From: a virus | Strand: one strand, 5' to 3' | DNA length: 64,000 nt | Virus record (IMG/VR): IMGVR_UViG_3300045988_105796 | Shown here: in pieces, positions 1 through 64,000 of the stretch | Layout of the letters: the number at the start of each line of letters is the position of its first letter | Position numbering within the stretch: the first letter of the stretch is position 1 | Program-made: the position numbers and the translations under genes | Notes under the pieces: generated by a model | What the model saw: only the letters and a program-made list of their open reading frames with translations | What the model was told of the DNA's origin: nothing | The model's database searches: none

Positions 1-135
1 CTTCCTCATCGTCTTCGTCAGAATCCTCTTCCTCATCGTCTTCGTCAGAATCCTCATCGTCATCGTCTTCGTCAGAATCCTCTTCCTCATCGTCTTCGTC
101 AGAATCCTCTTCCTCATCGTCTTCGTCAGAACCAA
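1..135. repeat. Tandem 27-nt repeat, about 5 copies (unit CTTCCTCATCGTCTTCGTCAGAATCCT; copies 3 and 5 diverge)
   Basis: Read directly: the unit starts at 1, 28, 55, 82 and 109. 27 nt is 9 codons, so it is in frame in the minus-strand CDS and encodes DSDEDDEEE-type repeats. Confidence 0.9.
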
Positions 136-283
136 AGAATGAAGAAGCAGTTTCTGCAGGGATAGCAATCTTTGCAAGTACTGCATAAGATCCATCCTCA
201 TACTGAACCAATACTGTACCGTTTTCAAGTTCTACCTGTGAAACGATTTTCAATTCCTTCTGTGCAGCTTTCTTTTTAGCCAT
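1..283 (-). CDS. Acidic-repeat protein, N-terminal part only (CDS runs off the left window edge)
   Basis: ATG at 283-281. It is absent from the ORF track because there is no stop in the window. Translates MAKKKAAQKELKIVSQVELENGTVLVQYEDGSYAVLAKIAIPAETASSFFGS followed by (DEDDEEEDS)n. Confidence 0.6.
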   Translation of the reverse strand, partial: MAKKKAAQKELKIVSQVELENGTVLVQYEDGSYAVLAKIAIPAETASSFFGSDEDDEEEDSDEDDEEEDSDEDDDDEDSDEDDEEEDSDEDDEE

Positions 284-404
284 AGTTGTAAAAATTTAAT
301 TGTTTATATAAATGTTAAATATATGTGAATATCCTAATTAAAGGAATCCTTAAATTCAATGTTATATTGAAAACCTCTATCTAGTAGAGTATTTTTCAAT
401 AACC

Positions 405-1013
405 TTAAGATCTTTGGTTGATAAATAATATCTTAACCTGAGTGTCATTCTGTGTATAGGAAGTATGACCTGCTAAACCCCATCTTGAACATTCTTCTAA
501 TAAATGAGGATGTTTGTCAGATACTTTATGTTTACCTCCATATACTAACCTTTTCGGAAATATATAGAACTTACCGTTTACTATAGAGTATATGTAATTC
601 CATCCATATTTTAATTTATAATCTTGTAGAGGTACAAATCCTTGAAACTCTAATTCCCTTATTAAATATTTAGGCTTAATGGAAGGTATATGATACTTCT
701 TGTTAGTATTAGTCCTATACCTTTTCATAAACTCTACTGAAGGTATATTATATAACTTATATACTTGCCTAAACATCCTATGGTGAAAAGGTATATTATA
801 ATACTTCATTATTATAAAAGCTCCTCGCCATTCCCTATAAGAGTATTTATCCTTATATTTATCGAAGTCTAATTTTTCTTCTTTGCTTAGGCGTAAATAT
901 CTCCTGTGCGATAGCATCTCTGACCTTGTTATATTGATTCCGCAGATAATATCTGCTAAATCCTGAGTAATTATAGCCATAATTTTGAAGTTTATAATAT
1001 CTGTTAAACTCAA
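405..1013 (-). CDS. Hypothetical Lys/Tyr/Arg-rich protein; possibly the downstream half of a frameshifted gene
   Basis: ORF track. The listed start is TTG and the frame is closed by TGA about 7 nt upstream, so the true start is uncertain (in-frame ATGs near 980 and 917). No family recognised. Confidence 0.4.
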   Translation of the reverse strand: MSLTDIINFKIMAIITQDLADIICGINITRSEMLSHRRYLRLSKEEKLDFDKYKDKYSYREWRGAFIIMKYYNIPFHHRMFRQVYKLYNIPSVEFMKRYRTNTNKKYHIPSIKPKYLIRELEFQGFVPLQDYKLKYGWNYIYSIVNGKFYIFPKRLVYGGKHKVSDKHPHLLEECSRWGLAGHTSYTQNDTQVKILFINQRS

Positions 1014-1419
1014 CTCTATTCATCCTTTCGGCAGCTTTACATAATCTAGTTATATACTTCCTTCTACGATGAGTATCTCTTTTATCTTCTGGAGGATATA
1101 CCCATTTCTTTACATGAACCATTCTATCTTTTAAGTAGAAGCAGTTATACTGGTATTTACCCCATTTAAGGTAAGTAATACCTTGTTTGATTAGTCTTTT
1201 GCCACTAATTATATGAATTTTAGTTAAAACCTTTGGTCCAAATGAATATACTACTACATGTTTTATATGTAGCCTTGATAAGTAGGGTATTGGAGTTATG
1301 AATTTAGGATATAAACTTCTTTGAGTATATCTCTTATTCTCTCTTTTAATAGGTTTATATGTCCATATATAATACCTATCTTTCCATACTATATGAGGAT
1401 CTCTGGCTAATTTAACCAT
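859..1419 (-). CDS. Hypothetical Tyr/Lys/Arg-rich protein; possibly the upstream half of a frameshifted gene
   Basis: ORF track, ATG start, overlaps the upstream gene end by 8 nt. Its last 155 nt are also open in the +1 frame that continues as 405..1013. Confidence 0.45.
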   Translation of the reverse strand: MVKLARDPHIVWKDRYYIWTYKPIKRENKRYTQRSLYPKFITPIPYLSRLHIKHVVVYSFGPKVLTKIHIISGKRLIKQGITYLKWGKYQYNCFYLKDRMVHVKKWVYPPEDKRDTHRRRKYITRLCKAAERMNRVEFNRYYKLQNYGYNYSGFSRYYLRNQYNKVRDAIAQEIFTPKQRRKIRLR

Positions 1420-1969
1420 TTTTCTTCTTTAATTCTCTTAAACAAGCTCTATGCCAAAGGCTAATTGATTTTTCCTTAGCATCTGGGAACTTTTTTAATA
1501 CTCTTCTAGTAATTCTATCCAAAGATAAACCCTTTTCAGTTAATTCAAAGGTATAAGACTTCTTAGTACCTTTATATAAAGAGAATTTATCCCTTTCCCT
1601 TACAGGTTTTTTCTCTTTTGGTCTTTTGATACCAGGTACTCTTCTTATTTTGGGTTTTCCGTTCTCATCTTCATCTCCGAGAAACCCAAGCCTTAATCTT
1701 GAAGATCTTATAGGATCATCCTTTTCATAACCTAATTCAGATAATTGGTTGTCCATCCAATCATCATATTTATCTATCAAGGTAGGATCTGGAATATTAT
1801 CTGTTTTATTGATAAAATTTAGTAAAGCTCCTATGGAATTACCTGTAGCATCTGGGAAAGGCATTCCTAAAGCAATAGCCTTTCTTTTAATATCTTTATA
1901 AGTATCATGGGTGCAAGCATCTCTTAAGAATGATACCTTTGGACTGTTTTGTTTTTTGTTCTTTGCCAT
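1412..1969 (-). CDS. Hypothetical basic protein (early gene by promoter context)
   Basis: ORF track. A bipartite host-type promoter sits 40 nt upstream. Lys/Arg-rich C-terminal half. No family recognised. Confidence 0.6.
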   Translation of the reverse strand: MAKNKKQNSPKVSFLRDACTHDTYKDIKRKAIALGMPFPDATGNSIGALLNFINKTDNIPDPTLIDKYDDWMDNQLSELGYEKDDPIRSSRLRLGFLGDEDENGKPKIRRVPGIKRPKEKKPVRERDKFSLYKGTKKSYTFELTEKGLSLDRITRRVLKKFPDAKEKSISLWHRACLRELKKKNG

Positions 1970-2004
1970 ATTGACTATTTATAAAATTGTTATTTATTAT
2001 TTCT

Positions 2005-2040
2005 TTTGCAAATTTACTACATTTATATATAATATGCAAA
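2005..2040 (-). promoter_or_regulatory. Bacteroidota-type promoter: -33 TTGCAT, 20-nt gap after TTG, -7 TAAATTTGCAAA
   Basis: The minus strand reads TTTGCATATTATATATAAATGTAGTAAATTTGCAAA. The -7 box is at 2009-2016 and the ATG at 1969. Confidence 0.65.
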
Positions 2041-2090
2041 TAATTTAATATATTATTTACTAAATACTGAGGATAGGGTAGTGGAAGCAT

Positions 2091-3023
2091 CTATCCTCTA
2101 GCATTTTTAAGTTTCTTATGTGCTTTTTTAAGTATACTTACGTCAAAATCAAGGTTATTTATATTATTGTAGTTGATGGCTGATTCTACTGCTAACCTGT
2201 AATCAGGCCAAAATTTTAATCCCAGCCTAACTTGAGAAGTTTTTATTCTATAATTAGCTACCATAAAACCAAAGCTATCTGCATGATCTTTTTCCTTAAA
2301 TACATAGATATAGAATTTATTCATCTCTTTCAAAAGTTCTTCAGATTTTCTAACTGGAATTACTTTATAACCGTCCTTATATAAAGTATCTGATATTAAA
2401 CAGATCCAATATTGATCTTCTGTATACTTTCTCCTTGCCTTACACTTAAACCTTTCTTCAATTCTTTCAAGCAACCAGTTAGGCATTTTCTTATGATCTA
2501 ACAGATACTTGATATATATCTTATGTTTCTTATTTACCCTACGTTTATAAGCAGAGGGTCTCTGTAACATTTTAGGTAATATTCTAAAATTATTCCATCT
2601 ATCAAACTCTAGAATTAACTCTAGAGTATCAAGGTCCCATCTGTTATCTGATTCCTTTAATCTACCAATGTTCTTAGTAATTAATTTTTCTGATACTGGG
2701 TTTAGTAGGTTAACTGAAAGGCCAGTGTATAAACGGGCTTCTTTAACAGTTTTACGATCACAAATACAAGCAGTTATATACTCCTTGAAATCTTCTGTAC
2801 AAGGGCCATCCCATCTAAATAGAGAATCATGTTTCTGCAGAAATTCACTAAACATTTTAAGAAATATTTCTGCCCTCTCCTTTATCTCCAGGTATTTATA
2901 GTGAGATAATTTCATCATCTCTCCAACTTCCCATGAAGACTTACCTGTACCTAAAGTTAAATATAAAGAATTTTGCTCATTAGGTAATAACCAGCTCCAG
3001 GCTTTTTTAGTTCTATCATCCAT
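2091..3023 (-). CDS. Putative DNA-binding/transcription protein with N-terminal sigma-70 region-4 / LuxR-like HTH
   Basis: The N-terminus LPNEQNSLYLTLGTGKSSWEVGEMMKLSHYKYLEIKERA fits the pattern L..e..v..l...G.s..EIa..l.is..tVk. The remaining ~250 aa are unrecognised. Confidence 0.4.
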   Translation of the reverse strand: MDDRTKKAWSWLLPNEQNSLYLTLGTGKSSWEVGEMMKLSHYKYLEIKERAEIFLKMFSEFLQKHDSLFRWDGPCTEDFKEYITACICDRKTVKEARLYTGLSVNLLNPVSEKLITKNIGRLKESDNRWDLDTLELILEFDRWNNFRILPKMLQRPSAYKRRVNKKHKIYIKYLLDHKKMPNWLLERIEERFKCKARRKYTEDQYWICLISDTLYKDGYKVIPVRKSEELLKEMNKFYIYVFKEKDHADSFGFMVANYRIKTSQVRLGLKFWPDYRLAVESAINYNNINNLDFDVSILKKAHKKLKNARG

Positions 3024-3027
3024 AACT

Positions 3028-3747
3028 TTAATATTGTTTCTTATCCATTATTCGATCTATCTTATCTTGAGTAATATCATCAGGATTATACTCTAGATTA
3101 GTAGCTTGTATAACATCTGGATCATAATGAAGATATACGCTATATAGTACATTATCAAAGGGTAATGTTAATTTCATTGTACCATTTAGTACAAATGTTT
3201 CAACAGTTACCTGTTTATTTAGATAATCTACTCTTTTAACGGTAGCTTCTACTCCTTCATAAGGATATCCTTTAAGATGTATGTAATCTCCAGGTTTAAG
3301 ATTTACTAAATCATCTAAAGAATATTTCTTATTCTCATTAGCTATCTTTATAAATCTTCTTACTTCAGATCTATCTACCATAGCTATTAAAGAAAAATCA
3401 TCCCAGTCTTCGGCATTATCTATCCTAACTCTCTTTTTCCTATTATGTAGAGTTTCAGTATCTCTAAGCCATGAGTGAATACCAGGTATCTTTTTCCTTA
3501 GCTTATTCATAAAAGTTCTAGAATAAGCCAATTCTCGGGGTATTCTTATAAAACCATAGTTAAACAGAACAGGTTCTTCAGTAAAGATCATCTTACCTTT
3601 TATGGTTTTTCGTAGAATGTTAACGGTAGGTATGATAGCTTTTATTCTTTTATAATGATATTTCTTTAATTGATCATTGGTACCTTTCCATGATTTCTTT
3701 TCCAAGTAGAAAAGACAATAAACGTATTTAGTAGGATCTCTTTCCAT
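3028..3747 (-). CDS. NusG/UpxY-like transcription antitermination protein (NGN + KOW)
   Basis: NGN-like YVYCLFYLEKK...EEPVLFNYGFIRIP. KOW-like KPGDYIHLKGYPYEGVEATVKRVDYLNKQVTVETFVLNGTMKLTLPFDNV. Confidence 0.65.
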   Translation of the reverse strand: MERDPTKYVYCLFYLEKKSWKGTNDQLKKYHYKRIKAIIPTVNILRKTIKGKMIFTEEPVLFNYGFIRIPRELAYSRTFMNKLRKKIPGIHSWLRDTETLHNRKKRVRIDNAEDWDDFSLIAMVDRSEVRRFIKIANENKKYSLDDLVNLKPGDYIHLKGYPYEGVEATVKRVDYLNKQVTVETFVLNGTMKLTLPFDNVLYSVYLHYDPDVIQATNLEYNPDDITQDKIDRIMDKKQY

Positions 3748-3761
3748 ATAGATAGTAATAT

Positions 3762-4289
3762 TTATCGATTCTTAACTATAGTTTTAGCTAACTTATGTAC
3801 TCTTTTATAGGATACTTTGTTTAGAACAGCACTAGCCATGAAGATATACAGGTTTAGCTCATTACCTATATTAAAAACCATATACCTGGTATCCTTTACA
3901 AAAGGTATAAATTCTTTAGCTAAATCCTCTCCTACTGCCATGAAGAATTCATTAGAAGGCATTGAATTATATCTCATTATCAAAATAGGTACTTTTGCAG
4001 ACCTAAGAGCATCATTAGTAGCCTGATTCCAGAATTTCTCTACTTCACTACCTTTAGTACCTAATAAGATATGCTCAAATTTAATATCCTTATAACACTT
4101 ACATTCTACAGATATTTTACACCGGTGAGCATGACGTTCATCGGTGCACATAACATCTGAAGCTAGATCACGACTTTGGTGATTTGCTCCACTATAAGGA
4201 GTTCTACCAAACTTATAACCCGTCCAGTCACTCATCCATTTAGCAACTGTTCTCTCAAATTTATTACCTTTTCTCTTAGAGTTAACCAT
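3762..4289 (-). CDS. Holliday-junction resolvase-like PD-(D/E)XK nuclease
   Basis: N-terminal KRKGNKFERTVAKW (the RKG..fE signature of Hjc/phage resolvases), then D...E.K-like ISVECKCYKD. Confidence 0.5.
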   Translation of the reverse strand: MVNSKRKGNKFERTVAKWMSDWTGYKFGRTPYSGANHQSRDLASDVMCTDERHAHRCKISVECKCYKDIKFEHILLGTKGSEVEKFWNQATNDALRSAKVPILIMRYNSMPSNEFFMAVGEDLAKEFIPFVKDTRYMVFNIGNELNLYIFMASAVLNKVSYKRVHKLAKTIVKNR

Positions 4290-4319
4290 ATTTGTATTGT
4301 ATATTATATTTATATACCT

Positions 4320-6029
4320 TTATAGTACTTGTACTGTACTAACTCCATATTGTTTTTTAACTTGCAAAGTTTTACAATTTGATAAAGGTAATGAATCTTG
4401 ATGGGTGATTAAGAATAAGGTTTTGTCTTCATATATGTTATTAATCAGAGATACTACTAAATCTATATTCTCCTGATCAAGAGATTCAAATACTTCATCT
4501 AAGAAAGCTATGTTTATACCTTTACTAGCTGTTAGGGATTCATTCATAGCAAAAGCCATAGCAACGTTAGCTAATTGTTTCTCTCCACCTGATAGCTCAT
4601 CATAATCTATTATTATATCTCCTCTTTCGATTAAAGTTATAAAATCTTTTTTAGTAGATCCAAGATCTATATCAAAAGAGATTCTAAATCCTAAAACTTT
4701 TGAGTAATTCTCTAAAGTCTTATTTAATAGGTCAAGGCTTGAATTAAATAAGTAAGCTTTGATACCTTTGTTTGATAAAGGATCTTCTATTAACCATTCA
4801 ACATCTTCTAGTTGTTTGTTTGCTTTCTTTAGCTTAGCTTCTATACGCTTAAGCTTTTCTTTCATTTCTAGAGCTTTCTTTTTATATTTAGGAGATAATA
4901 CATGTAGCTTTTCCTTCTTTAATTCTTTGATTTGATCCTCTATATCCTCTATTCTACGATTTAAGTCTTTTTTATTACTTTTATCTCGATATAGGTTTGC
5001 CCTATCCCTTTCATATTTAGAAATTTTATCTTTTAAGCTATATTTTTTATCTGAATAAATATCTATGGCCTTGAAAGATTCCTTTATTATCTTCATCTTA
5101 GATAAAGCTTTATCAGCATTGCCCTTTTCAAGTAATACTATTACCTTATCTATAACCTCTATTAGAGGTATATCTGAAAGGTTTTTGGCTTTTTCAAGTT
5201 TAGTGTTTACTTTGATTAGATTCTTCTTTAGCTTATTTATTTTATCTTCTGCTTCTTCTATACCTGATTCAGGATTACCTATTTTAGAAAGCTGTTCTTC
5301 TAATTTAGATTTATTGGCTTTTAAGTTTCTTTTCTTATCCTTTATATCAGACTTGAAAGAATCTTCTCTTTCTTTTAGATCATAATAGGTTTCTCTAGTA
5401 TTCTCAAATTCATTATTAAATGATTTATACTCATGTTCTATCTCATTTACTTGCATTTTAACTTCATTCCTCATCTTAACTGCCATATCTTTGGCAATAT
5501 TGAGAAAATTAAGGTTAAATACTTCTTCGAACAATTTCTTCTTATCAGAGTTAGATTCTTGAATAAGCCTCTGTATACCTTGTCCAAACATTATAGAATT
5601 TAGGAACAATTTATATGATAAGCCTATTTCATTTACTATATACTCTTGGAGTTTAGCTTTACCTTTTATATCTATAAAATCTACATCTTTCTGTACAGTA
5701 AGTCTGTCTTTACCTTTAGCTCCATCTTCTAAACATAAAGTGTAATTTTGACATCTAGTGATTACATAGGTACTATCACCTTTTTGGAAAGTTACATCTA
5801 CTCTGGTTCCGTTATAATCTTTAGATCTAATTTCTTTCCAAGTATTTACTTCTGAATTACCCTTTAGAGTTTTACCATATAAACACCAAACAAGGGCAGA
5901 GAATATAGTAGATTTTCCTTGCCCATTTGAAGCCTTTACTAATACAGTCTGCTTCTCATTCAAACTTATATAACTTTGTCCTTCATATGAACAAAAGCCA
6001 TCTATCATCAGTCCAATAAATGTTATCAT
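4320..6029 (-). CDS. sbcC: SbcC/Rad50-like recombination ATPase (T4 gp46 analogue)
   Basis: Walker A NGQGKSTIFSAL, long Lys/Glu coiled-coil middle, ABC signature LSGGEKQLANVAMAFA, Walker B IAFLDEVFESLD. Confidence 0.85.
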   Translation of the reverse strand: MITFIGLMIDGFCSYEGQSYISLNEKQTVLVKASNGQGKSTIFSALVWCLYGKTLKGNSEVNTWKEIRSKDYNGTRVDVTFQKGDSTYVITRCQNYTLCLEDGAKGKDRLTVQKDVDFIDIKGKAKLQEYIVNEIGLSYKLFLNSIMFGQGIQRLIQESNSDKKKLFEEVFNLNFLNIAKDMAVKMRNEVKMQVNEIEHEYKSFNNEFENTRETYYDLKEREDSFKSDIKDKKRNLKANKSKLEEQLSKIGNPESGIEEAEDKINKLKKNLIKVNTKLEKAKNLSDIPLIEVIDKVIVLLEKGNADKALSKMKIIKESFKAIDIYSDKKYSLKDKISKYERDRANLYRDKSNKKDLNRRIEDIEDQIKELKKEKLHVLSPKYKKKALEMKEKLKRIEAKLKKANKQLEDVEWLIEDPLSNKGIKAYLFNSSLDLLNKTLENYSKVLGFRISFDIDLGSTKKDFITLIERGDIIIDYDELSGGEKQLANVAMAFAMNESLTASKGINIAFLDEVFESLDQENIDLVVSLINNIYEDKTLFLITHQDSLPLSNCKTLQVKKQYGVSTVQVL

Positions 6030-7015
6030 TGTTCTTCGGATTTATTTAAGATGTTAATTAAAAGATTTTCTCGATTCTTATCTTTTATACCAGTAGTCCT
6101 CATATAACGTTTAGCTAGACGCTTTTTAGATAACTGCTTAGTAATTTTATGTTCTACTATTTTTTCTACTCTAGATTGTTTCGGAATAACTGTATAGTAG
6201 TTACCATCATCCTTTATTTCTTCTTCTGATTCTACATCAATGAACTTAGGGAAGTTATCTAAAGGTATAAATTTTAATGATAAGTCTTCATATAACTCCC
6301 AGTAACCCATTTCACAATTTTTATCAGTTCTACGCTGTTGTAAGGGAGCTCCTATCATATATACCTTTTTAGCCAATCTTTGGTGTTTATGTATATGACC
6401 ACATAATACTAGATCGAACTTATTTAGAGTATTTATATTAATATTCTCTACAGAATCTATACGTCTACCATCTGTATCAGTAGCACCTGGATAATCAGTA
6501 TGTAATAATAGGATATTTTTACTATTCTTATCCAACTTCAATTTAGAGATATATTCACATAAACCTACGTTATGATCTATGTAGGGTATACCATGTACCG
6601 TAATATCTAAACCTATATCTATAGATTCTTTATTTAATATCTTAAATCCCCATTCTGAAGGACCAAATCCTTCAAAACAGTCTAGAATAGATTTAGTTAA
6701 ATTATCTATCTTATTTACCGAAGGCAGTTCATGATTACCACTTATGGCATAACATCTAAATCGAGGGTATTTAGAATAACATTCTCTTTGCCATTGAATA
6801 AATCTTATAAGTAGTGAAGTATCTAATACGTTAGGTTTATGAAACATATCTCCACAAAATAAAGCAGGTACTCCTAACTCACTACATTTTTCAGCTATTA
6901 ATGAGAGAACCTTGAAACCGTTCTCAGTTCTCTCATTATTTTCGTTAAACTTTGCCCATTGATTTAGATGTAAATCTGAAAAGGCTAAAGCTATTACTTT
7001 CTTAGATTTTGTCAT
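6026..7015 (-). CDS. sbcD: SbcD/Mre11-like nuclease (T4 gp47 analogue)
   Basis: Calcineurin-like phosphoesterase motifs FSDLHL, GDMFHK, SGNHE and GHIHKHQ. 4-nt overlap with the SbcC-like gene. Confidence 0.85.
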   Translation of the reverse strand: MTKSKKVIALAFSDLHLNQWAKFNENNERTENGFKVLSLIAEKCSELGVPALFCGDMFHKPNVLDTSLLIRFIQWQRECYSKYPRFRCYAISGNHELPSVNKIDNLTKSILDCFEGFGPSEWGFKILNKESIDIGLDITVHGIPYIDHNVGLCEYISKLKLDKNSKNILLLHTDYPGATDTDGRRIDSVENININTLNKFDLVLCGHIHKHQRLAKKVYMIGAPLQQRRTDKNCEMGYWELYEDLSLKFIPLDNFPKFIDVESEEEIKDDGNYYTVIPKQSRVEKIVEHKITKQLSKKRLAKRYMRTTGIKDKNRENLLINILNKSEEQ

Positions 7016-7694
7016 ATATGAAATTTATTATATATTCTGATCTAATATCTAATTTCGGTTCTTTAACTACCATGATTCTAGTTTCTCCATGTATAGTATC
7101 AAGTTTCCATATCTCTACTCCTTCTTTAGATTGAGTACCAGGTCTATACCAATGATTGTTGACTAAATGTACTTCTCTAATAAATTGAGCCTTCCAATAT
7201 TTGATCACTGCTTTCATTATAGAAGATATTTCACACTGGAAAAATCCATTTGTGATCCTCTTTTCATTATCTTCTACTATCCAGTTACCTATAAGCTCTG
7301 GAGTAAAATCTAACAGTATGAGATGTGAACAATATTGATTGGTAAACATTTTACATAAATCCATAAAATGTTTTACTTCACATTCTGGGATTTTATCTGC
7401 TTGCTTATACATAAAATAAGAAGCTACATCCAAGAAGCTACGATCACTGATAAAAGATTCTTCATTTTGGAAGAGCTTCTTCCTCAAGTTTAATACCTGA
7501 AAATCCTCCATGTACAAAGTCTTAGGATCTTTAGATAACATCTCCTGATGAGTTTGTTCTTTTGTCTTTGGTAATAAATCAGATACAGAACCTGATATAA
7601 AGTTTATATCTGCTACATTACCTATCTTTTCAGCTAAAGTAGTCTTACCTATACCTGAAGGACCTGCAAACATTATTTTATTCTTTCTTTCCAT
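7002..7694 (-). CDS. P-loop deoxynucleoside/deoxynucleotide kinase-like protein
   Basis: Walker A FAGPSGIGKTTLAEKI. dNK-like SDRSFLDVASYF motif (the DRS..sd..vF pattern). Confidence 0.55.
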   Translation of the reverse strand: MERKNKIMFAGPSGIGKTTLAEKIGNVADINFISGSVSDLLPKTKEQTHQEMLSKDPKTLYMEDFQVLNLRKKLFQNEESFISDRSFLDVASYFMYKQADKIPECEVKHFMDLCKMFTNQYCSHLILLDFTPELIGNWIVEDNEKRITNGFFQCEISSIMKAVIKYWKAQFIREVHLVNNHWYRPGTQSKEGVEIWKLDTIHGETRIMVVKEPKLDIRSEYIINFIYDKI

Positions 7695-8631
7695 AAGTTC
7701 TTTCTATTTGTTTATTGAAGTTATCTATAAATAGTTTTGAATAGAAGGATCCTAAACTATATTCGTTAACTACTCTTTCTAAAGCTTTTACCTTGATTTT
7801 ACCCTCCTTAGGAATTCTCATAGGTAAAGTCTTTATAGGATGATGATTTATAAACCATCTCAAGTCTATCATCTTTTTATTCCTATCATATACTTCTTTC
7901 ATCTTCTTATGACCTTCATCTCCTTTAAGATAAGTGTCAGATTCTAAGTAGTTTTCAATACAAGTATAATCATCTAAGAATTTTCTTGCCTTCTTTTCTC
8001 CAATACCTGGATAACCTGGGATATCATCAGATTTATCACCTACTAAGCAAAGCCAATCAACACATTCACTTGCAGAATAACCATTAATTACTTTGCAATT
8101 AGAATCATATATTAGTTGATCTTTACGCACATTAAAAATCATCGTAGTTTGCTTTACAAGCAATTGATTAAAATCTTTATCTGCAGTAATTAATATTCTT
8201 CTAGATTTCTTAGGAGCCCACTTGATAGCTAGATGAGCAAGGAAGTCATCTCCTTCATAATTATATTCCTTCTTCTTATCGTATACATATTTAATACATA
8301 AGATCCTTAATAACTTCTGTATTACCTTCTTTTGACTATGTAAAGATTCATAATCCATAGATATGTTCTTTCTATGAGCCTTATAAGTAGGTATGATCTC
8401 AGTACGATATTTTGAATGACCGTTATCAAATACTATTACTACATCATCCGGTCTAAACCTATACAAGTATGTCTGTAAAGACTTAAAGAATCCGAAGATT
8501 GCTCCACTTGGTTTACCATCTACTGATTTGAAATTCATGAACTTATGGTAAGATTGATGGAGAAGTCCCTCTCCATCAACCAATACTATAGTTTTACGAT
8601 TAAGATTGCGCGTCTTCTTCTTCATAGTCAT
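7678..8631 (-). CDS. 5'-3' exonuclease / flap endonuclease (T4 RNase H-like)
   Basis: PIN-like N-terminus IVLVDGEGLLHQSYH, then ITADKDFNQL, and H3TH GDKSDDIPGYPGIGEKKARKFL. Confidence 0.85.
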   Translation of the reverse strand: MTMKKKTRNLNRKTIVLVDGEGLLHQSYHKFMNFKSVDGKPSGAIFGFFKSLQTYLYRFRPDDVVIVFDNGHSKYRTEIIPTYKAHRKNISMDYESLHSQKKVIQKLLRILCIKYVYDKKKEYNYEGDDFLAHLAIKWAPKKSRRILITADKDFNQLLVKQTTMIFNVRKDQLIYDSNCKVINGYSASECVDWLCLVGDKSDDIPGYPGIGEKKARKFLDDYTCIENYLESDTYLKGDEGHKKMKEVYDRNKKMIDLRWFINHHPIKTLPMRIPKEGKIKVKALERVVNEYSLGSFYSKLFIDNFNKQIERTYGKKE

Positions 8632-9004
8632 GTATCATTTCTTCTAACAACTCTATACTGTAGTAATAATTCCTTTTAATAATAGAAGGAACCAAATACC
8701 ATAATTGAGTACAGTTAAACTGATTAATATACTCTTCTAATACCTTACGATTTTCTTCAAGATCTAATTCGGCATAAAGATCTTCAGAAGCTAACCCTCT
8801 ATCAATTGACAAGTGACATACTGAGATAGCTTTTTTCAAATCCTCTAAACCATTCTTATTATTATATCTTGAAGAGTATTTTAGTATCTCTCCTTGGAAC
8901 CAGTCCATTTTGAAGATTACCATTAAATCTACTGGCTCTATCTTCAATCTAGAGTAATGGGTACCAGCTACCTGTCTTTTTTTATTCGTCATCATCTTCT
9001 TCAT
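8600..9004 (-). CDS. DUF3310-like phage protein
   Basis: GTHYSRLKIEPVDLMVIFKMDWFQGEILKYSSRY...GLEDLKKAISVCHL resembles the DUF3310 pattern. By-eye match only. Confidence 0.35.
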   Translation of the reverse strand: MKKMMTNKKRQVAGTHYSRLKIEPVDLMVIFKMDWFQGEILKYSSRYNNKNGLEDLKKAISVCHLSIDRGLASEDLYAELDLEENRKVLEEYINQFNCTQLWYLVPSIIKRNYYYSIELLEEMIHDYEEEDAQS

Positions 9005-10109
9005 AATCTCCTGATATATTTTCTACTGGATATAAGTTTTTATCTATACTTTCTAGTAACTTTTTAGTAGTTCCTAAAGTGTTTATACCTTCTTTTCTTA
9101 TTAACTTTCTACGAAGATCATCATTGTCTTCTAATAAAGCCTTAAACTTCTCTGCTCCTCTACATAAAGTTTTACCCTTATAAGTAAATGTACCTGAGTG
9201 AGATTTCTCTACTATACCATCTTCTACTAGAAGTTCATCTAAGAAATGTAAACGATCAAAACCTACTTCATCTACATATTTAGGATTATTATATAAAGGA
9301 GAAGCCTTTAATGTAGGTCCAGGAGGAGCAACTTTATTTTTAATGGTTCTTATTGAAGTTACTCTACCTATCTTCCTTTCTTTACCTTTTACTTTTTTAG
9401 TAATCTGTTTACCTCCATATAAACCTATTCTCAATGAAGCATAGAATCTTAAAGCTTGTCCTCCTGGAGTAGTATCAGGATTTTCAAACATACCTGCTTT
9501 TAGATTCTTTCTTAACTGATTGATGTAAATCTGGGTTATTCCTAAAGAATATAACATTTCATTACGTATACGGAAGAATTTATATATTGCCTTAGCTCTG
9601 TTACCCATATCAGCAGAAGCATTATCCATTTCTGAATCTATATTAGCGTCTGTATCTAAAGCTGATACTGAATCTAATATTAATAGGATTGGCTCATTGT
9701 GAGTTAACTGAGATCTCCAATATAAAGATTGAGCAGCTATCCAGTCAGAAATTTTTTCTATAGAAGTATTTCTATATACTACGATTTTAGATAAATCTAA
9801 GCCGTTAGATTCTGCCCATGAATTAGTAAATACTTGTTCAGCGTCTACCCATAAAACTACTCCACCAAGATATTGAGCACAATATGCAAAATCATAAGCC
9901 ATTAGAGTTTTACCTGAGGATTCTTCTCCAAATAGTTCCATAATTTTACCGTAAGGAATTCCTCCTCCAGTAATCTTATTAAAAGCTAAAAATCTTGAAG
10001 GTAACCAAGGTGATTTAGACTCATCTACCTCTGCTGGTACATATTGACCTGCGAATTTCTTTTGTAATTCTCTTAAAGAAGGTATCTTTATTTTCTTTCT
10101 ACCTGCCAT
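8982..10109 (-). CDS. recA: RecA-like recombinase
   Basis: Walker A ELFGEESSGKTLMAY (RecA GPESSGKTT), Walker B ILLILDSVSALD, and the L2-like region NQLRKNLKAGMFENPDTTPGGQALRFYASLR. Confidence 0.85.
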   Translation of the reverse strand: MAGRKKIKIPSLRELQKKFAGQYVPAEVDESKSPWLPSRFLAFNKITGGGIPYGKIMELFGEESSGKTLMAYDFAYCAQYLGGVVLWVDAEQVFTNSWAESNGLDLSKIVVYRNTSIEKISDWIAAQSLYWRSQLTHNEPILLILDSVSALDTDANIDSEMDNASADMGNRAKAIYKFFRIRNEMLYSLGITQIYINQLRKNLKAGMFENPDTTPGGQALRFYASLRIGLYGGKQITKKVKGKERKIGRVTSIRTIKNKVAPPGPTLKASPLYNNPKYVDEVGFDRLHFLDELLVEDGIVEKSHSGTFTYKGKTLCRGAEKFKALLEDNDDLRRKLIRKEGINTLGTTKKLLESIDKNLYPVENISGDYEEDDDE

Positions 10110-10121
10110 AGTGTATTATCT

Positions 10122-10170
10122 ATAAACAAAATAGGGAAACAGCTACCGATTAAAATAACTATCTCCCTAT
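10122..10170 (-). terminator. Intrinsic terminator between the SSB and RecA genes
   Basis: The minus strand reads ATAGGGAGATAG-loop-CTGTTTCCCTAT (12-bp stem including two G-U pairs) followed by TTTGTTTAT. Confidence 0.5.
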
Positions 10171-10195
10171 CAATTAAACATTATAAACTAACTCA

Positions 10196-10966
10196 TTAAA
10201 TATCGCCATGGCGATTCTTCTTCTTTTTCTTATCCTTTGATGACTTCTTTTTCTTCTTTGGAGTATCATCATCGTCGTCATCGTCATCTGGAGTATTATT
10301 TAAGAACTTATTAAGTTCTTCTTCAATCTCATCGTAAGATTTAACCTGAGATTTTACCATACCCATTAAATCTACTGGCTCAAGAAGTTTCTTATCTACC
10401 TTAGTAGGTTTACAATTACGAACTGAGTATGATGTATCAAATCTACCTGAACCTGAACGATCTATCTTAATATCATAACCATTCTTAGGATCTGTCATAT
10501 CTCCAGCCTCATCCTCATCAAGGTAAAGTTCAATAATATCCTGGTATACAGAAGAAGGAATCATAACCAATCTTGGTTTACTGTCGTAATCTAATTCCTT
10601 ACCCTTTTCATCCTTATATACCAAGCCAGCAATTACATACCTACGTGAAGGAACAAATTTCTTTGCTAACTTCTTATCATCTTCATCCTTTGAATCTTTT
10701 AACTCCTTGTATTTATCCATAACTGGACAAGGTTCATCAAATGAAGCTGGAGAAATGATTGAATGATCTCCGAGGTAGAATCGGATAACTTCTATTCCAA
10801 GTTCCTCATTAGGACCTGCACTTACGATTCTTACTCGTGTAGTACCATTACCTGGGAATACAAAACCATTTCCTGATCCCTTTTCAGCTAGTTTCTTTTT
10901 TCTAGCTAACATCTTCTCTCTAGTAGTTTGACCAGAAGAAGACAACTTCTTTTTTTCTTTTTTCAT
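10196..10966 (-). CDS. T4 gp32-like single-stranded DNA-binding protein
   Basis: GTTRVRIVSAG, CPVMDKY, YVIAGLVY and GYDIKIDRSGSGRFDTSYSV occur in the gp32 order. Acidic tail DDDDDDDD followed by a Lys run. Confidence 0.55.
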   Translation of the reverse strand: MKKEKKKLSSSGQTTREKMLARKKKLAEKGSGNGFVFPGNGTTRVRIVSAGPNEELGIEVIRFYLGDHSIISPASFDEPCPVMDKYKELKDSKDEDDKKLAKKFVPSRRYVIAGLVYKDEKGKELDYDSKPRLVMIPSSVYQDIIELYLDEDEAGDMTDPKNGYDIKIDRSGSGRFDTSYSVRNCKPTKVDKKLLEPVDLMGMVKSQVKSYDEIEEELNKFLNNTPDDDDDDDDTPKKKKKSSKDKKKKKNRHGDI

Positions 10967-10967
10967 C

Positions 10968-11357
10968 TTACTTATTTGGATTGTTTTCTGTAAATAATAC
11001 TTCGTTTAATGATAAGATAGTAAACTTATATTCTCCAATTTCTCCTACAAGGTTTGGATCAAAGCTAACCTCTTTACCAGCGTATTTACCATAAGTAACT
11101 ACCTTACCTACTTTGATAAGATCATAGTAAGTCTTATACTCTTCAGTTATTTCTCCAATAGAGATAATAACTCCTTTATTAGGTATGGTATCTTCTCCAC
11201 GAGAAGCTGGTAAGATTATACCACCACTAACTGTTTCTTGATTATTAGGGCTTAGGATAAGTACCCTATTTTCTGTTAATCTTCCTCCAATACTATGTAT
11301 CTTATCGGAAAGTTTGAAAGCTTCTGTTTCACTTGTAAATTTTAATGGAATGTACAT
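10968..11357 (-). CDS. groES: GroES-like co-chaperonin (Cpn10 fold)
   Basis: TVSGGIILPASRGEDTIPNKGVIISIGE...VGKVVTYGKYAGKEV...EYKFTILSLNEVL is colinear with GroES (mobile loop GGI.LP). About 35 aa N-terminal extension. Confidence 0.7.
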   Translation of the reverse strand: MYIPLKFTSETEAFKLSDKIHSIGGRLTENRVLILSPNNQETVSGGIILPASRGEDTIPNKGVIISIGEITEEYKTYYDLIKVGKVVTYGKYAGKEVSFDPNLVGEIGEYKFTILSLNEVLFTENNPNK

Positions 11358-11362
11358 GTTGT

Positions 11363-11374
11363 TTTTAATGTTTA
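11363..11374 (-). promoter_or_regulatory. Recurrent leader motif TAAACATTAAAA (copy upstream of the GroES-like gene)
   Basis: The minus strand reads GTTAAACATTAAAAACAAC-ATG. The same 12-mer occurs upstream of 47314 and 49746, with a variant upstream of 43291. Confidence 0.3.
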
Positions 11375-11414
11375 ACGTTGTTATTTTTAACCTTGTATAT
11401 TCAAATAGTAAAGG

Positions 11415-11831
11415 CTATTGCTTTCTTAGATTTGCAGATAAAGTCCTGATCACATTCTCTCTACTTTCATAAGCTTTACATAGAGAAATGAATTGAGCAG
11501 CTTTTTCTGCCATTTTTAAGTAAGCATTAAACCTAGATATATACTTATGATTAGTATTTGCCTTGTTAGATACATAATCATTATTCCACTGAGGATTAGC
11601 ATTCTTATAAAAGTTCCATGCTTCACTATAGGCTACATCCTTTTCTTTTGCTAGTTCTTCTCTTCTACGTATATATTTATCACGAATATTGCATAGAATA
11701 AAATAACTAGAAGGTATATCTCTTAATTGAGAATCTAACCTATTTTTATCTATAGATAATTCCTTTTGAATATCTATGATAATTTCTTTACCTTGATATT
11801 TAACCTTTACAGGTTTTATATTGATATCCAT
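11415..11831 (-). CDS. Hypothetical protein
   Basis: ORF track; tightly packed in the replication module. No family recognised. Confidence 0.5.
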   Translation of the reverse strand: MDINIKPVKVKYQGKEIIIDIQKELSIDKNRLDSQLRDIPSSYFILCNIRDKYIRRREELAKEKDVAYSEAWNFYKNANPQWNNDYVSNKANTNHKYISRFNAYLKMAEKAAQFISLCKAYESRENVIRTLSANLRKQ

Positions 11832-11832
11832 A

Positions 11833-12372
11833 CTACTTTATCTTAAGTAACTGACTTTTCTTACCATCTTCGTGTACCAACATAATATTACCTTGTTGAT
11901 CTACGTGTAAGAATTTACTCCTTTTAGCAAATTCTAATATTTCCCTAAAAGCCATGTTTTCTTTTACATCCTTGAAAGGGAAGTTCATCAGTCCTTTATA
12001 CTTATCAAGTAAGTGATATAGATTATACAACCTATACAAGGATACTTCATCTAAACCTGCCTTATCTACTATCTGCATAAATAAAGCAAAGTATACATGT
12101 AAGGTATCCTCAAATTTAGAAGAATCTACCTCATTCATAGTTAGTACAGATTTTTTATTTAATTCTTCTACTAACCAGATAAGTTTATTAAGAGTTCTCC
12201 TTATCTCCTTTACTATCTGTTTATTAGATTGAACTAAATCTAAACTAGCCCAATCCATAGCTTTCTCTGCTTGCTCAAAACCTTGAGCTGCTGCTCCAGC
12301 TAAGATATAAGCTAAGTTTAATTTTCTATTAGCCCATGTCCTAGCATTGATTATAGCTTTATCTTCTGCCAT
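11833..12372 (-). CDS. Hypothetical protein
   Basis: ORF track. No family recognised. Confidence 0.5.
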   Translation of the reverse strand: MAEDKAIINARTWANRKLNLAYILAGAAAQGFEQAEKAMDWASLDLVQSNKQIVKEIRRTLNKLIWLVEELNKKSVLTMNEVDSSKFEDTLHVYFALFMQIVDKAGLDEVSLYRLYNLYHLLDKYKGLMNFPFKDVKENMAFREILEFAKRSKFLHVDQQGNIMLVHEDGKKSQLLKIK

Positions 12373-12389
12373 TTGTTATAATATTTTAA

Positions 12390-12596
12390 TTATAAAGATA
12401 TAGTTTCTGATCTTTTTCCCTTTATACATTTCATACTATTCTCATGAGGTAGTAAGTTTTTACAACTGGGACAAGGTATATACCTATGTAAAAAATCCCT
12501 CATAAAGTAAGTATCTTCAAGCTGATACTCAAAATTCTTATCGCAGTAAGGACAAATCATAATATATTTATCCAAGCTTCTTGTAATATGCTTCAT
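12390..12596 (-). CDS. Small zinc-ribbon protein
   Basis: Two CxxC pairs (CPYC ... CPSC). Its start overlaps the 3' end of the polymerase gene by 29 nt. Confidence 0.45.
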   Translation of the reverse strand: MKHITRSLDKYIMICPYCDKNFEYQLEDTYFMRDFLHRYIPCPSCKNLLPHENSMKCIKGKRSETISL

Positions 12597-14838
12597 ATTC
12601 TTTGAATTGTTTCTTAAATACTTTAGGGAAATCCTTGATAGATATATTTTTATATTTCATATATTGCTTATGAAAATCCTCCTCATTGTATTCTCCATTC
12701 AATAGCTTATTATAATCATATAAAGGTACAAAAGGTAACTCTTCTGCCATTGTTCTACCTATTTCAAAATCCATTGACATGTCTACGTCATTGATTTGAA
12801 AACCAAAATATTCTTTAGTTTTAGGGTTTCTAAATATATTCCACATGTGATATACTGTGTATATATTTATATCATTTGGCTTAGTGTTAAAATAGTTAGC
12901 GTCATGTACCAAGCATACTGAATCCATCTGAGGGAATTTCCTCTGTCTCATTGACCAATATAATAATATAGATCCAAATAAACACATGTCAGAAGCAGCT
13001 GATTGACAAGGAGCGTTTACAGATAATCTTATAGCATAAGCTACTTCAGATCTATCTTCTGAAAATACTTGGGGCAATCTTCTTTTTCTTCCAAATAAAC
13101 TAGATATATAACCTTGTTTTTTAAGAACCTTCTCCTGATGTTTCATGAATTTCTTTATCTTAGGATGTTCCTCAAAAAATTCATTTAATTGTTGTTGAGC
13201 TTCATCGGGTGTTACTATTAAACCTGCCTTAGGATCAGATAACTTTTCTGATAAAAGTTTAGCTTGTATACCATAGATAATACCGAAAGCAATTTGCTTA
13301 GCCTGTTTACGTCTAGTGCTCCATATTTTATGTTCTGGATTATTCTCATCATCTTTTGCTGCAAGAGCTACTTCATAGGGTACTCCGTATTTCTTTGCTG
13401 CAATAGCTAAGTGAGGATCTTGATTTTCTGCAAAAGCTTTAAGATAAGTTTCATCTCCAGATAAGTGAGCCATGATTCTTAACTCTGCCTGTGAAAAGTC
13501 CATTGCAAAGTATAAAGTACCAGGGTTAGCTACCAACTGTTTCTTAATATTAGGGTCTACAGAAGTTTTAGGTATTTGCTGCATATTAGGTTCTGAAGAT
13601 GAAAGTCTACCACTAGTAGTTCCAATGATATTGAATTTACCATGTAGCTTAGAATCATCCTGTACCTTTTCATTCCAACCTTCTATGTAGGTCTTATACA
13701 TTTTCTCCAATCCTCTCAACTCTAACAAAGTATCAAGGAAGATTGCTTTTGGAGACTTAGGATCTTTTACAGTTAATCTTAATTCTACTAAAGCATCCTC
13801 TGCTGTAGATCTACCTCCATTATCTGTATACTGAGTACATTCGAAATTAAATCCATCATATATCAAAGCTGGTAAGTCTCTATTACTGTTTAGATTTAGA
13901 GGATTGATTAAAGCTTTCTCAGTTTTAGTAGTAAATACTCCTGCTAATATGTTTTCTATTTTCTTTTCTCTACTAGCAATTTTTCTTTCACTACCAGGTA
14001 TTTCTTCTAATTGAGATATTTCATCTCTTAGTTTTTCTAAATAGGTATCTATTCTTTTCTGAATATATTTTTTAGTAAACTTCTTAACCCTTGGTAAATT
14101 ATATATTACCTCATAAGCATTATTTATCTTAGGTTTATAAGTTTCTAATAATTCCTGATTGAAAGCTCTATCCAGATATAAACCATTCTTCTCTACAGTT
14201 TGTAATACCCTACTAGCAGGCATTATCATATTACGGAAAAGATTATACATATCCTTTTCTATAATCATTCTTTCGAAGAATATAGATAATCTGAAAGTAT
14301 AATCGGTATCTTGACAACCATATTGACATAGAGGTTCTAATGGTTTTTGATCCCAAGGTATCTTATCAAAACCCTTTTCACTTTCATAGTTAGCAGCCCA
14401 TGGTAAATATCTTTTTACCATATCTTTCAAACCATTTGGACGTTCTTCATTAAGAACATATTTAGCAAGCATACCATCTATCAAAGTACCTCTTAGATAT
14501 ATACCATATTTTTCAAATATCTGTAAATCGAATTTAGCATTCCAAGCAATTTTAACGATATTCTTATTTTCAATTACTTCATGACCAAATCTTTTTAGAG
14601 CCTTTAACCAATTCCATGTTCTATCAGTGTATTTCTTAGTTTCAAAATGATGTAAAGGTATTGAACATCCAAAACCTGGCATACAAGTTACTGATAATAT
14701 GGTAGGCTTGAAATCCTTCTTATATATACCTTCTGCATTAGTCTCAAAGTCAATACAAGCATATCTAGTAGACTTACATAATTCTATAAGCCTATCTAAG
14801 TCTTTATATGATTTGATTATTTTATATTTAGTTCTCAT
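12568..14838 (-). CDS. polA: Family-A DNA polymerase with 3'-5' exonuclease domain
   Basis: Exo I CIDFETN. Motif A YFAMDFSQAELRIMAH. Motif B RRKQAKQIAFGIIYG. Motif C VCLVHDA. Confidence 0.9.
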   Translation of the reverse strand: MRTKYKIIKSYKDLDRLIELCKSTRYACIDFETNAEGIYKKDFKPTILSVTCMPGFGCSIPLHHFETKKYTDRTWNWLKALKRFGHEVIENKNIVKIAWNAKFDLQIFEKYGIYLRGTLIDGMLAKYVLNEERPNGLKDMVKRYLPWAANYESEKGFDKIPWDQKPLEPLCQYGCQDTDYTFRLSIFFERMIIEKDMYNLFRNMIMPASRVLQTVEKNGLYLDRAFNQELLETYKPKINNAYEVIYNLPRVKKFTKKYIQKRIDTYLEKLRDEISQLEEIPGSERKIASREKKIENILAGVFTTKTEKALINPLNLNSNRDLPALIYDGFNFECTQYTDNGGRSTAEDALVELRLTVKDPKSPKAIFLDTLLELRGLEKMYKTYIEGWNEKVQDDSKLHGKFNIIGTTSGRLSSSEPNMQQIPKTSVDPNIKKQLVANPGTLYFAMDFSQAELRIMAHLSGDETYLKAFAENQDPHLAIAAKKYGVPYEVALAAKDDENNPEHKIWSTRRKQAKQIAFGIIYGIQAKLLSEKLSDPKAGLIVTPDEAQQQLNEFFEEHPKIKKFMKHQEKVLKKQGYISSLFGRKRRLPQVFSEDRSEVAYAIRLSVNAPCQSAASDMCLFGSILLYWSMRQRKFPQMDSVCLVHDANYFNTKPNDINIYTVYHMWNIFRNPKTKEYFGFQINDVDMSMDFEIGRTMAEELPFVPLYDYNKLLNGEYNEEDFHKQYMKYKNISIKDFPKVFKKQFKEYEAYYKKLG

Positions 14839-14860
14839 CTCTACATATTACTAAAGATTA

Positions 14861-14903
14861 AAAATAAAAACGGGTATACCTAATATCACTACTAAGTATA
14901 CCC
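14861..14903 (-). terminator. Intrinsic terminator after the ThyA-like gene
   Basis: The minus strand reads GGGTATAC-16 nt loop-GTATACCC followed by GTTTTTATTTTT. Confidence 0.6.
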
Positions 14904-14933
14904 TACCGAATAATAACTAATGAGCCACGAACA

Positions 14934-15683
14934 TTATACCTTATCCTTCATAAGATCATCTATAGATGATTTTAATAAAGGCCAGTCTTTCTTGTAACAA
15001 TGAAGAGAATCTATAGTATGAATGAGCATACCTGGTTTAACTCCTACCTTCTCTGCTACATATTCCATCATACACCATGCAAGATATACATCATCTCCAA
15101 AATGTTGAACAAAATCTGAACTTCTCTGATGATAAGTAAGATTTAATCTTCCTTCTCTAACAAAGAAACCATAATATACTGAACAAGGGATTCTCTTATT
15201 ACCTTCATAATAATTACAATCATTTCCAGTAAATATAGGGAGAACTGCTTTACGAGTATCTGGATCTGTTTTTAGCAATTCAATAACTGCTTCAAGAGCT
15301 GTAAGATTTTCTCCTCTGTATTTTACAAATCTATTGATACGATCTGCATAAGTATAATCGAATTTACCTTGTTTATCCAAGAATTGTTCCCACATATCTT
15401 TTCTTTCAAGATAAGCAGTTCCAGGATTAACTGGATGACCACTGATTCTCTCTTTGAATTCCATCTCTGCCCATTTCTTAGCATGAGTGAAAACAAATAG
15501 GTATTCTACATCAGGTAGATTTGTAATACAGTACTGTTTACAAAATTCTTCCTTAGTAATAAAATCTTCATTACCCTCGATCACTTTGTTCTGATAGGTT
15601 TTAGGTTTAACCTCTGTACCCATTTCCCAAAGATCTCTGCTCATCTCTGACATGAGCTCTCTTGCATTACTATAAATACGCAT
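14934..15683 (-). CDS. Thymidylate-synthase (ThyA) family enzyme with Asp at the Asn177-equivalent position: dCMP hydroxymethylase/methylase-like
   Basis: LLKTDPDTRKAV...IPCSVYYGFFVREGRLNLTYHQRSSDFVQHFGDDV aligns without gaps to E. coli ThyA LKNDPDSRRII...[35 protein letters not shown]. Cys146, Arg166, Ser167 and Asp169 are kept; Asn177 is replaced by Asp. Confidence 0.7.
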   Translation of the reverse strand: MRIYSNARELMSEMSRDLWEMGTEVKPKTYQNKVIEGNEDFITKEEFCKQYCITNLPDVEYLFVFTHAKKWAEMEFKERISGHPVNPGTAYLERKDMWEQFLDKQGKFDYTYADRINRFVKYRGENLTALEAVIELLKTDPDTRKAVLPIFTGNDCNYYEGNKRIPCSVYYGFFVREGRLNLTYHQRSSDFVQHFGDDVYLAWCMMEYVAEKVGVKPGMLIHTIDSLHCYKKDWPLLKSSIDDLMKDKV

Positions 15684-15720
15684 GTTTATTAATATTTAAT
15701 TGTTATATTCTTTTATAGAA

Positions 15721-16653
15721 TTAGCCTTTTCTATGTAGCTTAGCTAAATACTTCTTCTTATATTTCTTTCTCTGAGAATAAGTTATACAATTCTCTGGAT
15801 ATTCAATATCGTCATTTTCTATAACCAAATCTTTAGCTAGTAAAGGCTTATACTCAAATAAATCTGGACGCATTACCTTGAAACTTCTTAGGAATACCTT
15901 ATAAGTAGAGAATTCCTTCTCAGTACCTTTCATGAACTTATCATATACTTCTTTTATTCGGGTATACCATTCAGTGGTTTTATCCATCTTCTTAGTAACC
16001 TTCTTAAAAGATTTATGACCTCCACAGTACATAAGTAATGTTTCTATATTACCATACATCTGAGTAGCAAATATGTTGATCTGTACTCTCTGATCTTTAC
16101 CATAAACATATTCTGCCATTCTTTGTATTAGCAAGAGATCAAACATCAATCTCTTAGTAATCTCAGAAGCTCTCAGTACCATAGTAATAACTGGTATATC
16201 TTCTGAAAATCTCTTACTAAAGGTAGCAGCTAATAAGCATTGCTTACCATTATTATGTTTATTGTGGAAGAGGAATGATACATTGTAGTTTTGATTATAT
16301 CCTACAGTCTTCATCTTTATCTGAGACTTCAATAGATCTAACTGATTAAAGTCTAAGTAATTGTTTAAGAGTACGGTCCATTTTGATTGTGTGTAATTAA
16401 AATGGCGACCAAAATCGAAACTAGGATCAACCCAAGCATTTCTAATTTTAATGAATATGTTATATACTACTGCTACACCTGCATTAGCCACAGCTCCCTT
16501 GTTAAAGAGCTGTGGATCTAATGTTATAAAACCTTCGTTTAACTTCTCCCATGCTTCAGTAGAGGTAGCAAACTCTAAATCATGTACATGTTCAGAAGCA
16601 TCAAAGGTCATGTTCTCAAATTTTTTATTCCATCCTCCCATATTAATAACCAC
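15721..16653 (-). CDS. Hypothetical protein, possibly a second divergent ThyA-fold paralogue
   Basis: GKQCLLAATFSKRFSEDIPVITMVLRASEITKRLMFDLLLIQRMAEYV is colinear with the ThyA PCH...[13 protein letters not shown] core if a 2-aa insertion is allowed. It again gives Phe-Asp at positions 176-177. By-eye match only. Confidence 0.35.
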   Translation of the reverse strand: MVINMGGWNKKFENMTFDASEHVHDLEFATSTEAWEKLNEGFITLDPQLFNKGAVANAGVAVVYNIFIKIRNAWVDPSFDFGRHFNYTQSKWTVLLNNYLDFNQLDLLKSQIKMKTVGYNQNYNVSFLFHNKHNNGKQCLLAATFSKRFSEDIPVITMVLRASEITKRLMFDLLLIQRMAEYVYGKDQRVQINIFATQMYGNIETLLMYCGGHKSFKKVTKKMDKTTEWYTRIKEVYDKFMKGTEKEFSTYKVFLRSFKVMRPDLFEYKPLLAKDLVIENDDIEYPENCITYSQRKKYKKKYLAKLHRKG

Positions 16654-17536
16654 TATTTTGACGGAAATGATTTACTCTGTTTTTCTTAAAACATAGAGTA
16701 TACAAAGTCTTAGGAATAAATCCCATTGTATAGAGATAACCCAGGTACTTAATTAATCCCAATGCTAATTGTTCACTATATCTAGTGATATCTGTTAATT
16801 CCTGTGACTGTTTCCAAGGTTTATTCTTTAAGAAGTTTCTAGATATATTAATATGGTATGCTACTCCCCACAACATATGATCTTCGCAACGATGAAAATC
16901 TTTATTGCTAAATCTAAAAGCAGGTATATATGAATTTACATGATCTACATCTAAGCCCATATCTTCAATATTAGCTTCGCTTAGAAGATTATATCGGTAG
17001 TCCATATCTTCTAATTCTTCTTCTTTACCTTCAAGATCAAACATATAACTACCTAATAACATTAGATCAAGCATATTCTCAACTTTATCTCTGTTAATTC
17101 TAGCTACTAAATCCTTTAATTTAGCATTAGCATAGTTATAAATATCTTTAATCTCAAGATTAGCATACATCAACAAAGCCATATAAAAAGCCATAGCATC
17201 TGCCTGCTCTTCATTGGAATTCTGAAGATTATTAGCTACCATTTGCCATTCAGAATCACTAAAGGTTTGGTTATTAAAACCATGATCTTGATACATATCA
17301 ATAACTGCAGAAGTAGATTCATAACCCTCTGCTGTTTCCTCAATTACTCTTGCAGAAAAATCCTTTAGTACCTGTTGACCTTTGAAAGTATTAATATCAA
17401 TAGGAGGTAGTGGTAGATCTTTTTCGATCTTACCACAATATCCTTGCAATAGTTCAGCCTCTAGATTATATATAGCTTCTAAATAAGCTTCCTTTTCTAC
17501 TACTGTAGGTATTTCTCTAATATTTCTAATATCCAT
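16643..17536 (-). CDS. All-alpha NTP pyrophosphohydrolase (MazG / dimeric dUTPase-dCTPase-like)
   Basis: LKDFSARVIEETAEGYES and NSNEEQADAMAFYMALLMYANLE fit the paired E..E / E..D metal-binding helices of MazG-like enzymes. Confidence 0.5.
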   Translation of the reverse strand: MDIRNIREIPTVVEKEAYLEAIYNLEAELLQGYCGKIEKDLPLPPIDINTFKGQQVLKDFSARVIEETAEGYESTSAVIDMYQDHGFNNQTFSDSEWQMVANNLQNSNEEQADAMAFYMALLMYANLEIKDIYNYANAKLKDLVARINRDKVENMLDLMLLGSYMFDLEGKEEELEDMDYRYNLLSEANIEDMGLDVDHVNSYIPAFRFSNKDFHRCEDHMLWGVAYHINISRNFLKNKPWKQSQELTDITRYSEQLALGLIKYLGYLYTMGFIPKTLYTLCFKKNRVNHFRQNSGY

Positions 17537-17539
17537 AGT

Positions 17540-18121
17540 TTAATCTCCCTCTATATCGCTTGGATGAGTTGGTTCATATGTTCTACCTCCTTTATCACCA
17601 GAGCCAAATCCATTAGTACCTCTAGTTCCCCAATTCTTTGATTCCTTTTCATAGGTATCATTATCTATCTCTTCTGGATTTGTAAGATAGATAGGAGTAT
17701 GAATCATCTGTACCAAAGGTTCTCCAGCATTTATAGTTACTACTTGAGATGAGGTATTATAAACTGCCAAGTTATATTCACCTACATAAGGAGAATCACA
17801 AATCTGAGCAGTAAAGATCAAACCTAATTTAGTAGATTTGCCAGATTTATTAGCTACCATCATCATTGAATCTTTTGGCTCTAATAAACCCCTAATACCT
17901 GAAGGAATCTTAATCCTTGACTGTGGTTTAAGGTGAATCATAGTAACCTTTCCACCTTTTATACTAATGTTGAAAGCAGAAGGATCTGGATTTGCTTCAA
18001 ACAAGTCTCCAATAGTTAAATCAGTTGGTACATAGAAGTCTAAACCAGCATCTCCTTCATTGTGACGAGTTGGTGATTTAACCTCTCTTACTTTTGTAAA
18101 TCTAAATTTTGTTGTTGACAT
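17540..18121 (-). CDS. dut: Trimeric dUTPase
   Basis: Motif 1 DAGLDFYVP. Motif 3 QICDSPYVGEYNLAVYN. Motif 5 GTRGTNGFGSGDKG. Confidence 0.85.
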   Translation of the reverse strand: MSTTKFRFTKVREVKSPTRHNEGDAGLDFYVPTDLTIGDLFEANPDPSAFNISIKGGKVTMIHLKPQSRIKIPSGIRGLLEPKDSMMMVANKSGKSTKLGLIFTAQICDSPYVGEYNLAVYNTSSQVVTINAGEPLVQMIHTPIYLTNPEEIDNDTYEKESKNWGTRGTNGFGSGDKGGRTYEPTHPSDIEGD

Positions 18122-18389
18122 AATAATATATTATTTGATGTAAAACGTCTCCATAGGTAAGTTCATCTATCTCTTTATATGTAATAGGTATAAAATCTTC
18201 AGTACCTACGATTTCTTCTAGTTTCTTATTTATATTTTTAATAAAACTACTAACGTCAGTTTTCTTCATAAATACTTTGATAAGTATATCAGATTGCTGA
18301 ACCATGTAGTTTGGATTATTCAAATACCTACAGAATAGATACCAGATATATGGTATCATTTCCTTTATTAGTCCTTCTTGTTTATTCAT
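18102..18389 (-). CDS. Hypothetical protein
   Basis: ORF track; overlaps both neighbouring genes by a few codons. Confidence 0.5.
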   Translation of the reverse strand: MNKQEGLIKEMIPYIWYLFCRYLNNPNYMVQQSDILIKVFMKKTDVSSFIKNINKKLEEIVGTEDFIPITYKEIDELTYGDVLHQIIYYYVNNKI

Positions 18390-18760
18390 TTCATTTCTTT
18401 ATAAATTTTCCTGATAGTTTTAGTAGGTACTTCATATTTAGCAGAAGTCTTCTCTACTATTTTCTTCCTATCAAAACCTTTTCTCTTTAATCCCCTAATA
18501 TATTTCTTAATTGCCTTAACATCTTCGAGGATTTCAAGATCCTTATAATTATTCTCTTCTTCTAATTGTTTACGAGTTTTACCTAATGTCTGAGACATCT
18601 TCAAACAACATAACTCAGAATCTCCACACATCCTACACTCTTTAGTAGTAAGATTATAACCTTTACCAAAGCAAGGATCTTTATCAGTACCGATCTTTGA
18701 TAAATCAAATGGTTCCAGGGGATCATGTTTAAGTAAATCTACTCCTTTACTCTTTTTCAT
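18386..18760 (-). CDS. Hypothetical Cys-cluster protein with basic C-terminus
   Basis: DPCFGKGYNLTTKECRMCGDSELCC, then a Lys/Arg-rich helical tail. No family recognised. Confidence 0.5.
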   Translation of the reverse strand: MKKSKGVDLLKHDPLEPFDLSKIGTDKDPCFGKGYNLTTKECRMCGDSELCCLKMSQTLGKTRKQLEEENNYKDLEILEDVKAIKKYIRGLKRKGFDRKKIVEKTSAKYEVPTKTIRKIYKEMK

Positions 18761-19337
18761 TTTTTATACTTTTAATTCCTTTATTGCAAATAGTTCTTGT
18801 TAAATACTTCTTTCTATCCTCTTGATAGCCTTCTGTATTTGTATATCCACAACATTTCATCTCAGGACAAAACCCTCTATATAAACAGGAAGGTACACAA
18901 TAACGAGCAAGTATAGGCTCTATTTTAGATAGCTCATCTATAACCATATTCCAAGCTAATCTAGTTACTTTATCAGCTCGATTACATAATCTTACCTTAG
19001 ATATGTTAATAAGTTCTTGAGCATTCATATAGAGTATCATATTAACAGGATCTGTTTGTTTTCGTGTAGATCTATCAACTCCAGTTATATCTCCTCTTGA
19101 GGTTGATACAAAAGGCTGAGCATGTACATGTCTTACTAAGTGACCCATGTTACAATAAGGGATATCCTTTATAGTTATCTCAAAATTTAATAACCTCAAA
19201 GGAGAGTGTTCAGCTACTATCATATCTTCCTTAAAATTCTTGGAAGGTTCTTTCATTAAAGGGGCAAGGTTCTGAGTGAACCTTGCTGCATTCAGTACAT
19301 CATTCCAAGATGTTTTACGTATTACGTTTACTTGCAT
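18747..19337 (-). CDS. ThyX-like (flavin-dependent thymidylate synthase family) protein, short and divergent
   Basis: AEHSPLRLLNFEITIKDIPYCNMGHLVRHVHAQPFVSTSRGD matches the ThyX pattern HgSplE...f.i.g.sr....ql.RHR..S....S.RY, but with RHVH in place of RHR. Later NAQELINISKVRLCNRADKVTRLAW matches the n.R.l.hf...R....AQ.EIR pattern. Confidence 0.5.
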   Translation of the reverse strand: MQVNVIRKTSWNDVLNAARFTQNLAPLMKEPSKNFKEDMIVAEHSPLRLLNFEITIKDIPYCNMGHLVRHVHAQPFVSTSRGDITGVDRSTRKQTDPVNMILYMNAQELINISKVRLCNRADKVTRLAWNMVIDELSKIEPILARYCVPSCLYRGFCPEMKCCGYTNTEGYQEDRKKYLTRTICNKGIKSIKNEKE

Positions 19338-19358
19338 TATAAATCTAAAGTTAATATA

Positions 19359-19745
19359 TTAAACAACTTCTATAAGTTTTCTCAAAGCTTTGAACACTTG
19401 GTGATCAGATTTCTTTGAATATAACCAATCCAAAGCCTTTAGTAAACGTTGATCATCCTCTACTGATAGGGTTATGGTTAATTGTCTAAACATATCAGAA
19501 GGTATATCTTCATTAGGATATTTCTTCTGTAGAACCTTCTCTACATATAACCATTGATAGTTAGCCTTCTTAATAAGGTTAAGATTAGTCCTATCCTTCT
19601 CCATCTGAGATTTAATCTTATTACAATCATTTAAGATCTCCTTAAATACTTCTCCATGAAGACCTAATAGGTTCTTTACTCTAGTCAGTGTATCTTTACC
19701 AACTAAACATTCTTCTAGTTTCTTTTCTAGTTCTGTACTTAACAT
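19359..19745 (-). CDS. Hypothetical protein
   Basis: ORF track. Confidence 0.5.
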   Translation of the reverse strand: MLSTELEKKLEECLVGKDTLTRVKNLLGLHGEVFKEILNDCNKIKSQMEKDRTNLNLIKKANYQWLYVEKVLQKKYPNEDIPSDMFRQLTITLSVEDDQRLLKALDWLYSKKSDHQVFKALRKLIEVV

Positions 19746-19747
19746 AA

Positions 19748-20062
19748 TTACTCTTCGTTTAAGTTTTTAATATTTTTTACTATAATTCCTTGGTTTTCTA
19801 TTTCCTGTTGGATATACTTCTCTATCTTCTGAGCTTCTTCATAATTCTCTTCAGATATGAATTGATTCTGTATATCCTTTAACTGTTTTAGGTACAGGGT
19901 ACTTAGATAGTTCTTTATCATGTACTGATTACATAATAATACTCTGTATTTATTATCTAACTCCCGTACCTTATCAAAATAATACTTATGTATATTACTT
20001 AATACTACTAACAGTAATAGATTGAGTATTATAAGAAGTATACTTATGATTGTATTAATCAT
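19748..20062 (-). CDS. Hypothetical membrane-anchored protein
   Basis: N-terminal hydrophobic segment IISILLIILNLLLLVVL followed by a charged helical region. Confidence 0.5.
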   Translation of the reverse strand: MINTIISILLIILNLLLLVVLSNIHKYYFDKVRELDNKYRVLLCNQYMIKNYLSTLYLKQLKDIQNQFISEENYEEAQKIEKYIQQEIENQGIIVKNIKNLNEE

Positions 20063-20146
20063 TGCTTTATTTATTAAATTAATAATATGCTCATTAGCCT
20101 TAAGCTTTATATCTTTCCCTAAAAGAAAAAGATATAATCTATTAGT

Positions 20147-21628
20147 CTATGCCTTAGCCTTGAAAGTATATTTGGTATATAACCTTGCTAGATTAATCAC
20201 TTTCAATTTCTCTTGCCTATAGTATCTAGCTCTCTTTTTAGAATGTCTTCCTAAATATCTACCGGGATATTGAATATCATCTAGATAAACTCTATTCTTA
20301 CCCTCATAGGTTCTTACCAATCGTCCAAGGAATTGTATAGATTTCTCCTGTGAGTTCATCCCTGCTGCATTAATCATATATCTCAGTTTAGGGAAGTTCT
20401 TACCTCTGGCAATGATTGTAGTAGATATTAATATATCTATCCTACCTTCCCTAAAATTTTCCATTATACTTTTTCTTATATTAGCAGGAGTATTTACATG
20501 CACATAAGCAACTTTATATCGTAGATCTAGTGCATTAGATAAATACTTATATAAGTTTTCACAGTGTTTAATATATTTGCAAACTATGAGTGCTGGTAAT
20601 CTACCATAAGTTATATTATATTTTAACCTATCCAATACTACCTTATAAGAATCTTTGTTCTCAATTACATTGGCATCATATTCTTCTTGATATACTTTTA
20701 TCTCTTTATAATTCTTAGGATATAAATCTATACAGGGTACCAGTTTAACTATAGTGTTAGTTGAATGACCAACCTTTATAGAATCCTTTATAGTAAACTT
20801 AAACATCTCTTTACCAAAGAAAGCCTCAAGATTCATATTCTTAAGTTTATCTTTAGCAAGGTTACTCATATAGATGGTACCTGATAAGCCTATTCTTACT
20901 CGAGTATTATATAGGTGAGTTAAAACGGTTTGGTACATTTTACTACCGGCTAAGTCAGCCTCGTCTACTAATACCATATCTACTTTAGCTAACTCATTCT
21001 GGTACTTCTTAATATTACGTGATATAGATTGTACCATTCCTATGCTAAAGTTAGACCAGTTCTCTACCTTACTACCTTGAATAAAGGTTATATTTTCATC
21101 TGGTAAATATTGCTTAAACTCTTTCTGAGATTGTCTTAGCCAATCAGCATCTTGAGTTATCAATAGTGTTTTAAGTTCTCTACCATAACTGTAATATAAA
21201 GAAGACATTAGTAAACTCTTACCAAAGTTAACTGCAGCATTTACTACTCCGATATGAAAAGGTATATCTGCTATCTTATATTTTAAGATATTTTCTAGAG
21301 CCTGTAATTGTTCTTTACGTAAACTATAGTTACCAATGTTTTTAACTATCTTAGCTTTAGGTATAGGTCTTCTAGTATCTATGATTTTAATCTTCAATCC
21401 ATATTCTTTCAACATTTGATAAACCCTTGGTAACATACCTATCTTAAATACTCCATATTTATTTAAGAAGTGTACTTTACCATCCCAGCCTCTAACTTTC
21501 CTCATTAGATAAAAAGCTTGAGGATGTTTGATACTAAGTTCATCATATAACTTTACTGCATACTTTTGAGGTATATCTAATTCACACTCATTGCAGTTTT
21601 TAATAATGATCCTATTCATCTTCATCAT
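20147..21628 (-). CDS. SF2 DEAD/DEAH-box helicase (UvsW / type III Res-like)
   Basis: Walker A VNFGKSLLMS. Motif II MVLVDEADLA. Motif III LSGT. Motif VI QFLGRLVR. Confidence 0.8.
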   Translation of the reverse strand: MMKMNRIIIKNCNECELDIPQKYAVKLYDELSIKHPQAFYLMRKVRGWDGKVHFLNKYGVFKIGMLPRVYQMLKEYGLKIKIIDTRRPIPKAKIVKNIGNYSLRKEQLQALENILKYKIADIPFHIGVVNAAVNFGKSLLMSSLYYSYGRELKTLLITQDADWLRQSQKEFKQYLPDENITFIQGSKVENWSNFSIGMVQSISRNIKKYQNELAKVDMVLVDEADLAGSKMYQTVLTHLYNTRVRIGLSGTIYMSNLAKDKLKNMNLEAFFGKEMFKFTIKDSIKVGHSTNTIVKLVPCIDLYPKNYKEIKVYQEEYDANVIENKDSYKVVLDRLKYNITYGRLPALIVCKYIKHCENLYKYLSNALDLRYKVAYVHVNTPANIRKSIMENFREGRIDILISTTIIARGKNFPKLRYMINAAGMNSQEKSIQFLGRLVRTYEGKNRVYLDDIQYPGRYLGRHSKKRARYYRQEKLKVINLARLYTKYTFKAKA

Positions 21629-22451
21629 TTATTTTATTCCACAAACTACCTTCTATAGCATTGATATAATCTTCCTTAGAAGATTCAGAATGTTTGTACA
21701 TAAACTTAGTGTAATAACCATAAGCCTTATCATTTACTAAGTTCTGAGGTTCTGGCATACCATTACACCAAGCTAATCCTTCAAATTGAGCATCTATCCA
21801 ATTCCTATAATCTATATCTTCTTCGTTACACTTATTAGCTACATCCTTGAAGTAAGCATATAGACTTGGTTGATTGGTATAATCAACTCTAATACCAGTT
21901 CTGTTTACAATGGTTTTACAATAATAATCATGTATCTCTTTAGTAAATTCAGGATCTGAATCTTCTAATAACTCCTGTTTAGATTGATAAGTCTTAGAAA
22001 TTTCTTCAGACATGTTTAATAAGCTGTTAAGATAAGATTTATGATTCCTATTTTTTAATAGGTTTAATCCTGTCTTAATATACTCAATGTAACCTGCTCG
22101 GGTTTCTAATTCAAAATCCTTACAGAAGGTATTACAAATATCGGCTAACTTTTTACAACTTGCCCACAATCTTGGTTGAGATTCTTCTATCTTTCTAACA
22201 CCTTTGAACTTCATACTTACTTGAACAGAGTAGAAGATGTTAGCTGCAAGGTTAGCATCACCCAAGCTTGCTAGAGCAATATTATTAGCTTTCTTTCTAT
22301 TCTTACTGCTTTTAATCAACATAATTCTAGTATTTACAGCACTTTGCTTAGCATTAACGAAAAAATCCTCCACTGGGAAGGATTTTACACCAAGTTCTTT
22401 TAATAATTCCTTGAACTTAGTTTTTGTTATGTGTATACTGGGATCTCTCAT
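21612..22451 (-). CDS. Hypothetical protein
   Basis: ORF track; 17-nt overlap with the helicase gene. No family recognised. Confidence 0.5.
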   Translation of the reverse strand: MRDPSIHITKTKFKELLKELGVKSFPVEDFFVNAKQSAVNTRIMLIKSSKNRKKANNIALASLGDANLAANIFYSVQVSMKFKGVRKIEESQPRLWASCKKLADICNTFCKDFELETRAGYIEYIKTGLNLLKNRNHKSYLNSLLNMSEEISKTYQSKQELLEDSDPEFTKEIHDYYCKTIVNRTGIRVDYTNQPSLYAYFKDVANKCNEEDIDYRNWIDAQFEGLAWCNGMPEPQNLVNDKAYGYYTKFMYKHSESSKEDYINAIEGSLWNKINDEDE

Positions 22452-22681
22452 TATTTATATCCTCGTATTTTATTTACTATTTCTTTATCAGCTCTACAAA
22501 ATATAGTCATACCTAAAGCTGCCGATATAATAGCATAAAGTAGGGTTAATACCACTGATAAGATTCCTTCGGGTATATAGATTACTATTAATAGAATAAC
22601 TCCGAACCAGATCAGTATAGCTAATACACTGATTAAACCTATTAACAGGTTGGTTAAAAATTCTTTAATAAATGATTTCAT
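22451..22681 (-). CDS. Small membrane protein (2 predicted TM segments)
   Basis: LLIGLISVLAILIWFGVILLIVIYI and VVLTLLYAIISAALGMTIF. Confidence 0.5.
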   Translation of the reverse strand: MKSFIKEFLTNLLIGLISVLAILIWFGVILLIVIYIPEGILSVVLTLLYAIISAALGMTIFCRADKEIVNKIRGYK

Positions 22682-22722
22682 ATTATTTTTAATTATTGTT
22701 ATATACTAATATTGGATTTACC

Positions 22723-23676
22723 TCAATCCAAAGAGTTCTTGATTCTAATAAGTTCTTGATAGTCTTGGTATCTAGTGTTATATACTAATTTAAGCACTTC
22801 TGTTTTACCAAGATCATTGCAATCTTTACCATCTGGAAGAAACACTACCTTTACTTTCTTAAAATCTACTAATTTTAAGGCAAGGCTTATAGCATAATGT
22901 TTAGCATCTGGATCAAGTAATATTATAATATGCTCTACTGGAGCTTTAATAATTTCATTTACTTGATAAGCAGATATGGCTTTACCCATAGTAGCTATAC
23001 CTCTTTCACCCATAGTCAAAGCATTGATTGCACCTTCACATAAGTAGACTGACTTATACATTTGCATAGCGTCAAAATTGAATATAAGAAACTCCTTCCC
23101 AAGCCCAGTGATGTCCTTATTTGGATTGTTGTATCTTGGACCTGTTCCCATAACGTTACGGGCATTGTAATAGCGAAGCTCTCCATTGTAGTAAAATGGT
23201 ATAATGAGATACCCAAATAACGGTCCTTCGTTACAGTACCCAATGCCAAGTCTAGACAATCTATCAATTTGAAAACCTCTCTTTCGGATATACCTTTGCA
23301 TTCCAAGAGCCAGTTGACTGGTACCAAAATTGATATTACGGAATCCTTCTGGTAGATATACGGGCTGTTTACTCGGCAACTCGACTTTCTCCTCTTTAAA
23401 CTCCAGTTCATCAAAGTTTCCATTGTTCAAATATTTAATAAGTTCACTATACGTTTCTAAGTTCTCTATATCCATTACCATTTGAGCAGGGTTAGGATGA
23501 GAGTTACATCTGAAACAATTACACCTATATAGAGATAGATTAACTCCCATCTTTTCTTCTCTGCCACAGTATGGACAAACGGGTACTCTTAACCACCCAT
23601 GTTTATACTCAAAAGCTCCTAACCTTTTTATAAAGTAGGAGTACAATTGAGACTTAAATTTAGAGGTTATCTTCAT
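22723..23676 (-). CDS. DNA primase (zinc ribbon + TOPRIM)
   Basis: CPYCGREEKMGVNLSLYRCNCFRCN zinc ribbon. TOPRIM YLCEGAINALTM and IIILLDPDA. Confidence 0.8.
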   Translation of the reverse strand: MKITSKFKSQLYSYFIKRLGAFEYKHGWLRVPVCPYCGREEKMGVNLSLYRCNCFRCNSHPNPAQMVMDIENLETYSELIKYLNNGNFDELEFKEEKVELPSKQPVYLPEGFRNINFGTSQLALGMQRYIRKRGFQIDRLSRLGIGYCNEGPLFGYLIIPFYYNGELRYYNARNVMGTGPRYNNPNKDITGLGKEFLIFNFDAMQMYKSVYLCEGAINALTMGERGIATMGKAISAYQVNEIIKAPVEHIIILLDPDAKHYAISLALKLVDFKKVKVVFLPDGKDCNDLGKTEVLKLVYNTRYQDYQELIRIKNSLD

Positions 23677-23680
23677 ATCA

Positions 23681-23875
23681 TTACCTAGCTCTCTGATAGA
23701 TATCGTTATTCTTATCTACAGCAAATAAACCTAATCTTTCTATTTCAGGATTATTTACAATAGTACTAACGGCAACACAGTGTTCTACACCTTTATACCT
23801 AAAAGTTTTAACCACTGTCCATGATTTTCTGCAACCTTTTAACTTAAAAGTTTTTCCTTTGTGAAATATTCTCAT
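23681..23875 (-). CDS. Hypothetical small protein
   Basis: ORF track. Confidence 0.45.
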   Translation of the reverse strand: MRIFHKGKTFKLKGCRKSWTVVKTFRYKGVEHCVAVSTIVNNPEIERLGLFAVDKNNDIYQRAR

Positions 23876-24093
23876 TTCTGTAATTCTTTGATTTGTTTAC
23901 GTACTATCTTCCTTAAGTCCTTAAGATCTGATAAGGTTAGGTTATTTATAACTAAACCCACGTTATTATGAGAGAATTTTATCTCTACAGATTTAACTCT
24001 TGCCTCCTGTTTATTATCATTAAACAAAAGTTTAGTAGGTTCCCTTTGAATAACCGAAGTTATTTTGTAATATTTTAATTTAGATATCTCCAT
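23872..24093 (-). CDS. Hypothetical small protein
   Basis: ORF track; 4-nt overlaps typical of translational coupling. Confidence 0.45.
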   Translation of the reverse strand: MEISKLKYYKITSVIQREPTKLLFNDNKQEARVKSVEIKFSHNNVGLVINNLTLSDLKDLRKIVRKQIKELQK

Positions 24094-25519
24094 GTTCTAA
24101 TTCTTTAGCTCTTTTAGGATCAGCATTAGGATTCTTATTAGATTTATTAAACGCTTCATCTAATTTATCTCCATATACTTCATCATATTTTTTACGTTGT
24201 TCTATAGTAAATTCCTTAGCTTTTTGTTTCTCTATATCTACATGAAATAAAGCTCTTCCACTTGGTTTACCATCTCTCTGTACCACTAGCTCAAGTCTTT
24301 GGATGTTATCTTTATCCTCTTGATCTGTTGCATTAAGACCATATATAACCTGAACATGTCTTACTATATCTACGCATTTAGCAATATCATTTTCATCATA
24401 TCTAGTAGTTCTATGTTTCTTTCCCTCTCTAGTTATATGGTTTGCAGTCCAAACCATATCTAGATCTTCAGCTTCAGCCATATTTTGAATATCTATAAAT
24501 ACATTAGATATTCTATCAAAATCTTCTCTATCTCCTTGAGTAGAAGCTAACTTAGCTGCATAGTCTATAATAACTACCTTGATATTGATACCTTGTTCTG
24601 CTAGTTTATGTATAAGGTTAGAAATATAATTACAGTTAGTTGCCATTGCAGGAACTCTCTCTATAACCATTTCTACTCCTAATCTTTGTAGTTTACGAGT
24701 ATGACGGGATTCTATGGCATCGTATTCTCCAGAGTATAATTCTGACTTAGTTTTACCGATTGAAGCTTGTATTACACGATCCATGATTTGATCTTTACCA
24801 TTCTCTGTATCAATATATAATACATCTTTCTTCATTCTCAAATATCCTAAGGCTAGATTAACCAAGAAGAAAGTCTTCCTTGCTTTTGGTTTATCCAATA
24901 ATACTCCTACAGAATGAGTTGGAAAACCTCCTGCGTTAGTTAATTTATTCATCTGTCTAAATGGGCAAGGTACTATAGCAGGATCATCCTGTCTCTTAAA
25001 CTGTCTTTCTGCAACATCCCTTACTAAATATAAAGGAGCATCATCCTTCTTTGGTTTGGCTTTTTGAAGGATCTTATCTATCTTATGATAATACTCTTCA
25101 TATTGATGGAAGTCATTTAAGTCGAAACTATCATTGAGATTCTTCATCTCAATAAAGGTAGTAAACTGGTATACCTTTTCTTGTATATAATCCCTATCTT
25201 TTAGATGTACATTGTACAGATTATCTACTATACTAAGTATCTTAGGTACATCTTCTTTGGTTACTAGATCTACATACTCTTTACTTTCTAGTAATTCTTT
25301 AATAACTTCCTTTAATACATTTGCAGAAGGTATTTTATTAGACTTACGTTTAAGGTATTTAACTAGAGCCTCTGCAATTATAGAGTGTTCTATCAATGTT
25401 AAATATCCCGGCTTAATTCTCTTTAATACTAACCTACCTTCTTTATCCTGGATTATAAACCTAAGGATCTCTAATTGAAAGTTAATATCAAAGGTAAATT
25501 TGAACTTTGATTTTTTCAT
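24080..25519 (-). CDS. DnaB-like replicative helicase
   Basis: Degenerate Walker A LLDKPKARKTFFLVNLA. Walker B VVIIDYAAKL. RecA-like C-terminal domain VWTANHITREG. Confidence 0.7.
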   Translation of the reverse strand: MKKSKFKFTFDINFQLEILRFIIQDKEGRLVLKRIKPGYLTLIEHSIIAEALVKYLKRKSNKIPSANVLKEVIKELLESKEYVDLVTKEDVPKILSIVDNLYNVHLKDRDYIQEKVYQFTTFIEMKNLNDSFDLNDFHQYEEYYHKIDKILQKAKPKKDDAPLYLVRDVAERQFKRQDDPAIVPCPFRQMNKLTNAGGFPTHSVGVLLDKPKARKTFFLVNLALGYLRMKKDVLYIDTENGKDQIMDRVIQASIGKTKSELYSGEYDAIESRHTRKLQRLGVEMVIERVPAMATNCNYISNLIHKLAEQGINIKVVIIDYAAKLASTQGDREDFDRISNVFIDIQNMAEAEDLDMVWTANHITREGKKHRTTRYDENDIAKCVDIVRHVQVIYGLNATDQEDKDNIQRLELVVQRDGKPSGRALFHVDIEKQKAKEFTIEQRKKYDEVYGDKLDEAFNKSNKNPNADPKRAKELEHGDI

Positions 25520-25538
25520 TGTCTAGATATAAAGGTGA

Positions 25539-25865
25539 TTAATCATATTTCTCTATTACAGCTGAATTACCACAATAAATTTGTCCTCCATTGCAAACTT
25601 TCGTATGTTTATCAACATAATAAATGCTATAGAGAAATTTTTTCTGTTCACAATCATATTTGATGGATTTAATTACTCCATAAACGACGGTTTTTTCATC
25701 ATTTCTCTTCCTTGTAACTGACACGTAATCTCCTACTTTAAAAGGACAATAATGTGAAACCAATTCACTTACAATAGATTTCTTCTCCTCATATAGTTCA
25801 GAAATCTTTCGTTCTACACTACGTAGCTTTTCTACTATTGTAGTTTCAAGTTCTTCTTTTCTCAT
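25539..25865 (-). CDS. Hypothetical protein
   Basis: ORF track; first gene of the leftward replication block. Confidence 0.5.
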   Translation of the reverse strand: MRKEELETTIVEKLRSVERKISELYEEKKSIVSELVSHYCPFKVGDYVSVTRKRNDEKTVVYGVIKSIKYDCEQKKFLYSIYYVDKHTKVCNGGQIYCGNSAVIEKYD

Positions 25866-25979
25866 TTTCTTGTAGCTGTTTTATTTATGTATTATAATAG
25901 AAATTATAGAAACCAGTATCTTAACTATCTAGAACCACTGACTAATCCTCAGCTCTATGGTTAAATTTCTGAGTATTTA

Positions 25980-26016
25980 TTTGCATATTATATATAAAAT
26001 AATTATATTTGCAAAC
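25980..26016 (+). promoter_or_regulatory. Bacteroidota-type promoter: -33 TTGCAT, 20-nt gap after TTG, -7 TATATTTGCAAA
   Basis: Reads TTTGCATATTATATATAAAATAATTATATTTGCAAA, with 21 nt between the -7 box and the ATG at 26033. Confidence 0.65.
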
Positions 26017-26032
26017 ATATTATAAATAATTA

Positions 26033-26692
26033 ATGAGTATGAATAAAATTATTAGCGACGGTTCAGAAATACATCGTCTTAAACCTATGCAAAAAGGTTA
26101 TGATGTTGAACTTTTTGATAAACTTTTCAAATTAGTTCAACCGGTAATTAGGAATTTAGTAAGAGGAATTGATATTAGAAGGTTTAATATTACTACTGAT
26201 ATCCTTACTTCTCAATTCTATGATAAGATGTTATTCGTTTTTAATAAATATTATGGTACAGTAGATGAAGAACATCTTAAAGCTAATATACTAAGAGCTT
26301 TATCCACTTATAAAAATCATTTATTAAAATATGCCTACAGTGATAAAGCTTCTTTCAATCAAAGTTTAAGATCTTTCGAAGATTTATTTGATGATAGTAA
26401 AGAGGATTTCTCAGATGAAGATGATTCTACTAAAGTTAAAAATGATATGTGGGATATGTTAAATACCTATATGGATAATCATCTATCTTTAGACGCTAAA
26501 TTAGTATGGGAGATGACAGTATCTCCTACTCCCTTTATAGAAGCCAATGCTAAGTTCGGTAGGATTACCAATAGTTTATTAGTAGAATTCTTTAATCTAC
26601 CTAAAAATAGAACTTCAGTTAGGTATATAGGAGAATTAAGAGAAGAAATATCTCAGACACTAGAACAAGCTAAAAAGGATTTAAGATATTAA
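26033..26692 (+). CDS. Sigma-70-family-like (ECF-sized) transcription factor
   Basis: Region-2-like ELFDKLFKLVQPVIRNLVRG...DILTSQFYDKMLFVFNKY. Acidic linker. Region-4-like HTH ITNSLLVEFFNLPKNRTSVRYIGELREEI. Lone plus-strand gene between the replication and structural blocks. Confidence 0.45.
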   Translation: MSMNKIISDGSEIHRLKPMQKGYDVELFDKLFKLVQPVIRNLVRGIDIRRFNITTDILTSQFYDKMLFVFNKYYGTVDEEHLKANILRALSTYKNHLLKYAYSDKASFNQSLRSFEDLFDDSKEDFSDEDDSTKVKNDMWDMLNTYMDNHLSLDAKLVWEMTVSPTPFIEANAKFGRITNSLLVEFFNLPKNRTSVRYIGELREEISQTLEQAKKDLRY

Positions 26693-26702
26693 ACACAATA
26701 AA

Positions 26703-26730
26703 GGGAGGATCCTATTGCTAAGATCCTCCC
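26703..26730. terminator. Hairpin terminator between convergent genes
   Basis: GGGAGGATC-10 nt loop-GATCCTCCC. A T-rich run follows on the minus strand (TTTATTGTGTTT). Confidence 0.6.
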
Positions 26731-26757
26731 AATCAACCTAAACTAAAAACAATCAAA

Positions 26758-28200
26758 TCAGACAGAAGCCTTTTTTCTAATATATCTTAATGTAATTGCT
26801 GGAGGCAATTTAGATAATACCAAGTAATCATTTGGAGTTTCAGAATTATAATCAGATTTTTCGGTTAAATTAGCTGAAGTAATTACTGTACCTTTTTGTA
26901 TACCTCTCACTGGGTTATAAGCTATATCTAAGGCCTCACCATTAATATTTTGATTCCTATCTATATAGTTACAAGGCATCAGACTATAAACCTTCATATC
27001 ATTATCTTGTCTACCAGCTGCTAATCCTACACCATGATAATGTTTTGGCAGATCCTTACCATTGATTTTTATAGACCAGGTACCATAAGTTTCATCTGGG
27101 TTATATATAGAACCTACTGTAGTAAGTTCCTGAGTATTACCTAATGGGGTATCTATTCTAATACCTCCTTCTGTATATCCTACTACTATACGACCCTTAG
27201 CCTTAGAATACTCTTCCCAACCAACGGGTATATTTTCACCTTCAAATAGTATGATAGAACCTGGGGCTAATATTGCTCCATCTATCAAAGTTTTTATACC
27301 TTTAATTTTCTGATTTACTAAATATTCTACATATTCAGCCAAACTCTTAAAGGGTTTACCAGAATCATTTAGTTGACTGTCTACTTCTGAATAACCTACG
27401 AAATTCTCTAATCTTTGTATAGATTCTGTAAGATAACTATGTATTCTCTGGTTATAGTTTACAGTAGAAGGAAACTTACCCAGGTATGGTATAAGAGCAA
27501 AGTTTTCTTTCTTGTTATTGTCTAAAGAATTAAATCCTTCTCCATATACTCCTAAGAACACCATATTTTTCTGGTTCTTACGATAAGTTTCGCAAATAGA
27601 TTCTACCTTATCGATTAAACCCTTATAAGTGATTTTACCATTATAAGCAGGGTCATTATCTTTTGCAATGGTAGCTTTTCTTAAATCTCTAGCAATAGGA
27701 TAGTAATTATCTAAAGATTTTTTATATAAGTCATAAAAATTAAAACTAGAGCTATTCCAAAATGCCCTGATGATAGGTTGGTTCTGTACTGCCTCTTCTA
27801 CATAATTGTGTTCTGCAAATAATAGAACCTCTTTAGTTTCTCTACTATTAACTCCTTCAATCTCTAAATGTAAAACTTGATCTCCGGATCTATAGAGTAT
27901 ACCATCCTTATTAATGAAACAGAAGTTAACATTGTAATCAGAAGGATCTGCATCTTCTCTACATGAAAGGCGATGACTGAATATAGTATCTCTTATCTGA
28001 TATCTTAGAGGATCATAAGAATCTGTATTTGCAGATCCTTCATCTCCATATCCATAAGGATAGATATCTAAACTACTACCATTAATAGTAGCAGAACCAA
28101 ATCCACAAATAGGACCTGGTCCTGGTATAAGACCTATGGCTTCTGATATCTCTTTAGAAGAGATTCTACTACCATAATTAAAATACACTTTGTTGTTCAT
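26758..28200 (-). CDS. Tail fibre protein with tail-collar-like C-terminal domain
   Basis: GSIILFEGENIPVGWEEYSKAKGRIVVGY ... LPKHYHG fits the phage tail-collar pattern iG.I..f.g...P.GW. Last gene of the tail module. Confidence 0.6.
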   Translation of the reverse strand: MNNKVYFNYGSRISSKEISEAIGLIPGPGPICGFGSATINGSSLDIYPYGYGDEGSANTDSYDPLRYQIRDTIFSHRLSCREDADPSDYNVNFCFINKDGILYRSGDQVLHLEIEGVNSRETKEVLLFAEHNYVEEAVQNQPIIRAFWNSSSFNFYDLYKKSLDNYYPIARDLRKATIAKDNDPAYNGKITYKGLIDKVESICETYRKNQKNMVFLGVYGEGFNSLDNNKKENFALIPYLGKFPSTVNYNQRIHSYLTESIQRLENFVGYSEVDSQLNDSGKPFKSLAEYVEYLVNQKIKGIKTLIDGAILAPGSIILFEGENIPVGWEEYSKAKGRIVVGYTEGGIRIDTPLGNTQELTTVGSIYNPDETYGTWSIKINGKDLPKHYHGVGLAAGRQDNDMKVYSLMPCNYIDRNQNINGEALDIAYNPVRGIQKGTVITSANLTEKSDYNSETPNDYLVLSKLPPAITLRYIRKKASV

Positions 28201-28202
28201 AA

Positions 28203-28712
28203 TTATTTCTTTAATTTTTCAGTTTCTATCTGTTCTGCCATACTACTAAAGATGGACTGTAAACTCTTAAACCGCATAGTAATCAGTAAGATTAAGATCC
28301 TCCAGATACTTATCCGGTTTTTAACACCATGTAATACACATATATGACCGTATATGGAATCTATTTCAAAGCCATAGCATAGTACCATAACTATAGAAGC
28401 TATTATCATAGGGTTAAAGCCAAAGGGAGAACCCAAAGCTTTACCTAAAAAAGCTCCCATTAGTATATACAATATATAATCTATGAACTTATTGATAGTT
28501 CTCCTACAGGCTCTAGATTTCCTAATAGGAATACCCAGGTATTTACTCTCTCTTGTACCAAACCAAAAGTCTCCTATAACTAACACGAAAGCCAGTAATA
28601 TCATCCATCTGAAGTCATATAATAAGTTGATGAATTCTAACCCCATTGGAAAGGTTATTACTCTACGACCAGTGTCAGAATTTATGAATCCTGATATTTC
28701 TCTATTGACCAT
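28203..28712 (-). CDS. Multi-pass membrane protein, holin-like (Phage_holin_4-like pattern)
   Basis: At least 4 hydrophobic segments. VIGDFWFGTRES...IRKSRACRRTINKFIDYILYIL resembles the holin family 4 D..TG...S..K pattern. Located between the gpI-like and fibre genes. Confidence 0.35.
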   Translation of the reverse strand: MVNREISGFINSDTGRRVITFPMGLEFINLLYDFRWMILLAFVLVIGDFWFGTRESKYLGIPIRKSRACRRTINKFIDYILYILMGAFLGKALGSPFGFNPMIIASIVMVLCYGFEIDSIYGHICVLHGVKNRISIWRILILLITMRFKSLQSIFSSMAEQIETEKLKK

Positions 28713-31222
28713 GTTAAATTATCATTACCCATTGTATCAATTAATAAAGGTTTCTCAGACTTATCCAATAAACCAAACTCGTTAGTTACCCATGTTATGT
28801 AAGGAGGTAATATAGTTACATGTAACCAATTTAACTTAGCTACTAAAGTTCTACCATCCTTTAGATTAGCCTTAAAAGTAGTTACACCCTCTACAGTTAA
28901 TACCTTACCCAGATCTACCTTTTCAGTTATATTTTTACCATCCATACGAACAGTTTCCATAATAACCTCTTCACTAGAATCTTGTACGGTATTACCCTGA
29001 TCATCTACTAACCTTAGTATGAAAGGTTCCGTGACTGGACTACTTCTGGTAAAAGTAATACCAAAAGTATTAGCATCAGGCCTATTCTTACCCGTCCAAT
29101 AATCACTAGACTTCTTTCCTATTGGAGTAATCTCTAGATAACTTATATGAGGTTTAGTACTACGATTATCTATTACATACCATTTGAAAGAAGCTTCATC
29201 TGTGAATGGAGATTGAATATAGAATAATCCAGCTATATTAGTAGTGATCCTTAATCTAAATTTAGTAGAAGACCCTACATCTGGGATTCTATCTATTACA
29301 AAACCTTGTCCATCTACCTTAGGAGTTTCACCCTCTCTAGTGCCTATCTTATAAGTTTTACCATCTGGAGTAGTTACAATGTAAGATGAGTTATCTTGGT
29401 TATTTAGGAAATCTTGAGAGTATTTATTATTACCAACGTAAGCTAATACTAATCCAGTCTGGTTAGACTGATCATCGATATAATCTCTAGTATGTAAGTT
29501 CCAATATCTTATGAACTGTACCTGTATACTCTTATCGATTATTTCTAAAGAAGCTGATTTATTTAAGTCTGGATTACCTTGATCTACACTAAAAATGTAG
29601 TTATCCATAGATAATGGCTTCCAGGTATCTCCATTCTTTAAGTGAATGTTAGTACCTTTTATAGTAACCGTTAGATTATCTGGAACTGGTTGACTGTTCA
29701 ATGATTCAATATATATCTTTACCTGGGCATCCTTTAACAAATCTATCTGAGTATCCATTACTACTTTAGATAACTTATCTTCCAGTTTATCTATAGTAGT
29801 TTCACTAGGATGAGTATTACTGTAATAGGTTCTTTTTACATATTTATATCCTAATAATACTTTATATCCAGGCTTTCTGTTAGCAATTACTGCTTCTACA
29901 ATTTTAGAAGGATCCTCTTCTATATGAAATTTATAGGTTCCTCCTGCTGTGATATCCCAGGTAGTTATAAATTGATTAGTGCTTTGAGATTCCTTTATTT
30001 CTCCTGAAGCCTCGAAAACTACATGTACAGGTAACTTATTATTACCATCTACTTTATAAGCTTCTATTGGAACAGTTATAGGATTTTCTCCATCATATAC
30101 CTTACCATATTCTCCTATTTTAATAATGTAATAGGTAATGTTCTGATATTTATCATTAGAGATAATCAATGTAAAAGCTTCATTAGGATCATCTAAATAA
30201 AATCTATAAGTATTAGAAACTTTCTTAACCTCTCCTACATCAGAAGGCCTGTATACTGAATTTATATTTAGATATCTTTCTCCATAATATCTAGATTTTT
30301 CAGAAGTACCTTTTACATAATTAGGATCTTTATTAGGATCTTTACCTACAGTATATATCAAATCACCATACCAAGGAATATCTTTTACTTTCCTATTGTA
30401 ATTATCCAATAACTCAATCTTAACTCTTAAGTCTTCGTCAGGATCTAAAGATAAAGTAGTACCACTTTCTCTACGTACCCATTTACTACCATTGAAAGTA
30501 TAAACGTTGAAATGGTAAGAAGTTTCATCATAATTCTTACCATTCAATAGTAACTTAGATATTACGTTAAAAGGTAAGAACCTATCAATGAAATTTTTGA
30601 TAAATTTCCAAATCTTTTTCATATCTCCTAAGTTTTCGTTTATAGTTACATTAAACTCTACTATACCCTTGAAGGATAATACTTGCTGTTCATCTAAGTG
30701 AAGATCTTCATCGAAGGTACCCATATCATAATAGGGCCATATTTTTTTAGAAGGAACATTAGTACGAGGAATAGTACCATCCCTAAAATCATTAATCCAG
30801 TCAGGACTTATCTGTTTGATAGATACTAATTTAAGTTCATTTTCCTCGTTATTATATAACTTGAACAGTATTTGATAAAATTTCTCAGTTCCTCTTATCT
30901 TATATAAAGATATAGCATACCTCAGTATATCAAATTTTTGTTGCGGGTATAAGTTCAATATTGAAGATGAGATTGGTTTTATAAAAGGAAATTCTCCAAA
31001 CCAATACCAAATAAGATCTAGATAATAATAATCAGTATTTTCATCTACATTTAGGAGATTTTCTAGAGTATTATCAGTAGGTTCTTTAATATTTTCTAAG
31101 AAATAATTTCCACATATTTCTAAGAATTTCTCTAATATACCTTTCCCATCATTATCTTTGTAACTATCTGCCTCTTTATAATAAAAGGGCAGATAGTTTA
31201 TTAAATGTTTTAGGTCCATCAT
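28682..31222 (-). CDS. Baseplate/tail-fibre protein (gpI-like N-terminus, large C-terminal extension)
   Basis: Immediately follows the gpJ-like gene with a 4-nt overlap. The N-terminus LINYLPFYYKEADSYKDNDGKGILEKFLEICGNYF resembles P2 gpI-type tail proteins. Long beta-rich C-terminus. Confidence 0.5.
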   Translation of the reverse strand: MMDLKHLINYLPFYYKEADSYKDNDGKGILEKFLEICGNYFLENIKEPTDNTLENLLNVDENTDYYYLDLIWYWFGEFPFIKPISSSILNLYPQQKFDILRYAISLYKIRGTEKFYQILFKLYNNEENELKLVSIKQISPDWINDFRDGTIPRTNVPSKKIWPYYDMGTFDEDLHLDEQQVLSFKGIVEFNVTINENLGDMKKIWKFIKNFIDRFLPFNVISKLLLNGKNYDETSYHFNVYTFNGSKWVRRESGTTLSLDPDEDLRVKIELLDNYNRKVKDIPWYGDLIYTVGKDPNKDPNYVKGTSEKSRYYGERYLNINSVYRPSDVGEVKKVSNTYRFYLDDPNEAFTLIISNDKYQNITYYIIKIGEYGKVYDGENPITVPIEAYKVDGNNKLPVHVVFEASGEIKESQSTNQFITTWDITAGGTYKFHIEEDPSKIVEAVIANRKPGYKVLLGYKYVKRTYYSNTHPSETTIDKLEDKLSKVVMDTQIDLLKDAQVKIYIESLNSQPVPDNLTVTIKGTNIHLKNGDTWKPLSMDNYIFSVDQGNPDLNKSASLEIIDKSIQVQFIRYWNLHTRDYIDDQSNQTGLVLAYVGNNKYSQDFLNNQDNSSYIVTTPDGKTYKIGTREGETPKVDGQGFVIDRIPDVGSSTKFRLRITTNIAGLFYIQSPFTDEASFKWYVIDNRSTKPHISYLEITPIGKKSSDYWTGKNRPDANTFGITFTRSSPVTEPFILRLVDDQGNTVQDSSEEVIMETVRMDGKNITEKVDLGKVLTVEGVTTFKANLKDGRTLVAKLNWLHVTILPPYITWVTNEFGLLDKSEKPLLIDTMGNDNLTWSIEKYQDS

Positions 31223-32925
31223 ACAGTTTCATGTATTGAAGTTTTCAATAGAGTAGGATCATCAAATATAATTTGATTAAATCCTTCTTCATTATAATCT
31301 GAATTAATCGTAGGTATTATAATTTGATATCTACTACCAGGATTATAACTTCCTACGATAGCCATAGAGAATTTAACTCCATTGATGGTATCATCTATGA
31401 AGATATTGTTAGAGATCTCCTTATCAGTACTAAAACCTCCTTCAGAAGAACGGATGTTAAAAGTATTATTTTGCCCTATAGTTATAATATACTCAGTAGG
31501 AGATTTAACCTCTTCTATATCATTTATTTTAAGATCCAGCTGAGTGTCTCCGTTTATAATCTTTGGCCAAGGAGATACATAGAATTTAGTTATATGTAAA
31601 TAATCTACTGAAGGTAAATTATCTATCAAAGCATATATATCGGATATTCTAACACTACCTCCTAAATGAACATTATTACCAGAATATTTATCTAATAAAG
31701 CCTGTAATGTCTGTTGATATATCTGGCTATCTTTATATGAAGGTTTACCTGTAATATCTACTACCAAATGTATTTTAGATACTCCAGCTGGATATACTTT
31801 TATGGTATTAGCTAACATATTCTTACTAGCCAAAGTAGCAGATACCTTATCTAATAGAATATTAGAAACTGGAGTATTACCTTCTATAGGAGATATATAT
31901 ACATTTAGAGCTTTGCCTTGGATTTCCTCTAAAGCAGCTTCTTTTACACCTGGTACTAATCTAACTACATCTAATACATCGTTTCTAGTTACTAACATAT
32001 TCATAGTTCTAGCTTGCATAGCTGCATGAGATCTTAACATTTCGATATCTTCATAATCAAAACCATCTCCAGATGAATAAGGATTATTACATGTAGCACT
32101 AGGTACTAAACTACTTATTACAGAAGGTACGTTTACTATAGAGTTTTTAGTTATATTACCTGCAGAACCTTTGGTTATATAAAAGCTTAAGGTAATTTTC
32201 TGGTTAGGATCAGGTTTCTTACCAAACTTACCATCTCCAAATACAAGTATAGGATTATCAGCCTCATCAGAAGTAACCATAAAATGTTTATCTGTAGGAC
32301 TACTATAAGCAAAAGTTTCTACCTGAATCCAGTTATCTGTACCTAATTGTAATTGTACTCCATTGTGTTCAATCTTATTATCTCCAAGATTATTGTCTAA
32401 ACCTATTGGACCTGTTTTATATAGGCTACCGTTCAAAGATGAAGTAGTATACAATTCATGTTGGACCAAAGGTATTTTAATAGAAGCATTATTATTATCC
32501 CACTGAATATCTTTATCAGTCTGCCAATTGTTTCCTAAGGTATCTTTGAATACAGTACCTTTAGGTATTTTAATCTTAGCACCTGAGTTTGCTCCTTCTA
32601 AATCTCTAGTAACTATAACATCTACTGTAGCAGCATTAGCTAACCGAGGATGGTAATCTACCAATAGACTGTGTCTGACTACACTACTATATCTACGAGC
32701 TGTAGTCAAGAAGGTCTCTCTAGCCATATTATCTATGTAGTAGTGTAATACTTCAGCTATAGCTGCAAATAAAGAGATCAGGATAATAAAGATGTTACCC
32801 TCAGAAACATCTGTAATTAATTGTCTACCATCCTTATCCTTAAAACTCTGTAGAGCCTCTATCATATCTGCTCTGATATTCTGAAAGGATCTACTTAAAG
32901 GGTTTGTCCATTTGTTTGTTAACAT
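31219..32925 (-). CDS. Baseplate J-like protein (P2 gpJ / T4 gp6 family)
   Basis: Synteny gp25-like > J > I. Size 568 aa. N-terminal IRADMIEALQSF...GNIFIILISLFAAIAEVLHYYIDNMARETFLTTA is typical of Baseplate_J. Confidence 0.65.
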   Translation of the reverse strand: MLTNKWTNPLSRSFQNIRADMIEALQSFKDKDGRQLITDVSEGNIFIILISLFAAIAEVLHYYIDNMARETFLTTARRYSSVVRHSLLVDYHPRLANAATVDVIVTRDLEGANSGAKIKIPKGTVFKDTLGNNWQTDKDIQWDNNNASIKIPLVQHELYTTSSLNGSLYKTGPIGLDNNLGDNKIEHNGVQLQLGTDNWIQVETFAYSSPTDKHFMVTSDEADNPILVFGDGKFGKKPDPNQKITLSFYITKGSAGNITKNSIVNVPSVISSLVPSATCNNPYSSGDGFDYEDIEMLRSHAAMQARTMNMLVTRNDVLDVVRLVPGVKEAALEEIQGKALNVYISPIEGNTPVSNILLDKVSATLASKNMLANTIKVYPAGVSKIHLVVDITGKPSYKDSQIYQQTLQALLDKYSGNNVHLGGSVRISDIYALIDNLPSVDYLHITKFYVSPWPKIINGDTQLDLKINDIEEVKSPTEYIITIGQNNTFNIRSSEGGFSTDKEISNNIFIDDTINGVKFSMAIVGSYNPGSRYQIIIPTINSDYNEEGFNQIIFDDPTLLKTSIHETV

Positions 32926-32932
32926 ATTTATT

Positions 32933-33322
32933 TTAGTTTAAGTTATAATTTATTAATATGGAACTATCTGTATTGGTAGAGATTAAATGATACTCTATAT
33001 GTATAGCTAGCTTATAATCTTCTCTGACTGTAGTAATGTTATTTAGGGTTATCCTATTCTCATAACGTGATATAGCCTCGATTACAAATCTTTGTATCAT
33101 ATAATTTAGAGCTAAAGTATTTGGTTCTTCTAAACATTGAGTTAATCGGTTACCAAAATCTTCTTGTCTAAATCTAAACCCTACTTCATATAGTAAGATA
33201 GCTCTTAAATTTTCCTCTATTAACTTTGGATCCTCTACCTGGGGATACCATCCAGTTTCTCCTTTGGAGTTCTTCTCTAATTTTATAGGGAATAAAGCTC
33301 CGGTTCCTATGTTATTGTTCAT
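32933..33322 (-). CDS. Baseplate wedge protein gp25 / gpW-like
   Basis: GTGALFPIKLEKNSKGE...IEENLRAILLYEVGFRFRQEDFGNRL matches G.G..FP......e.i.qsi..iL.t..GeR.....fG..l. Confidence 0.7.
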   Translation of the reverse strand: MNNNIGTGALFPIKLEKNSKGETGWYPQVEDPKLIEENLRAILLYEVGFRFRQEDFGNRLTQCLEEPNTLALNYMIQRFVIEAISRYENRITLNNITTVREDYKLAIHIEYHLISTNTDSSILINYNLN

Positions 33323-34041
33323 TAGTGTAAAAAAGCTTTATCTGCATAATCTTCTTTATTAAAAGATGATATTGGTTTCGCTGCTTGATTAACTGTAGGA
33401 GATGAAGTATCTGGTCCAGCCTTTACTCCTGGGTGAGTATGGCTGTTATATTTATTTCTTAACTCTTCTACTTCTCTAACCAATTTATTTAATTTATCAG
33501 TTAGACTGTTTATACTAATCAATTCTTCTTTACCATGGTTTGCCTCTATGGTATCACTAGAGTTAAGAAATATTTTATTAGCACTAATTACTATACCATC
33601 TTCTTCACTTTTTGCTAGAATAGATAATCTAGTAGCTGCTTCTATATGTATCTCTCCTGTTCTGTCATTTATTAGTACTTTAGTACCCTTTGGAGTTACT
33701 ATACCTGATACATCTGGATCATCAAAATCTTCTGGTCTTTGGTTTTCTGCCCAACCATGATAGATCCATAGAGGATTACCTGGATTACCTTTTTCAAATA
33801 ATACGTATACTACATCATTCTTCTTAGGTAATGGGAATAATCTAAAACCACTGTTTGCTGAACCATGACTACCAAAAGGGATAGCCCAGGTCATCACGTT
33901 TACTTCAGGAACATATACTAATAACTGATCAGTATTAGAAGGATCATCTATATCAGTTACTATAGCCCTGTATATGGAGTAAAACCTACCTATAGATTCT
34001 ACTCCATTGTCTACTAATTGAGATATTAAGGAATCTGCCAT
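33322..34041 (-). CDS. Baseplate spike protein (gpV / gp5 OB-fold family)
   Basis: YRAIVTDIDDPSNTDQLLVYVPEV...NDVVYVLFEKGNPGNPLWI is typical of Phage_base_V. Synteny supports it. Confidence 0.6.
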   Translation of the reverse strand: MADSLISQLVDNGVESIGRFYSIYRAIVTDIDDPSNTDQLLVYVPEVNVMTWAIPFGSHGSANSGFRLFPLPKKNDVVYVLFEKGNPGNPLWIYHGWAENQRPEDFDDPDVSGIVTPKGTKVLINDRTGEIHIEAATRLSILAKSEEDGIVISANKIFLNSSDTIEANHGKEELISINSLTDKLNKLVREVEELRNKYNSHTHPGVKAGPDTSSPTVNQAAKPISSFNKEDYADKAFLH

Positions 34042-34045
34042 AATC

Positions 34046-36136
34046 TTATCTTTTCTTATTTTTGTTGTTTCTATTCATAGAATCAGAATAATTACGAGAG
34101 TGATATTTACCCTTTGGAATCTTATCCACAAAAATACCAAAGGTACCATTACTAACAGCTGTCATCTTACCCGTCTTCTTATCTACCTTTAGATAGGCCT
34201 GTTTCATATGAGGCATATTAGGGTATTTCTTATTGTTATAATGTCTGAGAGCTATGTAATTGGTATATTTAGCTTTCTCCTTAGGATCTGTAATCTTATC
34301 TCCGATAGCAGCTTCCTCAGCAGTCCAAGGTATATCTAAACAATCTTGCCATAATCTATTATCTGAGCCAGGTTTATAGCTTGGATGAGTATTAGCTGGA
34401 GATCTTGGATTAGTTCCCGTATTGCCTACTGGAGCTTTTCTAAAATCACTGGGCTTATTACCAACAGTAGCAGTAACTCTAGGCTTAACACTATCTACAG
34501 TACTCTTCTTAGTATCTAATATAGTATGAGTACCTTGGGCACTAGATTTAGTAACCTGTCTTTGTAACTCTATATCACATATATATCCTTGACCAAATTC
34601 AAGGTTATGAGTTACAGTTTTTATATACCAGATTCCGGAATATTTTTTACCTACATTATATAAACCTATTTGTTGTGATATTTCTAAATCAGGATTACCT
34701 ACTACTCTGATAGTAGCTACTAATTGTTTCTCTCTAGCTCCTTTACCCATATTGTGTAAAGCATTCTTTACACCGTTCATAGCTCTACTTAAATTCAAAG
34801 GACCTTTCTTAGGACCTCCTATTTTCCTGGGCATCATATCATGGATTAATTGAGAACCTGTAACATATACTGAATCTTTACCATATCCATAGTAAGTCAA
34901 ATATATGGTTCCCCTTATCTTTTTCATAACTCCATATCCTACTGGATTGATATTCATACCGTTCCTATCTGAGGCTGAATGTTCTAAGGTACTATCCTTT
35001 ACATCCCATACAACATTAGTCACCTGGTAACTTTGTACTCTACAGGAGTTATGTACTCTATTATACCATCTAGATGTAGTTTTTTTAACTAATTGATCCT
35101 TGTAAGCTTCTAAACTTCCTGGCATATTATAATCCTGAGTTCCAGTACTTAGGATTATATGATGTTCTCCCCAGAAAGTCTCTGAATTTTTAGCAGGTAT
35201 GTTAATCTTACTTGCCTTCTGAGTAGCTTCATTCAGGTAATACTGAGCTAATTGTTCTCCACCAGGAACATTAGCATATTGTAAATACATTTTATAGGAT
35301 AAATCTATAGTAGGATCTCTGTGTATCAATAATTGATATTGATCAGTTCTACTGGTATTACCATAAGCCCTGTTAGCTCTATCTTGTTTTTCTTTTTTAA
35401 TTTGAGCAGGAGTTTTCTTATCATACTCCTTTCTCTTCTTCTTAGCATCCCAAGTAGCTTCTCTCCACCTATTTTCCACTTCCATTTTATTTTTTAGAAA
35501 GTTCCAATAGGAATTAGTATAACCATTATTCAACATGGTTTTTTCTATAGTATCGGTAGGTTCAATGATATGACCATTCTCTATCCTAAGGTTACCATAG
35601 GTACCATCTGCCAAACCTCTAGTTGGTAAGTTTATATCCTCCTGAGGTAACTCATAGTTAGTAATAGCTTCTCCTACTTGAGTTAAAGCTTTATCCAGGG
35701 CATTAACTACTGCTCCTAAACCAGCGAAAGGTTTGTATATCTCCTGTATAGTAAAAGAAGCAGATAAGAGTTCTCCATTCTCTCTCTGATAGGTATAGTT
35801 ATGTACAGTTCCTCTGGTATACTTTCTATTGTGAATATGTATGATTCCATCTCTAGAATCTATATACCATGGTCCATCCTTAAAAGCAGTAAATTTTTTC
35901 TTTAACTGTACCAATACATTATTACCTGCAGTACCTAAAGTACTCTCTAAAATCTCTCTCAGAGATTCATCTGTAACACTAACCTCATTTACGCCAGAAT
36001 ACCGGTTAGCAAAGAGTATAGTACTTTTTGCAACCGGTTCATCTTTTAAGGTATAAGGTTGTATACTTTCGTAAGCTTGATTGCTTATTACTTTTTTAGT
36101 AGTATCTGAATTAGCCATCTTATTCAAACTTTTCAA
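34046..36136 (-). CDS. Baseplate hub protein (gpD / Mu gp44-like) with long C-terminal extension
   Basis: SGIWYIKTVTHNLEFGQGYICDIELQR matches the C-terminal signature of gpD-like hubs. About 165 further residues follow. Synteny upstream of the spike. Confidence 0.5.
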   Translation of the reverse strand: MKSLNKMANSDTTKKVISNQAYESIQPYTLKDEPVAKSTILFANRYSGVNEVSVTDESLREILESTLGTAGNNVLVQLKKKFTAFKDGPWYIDSRDGIIHIHNRKYTRGTVHNYTYQRENGELLSASFTIQEIYKPFAGLGAVVNALDKALTQVGEAITNYELPQEDINLPTRGLADGTYGNLRIENGHIIEPTDTIEKTMLNNGYTNSYWNFLKNKMEVENRWREATWDAKKKRKEYDKKTPAQIKKEKQDRANRAYGNTSRTDQYQLLIHRDPTIDLSYKMYLQYANVPGGEQLAQYYLNEATQKASKINIPAKNSETFWGEHHIILSTGTQDYNMPGSLEAYKDQLVKKTTSRWYNRVHNSCRVQSYQVTNVVWDVKDSTLEHSASDRNGMNINPVGYGVMKKIRGTIYLTYYGYGKDSVYVTGSQLIHDMMPRKIGGPKKGPLNLSRAMNGVKNALHNMGKGAREKQLVATIRVVGNPDLEISQQIGLYNVGKKYSGIWYIKTVTHNLEFGQGYICDIELQRQVTKSSAQGTHTILDTKKSTVDSVKPRVTATVGNKPSDFRKAPVGNTGTNPRSPANTHPSYKPGSDNRLWQDCLDIPWTAEEAAIGDKITDPKEKAKYTNYIALRHYNNKKYPNMPHMKQAYLKVDKKTGKMTAVSNGTFGIFVDKIPKGKYHSRNYSDSMNRNNKNKKR

Positions 36137-36710
36137 TGATTATACCTACCTCGTTATTAAATCCACTTTCCATATATTTTAATAGGGTATGATCTTCTCC
36201 AGCAGGTCTAAAAGGTACAGAATGTCTTAAATCAGTAACTGAATCCTTGACTGAAAGTACTGCGTGAGTACCGGTTTCATCAAATGATTGATTTACTTCG
36301 ACTATCTTTAACCTTCTAGGTTTAGAAGACCTTACTTCTCCAGTAGGGAATATATAACCATACTGTACTATGATAGAATCTCCAGGCTGTATATCTGATA
36401 TATCTACTGTATCAGGATCTCCAGTATCTATTTGTATACTACCATAATCTTCTTTACCTTCGCTCATCTTTAATTGGAAAGAGGTTATATAAGCTCCTAA
36501 GGGTATCTGTGTTATAGGATTAACTAAAGCTCCTCCAGTTTGATCAAAGAAAGCTATGTAAGGTTCTGCCATACCCTCAAATAAATGAGGAAGGTCTGAC
36601 TTACCTTCTTTAGCCTTATTTACCTGATCTTCCTTCTTAACATCTGAAGGAGCTTTTACATCCTTTTTAGAAGGAACAGGCTTTTTATTTACTACTTTAG
36701 CTTTAACCAT
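36120..36710 (-). CDS. Tail/baseplate-associated hypothetical protein
   Basis: ORF track; lies between the LysM protein and the hub. Confidence 0.45.
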   Translation of the reverse strand: MVKAKVVNKKPVPSKKDVKAPSDVKKEDQVNKAKEGKSDLPHLFEGMAEPYIAFFDQTGGALVNPITQIPLGAYITSFQLKMSEGKEDYGSIQIDTGDPDTVDISDIQPGDSIIVQYGYIFPTGEVRSSKPRRLKIVEVNQSFDETGTHAVLSVKDSVTDLRHSVPFRPAGEDHTLLKYMESGFNNEVGIIIEKFE

Positions 36711-36711
36711 G

Positions 36712-36969
36712 TTACATAGGTATTATTAATAAATTTCCTATACTTAAATCAAAGGGATCTATTATCCCATTATAATCAGCGATATCTGACCATCTAGAGG
36801 AGTTTCCATAATATTTATTAGAAATACTTTGGAGAGTTTCACCTTCTACTACTATGTGTTGTATACCACTAGAAGTAAAATCTATATCCTCAGATCTTTC
36901 TAAACTATAATCTCCTTCTAGATAGTCTAGCTGATAAGCTCGAGTGTTATCATAAGGTCCTTCTATCAT
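36712..36969 (-). CDS. LysM-domain tail protein (P2 gpX-like)
   Basis: HIVVEGETLQSISNKYYGNSSRWSDIADYNGIIDPFDLSIGNLLIIP is a canonical LysM motif. Size and position match gpX. Confidence 0.7.
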   Translation of the reverse strand: MIEGPYDNTRAYQLDYLEGDYSLERSEDIDFTSSGIQHIVVEGETLQSISNKYYGNSSRWSDIADYNGIIDPFDLSIGNLLIIPM

Positions 36970-37955
36970 ATATTTATTCCTTTCGTTTTCTTTAATACAT
37001 CAGGATTTATAATATCCTCATACAGTAAATTTCTTGCACTGGTACGTTTGAATATTAACTCTTGAGTAGCAAGTGATGGATTCATATTAGCCTTTACATA
37101 ACCTTTAGCTCTAACTATCTGATTATTATCATCTTTGATTAAGGAATCATTTCTCCAACCAGATAATTTATATGAAGCAGATTGTAATATCCAATAATAC
37201 TGAGTACCTTCAGATATTTTAGTCTGGCCATCTTTCTGTAAGTTAGAGAACATACCAGAATCTCCAAACATAATTTGTAGTAGTGGAGGAGATTGTTGAT
37301 ATCCGTTTGATTTACTCCACATCTCTAATAACCTACATTTAGCTAATACATCTTGAGGATTAGCTCTATCATTGCTGTACCAAGATATACTAAATTGTAA
37401 TGTAGTTTCTGAACCTGTATAATGATACATAGGAGTATTTCTACCCATAGAATTTATAACTGCCCATGTACCTTCTGAGTTAATTTCAAGTTCTTTAGGT
37501 ACAGTTTGTAATTCTATGTACTGTACAGGGTTTGAAAACCAGTTGAATATTAATATCTGAGGTTTTGTTATATTCCGGGCTTCATCTCCATTAATGTTTA
37601 GTAGCTGTCTTTCACTACTATCTTTGAAATGTATAGTTGGAGCTTTGGTATATTTTTCATCTAGTTCCCTGGCAATTTTATTTAGAGTAGAATATTTACC
37701 TTTATTAATAGGAGAATAACTTTGACCTTGTGAAGGCTTCCTATAAGAAGGTTTAACATTCTCATTAGGTATTTTTTTATCAATATGATCTTTTGCTCCA
37801 GGTCTAGTTACTCTATCAAGTAAAATCTTAGCTCTCCACAACTTATTAGCCTCACTAGTGAGTACTGTAGATACAGTATCTTTACTAGTGAGGTCATTTA
37901 CTCTATCAAATTCTCGGCCAAGTTTCTTACGGCCTTTTAATATTATATTTGCCAT
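36966..37955 (-). CDS. Tail protein immediately after the tape measure (Mu gp43 position)
   Basis: Position only; no motif recognised. Confidence 0.4.
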   Translation of the reverse strand: MANIILKGRKKLGREFDRVNDLTSKDTVSTVLTSEANKLWRAKILLDRVTRPGAKDHIDKKIPNENVKPSYRKPSQGQSYSPINKGKYSTLNKIARELDEKYTKAPTIHFKDSSERQLLNINGDEARNITKPQILIFNWFSNPVQYIELQTVPKELEINSEGTWAVINSMGRNTPMYHYTGSETTLQFSISWYSNDRANPQDVLAKCRLLEMWSKSNGYQQSPPLLQIMFGDSGMFSNLQKDGQTKISEGTQYYWILQSASYKLSGWRNDSLIKDDNNQIVRAKGYVKANMNPSLATQELIFKRTSARNLLYEDIINPDVLKKTKGINI

Positions 37956-37966
37956 TTCATATAGTT

Positions 37967-40063
37967 TTACATACCATAATCATCCATATCGATATTAGGA
38001 GAAGGCATATTAACACTTGCATGATCTCCATCAGAAAATGTACCAATAGGCTTACTATTCAAATCAATACTGATTGAAGCAGATTTACCTTGTGTGATAG
38101 CTCTAACTAATTCGGCATCTCTTTGAGCTTGTCTTTGTTCTGCAGATCTTTCTTCTTGTTCTTTACTGTGACTTTCTCCAAACCAATCTTTCACTAAATT
38201 GAATATACCTGGTAAGAAACTTACAGCTAAAGAAAGACCCATACCCCAAGGACCCATTAAGAAACCTAAACTCTTAGTAGCAATGCTAGCTAAACCAGCT
38301 CCAGCTCTAGCTAAGGGAACAGCTACGCTTCTAGATAATACTCTTGGTAAAGCACTATTGATAGATCTGTATAAGGGTGTACCATATCTAGCTGCAGAAG
38401 CTACTGATGAAGCTGTAGTAGCTCCAGCTCTAGAACTAGCTACAGCTCCTACCATTAAAGCTTCACTTGGACTTACTATAGTTCCACCCTTAGCTCCAGA
38501 TAAAGCTCTATGACCCTTAGCTACTCTATACTCTAATCGGCCATTCTTATTAATCATAGCTACATAACCAGGATTCAAAGGCATCATATTACCCTTAGAA
38601 CCTACCATACCAACTCCAGTAGACATACCTTGTACAGTAGCCATTCTGGTTAATATCTGTAAACTAGCAAATAAATGTTGTTCCATTTGCTGAGTAGAGA
38701 TATTAGCTGCTTGCATGTTAGTTCTCATAACTCCAGTAGAAGTACCCATTCTAAAGGTATTCTGGGAAATTCTACGAGCTCCCATTACTAACCATCCAAA
38801 GATAGCTCTAAGAGTTATAAATCCAGTTAACCAAGTAGTTCCACCAAGTAGTATCTTTCCTAAACCAGTACCAGCAAAACTATTGAAAACCTGTAATAGT
38901 GATGAGATATTATTGAAGAAAGGTATAAATACTTCATTCAAAGATTTACCTACAGTCACCTTCAAGTTTTCCCATGAAGATTCTAGCATTTTTATAGAAC
39001 CTTCTGGAGTTTTCATATAATCCTCCATGGTTTGCTCTGTCCAACCTTTACCATCAGAAGCATGGTTGAGCTTATCCATGATTTGGAAATAATTACCATT
39101 AGTTTGGTAATCCTGTACCAAAGAGTACATAGCTCGAATACCTCTCTGACCAAATAAATTGAAGTAAGTCTGATACATATCTACAGAGCTCATACCTTTA
39201 GTCTTATCAGAAATAATTTGAATAATTTCTGCCATAGACTTAAGATGACCCTCTGCTGTAGTTAAATCCTTAGGAGCTAATCCTAAAGCTTTCAATGTAG
39301 CAGCTCCACCTTTCGATTGACCTGATAAAGCTTTGTTGAACATATTCAAAGCATTAGCTAAAGCAGTACCAGCCATAGATCCCTGAATACCACTGTTACC
39401 TAATACTCCAATAGAAGCTACCATTTCCTTAAGATCCAATCCAGACATTCTAGCTGTTGCTCCAGCATATTTTACTGCCTGTGCCAAATCTTGCATACTG
39501 GTATTAGCAGAAGTTACACCAACACCCATGATATCTGCTACGTTCTTAGCTTTACTTGGATCAAGGTTATACATAGACATGACATTAGTCATCAAGTCTG
39601 CAGTACCTCCCTTTTGACCCATAGGCATACTAAAGATAGCAGCTAACTGAGCAGCAGGTTCTACTGCTCCTTTAATCTGTTCAAAACCCATACCAGCCAT
39701 AGCCATAAACTTCTGACCAGAAGTGATATCCATAGCTGTTAGAGGGTTTCTAATATTAATATCCTGTGCCTGTTTCAATAGAGCAACCGAGTGATCTACT
39801 CCATCGTTGATCATCTTATTTGTAAGGAAGGAGTTAGCTTGTACCTTTGCCGAATATTCAAAAGTAGATTCCAATCCTTTCAATATCTGCATACCAGTAG
39901 CAGCAGTATTAGCAAAACTAGATTGAGCATCGTAGGCAGTTTGGGTAATACCGTTCATCATGTTATTCCATGATCTCATAATATTACCCGCAGGAGATGT
40001 AAACTGATCCCTTAGAGACATTTGTATACCAACATCTACTAAGGCTGAATTAGATCCGAACAT
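37967..40063 (-). CDS. Tail tape measure protein
   Basis: 698 aa, Ala/Gly/Met-rich, hydrophobic segments near residues 400-440 and 590-625. Position after the chaperone frameshift pair. Confidence 0.8.
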   Translation of the reverse strand: MFGSNSALVDVGIQMSLRDQFTSPAGNIMRSWNNMMNGITQTAYDAQSSFANTAATGMQILKGLESTFEYSAKVQANSFLTNKMINDGVDHSVALLKQAQDINIRNPLTAMDITSGQKFMAMAGMGFEQIKGAVEPAAQLAAIFSMPMGQKGGTADLMTNVMSMYNLDPSKAKNVADIMGVGVTSANTSMQDLAQAVKYAGATARMSGLDLKEMVASIGVLGNSGIQGSMAGTALANALNMFNKALSGQSKGGAATLKALGLAPKDLTTAEGHLKSMAEIIQIISDKTKGMSSVDMYQTYFNLFGQRGIRAMYSLVQDYQTNGNYFQIMDKLNHASDGKGWTEQTMEDYMKTPEGSIKMLESSWENLKVTVGKSLNEVFIPFFNNISSLLQVFNSFAGTGLGKILLGGTTWLTGFITLRAIFGWLVMGARRISQNTFRMGTSTGVMRTNMQAANISTQQMEQHLFASLQILTRMATVQGMSTGVGMVGSKGNMMPLNPGYVAMINKNGRLEYRVAKGHRALSGAKGGTIVSPSEALMVGAVASSRAGATTASSVASAARYGTPLYRSINSALPRVLSRSVAVPLARAGAGLASIATKSLGFLMGPWGMGLSLAVSFLPGIFNLVKDWFGESHSKEQEERSAEQRQAQRDAELVRAITQGKSASISIDLNSKPIGTFSDGDHASVNMPSPNIDMDDYGM

Positions 40064-40308
40064 TATTTTAATTTCTTAGCGTTTTCTCTCTGATGTTCAT
40101 AAAAAGCATCAGCAAATATTTTGAATTTATCTCGTACTCTTAACGGAAGACGTAAAAAGCAGAAATAATCTCCTACGTTTATTTCTGCTCTTTGTAAATA
40201 CATAAATTGATTTACTAAAGGGATTGCCCTTGGTATACCCTTTTTAATACAGGTTTCATCGGATAACCCCTCAGCATCTTCATTTACGCTTCCGTTGGAA
40301 AGAAAAAA
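40063..40308 (-). CDS. -1 frame extension of the tail assembly chaperone (GT / E+E'-type fusion product, C-terminal part)
   Basis: The -1 frame is open from the slippery site to TAA at 40065-40063, which overlaps the tape-measure ATG as TAATG. It reads FLSNGSVNEDAEGLSDETCIKKG...FYEHQRENAKKLK and has no start codon of its own near its 5' end. Confidence 0.55.
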   Translation of the reverse strand, partial: FFLSNGSVNEDAEGLSDETCIKKGIPRAIPLVNQFMYLQRAEINVGDYFCFLRLPLRVRDKFKIFADAFYEHQRENAKKLK

Positions 40309-41063
40309 TGAGGAGCTCCAAGTATAGGGAAGTTCTCCTTTTCATGAGTTCTTGGATTCTCAATCTCAGTTGTACCTGGCCAAATAGGATCTATCTTATG
40401 TACAATAGCTCTCATTTCTGCCATCTCTCTGATACTGAATAGAGAGAATTGTTGTACATTATCCCATCTACCATTTACCTCTAATTGTAAACCTCTTGCA
40501 AGTAGTTCTACATTTCTAGTTTGTTTATCTGGAGATAATTGTAAAGCCCAAGATTCCGCATTACCATCCATGAGATTGAATTTAATTCTCTTACCCGTAG
40601 ACAGAGTAACCTCATAGTTCTTGAAATTAATCTGTCTCAATAACTCTAAATCTTCATAAGGTTTAATAGCCTCAGGTTTAGATTCTAGAGCATTTTCATC
40701 TACATTACTATAATCATCAAAGATAAACTCTTCTAGATTCTGCTCATAATAAGTAGGAGTACTTTCTAATGGCCAAGTATATGCAAAGTCTAACATATTT
40801 CCTAAAGAGAAGATTCTTACCTGAATCAAGATAGCATATCTATCTCTAATAGGTAAATTTAGGGCATCTTGAGGAGTTAACTTACCTGAAGCAGTGAAGT
40901 CTGTTTTAGTTACTACTCTTGAAATGAAGTTAGTAATGTTCATCAAGTTAGCTGCATCAGCCTGGTTTGATAATACCTCTTCATCCTCTCCATTTTCCTC
41001 TCTGATTGTGTAACTGTAGCCTGTAGGGCCAATAAAAGTTTTTGTTAAAATGTGATCTTCCAT
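40284..41063 (-). CDS. Tail assembly chaperone (gpG / P2 gpE analogue)
   Basis: Lies between the tube and tape measure. Acidic protein carrying the slippery site near its 3' end. Confidence 0.6.
   Translation of the reverse strand: MEDHILTKTFIGPTGYSYTIREENGEDEEVLSNQADAANLMNITNFISRVVTKTDFTASGKLTPQDALNLPIRDRYAILIQVRIFSLGNMLDFAYTWPLESTPTYYEQNLEEFIFDDYSNVDENALESKPEAIKPYEDLELLRQINFKNYEVTLSTGKRIKFNLMDGNAESWALQLSPDKQTRNVELLARGLQLEVNGRWDNVQQFSLFSIREMAEMRAIVHKIDPIWPGTTEIENPRTHEKENFPILGAPHFFFPTEA
40302..40308 (-). other. Slippery heptamer T TTT TTC (X XXY YYZ) for a -1 programmed ribosomal frameshift
   Basis: Zero-frame codons are CAT TTT TTC TTT CCA ACG GAA GCG TAA, so the heptamer is in the correct phase, 6 codons before the stop. 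Confidence 0.55.
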
Positions 41064-41094
41064 TTGATGTCTTGTTTAAGTTGATTATAAATCG

Positions 41095-41135
41095 AAAAAA
41101 GGGAGTAGGATCTAATGACCTTACTCCCAGTATTT
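41095..41135. terminator. Hairpin terminator after the tail tube gene
   Basis: AAAAAA-GGGAGTAGG-loop-CCTTACTCCC-AGTATTTTT. The minus-strand version is followed by TTTTTT. Confidence 0.6.
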
Positions 41136-41600
41136 TTAATATTTATCCATAGTACCTACAGAGAACTCTATTTTTTCAATAGTATTCTCTGAAGCAGTTC
41201 TATCAAAGTCTAGTCCAGTAATCTTCTTTGGCCATACTTCTGCATAAGAATGAGTATTTAGGATAGTTTTACCATCCTCAGCCAATTCGTTTACAAGTAC
41301 ATTACACCAGTAATCTGTAGGTACTAGACCACCACCAAGAATATGATCCTGGCATGAGAATAACCAATCCCATACCCAAGTATCAGATCCTGAAGTAGTA
41401 CATAATTTCTCTACGATAAGAGTACCTATCTTAACTCTACCTGCAGTTTTTACATCCCTGTTGATATCTCCATGTTCTACCTCATCTATTGTAAGATCTG
41501 GTAAACTACATTTCTGACACAGATATGGGTTAATAGGATGTTCTGCAAATTGAAGGCTCCATAGGAACTTCTTACGTGGGTTTTTTACCTTTGCTCCCAT
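41136..41600 (-). CDS. Tail tube protein
   Basis: 154 aa, directly downstream of the sheath gene (3-nt gap). Assigned by synteny. Confidence 0.6.
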   Translation of the reverse strand: MGAKVKNPRKKFLWSLQFAEHPINPYLCQKCSLPDLTIDEVEHGDINRDVKTAGRVKIGTLIVEKLCTTSGSDTWVWDWLFSCQDHILGGGLVPTDYWCNVLVNELAEDGKTILNTHSYAEVWPKKITGLDFDRTASENTIEKIEFSVGTMDKY

Positions 41601-41602
41601 AC

Positions 41603-43291
41603 TTATTTATCTCCTTTTGGTTTATTACTTAATGATACATCGATTGCTTTAACACTAGAATCGATAGAAAGAGTAATAGTAATCTCCTGCAAAGCCGTTA
41701 CATCCTTGAATGAGAATACTACTTTGTATTTACCCTGTCTTACATCGGCTTGGTTATTAACTACCAAACTATCCCAAGAAGTAGCATCTTGATCACCCTG
41801 CCACTTAGGATCAGTTAGATCATTATTATCTACCCACTGAGTAAGATACTTCTGTACTTCAAGGTAAATTCTAGACCAAGTACTCCAATGATTTGGTTCC
41901 TCTAGATACTGATCAAGTATAGGTCTTAGAGTCTTCTTAATATTCAGGATAAGGCCTGTATTACCTAAGAATCTAAAAGAATCCTTCTTAACTTGATCTG
42001 TGAAGTTATGCCATAGAACAGTTCTCTTACCATAGGAAGCAGTATCCTTGATTACAAATAGGTTGATACATTCATTAGCTAAGCTATTGAGAGTATCAAA
42101 TCTACCTGCAGAACCGTAGTTTACAGAAGCTGGACCATTAGCATCGATTACTACTCCACGATTCAAACCTGCAAATGAACGACTATAGCTGTAAGTAGAT
42201 CCACTTGAATCAGCTAAACCTAATACAGTACCGAGTACATCTGAAGGCTGGAGTATACCATAATCGTTGGTATATAAAAGACCAGCACCATAATAAGAAA
42301 TCCACTTAGAATGTCCAATAGCAGAAGCAATTTGATTTTTATAGTTAATCATATCCTCTGCCTTCATTAGGTCAGTGGTTCCTACCTTATACTTTGGAAT
42401 CTCAATATAGAACTGGAACTCAGATAGGCTATCTACTATATCCTTAGCTGCTTTATATACTTTAATAAGCTCTGCCTGAGCTAAGTGCTGATGAGCATGA
42501 GATAAAGCTAGATGATATGAATCAAGGTAATCACGAGCATTATCTAAAGCATCTATCCACTCTTTAGAAGTAGGAGCAGATGTTTCTGAAGTACCTATGG
42601 TGTAGGTATTAGTAGCTGTAAGAGTTACAGTTACATTATTACGAGAACCATCGATCTTTGACAACCAGTTTAATACTGCTTCTACAGAACTGAGTGATTT
42701 ACTAGGTTCATTATCTGGAGATACAATAATCTTCAAATAAGGATTATTGGCAATAAAATTACTTAGGCTAAGGTAATCTACGGAAGTATTATTATTAGCA
42801 TCTGAGTTCTGATATACTAAAATAACTCCTGTGTCTAGTACTGTACCATCTGCTCCAACTACAGAATAATTTACAGTATTACCATCTAGCTTAGTAGTTA
42901 CTACAAATTCATTACCACTACCAATTGGATCTCCATTGCTTCTAGTAACAGCCTTAAGTGTTACACTTTGACCATTGCAAACGATTTTTAATAGAGAATC
43001 CGTTGAAGCAGTTTTTACTTTTCCAGGAGCAGCTCCTGGACCAACTACTCTAATGATTCTAAGTTTTGAACCACCTCTTAAGGCAGTTTCAATGTTTGAG
43101 ATAGAACCATCTGGTACTACCTCTTTTCCGTAAATTCGATGAAACTGTGGAACTGATGTGATTAGTACTGAAGGATCCTTTGCAGGTCCTTTAGTAGTAC
43201 GAGCCAAAACAGTAGATATACCAGTAGTCACAGAACTTTGTTCAACATTACGGTTTATAATATCGAACTTAACTTGCGGTGTATTAGGCAT
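41603..43291 (-). CDS. Contractile tail sheath protein
   Basis: The N-terminus VTTGISTVLARTTKGPAKDPSVLITSVPQFHRIYG matches the sheath pattern s.gafvG.a.kGP.n.p.litS..ef...fG. 562 aa. Confidence 0.8.
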   Translation of the reverse strand: MPNTPQVKFDIINRNVEQSSVTTGISTVLARTTKGPAKDPSVLITSVPQFHRIYGKEVVPDGSISNIETALRGGSKLRIIRVVGPGAAPGKVKTASTDSLLKIVCNGQSVTLKAVTRSNGDPIGSGNEFVVTTKLDGNTVNYSVVGADGTVLDTGVILVYQNSDANNNTSVDYLSLSNFIANNPYLKIIVSPDNEPSKSLSSVEAVLNWLSKIDGSRNNVTVTLTATNTYTIGTSETSAPTSKEWIDALDNARDYLDSYHLALSHAHQHLAQAELIKVYKAAKDIVDSLSEFQFYIEIPKYKVGTTDLMKAEDMINYKNQIASAIGHSKWISYYGAGLLYTNDYGILQPSDVLGTVLGLADSSGSTYSYSRSFAGLNRGVVIDANGPASVNYGSAGRFDTLNSLANECINLFVIKDTASYGKRTVLWHNFTDQVKKDSFRFLGNTGLILNIKKTLRPILDQYLEEPNHWSTWSRIYLEVQKYLTQWVDNNDLTDPKWQGDQDATSWDSLVVNNQADVRQGKYKVVFSFKDVTALQEITITLSIDSSVKAIDVSLSNKPKGDK

Positions 43292-43293
43292 AT

Positions 43294-43305
43294 TTTTAAT
43301 GTTAA
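43294..43305 (-). promoter_or_regulatory. Variant of the recurrent leader motif (TTAACATTAAAA) upstream of the sheath gene
   Basis: The minus strand reads AACTTTTAACATTAAAAAT-ATG. Confidence 0.25.
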
Positions 43306-43339
43306 AAGTTTGTTTATATAAAATGTTTTGAGTATCGTT

Positions 43340-44035
43340 TTATCTTTGTATTTCGATGTTTAGTTGAGATTCTTTTAATAAGCAACTAATATCTTTGATT
43401 TGAGTAATGTTAGTTTCGGTAATTTTAGTCATTATCAAACCATCTCTTACAGTATAAGTATATACTTTTTCTAACAACCCATGATCTAAATTCTGATGAT
43501 CATAATAATTACCTACTTCTATATATAGATTACCTGAAGGACTGATCTTTTGTTTTCTCCACTCTTCTAAGGTTTGATTTATGTAAGGAGTTATATAACC
43601 TCTAGCAGGTAAAGCCGTATACATTATATGATGTAGAGTTCTCATCTCAGGTTCAGTCTGAGAACATAGATGTACATCAATTAATATATCTTTAGTCTCA
43701 TAACCTAAATCAATTATGTTAGTATTATCTTCATCAAAATCTTCTTTCTCTAATCCTATACTTCCGGGATAATAAGACTTTAATTCTAAAGTAATACGAG
43801 GGACATCTTTGATACCTCTAGACTGATTATTACCTATACCAAAAACACTTATAAATTTACTACCTATAGCTTCTCTATCCTGATTATACTTTCTTTCTCC
43901 TTCCAAAGTAGGTATAGGAGGATTCTTAGTCATATCAAGATAATCAGTAGGATTTATAGTCAAACCTCGTTTAATGGTTTCATTTAATAGAGCAATGTAA
44001 AAAGTACGCTCTACAATTTCTTGTGATTCTATCAT
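43340..44035 (-). CDS. Hypothetical structural protein (neck/tail-completion position)
   Basis: ORF track; position upstream of the sheath. Confidence 0.45.
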   Translation of the reverse strand: MIESQEIVERTFYIALLNETIKRGLTINPTDYLDMTKNPPIPTLEGERKYNQDREAIGSKFISVFGIGNNQSRGIKDVPRITLELKSYYPGSIGLEKEDFDEDNTNIIDLGYETKDILIDVHLCSQTEPEMRTLHHIMYTALPARGYITPYINQTLEEWRKQKISPSGNLYIEVGNYYDHQNLDHGLLEKVYTYTVRDGLIMTKITETNITQIKDISCLLKESQLNIEIQR

Positions 44036-44038
44036 AAT

Positions 44039-45178
44039 TTAATTCTCCTCCCATGAAACTGAAGGTTCATCCTCAAATGGGTTTGAGTATCTACCATAGA
44101 AACCATCCTTAAATCCTATTTCAAAAGGTACTTTAGGTATGGTATCTTCATCTAAACCTTTTAATACTATACCATCTATATCATTGCTATTCTCAAACAT
44201 TTCTGTATCATGTAATTGATATACATTACTACCTACCTTAATCCTGGTAGCATTATAATAGAAATTTTCTTTAAGAATATTAAAGTTAAAAGAGGAGAGA
44301 TTTTCTTCTACTAAGGATATGTTTATATGAGCACTGCTATAGTAGGTATATAAAGTATCTATATACTTATTCTCTGGTTTAGCAGTTTTAGAAACATCGT
44401 AGTAAATTCTTTTTTGATTATCTTTCTCGTACTCTCCCTTAATACCTGTTTCTTTAATCTTAGTATATTTACAATCTACATATCCTCCTATATAGTTTTG
44501 GATAGGAGTACTATCTTTTAAGGTAATTCTAATATGATATGGCTTATCTGTAGAATTACCTTTTTGTGTATACTTATTAGGCCAGTATATATATACTCTT
44601 CCACCTATGGAGGCATAACCCTTAGTAGCATCATCTTTCAACAAATCATCAGGTAAAGTAAAATCACTTACATTGAAGTCAATCATTATACCTCCATAAT
44701 AAGCTGTATTTAATATAAAGTCTTCATCAGCTCTTATGTTTAATTTCTTTCTTACACTACTGAGCGATAGCCATTTATTCGTTCGATATTCCCAGAGGTA
44801 TATTAAATTACCTACCTTATTCAGGTACTCTGGGTCTTTAGAAGGTATAGTATGTAGTACTCTAAGGGGTTTAGTATAAGGTACAGTAGTTTTATTAGAT
44901 AGATCGTCATATAAATACTTTAATGATCTAACCTCATCTCCCGTGAAAGATCCTGTTCTAGGGGCTACATGTACTAAACCTTCATCTGAAGTAGGTACAT
45001 ATTTATCTTTAGGTACTTTTAATAACTTCAAATCTACATTAGAGATTACTTTACCCTCTGCTTTTATTTGATAAGTTTCTGTGTAAGAGTTTTGGTTAGT
45101 ATTTTCTGTAGGAGAGATTTTTATACTACCTGTACCAGTGCCAGAAACTTTATCTAGTTTAAACTTAGAATCTGCCAT
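44039..45178 (-). CDS. Hypothetical structural protein
   Basis: ORF track. Confidence 0.45.
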   Translation of the reverse strand: MADSKFKLDKVSGTGTGSIKISPTENTNQNSYTETYQIKAEGKVISNVDLKLLKVPKDKYVPTSDEGLVHVAPRTGSFTGDEVRSLKYLYDDLSNKTTVPYTKPLRVLHTIPSKDPEYLNKVGNLIYLWEYRTNKWLSLSSVRKKLNIRADEDFILNTAYYGGIMIDFNVSDFTLPDDLLKDDATKGYASIGGRVYIYWPNKYTQKGNSTDKPYHIRITLKDSTPIQNYIGGYVDCKYTKIKETGIKGEYEKDNQKRIYYDVSKTAKPENKYIDTLYTYYSSAHINISLVEENLSSFNFNILKENFYYNATRIKVGSNVYQLHDTEMFENSNDIDGIVLKGLDEDTIPKVPFEIGFKDGFYGRYSNPFEDEPSVSWEEN

Positions 45179-45179
45179 G

Positions 45180-45734
45180 TTAAATTGTATTTCTAATTTG
45201 TTTTCTTATCTCTAGTACTAATTGTTTTTTATATTTGTCTGCCATAGTATTATCCCATAACACTGACCATAAAGGTCGTGAAGGTATTTTACCATCTGAT
45301 GAACCGAACTCTAGTACTTTAGCTACCCAAGTTAAAGTTCTTGGATTTTTATTAGTCCTACCATCAGGTCTAGTTTTAATACGTGATTGAGTTAATCCTA
45401 CGGCTATTTGTTTACCTCTTTGCAAAGGTTTAATGTTTCTATAGTACTGAGATGACCAATATAATAAGGTATGATCTCCAATAGCTTTTATAGTTTTCTC
45501 AGTATGCGGAGGCCAAGATACTCCACTATTTGGAGGAGGCATACCTCTTGATATACACTCTCTAGCTATCTTAGCTAATCTTTCTGCAAATGCCAAACCA
45601 GCAAGCTTATAAGCATTATTAAGTATATTAGGAGTTTCCCTAATAAGCTTATTAGCTTTAGCTTGCTGGTTTCTATTAGCATAGATAACTAAATCACCTA
45701 CTGGAGTAGGTATAGTTACCTGTAATGATCTCAC
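45180..45734 (-). CDS. HK97 gp10-like head-tail joining / virion morphogenesis protein
   Basis: C-terminal LEFGSSDGKIPSRPLWSV resembles the gp10-family iPaRPfl motif. Confidence 0.45.
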   Translation of the reverse strand: MRSLQVTIPTPVGDLVIYANRNQQAKANKLIRETPNILNNAYKLAGLAFAERLAKIARECISRGMPPPNSGVSWPPHTEKTIKAIGDHTLLYWSSQYYRNIKPLQRGKQIAVGLTQSRIKTRPDGRTNKNPRTLTWVAKVLEFGSSDGKIPSRPLWSVLWDNTMADKYKKQLVLEIRKQIRNTI

Positions 45735-47314
45735 TATATTATTGAGTTTTTAATTTCTACATTCCAACTAGACTGTTCAGATTTTAATTTATCAGCTATA
45801 GGTTTTATTAATTTTGAAAATTTTGAAAAATCTTCTGGGCTTAAAGCTTTTCTAACTCCCGGTAGTAAAACTATATTACTGAGTTTACTACTACCCTCTA
45901 CCATATCTCTCAAAGAATAATAAAAATTACTTATATAGTCATCTTCTAAAGTAGAATCAAGGTTAATGTCTCCTTCTAAATATATGTAAACTATCAATTT
46001 AGTTAATTGTTTACAATTCTTATAGGCTTCCTTATAGTTATTAAATATATACCTTCTATAATCACTATAAGGAAGCCTAATATATGAATTAGCTCCCACA
46101 ATATGTATACTAGATGTAGCTGTAGATATACCCGTATTATTGAATAATCTTAGGTATAAATTAAAATATCTAATCAGAGGATCAAAAGGTATATTAAAAT
46201 TATTAAAACAACCCACATCAATGGATCCTATATAAGGACTATGAAATAGTTTGAAATAATCTTTTAAGGTTAATATTCTTGTAGCTTCTCTATCTATATT
46301 AATGTCATATATTTTTAATAGATTGTAAATGGTAGAAATGTCCCCAGATAATGAAAGTAATTTATCTGTAGTATCTTGGTTACTAGATATGTCAAAAGAT
46401 AGGTCTATTGATAAATTATAGCCTATATGGGTATTATAAATATTTCCATACATATATAGACCAGTATTTTGAGTTAAAACTACCTCATTGTAAGTACCAT
46501 CTACTACCTCTGGAGTTTTATCTGCTAGTACTATAGTATTATTATTATTATCTACCTTTAAGAAAGTTAATAAACCATTCAAATAACGAGGATATCTAAT
46601 AGTATACTCTATATCATGTCTATTATATAAATGAATTAATCGATCAAGGTTTATAAGCTCATTTTTTGAAGTTGGAGCTATAGAATCAGTATAATCATAA
46701 GGAGAATCAGTTACTAAATCTACTTTGTAAAAATTATATGAACTCATTAGTTTACTGTTCCCTTTTAGATACTTGATCATCTGTTCTCCAGGTATAAAGT
46801 TAAGAGTATAACTATTACTCATATATACAGGTATTAATACTAATTTGCAAGTAAGATTTCCTTCTCTATTATGAGTATTTTTCAAATATATATCGAAAGA
46901 TATTTCGCTATATACCTTACTATAACCATATATTTCATTATAAGGTAATCTACCAAGATACCTTAGATTATCACCATAATTTAATAAAGATCTAGCTATA
47001 TTTATTAATTTTATAGGCTTACTACGTTCAAATAAGTTTTCCAGTAATAGGTCTTTATTGGAAAACTTAAACAATATTGTACTTACTATATCATTTCTGT
47101 AGCTGTCATACCTTTTAACATCCTCCCTATATGAGAATTCTGAGCTATCTGGGATATCCATATAATTAATATCTCCATATATATAACCTATACTATGATC
47201 TATTGAATTGATTTTGTTATCATATGTTTGCTTATCCGCAAAATTCAAGCTCATATACTGCTTAATCAGCTCCCAGAACTTTGTAAGTCCTGTTTTATCT
47301 AAAAAACTTGCCAT
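45734..47314 (-). CDS. Hypothetical Asn/Tyr/Ile-rich structural protein (weak BspA-type LRR resemblance)
   Basis: ORF track. Segments such as AYKNCKQLTKLIVYI and IGSIDVGCFNNFNIPF weakly recall BspA-like leucine-rich repeats. Confidence 0.4.
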   Translation of the reverse strand: MASFLDKTGLTKFWELIKQYMSLNFADKQTYDNKINSIDHSIGYIYGDINYMDIPDSSEFSYREDVKRYDSYRNDIVSTILFKFSNKDLLLENLFERSKPIKLINIARSLLNYGDNLRYLGRLPYNEIYGYSKVYSEISFDIYLKNTHNREGNLTCKLVLIPVYMSNSYTLNFIPGEQMIKYLKGNSKLMSSYNFYKVDLVTDSPYDYTDSIAPTSKNELINLDRLIHLYNRHDIEYTIRYPRYLNGLLTFLKVDNNNNTIVLADKTPEVVDGTYNEVVLTQNTGLYMYGNIYNTHIGYNLSIDLSFDISSNQDTTDKLLSLSGDISTIYNLLKIYDINIDREATRILTLKDYFKLFHSPYIGSIDVGCFNNFNIPFDPLIRYFNLYLRLFNNTGISTATSSIHIVGANSYIRLPYSDYRRYIFNNYKEAYKNCKQLTKLIVYIYLEGDINLDSTLEDDYISNFYYSLRDMVEGSSKLSNIVLLPGVRKALSPEDFSKFSKLIKPIADKLKSEQSSWNVEIKNSII

Positions 47315-47325
47315 ATTGTGTAATG

Positions 47326-47337
47326 TTTTAATGTTTA
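47326..47337 (-). promoter_or_regulatory. Recurrent leader motif TAAACATTAAAA
   Basis: The minus strand reads CTAAACATTAAAACATTACACAAT-ATG. Confidence 0.3.
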
Positions 47338-47347
47338 GTAATTTATA

Positions 47348-47758
47348 TTATAATCTATCATCTACATGAGGAAAGATCATCTCTTGTATCTCATATTCAG
47401 TAATAGCTGTTACCTCTGGTACTTGAATATGGTTTACAGCATCTGCTATCAAAGAAGTAAATGTAGATCTAACCTCTTCTTCAGTTTGGTAATGAGTATC
47501 ATTATTTAGCTGAGACATTTTAGTAATGTTTCTAGCTCCATTCTCTATACCATCTAATTTAGCTTTTAGCTCATTAGAAAAATTATTCTGAGTTGCTACA
47601 CTATCTTGAGAAGTTTTGATACAGTTTTTAATACTTAAGATGAACTCCCAGAAGTCATCTACAGTACCTTGAAAACCATGATGAACAGCATCATCATAAT
47701 AGCCCTGTAGAAGTCTCTGATCTATCTCAGGGCAAGTGTAATACTTACTTGTGTACAT
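47348..47758 (-). CDS. Hypothetical protein
   Basis: ORF track. Confidence 0.45.
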   Translation of the reverse strand: MYTSKYYTCPEIDQRLLQGYYDDAVHHGFQGTVDDFWEFILSIKNCIKTSQDSVATQNNFSNELKAKLDGIENGARNITKMSQLNNDTHYQTEEEVRSTFTSLIADAVNHIQVPEVTAITEYEIQEMIFPHVDDRL

Positions 47759-47773
47759 TGTTTATAATGTTTA

Positions 47774-48430
47774 TTATGGTTTACCATTGAAACCTTCTAT
47801 GTTCTTACCACAGAAATATTCATTATCTGTACCTTTGAAATCATTGAAAGTTTCCAAATTCTTTCCGCAAAATAATTCTTTTTCAGAACCAAAGAATCCC
47901 TCTTGTTCTTGAGATTCCATAGGTATGTATCTGAGCTTAGTATCTCTATCTCTCTTTAAGATGATAAGTAATACTAAAGCTTCATCTTTAGCTTGAGCTA
48001 CTTGAGTATCTCCGGTAGGTTTATATACTAGACCGTTTATAACGAACCTATCCTCTGACCAGTTAAAATCAAAGTAACCATCAGTACCGCTTTCAGCATC
48101 TATACTAGCATTCTTCCAATACCTACCTTTGTCTAAACTTTTAAGGTAATCTGAAGATAATAATATAGATAGATTCTCTTCATCAGTTTCACCTGAAGTA
48201 GATTGTATATTGATAGGCCAGTTTCTAAAAGCATTATAAAAACATAAAGCTTCTATCTTTATCCTATAATAATGAGGGAATTCATCTTCACCTTGGTATA
48301 ACATTTGGTTCACATGTTTTGCCCACACTATAGTTTGCCTACCAGCGTCCATATCAAGGAATCTCATTACATTCCTTTTATACCTATCCCAAGCTCTATT
48401 ACTTAGGAAGTAACATCCTTTCTTTGTCAT
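47774..48430 (-). CDS. Hypothetical protein with C-terminal FCGKN(L/I)E.FN duplication
   Basis: ORF track. ELFCGKNLETFN and EYFCGKNIEGFN lie 13 aa apart at the C-terminus. Confidence 0.45.
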   Translation of the reverse strand: MTKKGCYFLSNRAWDRYKRNVMRFLDMDAGRQTIVWAKHVNQMLYQGEDEFPHYYRIKIEALCFYNAFRNWPINIQSTSGETDEENLSILLSSDYLKSLDKGRYWKNASIDAESGTDGYFDFNWSEDRFVINGLVYKPTGDTQVAQAKDEALVLLIILKRDRDTKLRYIPMESQEQEGFFGSEKELFCGKNLETFNDFKGTDNEYFCGKNIEGFNGKP

Positions 48431-49344
48431 CTTTTCTTAGGTATTAAAGTAACTCCTTGGTGAGATAATGGAGAAGTTGGATTTGGACCTCCTAAAACAC
48501 CTGGATTCCTTCTATTAACTACTCTCGGTATAACTACATCATGAATTTGATCACAGAAAGGTAAGTATATATCTAACCTCTGAGCTAAAGTACATAGGTT
48601 CTTCCTTAGTTGATCCATTACACCTCCTGGTTGCAATGCTTTCATATATGTAGAAAAGAAGTTTGATACTGAATCAGATATATTATCAAAATACTCTACT
48701 TCAGTAGGTCCAGTAGTAATCTTCTTTACCCTATCTCCTATTACTCCTTCATCATCTGAATCTTCTTTCTCTTTTTGATTAGATTTAGTTTCATTAGTTC
48801 TGGTAAGTTCACTTATGTATTTTCCAGTACTAGTTAGTATATTAGTAACTTCTACATTGAGATAATCCCATGCAGCTAGTTCCATAATCAATTGGTTTTC
48901 TAAACCTTCATAGTAGAGTTCATCATTATAATGCTCAATAGGAATTTCTTTTCCTTCCTCTCGATTCACTAGAGGTTGTATATAGAGCTGCCATTTATTA
49001 ATATAAACGTTCTTTTGTTCAAAACTCATACCCTGAGTAATTTCCTGGGGTATATAATTATTCACCAAGTTATAAATACTATCAGGTAAATGTGTTTTAA
49101 CTATATCCGATACTATTACAGTTCTAGAAGAGGTTTTATGATATCCAGTGTTTGGATCATTTACCTCTAAGGTTACAGTATAAAAGCCATTCTCTGAGTA
49201 AGTGTGACTTGGGTTTTTTAAGGTACTGGGATCCGTAAAATCACCAAAGTCCCAGGAAAAGATAGCTTTCACTGGGACTTTAGAGAATATTCGAAAAGAT
49301 ACACCCAGACCTTCAGTTATACATTGGAAGTCTAAGTTATCCAT
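48427..49344 (-). CDS. PKD (Ig-like) domain protein, probable capsid/neck accessory protein
   Basis: FSWDFGDFTDPSTLKNPSHTYSENGFYTVTLEVNDPNTGYHKTSSRTVIV matches the PKD consensus WDFGDG...H.Y...G.Y.V.L.V. Confidence 0.6.
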   Translation of the reverse strand: MDNLDFQCITEGLGVSFRIFSKVPVKAIFSWDFGDFTDPSTLKNPSHTYSENGFYTVTLEVNDPNTGYHKTSSRTVIVSDIVKTHLPDSIYNLVNNYIPQEITQGMSFEQKNVYINKWQLYIQPLVNREEGKEIPIEHYNDELYYEGLENQLIMELAAWDYLNVEVTNILTSTGKYISELTRTNETKSNQKEKEDSDDEGVIGDRVKKITTGPTEVEYFDNISDSVSNFFSTYMKALQPGGVMDQLRKNLCTLAQRLDIYLPFCDQIHDVVIPRVVNRRNPGVLGGPNPTSPLSHQGVTLIPKKR

Positions 49345-49356
49345 GTTTTATTTATT

Positions 49357-49746
49357 TTAAGACATGAGAGCCTCTACAATAGATAGTACAGTATCATCTT
49401 TCTCTACTGTGATATTATTATCTTCAGCTAAAGCTTTAGCCTCTTCCATAGTGAAAGCCTTTGCAATCTTACCGGCATCCATACCTGCCTCTACTAGCTT
49501 ATCAAACTTAGCCTTTAGAGTATCAGGATCTACCTCATTGACTACTTCGTTCTTATCTGCTACGTACTGTAGATGACCATTGATAAGGGCTTTACGAATC
49601 TTAGGTGCAGCCAACTGACGTAATGATAGTTCTACTACCTCTCCTCGTACAACTTGAATGCCTGTAGAAGGATCGTAAAAACTATAGGCATTATCACCTA
49701 ATGAAACGTATTTTGAATCTGTATTTGCTGATTTATTTTTTCCCAT
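49357..49746 (-). CDS. Hypothetical protein downstream of the major capsid gene
   Basis: ORF track; preceded by the TAAACATTAAAA motif. Confidence 0.5.
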   Translation of the reverse strand: MGKNKSANTDSKYVSLGDNAYSFYDPSTGIQVVRGEVVELSLRQLAAPKIRKALINGHLQYVADKNEVVNEVDPDTLKAKFDKLVEAGMDAGKIAKAFTMEEAKALAEDNNITVEKDDTVLSIVEALMS

Positions 49747-49748
49747 TG

Positions 49749-49760
49749 TTTTAATGTTTA
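49749..49760 (-). promoter_or_regulatory. Recurrent leader motif TAAACATTAAAA
   Basis: The minus strand reads CAACTTAAACATTAAAACA-ATG. Confidence 0.3.
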
Positions 49761-49775
49761 AGTTGATGTAAAGTT

Positions 49776-49817
49776 AAAAACCTCACCCCAGTTAATTAAA
49801 ACTGAGGCAAGGTGAGA
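49776..49817 (-). terminator. Intrinsic terminator after the major capsid gene
   Basis: The minus strand reads CTCACCTTGCCTCAGTT-TTAATT-AACTGGGGTGAGG followed by TTTTT. Confidence 0.6.
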
Positions 49818-49838
49818 ATATTTAATTAAAGCCAGGTA

Positions 49839-50963
49839 TTATTCCAAGTTAACTGACAAATATGGATCGATGTTCATGAATGCTGGGAATCCATTTGTAG
49901 AGAAGGCCTTATTAGCAGCCATGAGTACAGCAGCATCCTGATACATCTTGCTAAAACCAGTAGTGATAGTAGCATAAGTAGCATTAGTCTGATTTGAAAC
50001 GATTCGCTCTGATTCAAGCATAAGCTCCTTAGCAGTAAGCTTAATGAGAGCAGCATTCTTATCTACCATCAAGATATTCTTATCTGGAGTTCCTGGGTGA
50101 ATATAGAAGTTAGCCTGGTTAGGAACTGGAGACTTAACATTGAGTGTAGCCTGTGTAGTTCCCTGCTCACGTTTCTTAAACTCTGGCAAATCGAGCAATT
50201 CAATTGCCTGATCTTCAGAACCAATGATATTCTGGTAGTTACGACCAAGACGAGAAGCACGTACCCAGAGACGGAGAAGATCCTTGTAAGTAATACCAGT
50301 AGTAGTATTATTTACACCAATTACTGGAGCAGATTCAGAACCGTCGATCATATTACCATTGAGGAGTACATCCATTGCCAATGTATCCATAGCATAGCCA
50401 AGCTGAATACCAAAGTCACGGAGATATACACCCAATACGTCGATTGATACGTAATCACGAACCTCATCAGTAAGCTTGAAGCCCTTACCAATCTTAAAGA
50501 TTGATACCTGCTTCTCACCGTAAGAAATGTCTCCCAATGGGATAGTCTCAGCCTCGTTTACCTTTGCAGGACTAGCGTCAGACATATTTACATGAGGCAT
50601 AGTAACCTTCAAACCCTTTACATGCTCTTCAGAAGCAATGATCTCTGGGTAGAAAGGAGCCTTACGAACACCTGTATAGATAGCTGCACGAATGATCTCT
50701 GGTACCAACCAACGAACATTCTGATCTGGCATAGTGAACAGATTCTGGATGGTAGTCATACGAGGGTTAATACCAACCTTATCGTAGAAAGCATCCAAGC
50801 TAATACCATATTTCTCCTGTACCATCTCAGACAGACTGATGTCTGTACAGATATGATTACCATCTCCAGCACGGGTAGCGTCCATGAAACGTACCATCTC
50901 TGGCAAAGCATTGATGAAATCCTGTGACTTCATCTTGCTCAAATCAATTTTATTTTCTGCCAT
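49839..50963 (-). CDS. Major capsid protein
   Basis: 374 aa in the order portal-scaffold-decoration-capsid. Locally raised GC and codon bias consistent with high expression. A strong terminator follows. Confidence 0.65.
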   Translation of the reverse strand: MAENKIDLSKMKSQDFINALPEMVRFMDATRAGDGNHICTDISLSEMVQEKYGISLDAFYDKVGINPRMTTIQNLFTMPDQNVRWLVPEIIRAAIYTGVRKAPFYPEIIASEEHVKGLKVTMPHVNMSDASPAKVNEAETIPLGDISYGEKQVSIFKIGKGFKLTDEVRDYVSIDVLGVYLRDFGIQLGYAMDTLAMDVLLNGNMIDGSESAPVIGVNNTTTGITYKDLLRLWVRASRLGRNYQNIIGSEDQAIELLDLPEFKKREQGTTQATLNVKSPVPNQANFYIHPGTPDKNILMVDKNAALIKLTAKELMLESERIVSNQTNATYATITTGFSKMYQDAAVLMAANKAFSTNGFPAFMNIDPYLSVNLE

Positions 50964-50996
50964 ATTATTATAATGTTATATGTTCTTTACTTAAGT

Positions 50997-51479
50997 TTAT
51001 CGTACCAATACCTGTACGAGTTCATTAGCAGCATCTGCAGGATTGATAGCAATGAACTTAGTTTCTGTTGTAGAAGCAGCTACCTCTACAAAACGATCTT
51101 GCTTAACAGTTCCTGTAGGCTTTACATAACCACACTGGAATGTAGCACTAGAAATGTAATTACAGATAGCAAAAGCTTCTACAGCTACAGTTACCTCTGC
51201 AGGGAAATTACGCTGAGCAGCATAAGCTGGGTTTACACTATCAGTAACAGCAATTCCCAAATAAATCTCACTAGCTTGGCCCTTATATGGAGAAATAGAA
51301 CCATCTGTGTTAAGAGCTACTGGCTGACCCTTTACGATTACTTCAGGCTTATGTGTAGAATTATCTACCTTAGCCATGAAAGCCTGGTGCAACTTATGTG
51401 ATTCGTGCTTGTAAATTACAGTACGAGGTGTAACCTCTCCCATCAAGGTAAGAGGCTGATTTTTGAAATATACTCCCAT
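50997..51479 (-). CDS. Head decoration / capsid accessory protein (DUF2190-like position)
   Basis: 160 aa Ala/Val-rich beta protein between the scaffold and capsid genes. Assigned by position. Confidence 0.4.
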   Translation of the reverse strand: MGVYFKNQPLTLMGEVTPRTVIYKHESHKLHQAFMAKVDNSTHKPEVIVKGQPVALNTDGSISPYKGQASEIYLGIAVTDSVNPAYAAQRNFPAEVTVAVEAFAICNYISSATFQCGYVKPTGTVKQDRFVEVAASTTETKFIAINPADAANELVQVLVR

Positions 51480-51500
51480 ATTATTATATTTTTAGATTTG

Positions 51501-53018
51501 TTACTCTGATACTTTGTACTGGTTCTTACGAGAGAAGATATTAGCAGCAGCCTTAGCAGTATCAACTGGATTCTCCTTATTGCTTGTAACCTCCTTCTTA
51601 TCTGGATCCTCTACAGATGAAGCACGGCTTACATCTTTAGAACCACAGTGATTGCAGTGCATAGGATATGCCTCTTCAAGTTTCTGAGCATAGGTCTTAT
51701 TCAAACCTTCCAGAGTTACTACTGGAGTATTTTCTGCCTGGAGCATTACATAGATAGCGTCATTCTCCTTGAAAGAATCTCCCATTAACTTACGGTAGTT
51801 ATTGCAAGCTTCCTCACGTAGCTTACTTACATAAGTTTTACCGAGATTTGCCTGCTCAGTAAGTGAAGTCTTCTCGGCCTCGAGATTGGAAATCTTCTCC
51901 TCAAGCTTTGCCTTCTCTTCAGTAAGATTATTTACTGTATCAGTAAGACTTGCCTTATCTGATACGATTTGCTGGATAAGGGAAATAGCCTCTTCTGGAG
52001 AAGCTTCTTTACCTTCTGATAGAGTAAGCATATCCTTTCCGAATAGCTTCTCCAAAAATTCTTTTAGTTCTTTATCCATTTTAGTGTTTGATAAATTAGT
52101 ATTTTCAACCTTGTTATTATTAACCTGTTGAGTATTGTAGTACTCTAAATCAGTTTTATTGTCTAAAAAGAAAAATTCTCTAGTTCCTTTCTCCTCATGT
52201 TCCTTGAAAGCTTCATAGGTTTGTTTTGCAAATGTTGGATTTACAATTTTACCATCTGAACCAATTTTCTGGGCAAAGGTATCAGCACCATGAGATACTA
52301 AAGAGGTTTCCAAGAATCTTACTATACCTGTACATACCTTACAGATCATATTACCTTCTTTGTCATATGTACCAAGTTTCTCCCAGAATTCTCCATCATC
52401 AAGCTCTGGATGAGATTTATCCCATGTAAACTGTACAGTTACAGAATTACTGTGTATTGAAGGAGGATCCATTAAGATACCTCTTGCAATTCTAGGATTA
52501 GCTTTCCCATCAATCTTTAGGATTCCATTAATACCTGCTGGTATAGTATAGCCATCTACTTTGTAAGAATCTTGCCATACTACTTTTGAAACAGATCCAA
52601 TGGCATTACCTATGTCTGTACTATGATCACAGTTTACAGTTTGTCCGAGTATTAGAGGCATAGCTGCTTTTAATACTCCATTCCTACTAAAATCTACAGG
52701 ATTCCAGTTCTTAGATACAATAGTTTCGGATAACAGTCGGAACATAGGTTCTATAAACTCGTTATCCTTAGGAGTTAGATCCTCTGGCTTCAAATCAGGG
52801 TAGTATGTATTATAATCAATATCACTACCAAAGAAGCCAAACTTCTGTATACTATCCTTAGAAGTTTTATTCCATGAGAAGAAATTCTCTGATAACTTTG
52901 TTAAGGGTTCTTTCTCTTGTACAGGAGCTGGTACATTACCCACTAAAATAGAATGGCCAGCTCCAATAACCATAGTCTCATTAAAACTATGATTACTTCT
53001 GGTTATTGGTTTACTCAT
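51501..53018 (-). CDS. Scaffolding protein, possibly fused to a prohead protease domain
   Basis: C-terminal coiled coil LTEEKAKLEEKISNLEAEKTSLTEQ. About 300-aa globular N-terminal domain. Position after the portal. Confidence 0.45.
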   Translation of the reverse strand: MSKPITRSNHSFNETMVIGAGHSILVGNVPAPVQEKEPLTKLSENFFSWNKTSKDSIQKFGFFGSDIDYNTYYPDLKPEDLTPKDNEFIEPMFRLLSETIVSKNWNPVDFSRNGVLKAAMPLILGQTVNCDHSTDIGNAIGSVSKVVWQDSYKVDGYTIPAGINGILKIDGKANPRIARGILMDPPSIHSNSVTVQFTWDKSHPELDDGEFWEKLGTYDKEGNMICKVCTGIVRFLETSLVSHGADTFAQKIGSDGKIVNPTFAKQTYEAFKEHEEKGTREFFFLDNKTDLEYYNTQQVNNNKVENTNLSNTKMDKELKEFLEKLFGKDMLTLSEGKEASPEEAISLIQQIVSDKASLTDTVNNLTEEKAKLEEKISNLEAEKTSLTEQANLGKTYVSKLREEACNNYRKLMGDSFKENDAIYVMLQAENTPVVTLEGLNKTYAQKLEEAYPMHCNHCGSKDVSRASSVEDPDKKEVTSNKENPVDTAKAAANIFSRKNQYKVSE

Positions 53019-53020
53019 AT

Positions 53021-54487
53021 TTATCTTGGTTTTGAATTTTGATCTTTTCTCTTAGGCATTGGTTTATTCTTATCCCTTACACCACGATCAGATTTAGATT
53101 TATCATCTTTTCTCTCCTTATCTTCTATACCTATTTTACCATTATTCTGTTGTTCAATAGGTACTCTTGGAGCTTCCTGATCTGGGCTATCATAACCCAT
53201 TTCCTGAGCATATTGTAACATAGATATGATACCATCTCTATATAAGGCATTAAGATTCTGTACCTTATATTGAGTAGCCTGTTGGATTTTTACATCATCG
53301 GTTACAGTAGCAGGATTCCAAGTAATTTTAATACCTTTATTATTAAATCCAGCAAGTTGTAACTCTAAAGAATATAAGAATTCAAGTACACTACCAACTA
53401 AACTCTGGATAACCTTTAATTGAGATATGAGTTTAGAAAGATTTATACCAGCTCCACCTTCTGTATTAGTATCAGTAACACCTAATAGTGTACTATTTAT
53501 ACCAAGACCGTTAGCTACAGACTGTTGGTTCATTTTCCAAGGTATATCTAGATTACCCATATCTTGAGTAGTAGAATTGAGTTTGAATTCATGATCTTCT
53601 TTATAACCAACTACCAAACCATCCTTCATACCCTCTTTCATACGTTTCTTGAGCTTAAGTAAATTAATTTCAAGACGACGTTCATATTGATTAGTACTTT
53701 CTGAAGGTCTCTGATCTGGTTTATCCATTAGCACTTCCATGAATCCCAATAGGCCAGCATTTTCCATGATATGTTTGAAATTTATTCTCATATCAGATTG
53801 ACCTTTTAGAGAATCTAAGGCTGCCATAAAGGGAGGTATTCCATAAGGTTCATCTGTATCATTGTACATACCTACATATTTATATGTAAGAGTGTTCAAT
53901 TTAATATAAGTATCTTTTCCTATAGCCAAGTTTGCATAACTTTTCTGATAAGGAATATATACTCCATCAGATTCCCTCTTGAACATTATACTGTCTGGTT
54001 TGATAAAAAGTACTGTAGATAAACCATCTAGATGTTGATTAGGTACTCCTTCTATAGATATAGCTCCACCAATTAGGAGTTGTACCATCATCTTATTTAC
54101 TAAACCATCAGTACCAGCAGTATAATTAGACCATCTTTTTGAAGCTTTCTTAAGGTGATCTACCATAGCTTCTGCTTCCTTACTAGTATTATTAGGAAAA
54201 CCTATTCTATGTCCAGTATTAGCTAACTGATACATATCTTGTAAGGCTTTACTTACATCAGGATTTACCTTATATAAATTCCTAAGTAGTTGAATAACTT
54301 CTACTCTAAATGAAGGATTTACCATTGTGTTAAAATCCTTCAAAGCATAAGTTAAACCATTACCATCTTCTGGAGCAGAAACTCTACCAGGATCTATTCC
54401 TGTAACTTTAGGTTTCTTTGGTTCAGTGTTACTAGTAGCATCTGGGTGTCCTCTAGTAACTGAAATGTTATAACCGAATATTTTCAT
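53021..54487 (-). CDS. Portal protein
   Basis: 488 aa, immediately downstream of TerL (4-nt overlap). Charged C-terminal tail. Confidence 0.7.
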   Translation of the reverse strand: MKIFGYNISVTRGHPDATSNTEPKKPKVTGIDPGRVSAPEDGNGLTYALKDFNTMVNPSFRVEVIQLLRNLYKVNPDVSKALQDMYQLANTGHRIGFPNNTSKEAEAMVDHLKKASKRWSNYTAGTDGLVNKMMVQLLIGGAISIEGVPNQHLDGLSTVLFIKPDSIMFKRESDGVYIPYQKSYANLAIGKDTYIKLNTLTYKYVGMYNDTDEPYGIPPFMAALDSLKGQSDMRINFKHIMENAGLLGFMEVLMDKPDQRPSESTNQYERRLEINLLKLKKRMKEGMKDGLVVGYKEDHEFKLNSTTQDMGNLDIPWKMNQQSVANGLGINSTLLGVTDTNTEGGAGINLSKLISQLKVIQSLVGSVLEFLYSLELQLAGFNNKGIKITWNPATVTDDVKIQQATQYKVQNLNALYRDGIISMLQYAQEMGYDSPDQEAPRVPIEQQNNGKIGIEDKERKDDKSKSDRGVRDKNKPMPKRKDQNSKPR

Positions 54488-55983
54488 CGTGGTTGAATAA
54501 TTATGTTTTGTTTACCTTTTCTAATATGATTACAGATAGCTTTGCCCATAATATCATCATCTGCATATACATCAGTTTCTAAACCGTCTTCAGAATCAGA
54601 ATTACTTTTATGTTTACCCATAGCTACAGGTCTACCTAAGCTATCATAAATAAAAGTCTTAGCCTCGTGAATAAAAAAAGGATCCTTTATAGTAGTTACT
54701 TCATTACGAATATCTGCTTCTAAACCATCAATGATAACGGGTCTGTTACTAGAAGTAGTAAGCCAACCTGGAGCTTTATCCATCTCAGGTCTTTTCTTAC
54801 CTTTCTTCTTCAACATTTTCTGATAGTAATAAAGTTTAGGATATCCTTCATTCTGTAAAGCAGCAGTAACTGCTAAACCAACATCATTAGATTCAGGGGC
54901 TAAGGTAGCAAAGTTAAACAATCTACCAGTATCTCCAAGTAATATGGCATATTTATCTACAGGCATTCTACCCTTATATACTGCTTGTTCTTCTCCAATT
55001 TTATCCATACAGGTAAATGATGAATAATCGGAACCTCTACCAGTTGCAACGTCTGCTCCTATAAAATATTCTTTATTTTCCTCCGGTTCTAAGAATTGAA
55101 GATATTGTCCATTATATCTACGTTTAATAATAGGATAGTCAGATATACAATCTTCTATGGCTTTAATATCAGCCATATCAAATACAGTATTACCAGAAGA
55201 TAAAAAGTCTCCATCTATCTCTTGGGCAGTTCTTCTTGGTCCAAGAGCAGATGACATCTGTTCATACCAATCATCATCTCGTTCAGGGTGCATTCTCCAA
55301 TATAATCTGAGGGCATTAAAAGGATTACCTCCAGTCAAAGCATTAACCCAAGTGTTATGGTAAAAATTAGCCATACCCATTGGAGTAGAATTAACTATAG
55401 CTGATCCACCGGTAGATAGTGTTGGGAAAGCAGCTGCCCAAATTTGAGAAGCCCATCTTACGATAGCAGCCTCGTCAATTACCAAAAGAGTAAGAGATTC
55501 TGAACGACCTGCTTCAGATGAAGTAGGTATAGATTCTATGAAAGAGCCATTTGCAAACTCCATCATAGAAGATGATCCAAATTCTCCAGATCTACCATTT
55601 ATAATAGGTATCTGTAAGAAAGGAGGTAAGTTCTTATACATGAACTTAATCTTCTTTAGTACCTTTTTAGCAGTAGTATCTTTAATAGATATGATGTTTA
55701 TCTTAGAATTTGGATGGTACATAGCTAGCCATAAGCAGTACATAGAGATCAACTCTGTAATACCTGCCTGTCTGAACTTAAGTACGATGTTAAACCTCTT
55801 AAGTACAAATTGGTAGAGTACAGCTTTTTGATAAGGATATAAATTAAAGTGTACTCTACCTCTTACAGGGTGTATCACATATATAAAGGCAGCAAAGAAA
55901 AATACATCTTGTACTACCTTAGATAATATACCTACCTGTTCACTAGTTAGACCTTGTGGAACTTTCAAATCTACTTTAGCCAT
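54484..55983 (-). CDS. terL: Terminase large subunit
   Basis: ATPase: LKFRQAGITELISMY and Walker B LTLLVIDEAAIV. Nuclease domain: FIGADVATGRGSDYSSF. Confidence 0.85.
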   Translation of the reverse strand: MAKVDLKVPQGLTSEQVGILSKVVQDVFFFAAFIYVIHPVRGRVHFNLYPYQKAVLYQFVLKRFNIVLKFRQAGITELISMYCLWLAMYHPNSKINIISIKDTTAKKVLKKIKFMYKNLPPFLQIPIINGRSGEFGSSSMMEFANGSFIESIPTSSEAGRSESLTLLVIDEAAIVRWASQIWAAAFPTLSTGGSAIVNSTPMGMANFYHNTWVNALTGGNPFNALRLYWRMHPERDDDWYEQMSSALGPRRTAQEIDGDFLSSGNTVFDMADIKAIEDCISDYPIIKRRYNGQYLQFLEPEENKEYFIGADVATGRGSDYSSFTCMDKIGEEQAVYKGRMPVDKYAILLGDTGRLFNFATLAPESNDVGLAVTAALQNEGYPKLYYYQKMLKKKGKKRPEMDKAPGWLTTSSNRPVIIDGLEADIRNEVTTIKDPFFIHEAKTFIYDSLGRPVAMGKHKSNSDSEDGLETDVYADDDIMGKAICNHIRKGKQNIIIQPR

Positions 55984-56819
55984 GGATTTAATTTATATCT
56001 TATTCCAATTTCTATATCAGCTTTTATATTATTATGTGTACCTATAGACTTTTCTAGAGCTCCTTCTAGAGAATAATCTAATCTATTAGTAGAAATCATA
56101 ATACCAGTACCAATATGAAGTTCTTTGTTAAATATTTTATATGAAGTATCTACATACGGTAAAATCCTAACCGGGTATACTCTTTTATAAGTAAGGCCCG
56201 AGTTAGGATTCCAGTTGTAAGAATACCTACTGAGATCCAGGTTATAATCCCTGGTTATATAAGTATGTGATTGAAAATTGTAAGAAGCGAATTGGATGTT
56301 GTTCCTATCAAATAAAATCTGAACCAAAGAATCCTTACTGTAAGTACCGAGATCCTTAAAACTTATATCCGCTAAAACCTTACTACTGTTTACAGCTGCT
56401 GGATTAAAGGAGATATTGTTTACCGAATCAAATTTACTTTTACTAGAACTGGCAAACGTAGTATTTACATGACTTTGGTGATTAGAGCGATCATTGAAAT
56501 CATTGGTATTCCAGTAAGTAATATTCTTTGGGTTCAGATATCCTGAATAATCAGGAGCTAAAGAAAATTCATCCTTTGTTGATTGTACTGTGGTTTCTTG
56601 TTTAGAAGAACCCATGTACTTTTTACTAGCGTTAGTTACTAACTTAACCGTGGTAGTATTCGGTTTTGGTTGGTATCTTGAAAGCTGTTTTGATAAGGAA
56701 TAATTTCTGAAGCAAAGGTATATAGTTGATCCTAATAATATTAGGCATAGGGCTTCTAGGAATAATTCCTTTACCCTAAATAGATTTTTGTGATTTATAT
56801 TTGCCATATCGATATACAT
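55971..56819 (-). CDS. Membrane-anchored, Ser/Asn/Thr-rich, beta-rich protein at the position where a small terminase subunit is expected
   Basis: N-terminal TM LFLEALCLILLGSTIYLCF, low-complexity linker, beta-strand-like C-terminus ending IEIGIRYKLNPWLK. 13-nt overlap with terL. Confidence 0.5.
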   Translation of the reverse strand: MYIDMANINHKNLFRVKELFLEALCLILLGSTIYLCFRNYSLSKQLSRYQPKPNTTTVKLVTNASKKYMGSSKQETTVQSTKDEFSLAPDYSGYLNPKNITYWNTNDFNDRSNHQSHVNTTFASSSKSKFDSVNNISFNPAAVNSSKVLADISFKDLGTYSKDSLVQILFDRNNIQFASYNFQSHTYITRDYNLDLSRYSYNWNPNSGLTYKRVYPVRILPYVDTSYKIFNKELHIGTGIMISTNRLDYSLEGALEKSIGTHNNIKADIEIGIRYKLNPWLK

Positions 56820-56895
56820 TTAGTGATTTACATTTTCTTAAACATATTCGTACGCGCTCGCATATACGCATATAAAGGCTAAAGGATATATATAT

Positions 56896-56956
56896 GGGTA
56901 ATTTAATTAAATTAATATATCTAAAGATATATAATTAATTTAATAAATTATTACCC
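56896..56956. repeat. Imperfect AT-rich inverted repeat capped by GGGTAAT / ATTACCC
   Basis: GGGTAATTTAATTAAATTAATATATCT-AA-AGATATATAATTAATTTAATAAATTATTACCC. Confidence 0.6.
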
Positions 56957-57017
56957 TAAAAAATATATCTAAAAATAATAATAAAAATTATATTCTGCCA
57001 GCGCTGCCAGAGGCCCT

Positions 57018-57108
57018 GAATAAGGATTAAATTTATAGGTACATTTTTAACCTATAACCTTATTCATCCTTCGGATGAAAGTAACTACCTCGTAAACTCG
57101 GTAGTTAC
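57018..57108 (-). terminator. Three consecutive hairpins directly after (and overlapping) the methyltransferase stop codon
   Basis: Hairpin 1: GAATAAGG..TTATAGGT-loop-ACCTATAACCTTATTC (57018-57065). Hairpin 2: CATCC-TTC-GGATG (57065-57077). Hairpin 3: GTAACTACC-10 nt-GGTAGTTAC (57081-57108). Confidence 0.45.
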
Positions 57109-58109
57109 GATAGTAGACATTTCTTAAACCATTTACCTACTTGATATACAGATCCTTTAGCTATGGTATATCTTGCTTTATTCAACCAGTATAGATAATT
57201 ATCTTTATCCATGTAGATCTTATATTCATCTGGGAAACCCATGATATTTTTGAAATCCTTTATACCAAGAGGATAACCATCAGGTCTAAACTGTCTATCT
57301 GCAGGCCTTAAAGTCAATGGAGGTTTATCATACTCTAATCTATATACTCCAGGTAGAGTAGACATCTTAGCTGTCTTAATAGGCCATTTCTTTTCATCCT
57401 TGAAATCAGTTCTCCAAAGTTTCTTAATCTGTTTAACGGTAAGATTTTTCTTTTCAGGTAAAGCCCTATAATCATACATCGCTAATATTTTATTTAACGG
57501 CGGCATATAATTATCATTATTTTCCTTAAAATAGGGACATTCTAGTAATTTTCTAGAGCTTACAGGAGTGTCTACTCTAAATATATTGTCGAACTTATTT
57601 AAGTAACTCTTAGACTTAATTTTAATTCCTACAATAATTAACCTTTTCCTTGATACTTGTGAATTACCAAAATCTACTACAGAACGTTGATGATAAATTA
57701 ATTTATAACCGGGTACCTGTATTTCAAAAAATTCCTTTGGCAATAGAGTTACTAATCTTGGTAAATTCTCTAATAAGAAAACCTTAGGTCGGTATTTATT
57801 AATGGCCTGAATAACTAAATTCAAGGATTTATTCTCTTCTGGCTTACCTAATTGTTTAACTTTAGATAACCTCATTATAGAAGAAGCTCCACAATCTGGA
57901 CTTGATATAATTACATCAGCCTTAATATCTGGTAGTTCATTTCTCAAAAAAGGTATATCTCCAAAGTTCAACTTCCACTGTTCTTCATTCTTGGTATGAA
58001 ATACGGCTCTAGGTTCTATATTAGCAACTAAATTCTCTTTAAACGGAAACAGCAGGGCTCCTTGCCCTGCTGATACTCCTAAAACCCTTAAATGCTTCAT
58101 CGTAGACAA
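57105..58109 (-). CDS. DNA (cytosine-5)-methyltransferase-like protein with an atypical catalytic motif
   Basis: Motif I-like VLGVSAGQGALLFPF. Motif IV-like ISSPDCGASS (P-D-C instead of P-C). Motif VI LLENLPRLV. Motif VIII FGNSQVSRKRLIIVG. Confidence 0.6.
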   Translation of the reverse strand: MSTMKHLRVLGVSAGQGALLFPFKENLVANIEPRAVFHTKNEEQWKLNFGDIPFLRNELPDIKADVIISSPDCGASSIMRLSKVKQLGKPEENKSLNLVIQAINKYRPKVFLLENLPRLVTLLPKEFFEIQVPGYKLIYHQRSVVDFGNSQVSRKRLIIVGIKIKSKSYLNKFDNIFRVDTPVSSRKLLECPYFKENNDNYMPPLNKILAMYDYRALPEKKNLTVKQIKKLWRTDFKDEKKWPIKTAKMSTLPGVYRLEYDKPPLTLRPADRQFRPDGYPLGIKDFKNIMGFPDEYKIYMDKDNYLYWLNKARYTIAKGSVYQVGKWFKKCLLS

Positions 58110-58390
58110 ACTGAACTAATTCCTACTGCTACAAATGAGGCAAATACTGATACGATAAGCCATGGCCAAAAGAGTTTAACATACTCCTTCAAAGGCATAT
58201 CAGTATCAGAAACTACATAATTTACTACACCAAGCACTACAGTTACTACTGATGAAAGTAGAGCTGAGTACAAAATGATCAAACCATCTCCATCATAGGT
58301 ATGGAAATTGAACAAAAAGGTGAAGAAACCCACAAGTACACCCATAACTAACAGGGTGTACCACTTACAAAACCACTTAAATTGTTTCAT
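58097..58390 (-). CDS. Small membrane protein, 3 predicted TM segments (holin candidate)
   Basis: WYTLLVMGVLVGFFTFLF, LIILYSALLSSVVTVVLGVVNYVV and WLIVSVFASFVAVGISSV. Two genes downstream of the endolysin. Confidence 0.45.
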   Translation of the reverse strand: MKQFKWFCKWYTLLVMGVLVGFFTFLFNFHTYDGDGLIILYSALLSSVVTVVLGVVNYVVSDTDMPLKEYVKLFWPWLIVSVFASFVAVGISSVCLR

Positions 58391-58408
58391 TGTGATTAAA
58401 GATTAAAT

Positions 58409-58696
58409 TTATACTAGTGCTAATAAAGCCGAAATAATGATACCATAGAGACCATACTTAAGATCTACCTTATCAAAGAAATCATTAGGCTGTGAATCAT
58501 CCCATAATTCTTTAGCGTAGATAATAATTAAACCTATGGTAACACTTAAAAACCAATCTAGCCAAAATATACCAAATAACAAAGTACATATCTTAAAAGA
58601 TACTTCTGTTACTAAGTAACCTGCTATACCGTGCCATAGAAGTTCTTGATCTATTTTACATAACTTCTCGGCAATTTTTTGATAAAACTTTCTCAT
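58409..58696 (-). CDS. Small membrane protein (holin / lysis accessory candidate)
   Basis: Hydrophobic segments GIAGYLVTEVSFKICTLLFGIFWL, FLSVTIGLIIIY and LYGIIISALLALV. 4-nt overlap with the endolysin gene. Confidence 0.45.
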   Translation of the reverse strand: MRKFYQKIAEKLCKIDQELLWHGIAGYLVTEVSFKICTLLFGIFWLDWFLSVTIGLIIIYAKELWDDSQPNDFFDKVDLKYGLYGIIISALLALV

Positions 58697-59289
58697 CTGT
58701 AAGTGTCTTTATATTTAAGATAAGCTTGAGCTAATTTAGTATCATACTTATTAGCTGCATAAGAAGGACCATTATAAGATCTTGCAAAAGAAGCCCAGTT
58801 ATGGTTATTCAATGCTCCACATAACCGATTATTCTTTAAGAATCTGATAGTTAACATAAGTTGATCTTCTTCTGAAGATCTCATCTTACCTACAAATTCA
58901 TCAATATCTTTACAGTCACATTGAGCATAATTCATACCCAGTACCTGGAACATACCCCATGATGCAGATTTTAATGCTGCTGCCTGATTAATATTCATAG
59001 CGTTAGCTAATCTGATATGTTCTTTATCTCCTCCCAAGTATTTTGATCTATCCCACTTAGGATAAATTATATTAGGATATTGCCTACACAATTGATTCAG
59101 ACGAAGAGTATTTACTGATTGAGATAATATTCTGTAGAAGATATGTCCTTCGAATAAAATCTTAGGTTTACCATTTGGTAAGAAACCTCCCCCATTAGAT
59201 TCTACCTCTTTCACAGCTAATAATGCAGCAGGATCAATTTGATTTTTTCTAGCTATATCAGCTATTCTTTCATTAGTTAATTTTTCCAT
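58693..59289 (-). CDS. Endolysin, N-acetylmuramidase (DUF3380/PF11860-type)
   Basis: AVKEVESNGGGFLPNGKPKILFEGHIFYR and ASWGMFQVLGMNY match the DUF3380 muramidase signature. Confidence 0.75.
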   Translation of the reverse strand: MEKLTNERIADIARKNQIDPAALLAVKEVESNGGGFLPNGKPKILFEGHIFYRILSQSVNTLRLNQLCRQYPNIIYPKWDRSKYLGGDKEHIRLANAMNINQAAALKSASWGMFQVLGMNYAQCDCKDIDEFVGKMRSSEEDQLMLTIRFLKNNRLCGALNNHNWASFARSYNGPSYAANKYDTKLAQAYLKYKDTYR

Positions 59290-59446
59290 ATTTATGAAAT
59301 TGGTTTATATACCTTATAAGCAGTGAGTATTGCTGAAACTCTATCTAGATTGAGCTTAAACTATAGAATTATAACCAAATTATATGCAAAAATGACCTTA
59401 ATCTAACTACAGCCTACGCAAGGATTTAAGTTGTTATCACAGGTTC

Positions 59447-59482
59447 ATTGCATATATAAAATAAATTAGTTAAATTTGCAAT
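59447..59482 (+). promoter_or_regulatory. Bacteroidota-type promoter: -33 TTGCAT, 20-nt gap after TTG, -7 TAAATTTGCAAT
   Basis: Reads ATTGCATATATAAAATAAATTAGTTAAATTTGCAAT. The -7 box is at 59471-59478 and the ATG at 59513. Confidence 0.65.
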
Positions 59483-59512
59483 CAAATAAAATATTTATCA
59501 AACATTATTTAT

Positions 59513-59920
59513 ATGGAAATCTTAAAAACAAATGACCAAGTCCTCTATTATGATGGTAAAACTATCTTAGAGTTAACTACTGTAATTCAGGAATTAGAGG
59601 ATTCAACAGTTAAACTCAGCAATGGAGTTATCTGTAGTAATGAACCAGTTAAAAAATCTGGTAACTACAAAAGGAAAGATCACCTTAAAGGATCTAAGTT
59701 CCAAGGTTGGATCAAAAAATATGAAGGTCCTTTAGAGGATATTTACCAAGCCAATCTTTTCCTTAAAAGTTATAAGAAGAAGATTGATAATTTGAAGGTA
59801 GATCTTAATTGTATCAAACTATCAGATCTTATCTATGGTAATGTATCTGCCCAGGAAGTATTAAACATTAGTAAGTCACTCAATAAAATCATATCTAAAT
59901 GCAAACCGTTTGTAAAATAG
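59513..59920 (+). CDS. Hypothetical protein (first gene of the plus-strand early cluster)
   Basis: ORF track; host-type promoter upstream. Confidence 0.55.
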   Translation: MEILKTNDQVLYYDGKTILELTTVIQELEDSTVKLSNGVICSNEPVKKSGNYKRKDHLKGSKFQGWIKKYEGPLEDIYQANLFLKSYKKKIDNLKVDLNCIKLSDLIYGNVSAQEVLNISKSLNKIISKCKPFVK

Positions 59921-60105
59921 TACTCTGGATTTATCTTATATGTCTTCCAATTTCTCTAATTCTCACCGTAATAAGAGAATATCAGAATTATAAGGTTAAG
60001 GATGCTCCTAATAAAGTATTAGGATTCATATATCACTTCATCACCGTTTGGTTAATTACACCTTTCTTCGTAGTTCACTTAGTTACTAATAAAATAAGGA
60101 GATAA
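59899..60105 (+). CDS. Small membrane protein
   Basis: Two hydrophobic segments (IVLWIYLICLPISLILTVI and ITVWLITPFFVVHLV). Confidence 0.45.
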   Translation: MQTVCKIVLWIYLICLPISLILTVIREYQNYKVKDAPNKVLGFIYHFITVWLITPFFVVHLVTNKIRR

Positions 60106-60110
60106 AGATT

Positions 60111-60422
60111 ATGAGGTTATTTTTCGATAGGAATTTCAGGTTTGGGGGATACTCCCAAACCCCTCAGGAATTATTTGATGGGTACTCAAGGTTAGCTGGT
60201 ACTGGTTGCGTATGGGCATTTATCACTATCTTAGGACCTATGGTAGGAATAGGTATGTTATACCTATTGAATAAATCTGATAAGGAAGCTGCAGTATTAA
60301 GGGCAAAGGGAAGGAAAGGTCCTTATGCTACACCAGTTCCTAAATCAGACTATGCCTTAGCATGGTTTTATATCCTGGTAGGTATCATCTGCTGGGTAGG
60401 TATGTATAGTTATTTACGTTAA
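60111..60422 (+). CDS. Small membrane protein
   Basis: Hydrophobic segments CVWAFITILGPMVGIGMLYLL and LAWFYILVGIICWVGMY. SD-like AAGGAGA lies 8 nt upstream. Confidence 0.5.
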   Translation: MRLFFDRNFRFGGYSQTPQELFDGYSRLAGTGCVWAFITILGPMVGIGMLYLLNKSDKEAAVLRAKGRKGPYATPVPKSDYALAWFYILVGIICWVGMYSYLR

Positions 60423-60433
60423 AATTAAGTAGT

Positions 60434-60913
60434 ATGATTTGTAAGAAGTGTTTATGTAATTATGAGTTAGATGATTTTGATCCTAACTTACTGATCCCTA
60501 ATATTATGAAGGAAAAGGGGTTCTGTTTTAATTGTGCCTATTGGAGTTACCGTCATCAGAATCTGTATCATTTACCAGATTTTAAGAGACCGGAGGATTT
60601 AGGTTATGTAGAAACTAAATTAGCAACCCTAACTATTGCAGATACATTGCAGGTAGTGGATAATAACTTCGAAATGATTACCTTGCATATAAATAGGCCT
60701 GCTCCAATTAATATGAACCAGCAACCTATTTATCAAGTACAGGGTAAAGAGGGAACCTACCTATTCAACGTAAATAGGGTAACATTCCAAGGTAAGATTA
60801 GTCTTAAGGAACATTTTATACCTAATGCAATATGCTTAGATAATGATGTAGCTCTAGAATTAATTGATAGGCAGTCAACTAAAATCATTAACCATTTATA
60901 TTATAAGTTATGA
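60434..60913 (+). CDS. Hypothetical protein with N-terminal Cys cluster
   Basis: CKKCLC...CFNCAYW (possible zinc binding). Confidence 0.5.
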   Translation: MICKKCLCNYELDDFDPNLLIPNIMKEKGFCFNCAYWSYRHQNLYHLPDFKRPEDLGYVETKLATLTIADTLQVVDNNFEMITLHINRPAPINMNQQPIYQVQGKEGTYLFNVNRVTFQGKISLKEHFIPNAICLDNDVALELIDRQSTKIINHLYYKL

Positions 60914-61182
60914 AGTTCCGAGTAGTAGAAGTAGATAGTTATCATTCTAACGTTATTAAGGTTTGGTATGAATCTCCTAACCTTACCACTAATGATATCA
61001 TAGGTGAATTGGAGAAACGTTATGAAAGGGTATTAATAGATTTAGCAGAAAGCTATGACCTATTCCATAGGAGCAAGGATCTAGAGACCCAGTATACCGA
61101 AGATAACGTTACCTGGCATTATTATGGAGATACCTATATCGATTATGTAAATTCTAATTTATTTGAGGGTTATTTGAGATGA
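60910..61182 (+). CDS. Hypothetical protein
   Basis: ORF track; 4-nt overlaps on both sides. Confidence 0.5.
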   Translation: MKFRVVEVDSYHSNVIKVWYESPNLTTNDIIGELEKRYERVLIDLAESYDLFHRSKDLETQYTEDNVTWHYYGDTYIDYVNSNLFEGYLR

Positions 61183-61541
61183 TAGAAGTATATTGGTTAT
61201 TACATTGGGATAATGAACATCAGATGTTTATTGCCTATCCTAAATCTAAGGATTTAATAGAATCAAGTGATAAGAGTTTATATACCTTACTTGATAATAT
61301 AAGGAGGTATACAGTAAATAGAATGGATACTATTAATCACTATGGTAAGGATATATGTATTTATTACTATATTGATGAGGAATTTATGGATAGGGTTAAA
61401 GTATTAGAAGGTATGACCAAATTTAAGTTTAGTGTATTAGCTAAGTTTGTAGTAGTTTGGTTATTCGCTTTAGGTATTACTATCGGTTTGGTAGGTTATA
61501 TCCTGGTAATGTTGGGAGTTATTACCTTTTCAGGTTTATAG
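61179..61541 (+). CDS. Hypothetical protein with C-terminal TM anchor
   Basis: C-terminal FVVVWLFALGITIGLVGYILVMLGVITF. Confidence 0.5.
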   Translation: MIEVYWLLHWDNEHQMFIAYPKSKDLIESSDKSLYTLLDNIRRYTVNRMDTINHYGKDICIYYYIDEEFMDRVKVLEGMTKFKFSVLAKFVVVWLFALGITIGLVGYILVMLGVITFSGL

Positions 61542-61623
61542 GTTTTCAAGGAAGCCCTTAATACGAAGGCCTAAAATTTCCAGGCAGTAAAAACGGGGCA
61601 CGGTTAGTTGCAAATGTTAAAAA

Positions 61624-61676
61624 AGCATATAAAAATAAGGGATAAAAATATTTTTATATGCTTTTCTTTTTTTTTC
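61624..61676. terminator. Bidirectional terminator between convergent gene sets
   Basis: 13-bp perfect stem AGCATATAAAAAT-13 nt loop-ATTTTTATATGCT, followed by TTTTCTTTTTTTTTC. An A-run lies upstream for the opposite direction. Confidence 0.7.
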
Positions 61677-61686
61677 TGTTTGCTTA

Positions 61687-62154
61687 CTACTCTACTAAAT
61701 TAGAATAGTGAAGTAAAATATTATAATCAGTTACTTTGTTATAATTATCTAAATAAGGATAATTTATTTTCTTATAGTTTATTTCAGAAATTTCTCTATC
61801 TAAATAAAGAATATAATCTAATAATTTTTTATAGCTTAAATCATTTAATAACCACAAAAATTGTTCGTTTAATTTGTGGGTTTGTGGTATGTTTATAAAA
61901 ATACTTTTTGCTTTTATACTCAACAAATTATTTTCAATGATGTTAAATGTTATTTCTGTTTCTAATAACTGATTGAAGTAATTAATTATTTTGCGCAAAA
62001 ACATTTCACTATTATAGTTATTTGTTTTTACAAAATATAAAAATAATTGCTTTGTATAGCTATTAAATTCTTTTTGTGCTACTTTTGAAATAAAAGTATC
62101 TATTTTTTCACTTTTAGCATATACTTTTATTATTCTTTTTACGTCCCTATTCAT
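61687..62154 (-). CDS. Hypothetical protein in a very low-GC island
   Basis: ORF track. Local GC is clearly lower than the rest of the window (11 G+C in 61741-61800). Confidence 0.45.
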   Translation of the reverse strand: MNRDVKRIIKVYAKSEKIDTFISKVAQKEFNSYTKQLFLYFVKTNNYNSEMFLRKIINYFNQLLETEITFNIIENNLLSIKAKSIFINIPQTHKLNEQFLWLLNDLSYKKLLDYILYLDREISEINYKKINYPYLDNYNKVTDYNILLHYSNLVE

Positions 62155-62233
62155 ACCAAAAAAATTTTTTACGTCCTACAAACACACCTAATATATAACC
62201 TACTAATAAAGATATAATTATACTTTCTAACAT
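62147..62233 (-). CDS. Possible 28-aa hydrophobic micro-protein
   Basis: ATG at 62233-62231. Translates MLESIIISLLVGYILGVFVGRKKFFWYE. Overlaps the next ATG by 8 nt. Below the ORF-track size threshold. Confidence 0.3.
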   Translation of the reverse strand: MLESIIISLLVGYILGVFVGRKKFFWYE

Positions 62234-62286
62234 AGCTTTATTTTTTATATTAGAGTGCTTAAATTTAAGCACTCTAATAAATTAGT

Positions 62287-62694
62287 TTACTTTTTACAAA
62301 TATCTAAACCTTTTTGTAAAATTTCTTTTTTTTCTGTTTTTAAGTTCTCATTACAAACAGAACTTAAAGTGTAATCATTTGTAACGTAAACACTTTTATA
62401 AAAATCATTGAATGATTTTATTAATTTATTTTTTCTTTGGTCGTCTTTCTCATCAATTAGAGAAGAACAAAGAGAAAATAACGTGTTACGTAATTTTTTA
62501 CGTAAACTCTTTTTTTCTTTATCGCTGCAATTTTCAAAAATTGAAGTTTGATAAATACTTTCTCTTTTTGTACCTAAAGAAGTTTTCAAAAGTCCCTGCG
62601 TATCTTTTTGCAAATTTGCTAAAATATCTTTTGCAGATACTTTTGAGTTGTTAACTACGTTTACATTCTCTACTTTATTATTTTTCTTTGTCAT
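62287..62694 (-). CDS. Hypothetical Lys/Asn/Ser-rich protein (early gene by promoter context)
   Basis: ORF track; host-type promoter about 110 nt upstream. Confidence 0.5.
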   Translation of the reverse strand: MTKKNNKVENVNVVNNSKVSAKDILANLQKDTQGLLKTSLGTKRESIYQTSIFENCSDKEKKSLRKKLRNTLFSLCSSLIDEKDDQRKNKLIKSFNDFYKSVYVTNDYTLSSVCNENLKTEKKEILQKGLDICKK

Positions 62695-62798
62695 AAAATT
62701 GCTTTCTTTCGTTTTTTATTTTAATTAGTATTTTCAGTTAGACGATTGAAAGACTTTAGATGTTAACTAACTTTCTAATACTTTTGTTTTTTAATTAC

Positions 62799-62834
62799 AA
62801 TGCAAAGATACGGACTATTTTTTTATTATGCAAA
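62799..62834 (-). promoter_or_regulatory. Bacteroidota-type promoter: -33 TTGCAT, 20-nt gap after TTG, -7 TATCTTTGCATT
   Basis: The minus strand reads TTTGCATAATAAAAAAATAGTCCGTATCTTTGCATT. The -7 box is at 62803-62810. Confidence 0.55.
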
Positions 62835-62946
62835 TATTTTAGAGAAAATTTTTAGAAAAATCTTCATTTTTGATATAAATCAAGAAAAAATTTATTTTTT
62901 AATTTTTTAATTATAAAAATTTGCATATTTCAAAATTTATATTATT

Positions 62947-62969
62947 CACGTGCGTACGTGTATATACAT
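62947..62969. repeat. 23-nt perfectly alternating pyrimidine-purine tract (CACGTGCGTACGTGTATATACAT)
   Basis: Read directly. Contains the palindromes CACGTG and CGTACG. A related tract (CGTACGCGC..CGCATATACGCATATA) is at 56849-56874. Confidence 0.7.
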
Positions 62970-63182
62970 TATATAATATAGAATAGTATTTGAAAAATCT
63001 ATATAAACCCTTTTATTTGCGTTTTAAGCGTTTATTTTTTCAAAGAAGTATAATTTTATATCTAAAAATTTTTATAAGCTAATTTCTAATTTTATATATT
63101 TATCTAATTATATTTTTATTTTTTCAAATATTTATATTTTTAGATTTTTGCTTAAAAATGTAAATATATTTTTGCATAAAAA

Positions 63183-63310
63183 GTTGGCAGGGATGGGGAG
63201 GGGATTTGAGGCAAAGTTGTGTAAAATTGGGGCCATTGTTGGTGTATGGTAGTTTTTGTAAGGCGCCTTTATGGATAGTGGCAGGGGTTGTGGCCAAGCC
63301 GGCCCGGGTT
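63183..63310 (+). other. G-rich / C-poor block (about 130 nt) in an otherwise AT-rich non-coding region
   Basis: GGCAGGGATGGGGAGGGGATTTGAGG...GGCAGGGGTTGTGGCCAAGCCGGCCCGGG. By hand count roughly 55 G against 15 C on the plus strand. Confidence 0.7.
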
Positions 63311-63408
63311 TTGTGAAAAGTTCCTGTTAAATTTCGATTTTTCTTCTAAGCAATATATGTATATATGGAAGGTAGTTGGTAATGGGTAAAGTGTAAATTG
63401 ATAATTGG

Positions 63409-63566
63409 GTAACTCAGATAGGAACTGGGATAAGCTTTTTAGGTAACTTGGATTAGCGATATTTCAAATATTGGAGGGCTCATGGTATTAGTCTAGTGCT
63501 TTATATTATGCTTTATATTAATTTGCTTTGCCTGCAAACTTGCCTATTACTATGTAACTCAGATAG
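63409..63566. repeat. Iteron-like repeats: GTAACTCAGATAG x2 (63409-63421, 63554-63566), GGTAA/GGGTAA cluster, tandem TGCTTTATATTA x2 (63497-63520)
   Basis: Read directly from the sequence. Confidence 0.6.
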
Positions 63567-63615
63567 CGAAATTAGGAAATATATTAAGGCCATTAACTGT
63601 ACCTATGCTACATAT

Positions 63616-63648
63616 AATAAAAAGCCCTTATGAGGAATATCATAAGGG
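63616..63648 (-). terminator. Intrinsic terminator after the 89-aa acidic protein gene
   Basis: The minus strand reads CCCTTATGA-TATTCC-TCATAAGGG followed by CTTTTTATTAT. Confidence 0.7.
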
Positions 63649-63660
63649 TTAGAGTTGGAT

Positions 63661-63930
63661 TTACCAATTGAATGTGAAGGAATTGCCTTCTGGAGAAGCT
63701 TCCCAGTTAAAGTTGTATAGGAGTTCTGGATTTTCTGAGTGATCCATCCAGTTAGCGATGGTATCATCGAGTTCTGCCTGTTCGTCTTCTGTTAGAGAAG
63801 TGTAAGATCTGAATGTTAGAGAGTTCTCTGAGAGGTGAAAGTCATAGAATTCTTCTAGATTGTTTGATAGAGTAGAGATGAGTTCTAGAACTTCCTGTAG
63901 GATCTGGGGATTTAATTTAATTGTTTGCAT
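63661..63930 (-). CDS. Small strongly acidic protein (early gene by promoter context)
   Basis: ORF track. By hand count 17 Asp/Glu against 2 Lys/Arg in 89 aa. A host-type -7 box lies 47 nt upstream. Confidence 0.55.
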   Translation of the reverse strand: MQTIKLNPQILQEVLELISTLSNNLEEFYDFHLSENSLTFRSYTSLTEDEQAELDDTIANWMDHSENPELLYNFNWEASPEGNSFTFNW

Positions 63931-63972
63931 AATTGTAAAAATTTAATTTGTTAATACTATATTATTTAATCC

Positions 63973-63984
63973 ATTGCAAAGATA
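63973..63984 (-). promoter_or_regulatory. Bacteroidota-type -7 box TATCTTTGCAAT (the -33 element would lie beyond the window edge)
   Basis: The minus strand reads TATCTTTGCAATGG. Confidence 0.5.
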
Positions 63985-64000
63985 CTAATAAATTTTTAAT

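Follow-up and report, generated by a model that had tools for sequence, protein, structure and literature searches.

Gene content and recurrence of the locus

The window analysed here, a stretch of 64,000 nucleotides from an uncultivated phage of the human gut (IMG/VR record IMGVR_UViG_3300045988_105796; genome G+C of 32%), carries a module of nucleotide-metabolism genes that adjoins the phage's own DNA polymerase gene. All six ORFs that the initial annotation had assembled into a possible base-replacement pathway were found where it had placed them, all on the minus strand, and the profile and structure searches that it had proposed bore out the family or fold assignments of the five that belong to the module. 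The features considered are the following:

7002-7694, minus strand: P-loop NTPase and possible (d)NMP kinase; its position is constant among relatives (51/87 loci)
12568-14838, minus strand: family A DNA polymerase (PolA), directly downstream of the module, adjacency conserved; presumed consumer of the modified dNTP
14934-15683, minus strand: ThyA-family enzyme, predicted to modify dCMP at C5 (Pfam, PHROG, and alignments)
15721-16653, minus strand: ORF2, divergent ThyA-fold protein (AlphaFold2, Foldseek, and hhalign)
16643-17536, minus strand: all-alpha NTP pyrophosphatase of the dimeric-dUTPase/MazG/T4 gp56 type, with an insertion of ~100 residues
17540-18121, minus strand: divergent trimeric dUTPase, with motif III ICDSPYVGE and motif V RGTNGFGSG
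18102-18389, minus strand: conserved ORF of 95 aa between orf124 and the dUTPase (67/87 related loci), no family match in Pfam or PHROG
18386-18760, minus strand: conserved Cys-rich ORF of 124 aa (orf124), upstream edge of the module (77/87 related loci)
18747-19337, minus strand: minimal ThyX-fold protein, accessory (8/87 related loci)
57105-58100, minus strand: DNA C5-cytosine methylase-like gene, with motif IV SPDCG and motif VI ENL

Since 80 related viral contigs, and phages of unrelated lineages as well, share the gene order of the module, the clustering is not due to chance. The ThyA-like enzyme and ORF2 occurred together in 87 of 87 related loci and the pyrophosphatase in 81 of them; the pyrophosphatase, ORF2, and the thymidylate synthase (TS) homologue with Asp at position 177 (Asp177 TS) form a conserved trio, which was present as well in the cultured phages Pseudomonas PMBT14, Gordonia Emalyn, Mycobacterium Muddy and FF47, and the C. 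perfringens CPAS-15 group. A wider module, in which a kinase, the pyrophosphatase, an ORF2-like gene, and the Asp177 TS, with or without a dCMP deaminase, are followed by PolA, was seen in PMBT14, Yersinia P744, Emalyn, FF47, Muddy, and C. perfringens phages, the deaminase being carried by the distant ORF2 phages PMBT14, Emalyn, FF47, and P744. Among the related loci, adjacency of the module to a replicative polymerase and dNTP-pool enzymes was invariable, and one relative, DP SC_6_H4_2017, contained IspD and LicD inside the module. Neither a DHFR nor a 5mC/dCMP deaminase was detected in the window or in the 80 related loci, and the window showed no gene for a glycosyltransferase or any other transferase acting on a hydroxymethyl group.

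The ThyA-like enzyme and the ORF2 family

The product of 14934-15683 matched the Pfam profile Thymidylat_synt (E = 1e-20) and the PHROG thymidylate synthase family (E = 4.7e-30), in agreement with its earlier assignment to the ThyA family. Its best sequence match in the PDB was 5-hydroxy-dCMP synthase (9iqu/9iqc, E = 2e-11), and it scored far below every NCBIfam thymidylate-synthase cut-off. The enzyme has Cys167, Arg187, Asp190 (E. coli D169), and Asp198 (at the N177 position), with Ser168 at the H147 position and the polar residues Arg164 and Thr111 replacing ThyA Leu143 and Val93, respectively; in the alignment, the C-terminal tail is absent. Asp at the N177 position is shared by the whole subfamily and by all aligned relatives (compare D179 of T4 gp42), which also keep Cys146, Arg166, and Asp169, with Arg at 143 and Ser or Thr at 147. 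In dTMP synthases, position 177 is occupied by Asn. The change N177D is an established switch from uracil to cytosine specificity, and no other positions are associated as strongly with modified-cytosine contigs as 177 and 147 (PMC8670742). Through this Asp, the enzyme is predicted to read cytosine and thus to be dCMP-specific; the subfamily-wide Asp and the scores below the TS cut-offs indicate that it is not an orthodox dTMP synthase.

We considered and rejected for this enzyme an activity of the 5-hydroxy-dCMP synthase type (HY126 AfhB, RB69 gp48, DLP3 gp80), flavin-dependent ThyA-fold hydroxylases that are likewise cytosine-specific through Asp177 and appear among the top structural matches of ORF2. 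The AfhB/RB69 gp48 type carries D169N (PMC13326640), which is absent here, the equivalent residues being Asp190 in the ThyA-like enzyme and Glu160 in ORF2, and there are no arabinose or UDP-sugar genes.

ORF2 probably starts at the ATG at 16641 rather than at the GTG at 16653, since its homologues are 303-306 aa long. No sequence match was obtained in Pfam, NCBIfam, or the PDB, and Pfam matched none of the 73 members of its family. However, when the AlphaFold2 model (pLDDT 82) was compared with the PDB by Foldseek, all informative top matches were ThyA-fold proteins, with the cytosine-specific MilA, AfhB, and T4 dCH ranking first; in BFVD, only two proteins of the ORF2 family ranked above the ThyA-fold matches. 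In addition, hhalign against the ThyA-like family (E = 2.5e-4) covered the catalytic core and paired C135/R157/E160/D168 with C146/R166/D169/N177, so the second ThyA-fold paralogue, initially put forward as a possibility, is real. Across the 73 sequences, with identities to the window protein down to 17%, K87, W88, L91, Y95, C135, R157, and D168 are invariant and E160 and R164 nearly so, the actinophage branch having Tyr in place of Glu160. Judged from the sequence, the phosphate-binding pair Arg126'/Arg127' is missing. MilA, the CMP hydroxymethylase of the mildiomycin pathway and top PDB match (E = 1e-5), resembles ORF2 in its ThyA fold and Asp at the 177 position, but the TM-scores were only 0.35-0.39 with 9% identity, and MilA has Asp at 143, the usual phosphate-binding arginines, and a ribonucleotide substrate in a bacterial antibiotic pathway.

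On the strength of these alignments and of the predicted structure, ORF2 is the founder of a small ThyA-fold family invisible to Pfam. Modules of this class have already been published, and the new part is the ORF2 family, an uncharacterised group with the thymidylate-synthase fold that is also carried by many cultured phages; the published analyses used Pfam domains, and so ORF2 could not be seen in them.

Pyrophosphatase, dUTPase, and accessory genes

The product of 16643-17536 matched the PHROG nucleotide pyrophosphohydrolase family (E = 1e-13) and, borderline, Pfam dUTPase_2. Its family aligned with the C terminus of T4 gp56 (hhalign, E = 1.3e-5) and also matched the dimeric dUTPase of C. 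jejuni. The MazG/dimeric-dUTPase-like enzyme described initially is thus of the gp56 type and a candidate dCTPase. As for the supposedly canonical trimeric dUTPase, the family held (Pfam dUTPase, E = 9e-12, above cut-off), but the protein is divergent rather than canonical, scoring 54 bits in NCBIfam, where the cut-off is 102. Similarly, the dNK-like kinase at 7002-7694 is a P-loop NTPase for which the kinase label is only plausible, as its similarity to dNK and thymidylate kinases lay below threshold in Pfam, PHROG, and NCBIfam; in one related locus (L012), a neighbour gene gave dNK/AAA_28 matches.

The product of 18747-19337 matched Pfam Thy1 weakly (E = 2e-6) and reached 19.9 bits against an NCBIfam cut-off of 87.9. 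Its model (pLDDT 83) gave 111 PDB matches at E <= 0.001, the best 50 of these 111 being all ThyX, with TM-scores of 0.5-0.58, which agrees with the divergent ThyX-like protein proposed from motifs. Compared with ThyX of T. maritima, it presumably keeps the equivalents of His53, Arg78, His79, Arg90, and Arg174, but it is about 45 residues shorter, has Arg80 replaced by Val and Ser88 by Thr (motif RHV...TSR rather than RHR...SxR), has lost Tyr91, and bears an added C-terminal cluster of four Cys. This gene is a lineage-specific extra that may serve dTMP supply, and counting three TS-like genes, as was done at first, overstates the module, given its accessory distribution.

These genes could also serve dUTP sanitation and a dTMP boost for an AT-rich genome, with canonical virion DNA and ORF2 as a degenerate, non-catalytic duplicate. 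We regard this as improbable, even though dUTPase and TS-like genes beside the polymerase are common in phages, the low G+C content implies a high dTTP demand, a ThyX-fold gene is present, and many module carriers from SEA-PHAGES have been sequenced and handled routinely, with no modification report found in a literature search. Against it stand the Asp177 found subfamily-wide where dTMP synthases have Asn, the ThyA-like scores far under the TS equivalog cut-offs, and the absence of the ThyX-like gene from most relatives, which leaves these without any dUMP-specific TS. Moreover, the invariance of the ORF2 Cys, Arg, and Asp down to such low identity is unlike a decaying duplicate, and there is no deaminase to convert 5mdC nucleotides to dT.

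Predicted replacement of dC by a C5-modified dC

Read from sequence and models, the core at 14934-18121 would be a pre-replicative module that diverts dC nucleotides into a C5-modified dC for phage DNA, a reading to which we assign a probability of roughly 55%. The gp56-like pyrophosphatase would convert dCTP to dCMP, in parallel with removal of dUTP by the trimeric dUTPase, the latter taken at family level only. Cys167 of the ThyA-like enzyme would then attack C6 of dCMP, with Asp198 reading the cytosine, and a one-carbon unit would be transferred from methylene-THF, Asp190 being retained. ORF2 (15721-16641), always linked to this enzyme and with its Cys/Arg/acid/Asp tetrad kept, may carry out a further Cys-dependent step on the cytosine deoxynucleotide or, alternatively, act as an obligate partner subunit. 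The phage P-loop kinase, a tentative assignment, and the host NDP kinase could yield the triphosphate, which the adjacent PolA would incorporate.

This scheme follows the T4 gp56/gp42/gp1 logic initially invoked, which stood in part: the all-alpha pyrophosphatase related to gp56, a gp42-like enzyme with the cytosine-reading Asp, the Asp169 equivalent, and no C-terminal tail, the second paralogue, and the placement beside the DNA polymerase speak for it, whereas the weak kinase, the accessory ThyX, and the co-conserved methylase do not. Furthermore, the ThyA-like enzyme is only about 20% identical to gp42, the polymerase is PolA rather than the PolB of T4, and, unlike T4, the phage has an obligatory extra ThyA-fold paralogue, a separate trimeric dUTPase, and a DNA C5-methylase, but no glucosyltransferase. 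Regarding the product, 5-hydroxymethyl-dCMP by water capture is slightly favoured over 5-methyl-dCMP, neither being a firm call, on account of the missing C-terminal lid and the polar Arg164 and Thr111; in T4 dCH, however, water is activated by Asp145, and the Arg at this position in the ThyA-like enzyme makes the 5-hydroxymethyl assignment weak.

Published work also links Asp177 TS homologues neighbouring PRA-PH-type pyrophosphatases and PolA to modified-cytosine DNA (PMC8670742; bioRxiv 10.1101/2024.12.05.627091), and in metavirome studies modified-cytosine contigs were enriched in exactly such neighbourhoods. In experiments with seven Asp177 TS homologues taken from similar neighbourhoods (PRA-PH/deaminase/PolA), five yielded 5mdCMP, and the distant ORF2 phages share exactly that arrangement. 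As in Xp12 and PaMx74, whose Asp177 TS likewise lies beside a MazG/PRA-PH-type pyrophosphatase and PolA, the ThyA-like enzyme might therefore be a dCMP methyltransferase, with 5mC replacing C, the methylase topping up, and ORF2 as an accessory or partner. The Asp177 itself, a co-conserved methylase that yields the same final base, and a window devoid of a hydroxyl-decorating transferase fit this route, which we nevertheless consider rather unlikely. ThyA hydride transfer requires the C-terminal tail, kept by ThyA and, in a long form, by the Xp12 enzyme but absent here; the window lineage lacks a DHFR and a 5mC/dCMP deaminase, both of which lie beside the TS in Xp12, and thus also the 5mC-selective deaminase of the metavirome modules; no ORF2 homologue was found in the 50 of 63.8 kb of Xp12 searched, TS neighbourhood included; and IspD and LicD in the DP SC_6_H4_2017 module suggest a hydroxyl acceptor.

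Genomes of this phage lineage also conserve the DNA C5-cytosine methylase, which would find nothing to act on in DNA whose cytosines were all substituted at C5. This argues against complete C5 replacement: either replacement is incomplete, or 5mC is the product and leftover C is methylated by this enzyme. A methylase acting on ordinary C would also fit a modified cytosine nucleotide not destined for bulk DNA, which could serve as a small-molecule effector or as a decoy for host defences that deplete or sense nucleotides, and MilA offers a precedent of a ThyA-fold cytosine enzyme serving secondary metabolism. However, genes for export, for tailoring, or for an N-glycosidase like MilB were not seen, and the constant position of the module beside replication and dNTP-pool genes and the published tie of such neighbourhoods to modified DNA make this role very improbable. 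Finally, C-containing 4-mers showed no avoidance, and the C-free TTTAAA was the only palindrome strongly avoided (4 observed versus 63.5 expected), a pattern that lends circumstantial support to the modified-C reading.

Active site and predicted product of the ThyA-like protein

ORF calling confirmed that the ORFs named in the initial annotation exist as described there; PolA, mentioned there as the adjacent DNA polymerase, is listed with its coordinates:

14934-15683, minus strand, ThyA-like protein
15721-16653, ORF2 (GTG start; probable ATG start at 16641)
16643-17536, pyrophosphatase
17540-18121, trimeric dUTPase
18747-19337, ThyX-like protein
7002-7694, candidate kinase
12568-14838, PolA

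The ThyA-like protein matched Pfam PF00303 (74.5 bits, cut-off 24.3, E=1e-20) and PHROG with E=5e-30, and reached at best 64 bits on the NCBIfam thymidylate-synthase (TS) models against a cut-off of 174.55 (29-56 bits against 108-427 for the others). It was aligned with 27 relatives, the homologues of a C. perfringens phage and of DP SC_6, T4 gp42 and an E. coli ThyA sequence that shows the same key motifs as the HMMER alignments. Residues kept, in E. coli numbering, were Glu58, Trp80, Tyr94, Arg126, Cys146, Arg166, Ser167, Asp169, His207, and Tyr209, and the changes proper to the subfamily were Asn177 to Asp, His147 to Ser, and Leu143 to Arg. Position 177, Asn in the dTMP-making ThyA, is occupied by Asp198 here, and all the aligned relatives likewise have Asp there, the N177D exchange being the classical switch from uracil to cytosine specificity. 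Position 143, corresponding to T4 Asp145, is Arg164, with Arg in every aligned member of the subfamily. From the HxY motif to the C-terminus, there are about 19-20 residues, against ~55 in E. coli ThyA, and no tail.

In metaviromes, positions 177 and 147 are those most associated with modified-cytosine contigs (PMC8670742), and D169N is the signature of flavin-dependent 5-hydroxy-dCMP synthases (PMC13326640). The best PDB sequence match was the dCMP hydroxylase AfhB of phage HY126, and an AfhB-type flavin hydroxylase was ruled out for the ThyA-like protein, which keeps Asp169 (Asp190). An orthodox dTMP synthase was likewise ruled out by Asp177 and the NCBIfam cut-offs. Because it carries Asp177, has no D169N and scores far under those cut-offs, the protein is predicted to be a folate-type, dCMP-modifying enzyme.

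Regarding its product, the protein resembles T4 dCMP hydroxymethylase (dCH, gp42) in Cys167 and Asp198, which match T4 C148 and D179, in the absence of a C-terminal tail, and in keeping the equivalent of T4 Asp171 (D169) (PMC6400193), but it differs in having Arg164 where T4 dCH has the acidic, water-activating Asp145. With the Xp12-type dCMP methyltransferase it shares Asp at 177, but the Xp12 enzyme has a long tail and DHFR and deaminase neighbours, whereas neither the window nor 80 related loci yielded a DHFR or dCMP deaminase homologue. A hydroxymethyl product (5hm-dCMP), which from the residues and neighbourhood we would give close to an even chance, is favoured by the missing tail, required by ThyA for hydride transfer and absent also from T4 dCH (PMC6400193), by polar residues at positions 143 and 93, and by the lack of a nearby DHFR. 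The same product is suggested by a gene pair lying between the ThyA-like gene and PolA in phage DP SC_6_H4_2017 (L002, MT121964.1), which would imply a hydroxyl acceptor:

L002, 10154-10909, IspD-like cytidylyltransferase
L002, 10902-11774, LicD-family phosphotransferase

This insertion was absent from the other 86 loci examined, and the pair may carry out a CDP-alcohol-based hypermodification of a hydroxymethyl base. A methyl product (5-methyl-dCMP), to which we would assign somewhat less than even odds, is suggested by the Arg in place of the water-activating Asp145, by the report that 5mdCMP was made by 5/7 Asp177 TS homologues from similar neighbourhoods (bioRxiv 10.1101/2024.12.05.627091), and by a DNA C5-cytosine methylase-like gene in the window (57105-58100, minus strand).

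The ORF2 family

By sequence, ORF2 had no match in Pfam, NCBIfam, or the PDB, and when the pyrophosphatase and the ThyX-like protein were also searched against the PDB as single sequences, no useful match came up for any of the three. Only 165 relatives were found among 1.84 billion representative proteins, and of 73 family members none matched PF00303 at E<=0.1 (0/73) or any other Pfam family. The suspicion in the initial annotation that this gene could be a second ThyA-fold paralogue was nevertheless borne out by structure and profile comparison. Foldseek searches of its AlphaFold2 model (pLDDT 82, pTM 0.83) against the PDB and BFVD returned as informative matches exclusively TS, dCH, MilA, or AfhB, with probability 1.0 but TM values of only 0.33-0.50. 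The leading PDB structures were the cytosine-specific enzymes MilA, AfhB, and T4 dCH, and in BFVD two uncharacterised members of its own family came first, followed by ThyA-fold proteins. Alignment of the ORF2 profile with that of the ThyA-like family by hhalign (E=2.5e-4) paired Cys135, Arg157, Glu160, and Asp168 with ThyA Cys146, Arg166, Asp169, and Asn177 at identical spacing, R157 and D168 being 11 positions apart as in ThyA. An earlier hhalign comparison with ThyA from shallow alignments had given E=0.033, and the value improved only with the diverse alignment from the 1.84-billion-protein search. Against the PDB, the best match of the family profile was again AfhB, in two collinear, non-significant segments. 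Profile and structure searches placed the ThyA-like protein outside the orthodox dTMP synthases and ORF2 within the ThyA fold.

Across the 73 sequences, with identity to the window protein down to 17%, Lys87, Trp88, Leu91, Tyr95, Cys135, Arg157, and Asp168 are invariant, and Asn35, Tyr83, Phe125, Glu160, and Arg164 nearly so. The equivalent of position 169 is Glu160, the D169N signature being absent. As judged by sequence inspection only, the stretch YNQNYN, equivalent to DxxRR (Arg126'/Arg127'), has no Arg pair, and a conserved Lys-Arg pair appears elsewhere in the protein. With this set of residues, ORF2 looks like a catalytically equipped, cytosine-reading ThyA-fold enzyme. It is possible, though in our estimation rather unlikely, that it forms a new catalytic branch of the fold, acting through its Cys on C5 of a cytosine deoxynucleotide in a way not yet described, by itself or paired with the tail-less Asp177 TS in a heterodimer. 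The gut lineage and many cultured phages would then have an undescribed DNA base or an undescribed route to one. The ThyA fold was recently found to support flavin-dependent hydroxylation in AfhB / RB69 gp48 (PMC13326640), so that the ORF2 branch could credibly yield new nucleotide chemistry, as well as enzymes for tools used in epigenetic sequencing.

Two GenBank records name distant family members 'pyrimidine hmase synthase', which we take to be an automated remote-homology label, and the glycosyltransferase annotation of the CPAS-15 homologue was rejected, as nothing supported it. The gene is duplicated in DP SC_6 and probably also in one further contig:

L002, 7000-7989 and 7982-8767, tandem ORF2 copies
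L006, 6305-7339 and 7336-8304, probable tandem ORF2 copies

The 329-aa paralogue of L002 aligned with the ORF2 family at E=1e-52 (hhalign); the neighbour of ORF2 in L006, a candidate duplicate, has 344 aa.

Companion genes and recurrence of the module

The pyrophosphatase matched PHROG 12184 (E=1e-13) and, at its C terminus only, Pfam dUTPase_2 (21.5 bits, cut-off 22.9). Its family profile aligned with the C terminus of the T4 gp56 dCTPase (hhalign E=1.3e-5) and with the dimeric dUTPase of C. jejuni (1w2y, E=0.003), the acidic metal-binding motifs were read as EETAEGYE, NEEQADA, and KKNRVNHFRQ, and alignment with shorter homologues revealed a complete all-alpha NTP pyrophosphatase with an insertion of ~100 residues. 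We infer dCTP as its substrate only from context, because the neighbouring gene codes for a separate, trimeric dUTPase. The latter matched PF00692 with 45.3 bits (cut-off 22) and showed motifs I, III, IV, and V, with a variant motif II (NKSG); a role as dCTP deaminase was rejected, as it has motif V and matched Pfam DCD at only E=0.0055.

The ThyX-like protein had only a weak Thy1 match in Pfam and 19.9 bits in NCBIfam against a cut-off of 87.9. Its fold was established through AlphaFold and Foldseek because the search of the PDB with the family profile gave only spurious matches to HIV gp120: of the 111 PDB matches that the AlphaFold2 model (pLDDT 83) had at E<=0.001, the 50 listed were all ThyX, with TM 0.5-0.58. 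The ThyX motif (RHRx7-8S(x)R) reads RHVHAQPFVSTSR, which keeps Arg, His, and the last Arg but has Val in place of the third Arg and Thr in place of Ser. The family is large (813 matches) and made up of short phage proteins (~185 aa) with four conserved cysteines at the C-terminus (C147, C151, C157, C163), a cluster that we do not see in the T. maritima ThyX sequence and that may be a metal site. The candidate kinase has a clear Walker A motif and a PHROG thymidylate kinase match (E=4e-8), but the dNK assignment of the initial annotation stayed under the Pfam threshold (20.7 bits against 27) and its PDB matches were limited to the P-loop; on its sequence, it can be called a P-loop NTPase with sub-threshold kinase similarity.

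For conservation of the module, 87 loci with ORF2 were compared: 80 from IMG/VR, gathered with a closer, less diverse ORF2 alignment, and 7 others. The ThyA-like gene was present at all of them (87/87), PolA at 83, the pyrophosphatase at 81, the trimeric dUTPase at 79, and the candidate kinase at 51, where it keeps a fixed position ~6 kb downstream. The ThyX-like gene was found in only 8/87 loci and was rejected as a core member, so that of the three TS-like genes initially proposed all the folds were confirmed but only two belong to the core. The gene order is helicase, a variable region with or without ThyX, orf124, orf95, dUTPase, pyrophosphatase, ORF2, ThyA-like gene, and PolA, and the upstream edge is formed by two small ORFs, one of them Cys-rich (CFGK...CRMCGDSELC):

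18386-18760, minus strand, orf124, in 77/87 loci
18102-18389, minus strand, orf95, in 67/87 loci

Distant metagenomic members keep the trio of pyrophosphatase, ORF2, and ThyA-like gene, to which they add a UDG-PolA fusion, a dCMP deaminase, or a second TS with Asn177. A 47-kb phage contig (L010 / L011) has two short TS homologues flanking pyrophosphatase and ORF2-like genes, and also bears a dCMP deaminase and a UDG-PolA fusion:

L010 / L011, 6454-7098 and 9054-9731, TS homologues, one with Asn177 and the other with Asp177

Among cultured phages, the arrangement is kinase, pyrophosphatase, ORF2-like gene, short Asp177 TS, with or without deaminase, and then PolA. Serratia Serbin, Pseudomonas Almagne, and C. 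perfringens CPD4 are named as further cultured carriers. The arrangement itself is found in Pseudomonas PMBT14, Yersinia P744, and the CPAS-15 group of C. perfringens, in a Manatee Spring phage together with a ThyX, and in actinophages (Gordonia Emalyn and 67 other Gordonia phage records, Mycobacterium Muddy / FF47, Streptomyces and Microbacterium phages). The ORF2-family HMM detected the cultured-phage members with E from 1e-40 to 3e-7, the following being flanked by a MazG / dUTPase gene on one side and by a short Asp177 TS on the other:

L094 (PMBT14), 35091-35879, distant ORF2-family member
L095 (Emalyn), 3036-3953, distant ORF2-family member
L096 (FF47), 2979-3872, distant ORF2-family member
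Muddy, gp47, distant ORF2-family member

The same HMM gave no match in Xp12, of whose 63.8 kb the search covered 50, TS neighbourhood included. T4, Xp12, and the MetaGPA modules already exemplify this class of pathway, and this class of neighbourhood has been reported as enriched on modified-cytosine contigs (bioRxiv 10.1101/2024.12.05.627091). New here are the ORF2 family itself, which is tightly coupled to a TS subfamily with Arg143, Asp177, and no tail, the range of cultured phages in which it occurs, and the fact that a DNA C5-methylase coexists with it. Published analyses were blind to ORF2 because they are built on Pfam domains; the published 'Asp177 TS + pyrophosphatase + PolA' module contains a conserved ThyA-fold protein invisible to domain-based surveys. 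The literature search found no DNA-modification data for 9IQU/9IQC, DP SC_6_H4_2017, the C. perfringens phages, PMBT14 / Knuthellervirus, or Muddy. The family is present in easily grown phages, relatives of the therapeutic mycobacteriophage Muddy among them, and is thus testable now.

Proposed base replacement and genome setting

Base replacement, the pathway put forward in the initial annotation, appears as the best-supported reading, with a probability of about 0.55 drawn from sequence and association, and its 5mC variant would add a smaller chance that we hold tentatively. The methylase-like gene bears on both, since a complete C5 substitution of cytosine would leave the methylase without substrate; its presence means either that replacement is partial, or that the product is 5mC, or that the methylase has another role. 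Its motif IV is atypical (SPDCG, not PCQ) and motif VI reads ENL. Homologues in the phage collection were limited to DP SC_6_H4_2017 and one faecal contig, and IMG/VR held 201 relatives, several on ORF2-bearing contigs and with a divergence similar to that of ORF2, so that the methylase is a core gene of the lineage. A dTMP bypass by deamination of 5mdC to dT was excluded in this lineage, no deaminase having been found in the window or the related loci.

In the whole 64-kb window, TTTAAA is very strongly avoided, with 4 copies where 63.5 are expected (z=-7.5), and CATATG has 6 copies where 20.7 are expected; four-base palindromes with C show no avoidance, and CpG has an odds ratio of 0.35. These word statistics fit a protection of C-containing sites, but dinucleotide bias and the restriction repertoire of the host explain them equally well. 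Should the DNA be modified, a human-gut phage lineage that is both abundant and widespread, with genomes of 78-87 kb, would have a non-canonical cytosine, and restriction and CRISPR evasion, library preparation, methylation-aware virome sequencing, and host-range prediction would be affected. Some 90%-identity clusters of the ORF2 protein have thousands of member sequences.

At the nucleotide level, the cluster had no megablast match among 50,697 phage records; the closest phages by protein similarity are uncultivated ones from human faeces, such as DP SC_6_H4_2017, and IMG/VR contains hundreds of related contigs of 78-87 kb. The window has a G+C content of 32%, no tRNA genes were found in it, and nearly all its transcription lies on the minus strand as far as ~59 kb. 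It includes a replication block (DnaB-like helicase, primase, second helicase, PolA, SSB, UvsX-like recombinase, SbcCD) and a structural block of contractile-tail type (baseplate wedge, tape measure, major head protein, portal, terminase). The GC skew flips sign at ~59500-61600, and a short block of plus-strand ORFs (59513-61541) comes after the muramidase gene (58693-59289); this region is probably the border between transcription modules. Within the replication block lies a gene for a GroES / Cpn10-like co-chaperonin (10968-11357, minus strand), which in L006 is also kept adjoining PolA. Finally, some relatives have in PolA an intein that contains HNH / NUMOD4 endonuclease domains, and the helicase of one related contig has an intein with a LAGLIDADG domain:

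L002, 11895-15173, intein-bearing PolA or helicase gene
L078, 4261-7596, intein-bearing PolA or helicase gene
L006, 1046-3853, intein-bearing PolA or helicase gene

Follow-up and report, generated by a model that had tools for sequence, protein, structure and literature searches.

The gene at positions 14934 to 15683 of the gut phage DNA analysed here, a stretch of 64,000 nucleotides referred to as the window, encodes a 249-aa protein that, by sequence comparison, is a member of a large uncharacterised clade of the thymidylate synthase (TS) superfamily with an active-site signature of its own. Its predicted substrate is dCMP, and the view that it does not serve dTMP synthesis is well supported. 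The ORF directly upstream encodes what is, according to structure modelling and profile comparison, a previously unrecognised TS-superfamily enzyme. This 306-aa partner is the main new result compared with a sequence-only reading of the same locus, which missed the adjacent second TS-fold gene. The locus is best read as a pre-replicative cytosine-modification module of the T4 kind that contains two TS-fold enzymes, and its TS homolog probably produces a modified cytosine nucleotide destined for phage DNA. The two genes are the following:

14934..15683, minus strand: TS-fold enzyme of 249 aa from a distinct clade (PF00303, HMMER, MAFFT, AF2/Foldseek)
15721..16641, minus strand: cryptic TS-fold protein of 306 aa, counted from the ATG at 16641 (AF2/Foldseek, hhalign); the mechanical ORF reaches a GTG at 16653

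Active site, clade and substrate of the 249-aa protein

The 249-aa protein matches the Pfam family PF00303 (Thymidylat_synt) at 1e-20 and contains the string IPCSVYYGFFVREGRLNLTYHQRSSDFVQHFGDD, which had been aligned by eye and without gaps to E. coli ThyA from the catalytic Cys onwards. This register was confirmed by HMMER, which aligned the segment to the solved ThyA structure 3uwl without gaps, and by a MAFFT alignment with E. coli ThyA, T4 gp42, RB69 gp48, the Xp12 TS homolog and SPO1 gp29. Cys167 corresponds to ThyA Cys146, Arg187 and Ser188 to Arg166 and Ser167, and Asp190 to Asp169, the four residues previously described as kept. The specificity column likewise holds Asp and not Asn, as had been proposed: Asp198 (codon 15090-15092) aligns with ThyA Asn177, with Asp179 of T4 gp42 and with the Asp of RB69 gp48 and Xp12, whereas the SPO1 dUMP hydroxymethylase and ThyA carry Asn. 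The protein shares with E. coli ThyA the fold, the Cys-Arg-Ser-Asp catalytic core and, probably, the use of methylene-tetrahydrofolate. In addition to N177D, it differs from ThyA by L143R (Arg164, three residues before the Cys and hereafter Cys-3), H147S (Ser168), G173H (His194) and W83F (Phe101), by the absence of the C-terminal tail (19 residues after HxY, compared with 55 in E. coli ThyA and 61 in Xp12), and by a divergent N-terminal third, the first 95 residues being unalignable to ThyA by sequence methods. Further key residues are Arg16, Glu78, Arg79, Trp98, Tyr110, Tyr112, Arg144 and His228/Tyr230. At the column of T4 Glu58/Glu60, conserved residues that activate the folate, MAFFT puts Ala68, with the invariant Glu75/Glu78/Arg79 one helical turn off, in an N-terminal region that cannot be aligned by sequence.

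The AF2 model of the protein (pLDDT 94.9, pTM 0.92) matches ThyA, MilA and the dCMP hydroxylase of phage HY126 in Foldseek with E values of about 1e-13 to 1e-14. The top TM-score, 0.76, is reached by the Streptomyces CMP 5-hydroxymethylase MilA (5jnh, 5b6d), which is cytosine-specific, has Asp at position 177 and carries out no hydride-transfer step. MilA differs from the window protein by its Asp at Cys-3, its ribonucleotide substrate and its place in bacterial secondary metabolism.

Asp198 is invariant in a 46-sequence family alignment, and the combination R-C-S-R-S-D-D at positions 143/146/147/166/167/169/177 is present in 80/80 related IMG/VR loci. Wider sampling was based on the best 150 cluster representatives at 50 % identity from a library of 1.84 billion proteins. 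All 140 of these that cover position 177 have Asp there, and 139 of the 140 covering position 169 have Asp, with Asn in the remaining one. Such invariance across the family alignment, the loci and the representatives argues that Asp198 is no chance substitution. Arg164 is equally constant, being found throughout the family alignment, in 80/80 loci and in every covering representative among the best 150, and His at the Gly173 position is near-invariant in the clade. Of the T4 pair Ser94/Tyr96, which positions a water molecule, the Tyr is kept as Tyr112, and the position of the Ser is occupied by Tyr110, or by His in actinophage members. Members of the clade have 8-19 residues after HxY. The clade is large and sharply defined, with 174 of the 50 %-identity clusters scoring below 1e-30.

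The assignment of dCMP as substrate draws on several lines of evidence, namely the invariant Asp, the missing ThyA tail, T4-like neighbouring genes, and scores far below the cut-offs of the NCBIfam TS equivalog models (the best models give 64 bits where 174.6 are required, and 56 where 327 are). Published mutagenesis supports the role of position 177 (PMC8670742; PMC13326640), and according to Liu & Santi 1992 and Hardy & Nalivaika 1992, as cited in PMC8670742, Asp177 alone turns ThyA into a dCMP methylase. In the MetaGPA study, most of the TS homologs with Asp177 came from contigs whose DNA is fully cytosine-modified, and the co-occurrence of TS, PRA-PH and deaminase genes was often specific to such contigs (PMC8670742). 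This association also favours dCMP. The use of Asp177 as a flag for cytosine-modifying TS homologs is already published, and the bare observation of this residue is thus not new.

Naming the product is more difficult. Hydroxymethylases are marked by an Asp or Glu three residues before the Cys (PMC6400193, PMC13326640), and the T4 variant D145N is inactive (PMC6400193). In ThyA, the tail acts as a lid over the folate site when hydride is transferred (PMC6400193), and reductive methylation is disfavoured since the clade lacks this tail. A third outcome for TS homologs is the flavin-dependent synthesis of 5-hydroxy-dCMP by enzymes carrying D169N (PMC13326640), and the retained Asp169 speaks against it. 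Signatures are known for three product classes, and as the active site agrees with none of them, current rules give no product name. For the sequence-only reading, this means that its substrate claim, dCMP in place of dTMP synthesis, holds up well, whereas its choice of hydroxymethylase or methylase is not established, given an invariant Arg where Asp or Glu is needed and no tail of the Xp12 type. It had also left out 5-hydroxy-dCMP synthesis from its options.

The cryptic second TS-fold protein

The 306-aa protein has no match in Pfam, NCBIfam or the PDB sequences, PHROGs assign no function to it, and the label 'hypothetical' is found in nearly all records. The clade of the 249-aa protein is always paired with it. 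Its AF2 model (pLDDT 78.6) gave 13 PDB matches at E <= 0.001 in Foldseek, all from the TS superfamily, as were all among the 50 matches listed. MilA was the top structural match (6e-06), and the HY126 dCMP hydroxylase (2.6e-05) and T4 dCH (about 5e-04) were also found. Profile-profile comparison with hhalign related it to the TS family at 87 % probability and an E value of 3.7e-06. An earlier run had produced the same register at 6.9 % probability, and the relationship became convincing only once more divergent members were included.

In this register, Cys139, Arg161, Glu164 and Asp172 of the 306-aa protein correspond to Cys167, Arg187, Asp190 and Asp198 of the 249-aa protein. The invariant residues of the 306-aa family are Tyr99, Cys139 (equivalent to ThyA Cys146), Arg161 (Arg166) and Asp172 (the Asn177 position), of which the Cys, Arg and Asp are constant over 13 divergent members, down to 16-20 % identity. 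Glu164, at the Asp169 position, is kept except in actinophage members. In the TS superfamily, an Arg126/Arg127 pair is donated across the dimer and binds the nucleotide phosphate. No Arg-Arg or equivalent was found in the corresponding segment of the 306-aa protein ('YNQNYN').

Gene neighbourhood and related phages

The other genes of the window that bear on the function of the pair are listed below.

16643..17536, minus strand: MazG / dimeric-dUTPase-like nucleoside triphosphate pyrophosphohydrolase, all-alpha, 297 aa
17540..18121, minus strand: trimeric dUTPase-family protein of 193 aa with a weak dCTP-deaminase-like match
18747..19337, minus strand: weak, divergent ThyX-like ORF of 196 aa (PF02511, 28.1 bits, the cut-off being 24.8; its motif reads 'RHV' and not RHR)
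7002..7694, minus strand: P-loop nucleotide-kinase-like protein of 230 aa (PHROG 'thymidylate kinase', 4e-08)
12568..14838, minus strand: family A DNA polymerase (PolA) that includes a 3'-5' exonuclease, immediately downstream of the TS homolog
57105-58109: C5 DNA cytosine methyltransferase-like protein

The MazG-like gene ends with a stop codon 1 nt ahead of the ATG that starts the cryptic TS-fold gene. A PDB sequence search found no match for the MazG-like protein, the C-terminus of which resembles Muddy gp48, Emalyn gp49 and CPD4_73; the first two of these are themselves similar to the T4 dCTPase gp56. The protein is a candidate dCTPase that would supply dCMP. The neighbouring trimeric protein is a candidate dUTPase or dCTP deaminase/dUTPase and may supply dUMP. 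The ThyX-like ORF, for which the PDB sequence search was also negative, is possibly a separate dTMP synthase. It was considered as proof of an independent dTMP source and downgraded: its score is barely above the Pfam cut-off, it lacks the RHR motif, BLAST detects no resemblance between it and the bona fide ThyX of ctfzr933, and it is present in only 11/68 related loci. The nucleotide-kinase-like protein resembles the module kinases of other phages in the P-loop only, and its candidate role as a dNMP kinase for the modified nucleotide is a weak assignment. PolA is presumed to use the modified dNTP, and the arrangement of the TS homolog followed by PolA recurs in every related phage examined.

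In the related loci, the partner is followed by the TS homolog in 78/78, with the MazG-like gene upstream in 76/76 and the dUTPase-like gene upstream in 75/75. Searches of the 64-kb window by tblastn for a further ThyA homolog, a DHFR and a dCMP deaminase were negative, and the scanned ORFs of the replication, structural and packaging regions yielded neither a DNA glycosyltransferase nor a carbamoyltransferase. The record title of one relative names a DNA cytosine methyltransferase.

No nucleotide similarity between the window and known phages was found. The TS pair itself is present in phages of Clostridium, Pseudomonas, Gordonia and Mycobacterium. It was identified in C. perfringens phage CPD4, as CPD4_74 and CPD4_75, in phage DP SC_6, which has two copies of the partner, in Pseudomonas phage STP12, in the Mycobacterium phage Muddy and in Emalyn (gp47/gp46 in both), and in Nodigi and ctfzr933. 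The modules of all these phages add a dNMP kinase and a gp56-like pyrophosphatase. A dCMP deaminase or ThyX is also part of the module in the phages examined for it, namely STP12, Muddy, Emalyn, Nodigi and ctfzr933; the deaminase gene directly follows the TS pair in Muddy, STP12, Emalyn and Nodigi, and ctfzr933 has a ThyX gene. Since Muddy, Emalyn, CPD4 and STP12 are cultured and genetically tractable, both the base in their DNA and the role of the second enzyme are directly testable. The literature on C. perfringens phages, TS-homolog hypermodification, Muddy, actinophage cytosine modification and MazG with hydroxymethylase yielded nothing on the clade or the pair and no biochemical or DNA-composition data for any member, and nothing on clade or pair was found in the literature on 9iqu/9iqc. 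A paper on an 'epigenetically modified phage' was set aside as evidence for Muddy, as it concerns phage BPs.

Proposed pathway and alternative explanations

With somewhat better than even confidence, the 249-aa protein is considered to be a dCMP-specific, folate-type C5-modifying enzyme, and not a dTMP synthase, acting in a pathway that leads to phage DNA. The analysis shows the fold, the residue identities, their conservation and the gene linkage, and the substrate, product, cofactor and fate in DNA are inferred. In the proposed pathway, the gp56-like, MazG-type pyrophosphatase would convert dCTP to dCMP. Cys167 would then attack C6 of dCMP, with Asp198 reading the N3/N4 face of the cytosine, and methylene-tetrahydrofolate, held by Asp190 and Trp98, would give its one-carbon unit to C5. 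The exocyclic methylene intermediate may be trapped by water or another nucleophile and not reduced, since the enzyme lacks the tail that would close the folate site for hydride transfer. Here, the trio Arg164/His194/Tyr110 would stand in place of T4 Asp145/Ser94, and the product would be 5-hydroxymethyl-dCMP or a derivative. The cryptic TS-fold protein has retained the Cys, Arg and Asp from this catalytic machinery; it could perform a second step on a cytosine nucleotide driven by C6 attack, or it could be an obligatory partner subunit. The P-loop kinase and host enzymes would finally provide the triphosphate, and the phage PolA would incorporate it into DNA.

Among the closest known systems is that of T4. 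Like T4 gp42, the 249-aa protein has the TS fold, the catalytic Cys, the Arg-Ser phosphate site, the Asp169 equivalent, Asp at the Asn177 position and no ThyA tail, and as in T4, a gp56-like all-alpha pyrophosphatase, a P-loop kinase (compare the dNMP kinase gp1) and a phage DNA polymerase are encoded nearby. However, its identity to gp42 is only about 20 %, the N-terminal 95 residues cannot be aligned by sequence, Cys-3 is an invariant Arg and not the essential Asp145 of T4, Tyr110 stands where T4 has Ser94, and the Gly173 position is occupied by the near-invariant His. Unlike T4, the window encodes a second TS-fold protein, and a glucosyltransferase was not found. The Arg at Cys-3, the change of Ser94 to Tyr110, the lack of a detected glycosyl- or carbamoyltransferase and the weak kinase assignment count against the T4-like explanation. 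So does the C5 DNA cytosine methyltransferase-like protein of the window, which would have no substrate if every cytosine were C5-substituted.

A more far-reaching possibility, put forward tentatively, is that the enzyme with the invariant Arg at Cys-3, His173 and Asp177 works together with its cryptic neighbour, as two enzymes or as a heterodimer, and that their product is a C5-modified deoxycytidylate other than the 5-methyl, 5-hydroxymethyl or 5-hydroxy form. Such a product could arise, for example, from the attack of a non-water nucleophile on the methylene intermediate or from a second Cys-C6-driven step on 5-hydroxymethyl-dCMP. If true, this would be a new branch of pyrimidine modification in gut, Clostridium, Pseudomonas and actinobacterial phages, including Muddy. 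Muddy is used therapeutically, and an unrecognised modification of its DNA would matter for the host range, for the evasion of restriction and for quality control by sequencing.

Other explanations place the module in a different chemical or metabolic context. The reductive conversion of dCMP to 5-methyl-dCMP, which would install 5-methylcytosine before replication, is unlikely. It is the presumed activity of the TS homolog of Xp12, the DNA of which carries 5mC made at the dCMP level. The window protein shares the specificity Asp, Asp169, Arg166 and Ser167 with this homolog, and its Cys-3 is likewise non-hydrophobic (Asn in Xp12), so the Cys-3 rule is not absolute. The sufficiency of Asp177 in ThyA, as cited in PMC8670742, also agrees with methylation, and a phage with a C5 DNA methyltransferase is evidently compatible with 5mC. 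However, the Xp12 protein is of ThyA length, retains the tail and is flanked by genes for DHFR and a dCMP deaminase, whereas the window protein is truncated like the rest of its clade, no DHFR was detected in the window, and Trp83 and Leu143 have been replaced by Phe101 and Arg.

There is also only a small chance that the module serves the nucleotide pool and not a modified DNA base, for example by deamination of a C5-modified dCMP that feeds the synthesis of dTMP or 5-hydroxymethyl-dUMP, by removal of dCTP, or by forming a nucleotide that counters host defences. The position of the dCMP deaminase directly after the pair in four phages would suit such a role, and the C5 DNA methyltransferase of the window implies unmodified C5 positions in the DNA. 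Cys-C6 adducts accelerate C4 deamination, as known from side reactions of C5-methyltransferases, and the cryptic partner might thus have a deaminase-like role. A dCMP deaminase would, however, be just as much at home in a replacement pathway, since T4 encodes one alongside its hydroxymethylase. The close association with PolA and a dNMP kinase suggests that a DNA precursor is made. The MetaGPA association with fully cytosine-modified contigs (PMC8670742) also speaks against a pool-only role.

A flavin-dependent 5-hydroxy-dCMP synthase like RB69 gp48 or HY126 AfhB is very improbable, even though no solved structure is closer in sequence than AfhB (9iqu, 9iqc; PMC13326640), which the family profile matches at 2e-13. 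These enzymes are similarly short and tail-less, have Asp at 177 and Ser or Thr after the Cys, and act on dCMP, the substrate predicted for the window protein. They use flavin and O2 and carry the diagnostic D169N and a Glu at Cys-3, in contrast to the Asp169 and Arg of the window clade, and no sugar-nucleotide or arabinosyl-transferase genes were seen. Finally, although Pfam, PHROGs and the GenBank annotations of relatives use the label thymidylate synthase, a divergent ordinary enzyme converting dUMP to dTMP is hardly credible given Asp in place of Asn177 in every member covering the position, the loss of the C-terminal tail, the replacement of His147, Leu143 and Trp83, NCBIfam equivalog scores 3- to 15-fold under the cut-offs, and the co-residence of ThyX in ctfzr933 and, weakly, in the window.

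A paired clade of the thymidylate synthase superfamily

The main finding is a distinct clade of the thymidylate synthase (TS) superfamily whose obligate partner is a cryptic TS-fold paralog, and the T4-like nucleotide module containing this pair is spread over phages of Firmicutes, Proteobacteria and Actinobacteria. The window, a phage genome segment of about 31 % GC with nearly all genes on the minus strand, encodes the pair in two ORFs:

14934..15683, minus strand: TS homolog, 249 aa, containing the string quoted in the sequence-only reading
15721..16653, minus strand: cryptic gene as a mechanical ORF, adjoining the TS homolog on its upstream side

The true start of the cryptic gene is probably the ATG at 16641, 1 nt past the stop of the preceding gene.

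The TS homolog was matched by PF00303 (Pfam, 1e-20, residues 95-241) and by a PHROG 'thymidylate synthase' family (5e-30), and it scores far under the cut-offs of the NCBIfam TS equivalog models. Its best PDB sequence matches are 9iqu and 9iqc (phage HY126 hydroxylase), and its AF2 model (pLDDT 94.9) matches ThyA, MilA and the HY126 dCMP hydroxylase. The proposal that this is a ThyA-family enzyme with Asp in place of Asn177 was upheld by multiple alignments, family conservation and the confident model. Using references from annotated records (E. coli thyA, T4 gene 42, RB69 gp48, the Xp12 TS homolog and SPO1 gp29), Cys167 corresponds to Cys146 of E. coli ThyA, Arg187/Ser188 to Arg166/Ser167 and Asp190 to Asp169. 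The specificity position is occupied by Asp198, not Asn; this column holds Asn in E. coli (Asn177) and SPO1, and Asp in T4 (Asp179), RB69 and Xp12. The stretch from the catalytic Cys to position 177 also aligned without gaps to solved ThyA structures in HMMER. Asp198 does not vary among the 46 members of a family alignment, is kept in 80/80 IMG/VR loci and occurs in all 140 sequences covering the position among the best 150 cluster representatives inspected from a library of 1.84 billion proteins.

The Asn177/Asp switch in ThyA-family enzymes is established. This rule has already been applied to metagenomic phages in MetaGPA, where positions 177 and 147 ranked highest in separating TS homologs of fully cytosine-modified contigs from those of unmodified contigs (PMC8670742). 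Taken alone, the dCMP inference is an application of a published rule. Concerning the product, a 2026 paper correlates Leu143 versus Asp/Glu at Cys-3, the residue three before the catalytic Cys, with methyl versus hydroxymethyl products, describes D169N as the mark of newly discovered flavin-dependent 5-hydroxy-dCMP synthases, and counts Gly173 among twelve ThyA residues that lie 6 A or less from C5 (PMC13326640). In the ternary complex of T4 dCH, Asp145 (Cys-3) is essential because D145N yields no product, and the enzyme functions without the ThyA C-terminal tail (PMC6400193).

Judged by its residues, the TS homolog matches none of the three product signatures (methyl, hydroxymethyl, 5-hydroxy). 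Cys-3 is Arg164, which never varies across the family, the 80 loci or the representatives covering it; position 147 is Ser or Thr in the clade, the Asp169 equivalent is kept in 139/140 representatives covering it, and the Gly173 equivalent is a near-invariant His194. T4 gp42 carries Ser94-x-Tyr96, whereas the TS homolog has Tyr110 at the Ser position. After the HxY motif the chain continues for only 19 residues, compared to 55 in ThyA and 61 in Xp12. In contrast to the Xp12 homolog, which has a ThyA-like tail and adjoins DHFR, the window protein lacks such a tail, and no DHFR was found in the window by tblastn. Of the earlier prediction, the dCMP enzyme stands as the best-supported reading; the product class 'hydroxymethylase or methylase' goes further than the signatures allow, since the active site fits none of the three.

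The inferred reaction is a dCMP-specific, non-reductive C5 transfer. Its default outcome would be hydration to 5-hydroxymethyl-dCMP, in which case Arg164, His194 and Tyr110 would handle water in place of T4 Asp145 and Ser94. Alternatively, the intermediate may be captured by a nucleophile other than water.

By sequence comparison, the clade is large and coherent, with 174 clusters below 1e-30 in the representative search aligning over their full length, the divergent N-terminal third included. Clade-wide features are R16, E/D78, R79, W98, Y112 and R144 and the motifs R164-x-P-C-S/T, R-S-x-D-x-x-x-H-x-x-x-D and H-x-Y/F. Five members (P0278, P0332, P0335, P0352, P0387) are 576-648 aa long, and their match to the TS-homolog profile is broken into two parts, the first of which stops right after the catalytic Pro-Cys in P0278; this pattern suggests that the active-site region holds intein-like insertions.

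The cryptic partner

In the phages that carry the TS homolog, the cryptic protein family is strongly conserved, and searches of Pfam, NCBIfam and PDB sequences with the window member gave no match. Both hhalign and inspection by eye match its core to the catalytic core of TS enzymes, with Cys139 at Cys146, Arg161 at Arg166, Glu164 at Asp169 and Asp172 at position 177. A first hhalign test against the TS family reached a probability of only 6.9 %, which rose to 87 % (E 3.7e-06) once more divergent members had been included. The AF2 model (pLDDT 78.6, pTM 0.77) has 13 PDB matches with E <= 0.001, all from the TS superfamily. MilA, HY126 AfhB and T4 dCH are among them, and the lower-ranking entries of the list are ThyA-type thymidylate synthases. 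In a viral structure library, 'uncharacterized protein' entries were closest, followed by TS and dCMP hydroxymethylases. Tyr99, Cys139, Arg161 and Asp172 are invariant in 13 members down to 16-20 % identity, and the Arg126/Arg127 pair is absent. The ortholog in the uncultured myovirus ctfzr933 (MW202455, 2668-3438) is labeled 'pyrimidine hmase synthase' in GenBank, the only record seen in which the TS/hydroxymethylase relationship is annotated; all other records label it 'hypothetical'.

Linkage and the nucleotide module

Among IMG/VR loci with sufficient room, the cryptic gene is followed by the TS homolog in 78/78 and preceded by the MazG-like gene in 76/76 and by a dUTPase-family gene in 75/75. 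In the cultured-phage database, the cryptic protein occurs in exactly the 13 records with the closest TS homologs. The order in C. perfringens phage CPD4 is kinase, MazG-like gene, cryptic gene, TS homolog, three short ORFs and PolA. Phage DP SC_6_H4_2017 (MT121964) carries two tandem diverged cryptic copies (5989-6978 and 6971-7756) upstream of its TS homolog, which are 35 % and 39 % identical to the window protein and both keep the Cys/Arg/Glu/Asp set. The PolA of this phage has 1092 aa and a two-block match to the window PolA, a pattern suggestive of an insertion, for instance an intein.

In five further phages, profile searches assign the gene just before the TS homolog to the cryptic family; the TS homologs of these phages share the Arg/Asp/His/Asp signature.

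Cryptic family members directly upstream of the TS homolog (profile match)
Pseudomonas phage STP12: 1.4e-10
Muddy gp47: 1.5e-05
Emalyn gp47: 0.007
Nodigi gp55: 1.5e-53
ctfzr933: 2e-29

The module in these phages comprises a P-loop dNMP kinase, a MazG/PRA-PH pyrophosphatase and a dCMP deaminase or ThyX, followed by PolA. It matches the T4 gp56/gp42/cd/gp1 logic and adds an extra TS-fold enzyme. The C-termini of Muddy gp48 (6e-08) and Emalyn gp49 (3e-08) resemble the T4 gp56 dCTPase; the window MazG-like protein matches Muddy gp48 at 9e-10 and T4 gp56 itself weakly. The window kinase assignment is weak. The window protein encoded at 17540-18121 (minus strand) belongs to the trimeric dUTPase family; it is extended at the N-terminus, ends in a Gly-rich tail and has a weak dCTP-deaminase-like match (PF22769, 0.0055). 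It may combine dCTP deaminase and dUTPase functions and take the place of the dCMP deaminase of the actinophage modules.

Extent of the proposed cytosine replacement, and other window genes

Three further ORFs were considered:

57105-58109, minus strand: C5 DNA cytosine methyltransferase-like ORF (PF00145 8e-14, TIGR00675 1e-11)
18747-19337, minus strand: ThyX-like ORF, 196 aa (Pfam ThyX, 28.1 bits against a threshold of 24.8)
10968-11357, minus strand: GroES/Cpn10-like co-chaperonin in the replication/recombination block

A C5 methyltransferase would find no substrate in DNA whose cytosines were all substituted at C5, and the methyltransferase-like ORF therefore fits poorly with complete replacement; only part of the cytosine may be replaced, or the module may act on the nucleotide pool. 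A DNA cytosine methyltransferase is also named in the record title of the relative MT121964. The window ORF has unusual motifs ('PDCG' for motif IV, 'ENL', 'QVSRKR') and a mechanical TTG start, with the likely ATG three codons in. No glycosyl- or carbamoyl-transferase was found among the window ORFs scanned, and no experimental work on any clade member was found in the literature searched, whose searchable library is incomplete.

The ThyX-like assignment is weak: the Pfam match is restricted to the C-terminal part of the model, the ORF reads 'RHVH...STS' versus RHR...S in ThyX, neither a PDB match nor BLAST similarity to bona fide phage ThyX was found, and it is present in just 11/68 related loci.

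The replication/recombination block (1-12400) further encodes a gp32-like SSB, a UvsX/RecA-like recombinase, a 5'-3' exonuclease, an SbcCD-like nuclease pair and a RusA-like resolvase. Four conserved ORFs (2091-3023, 11415-12372, 21612-22451, 26758-28200) had no family match. Within about 59500-61600, gene orientation and GC skew reverse at around 59.5-60 kb, the point from which a short series of plus-strand ORFs extends; this switch is probably a boundary of transcription modules or a region near the genome ends.
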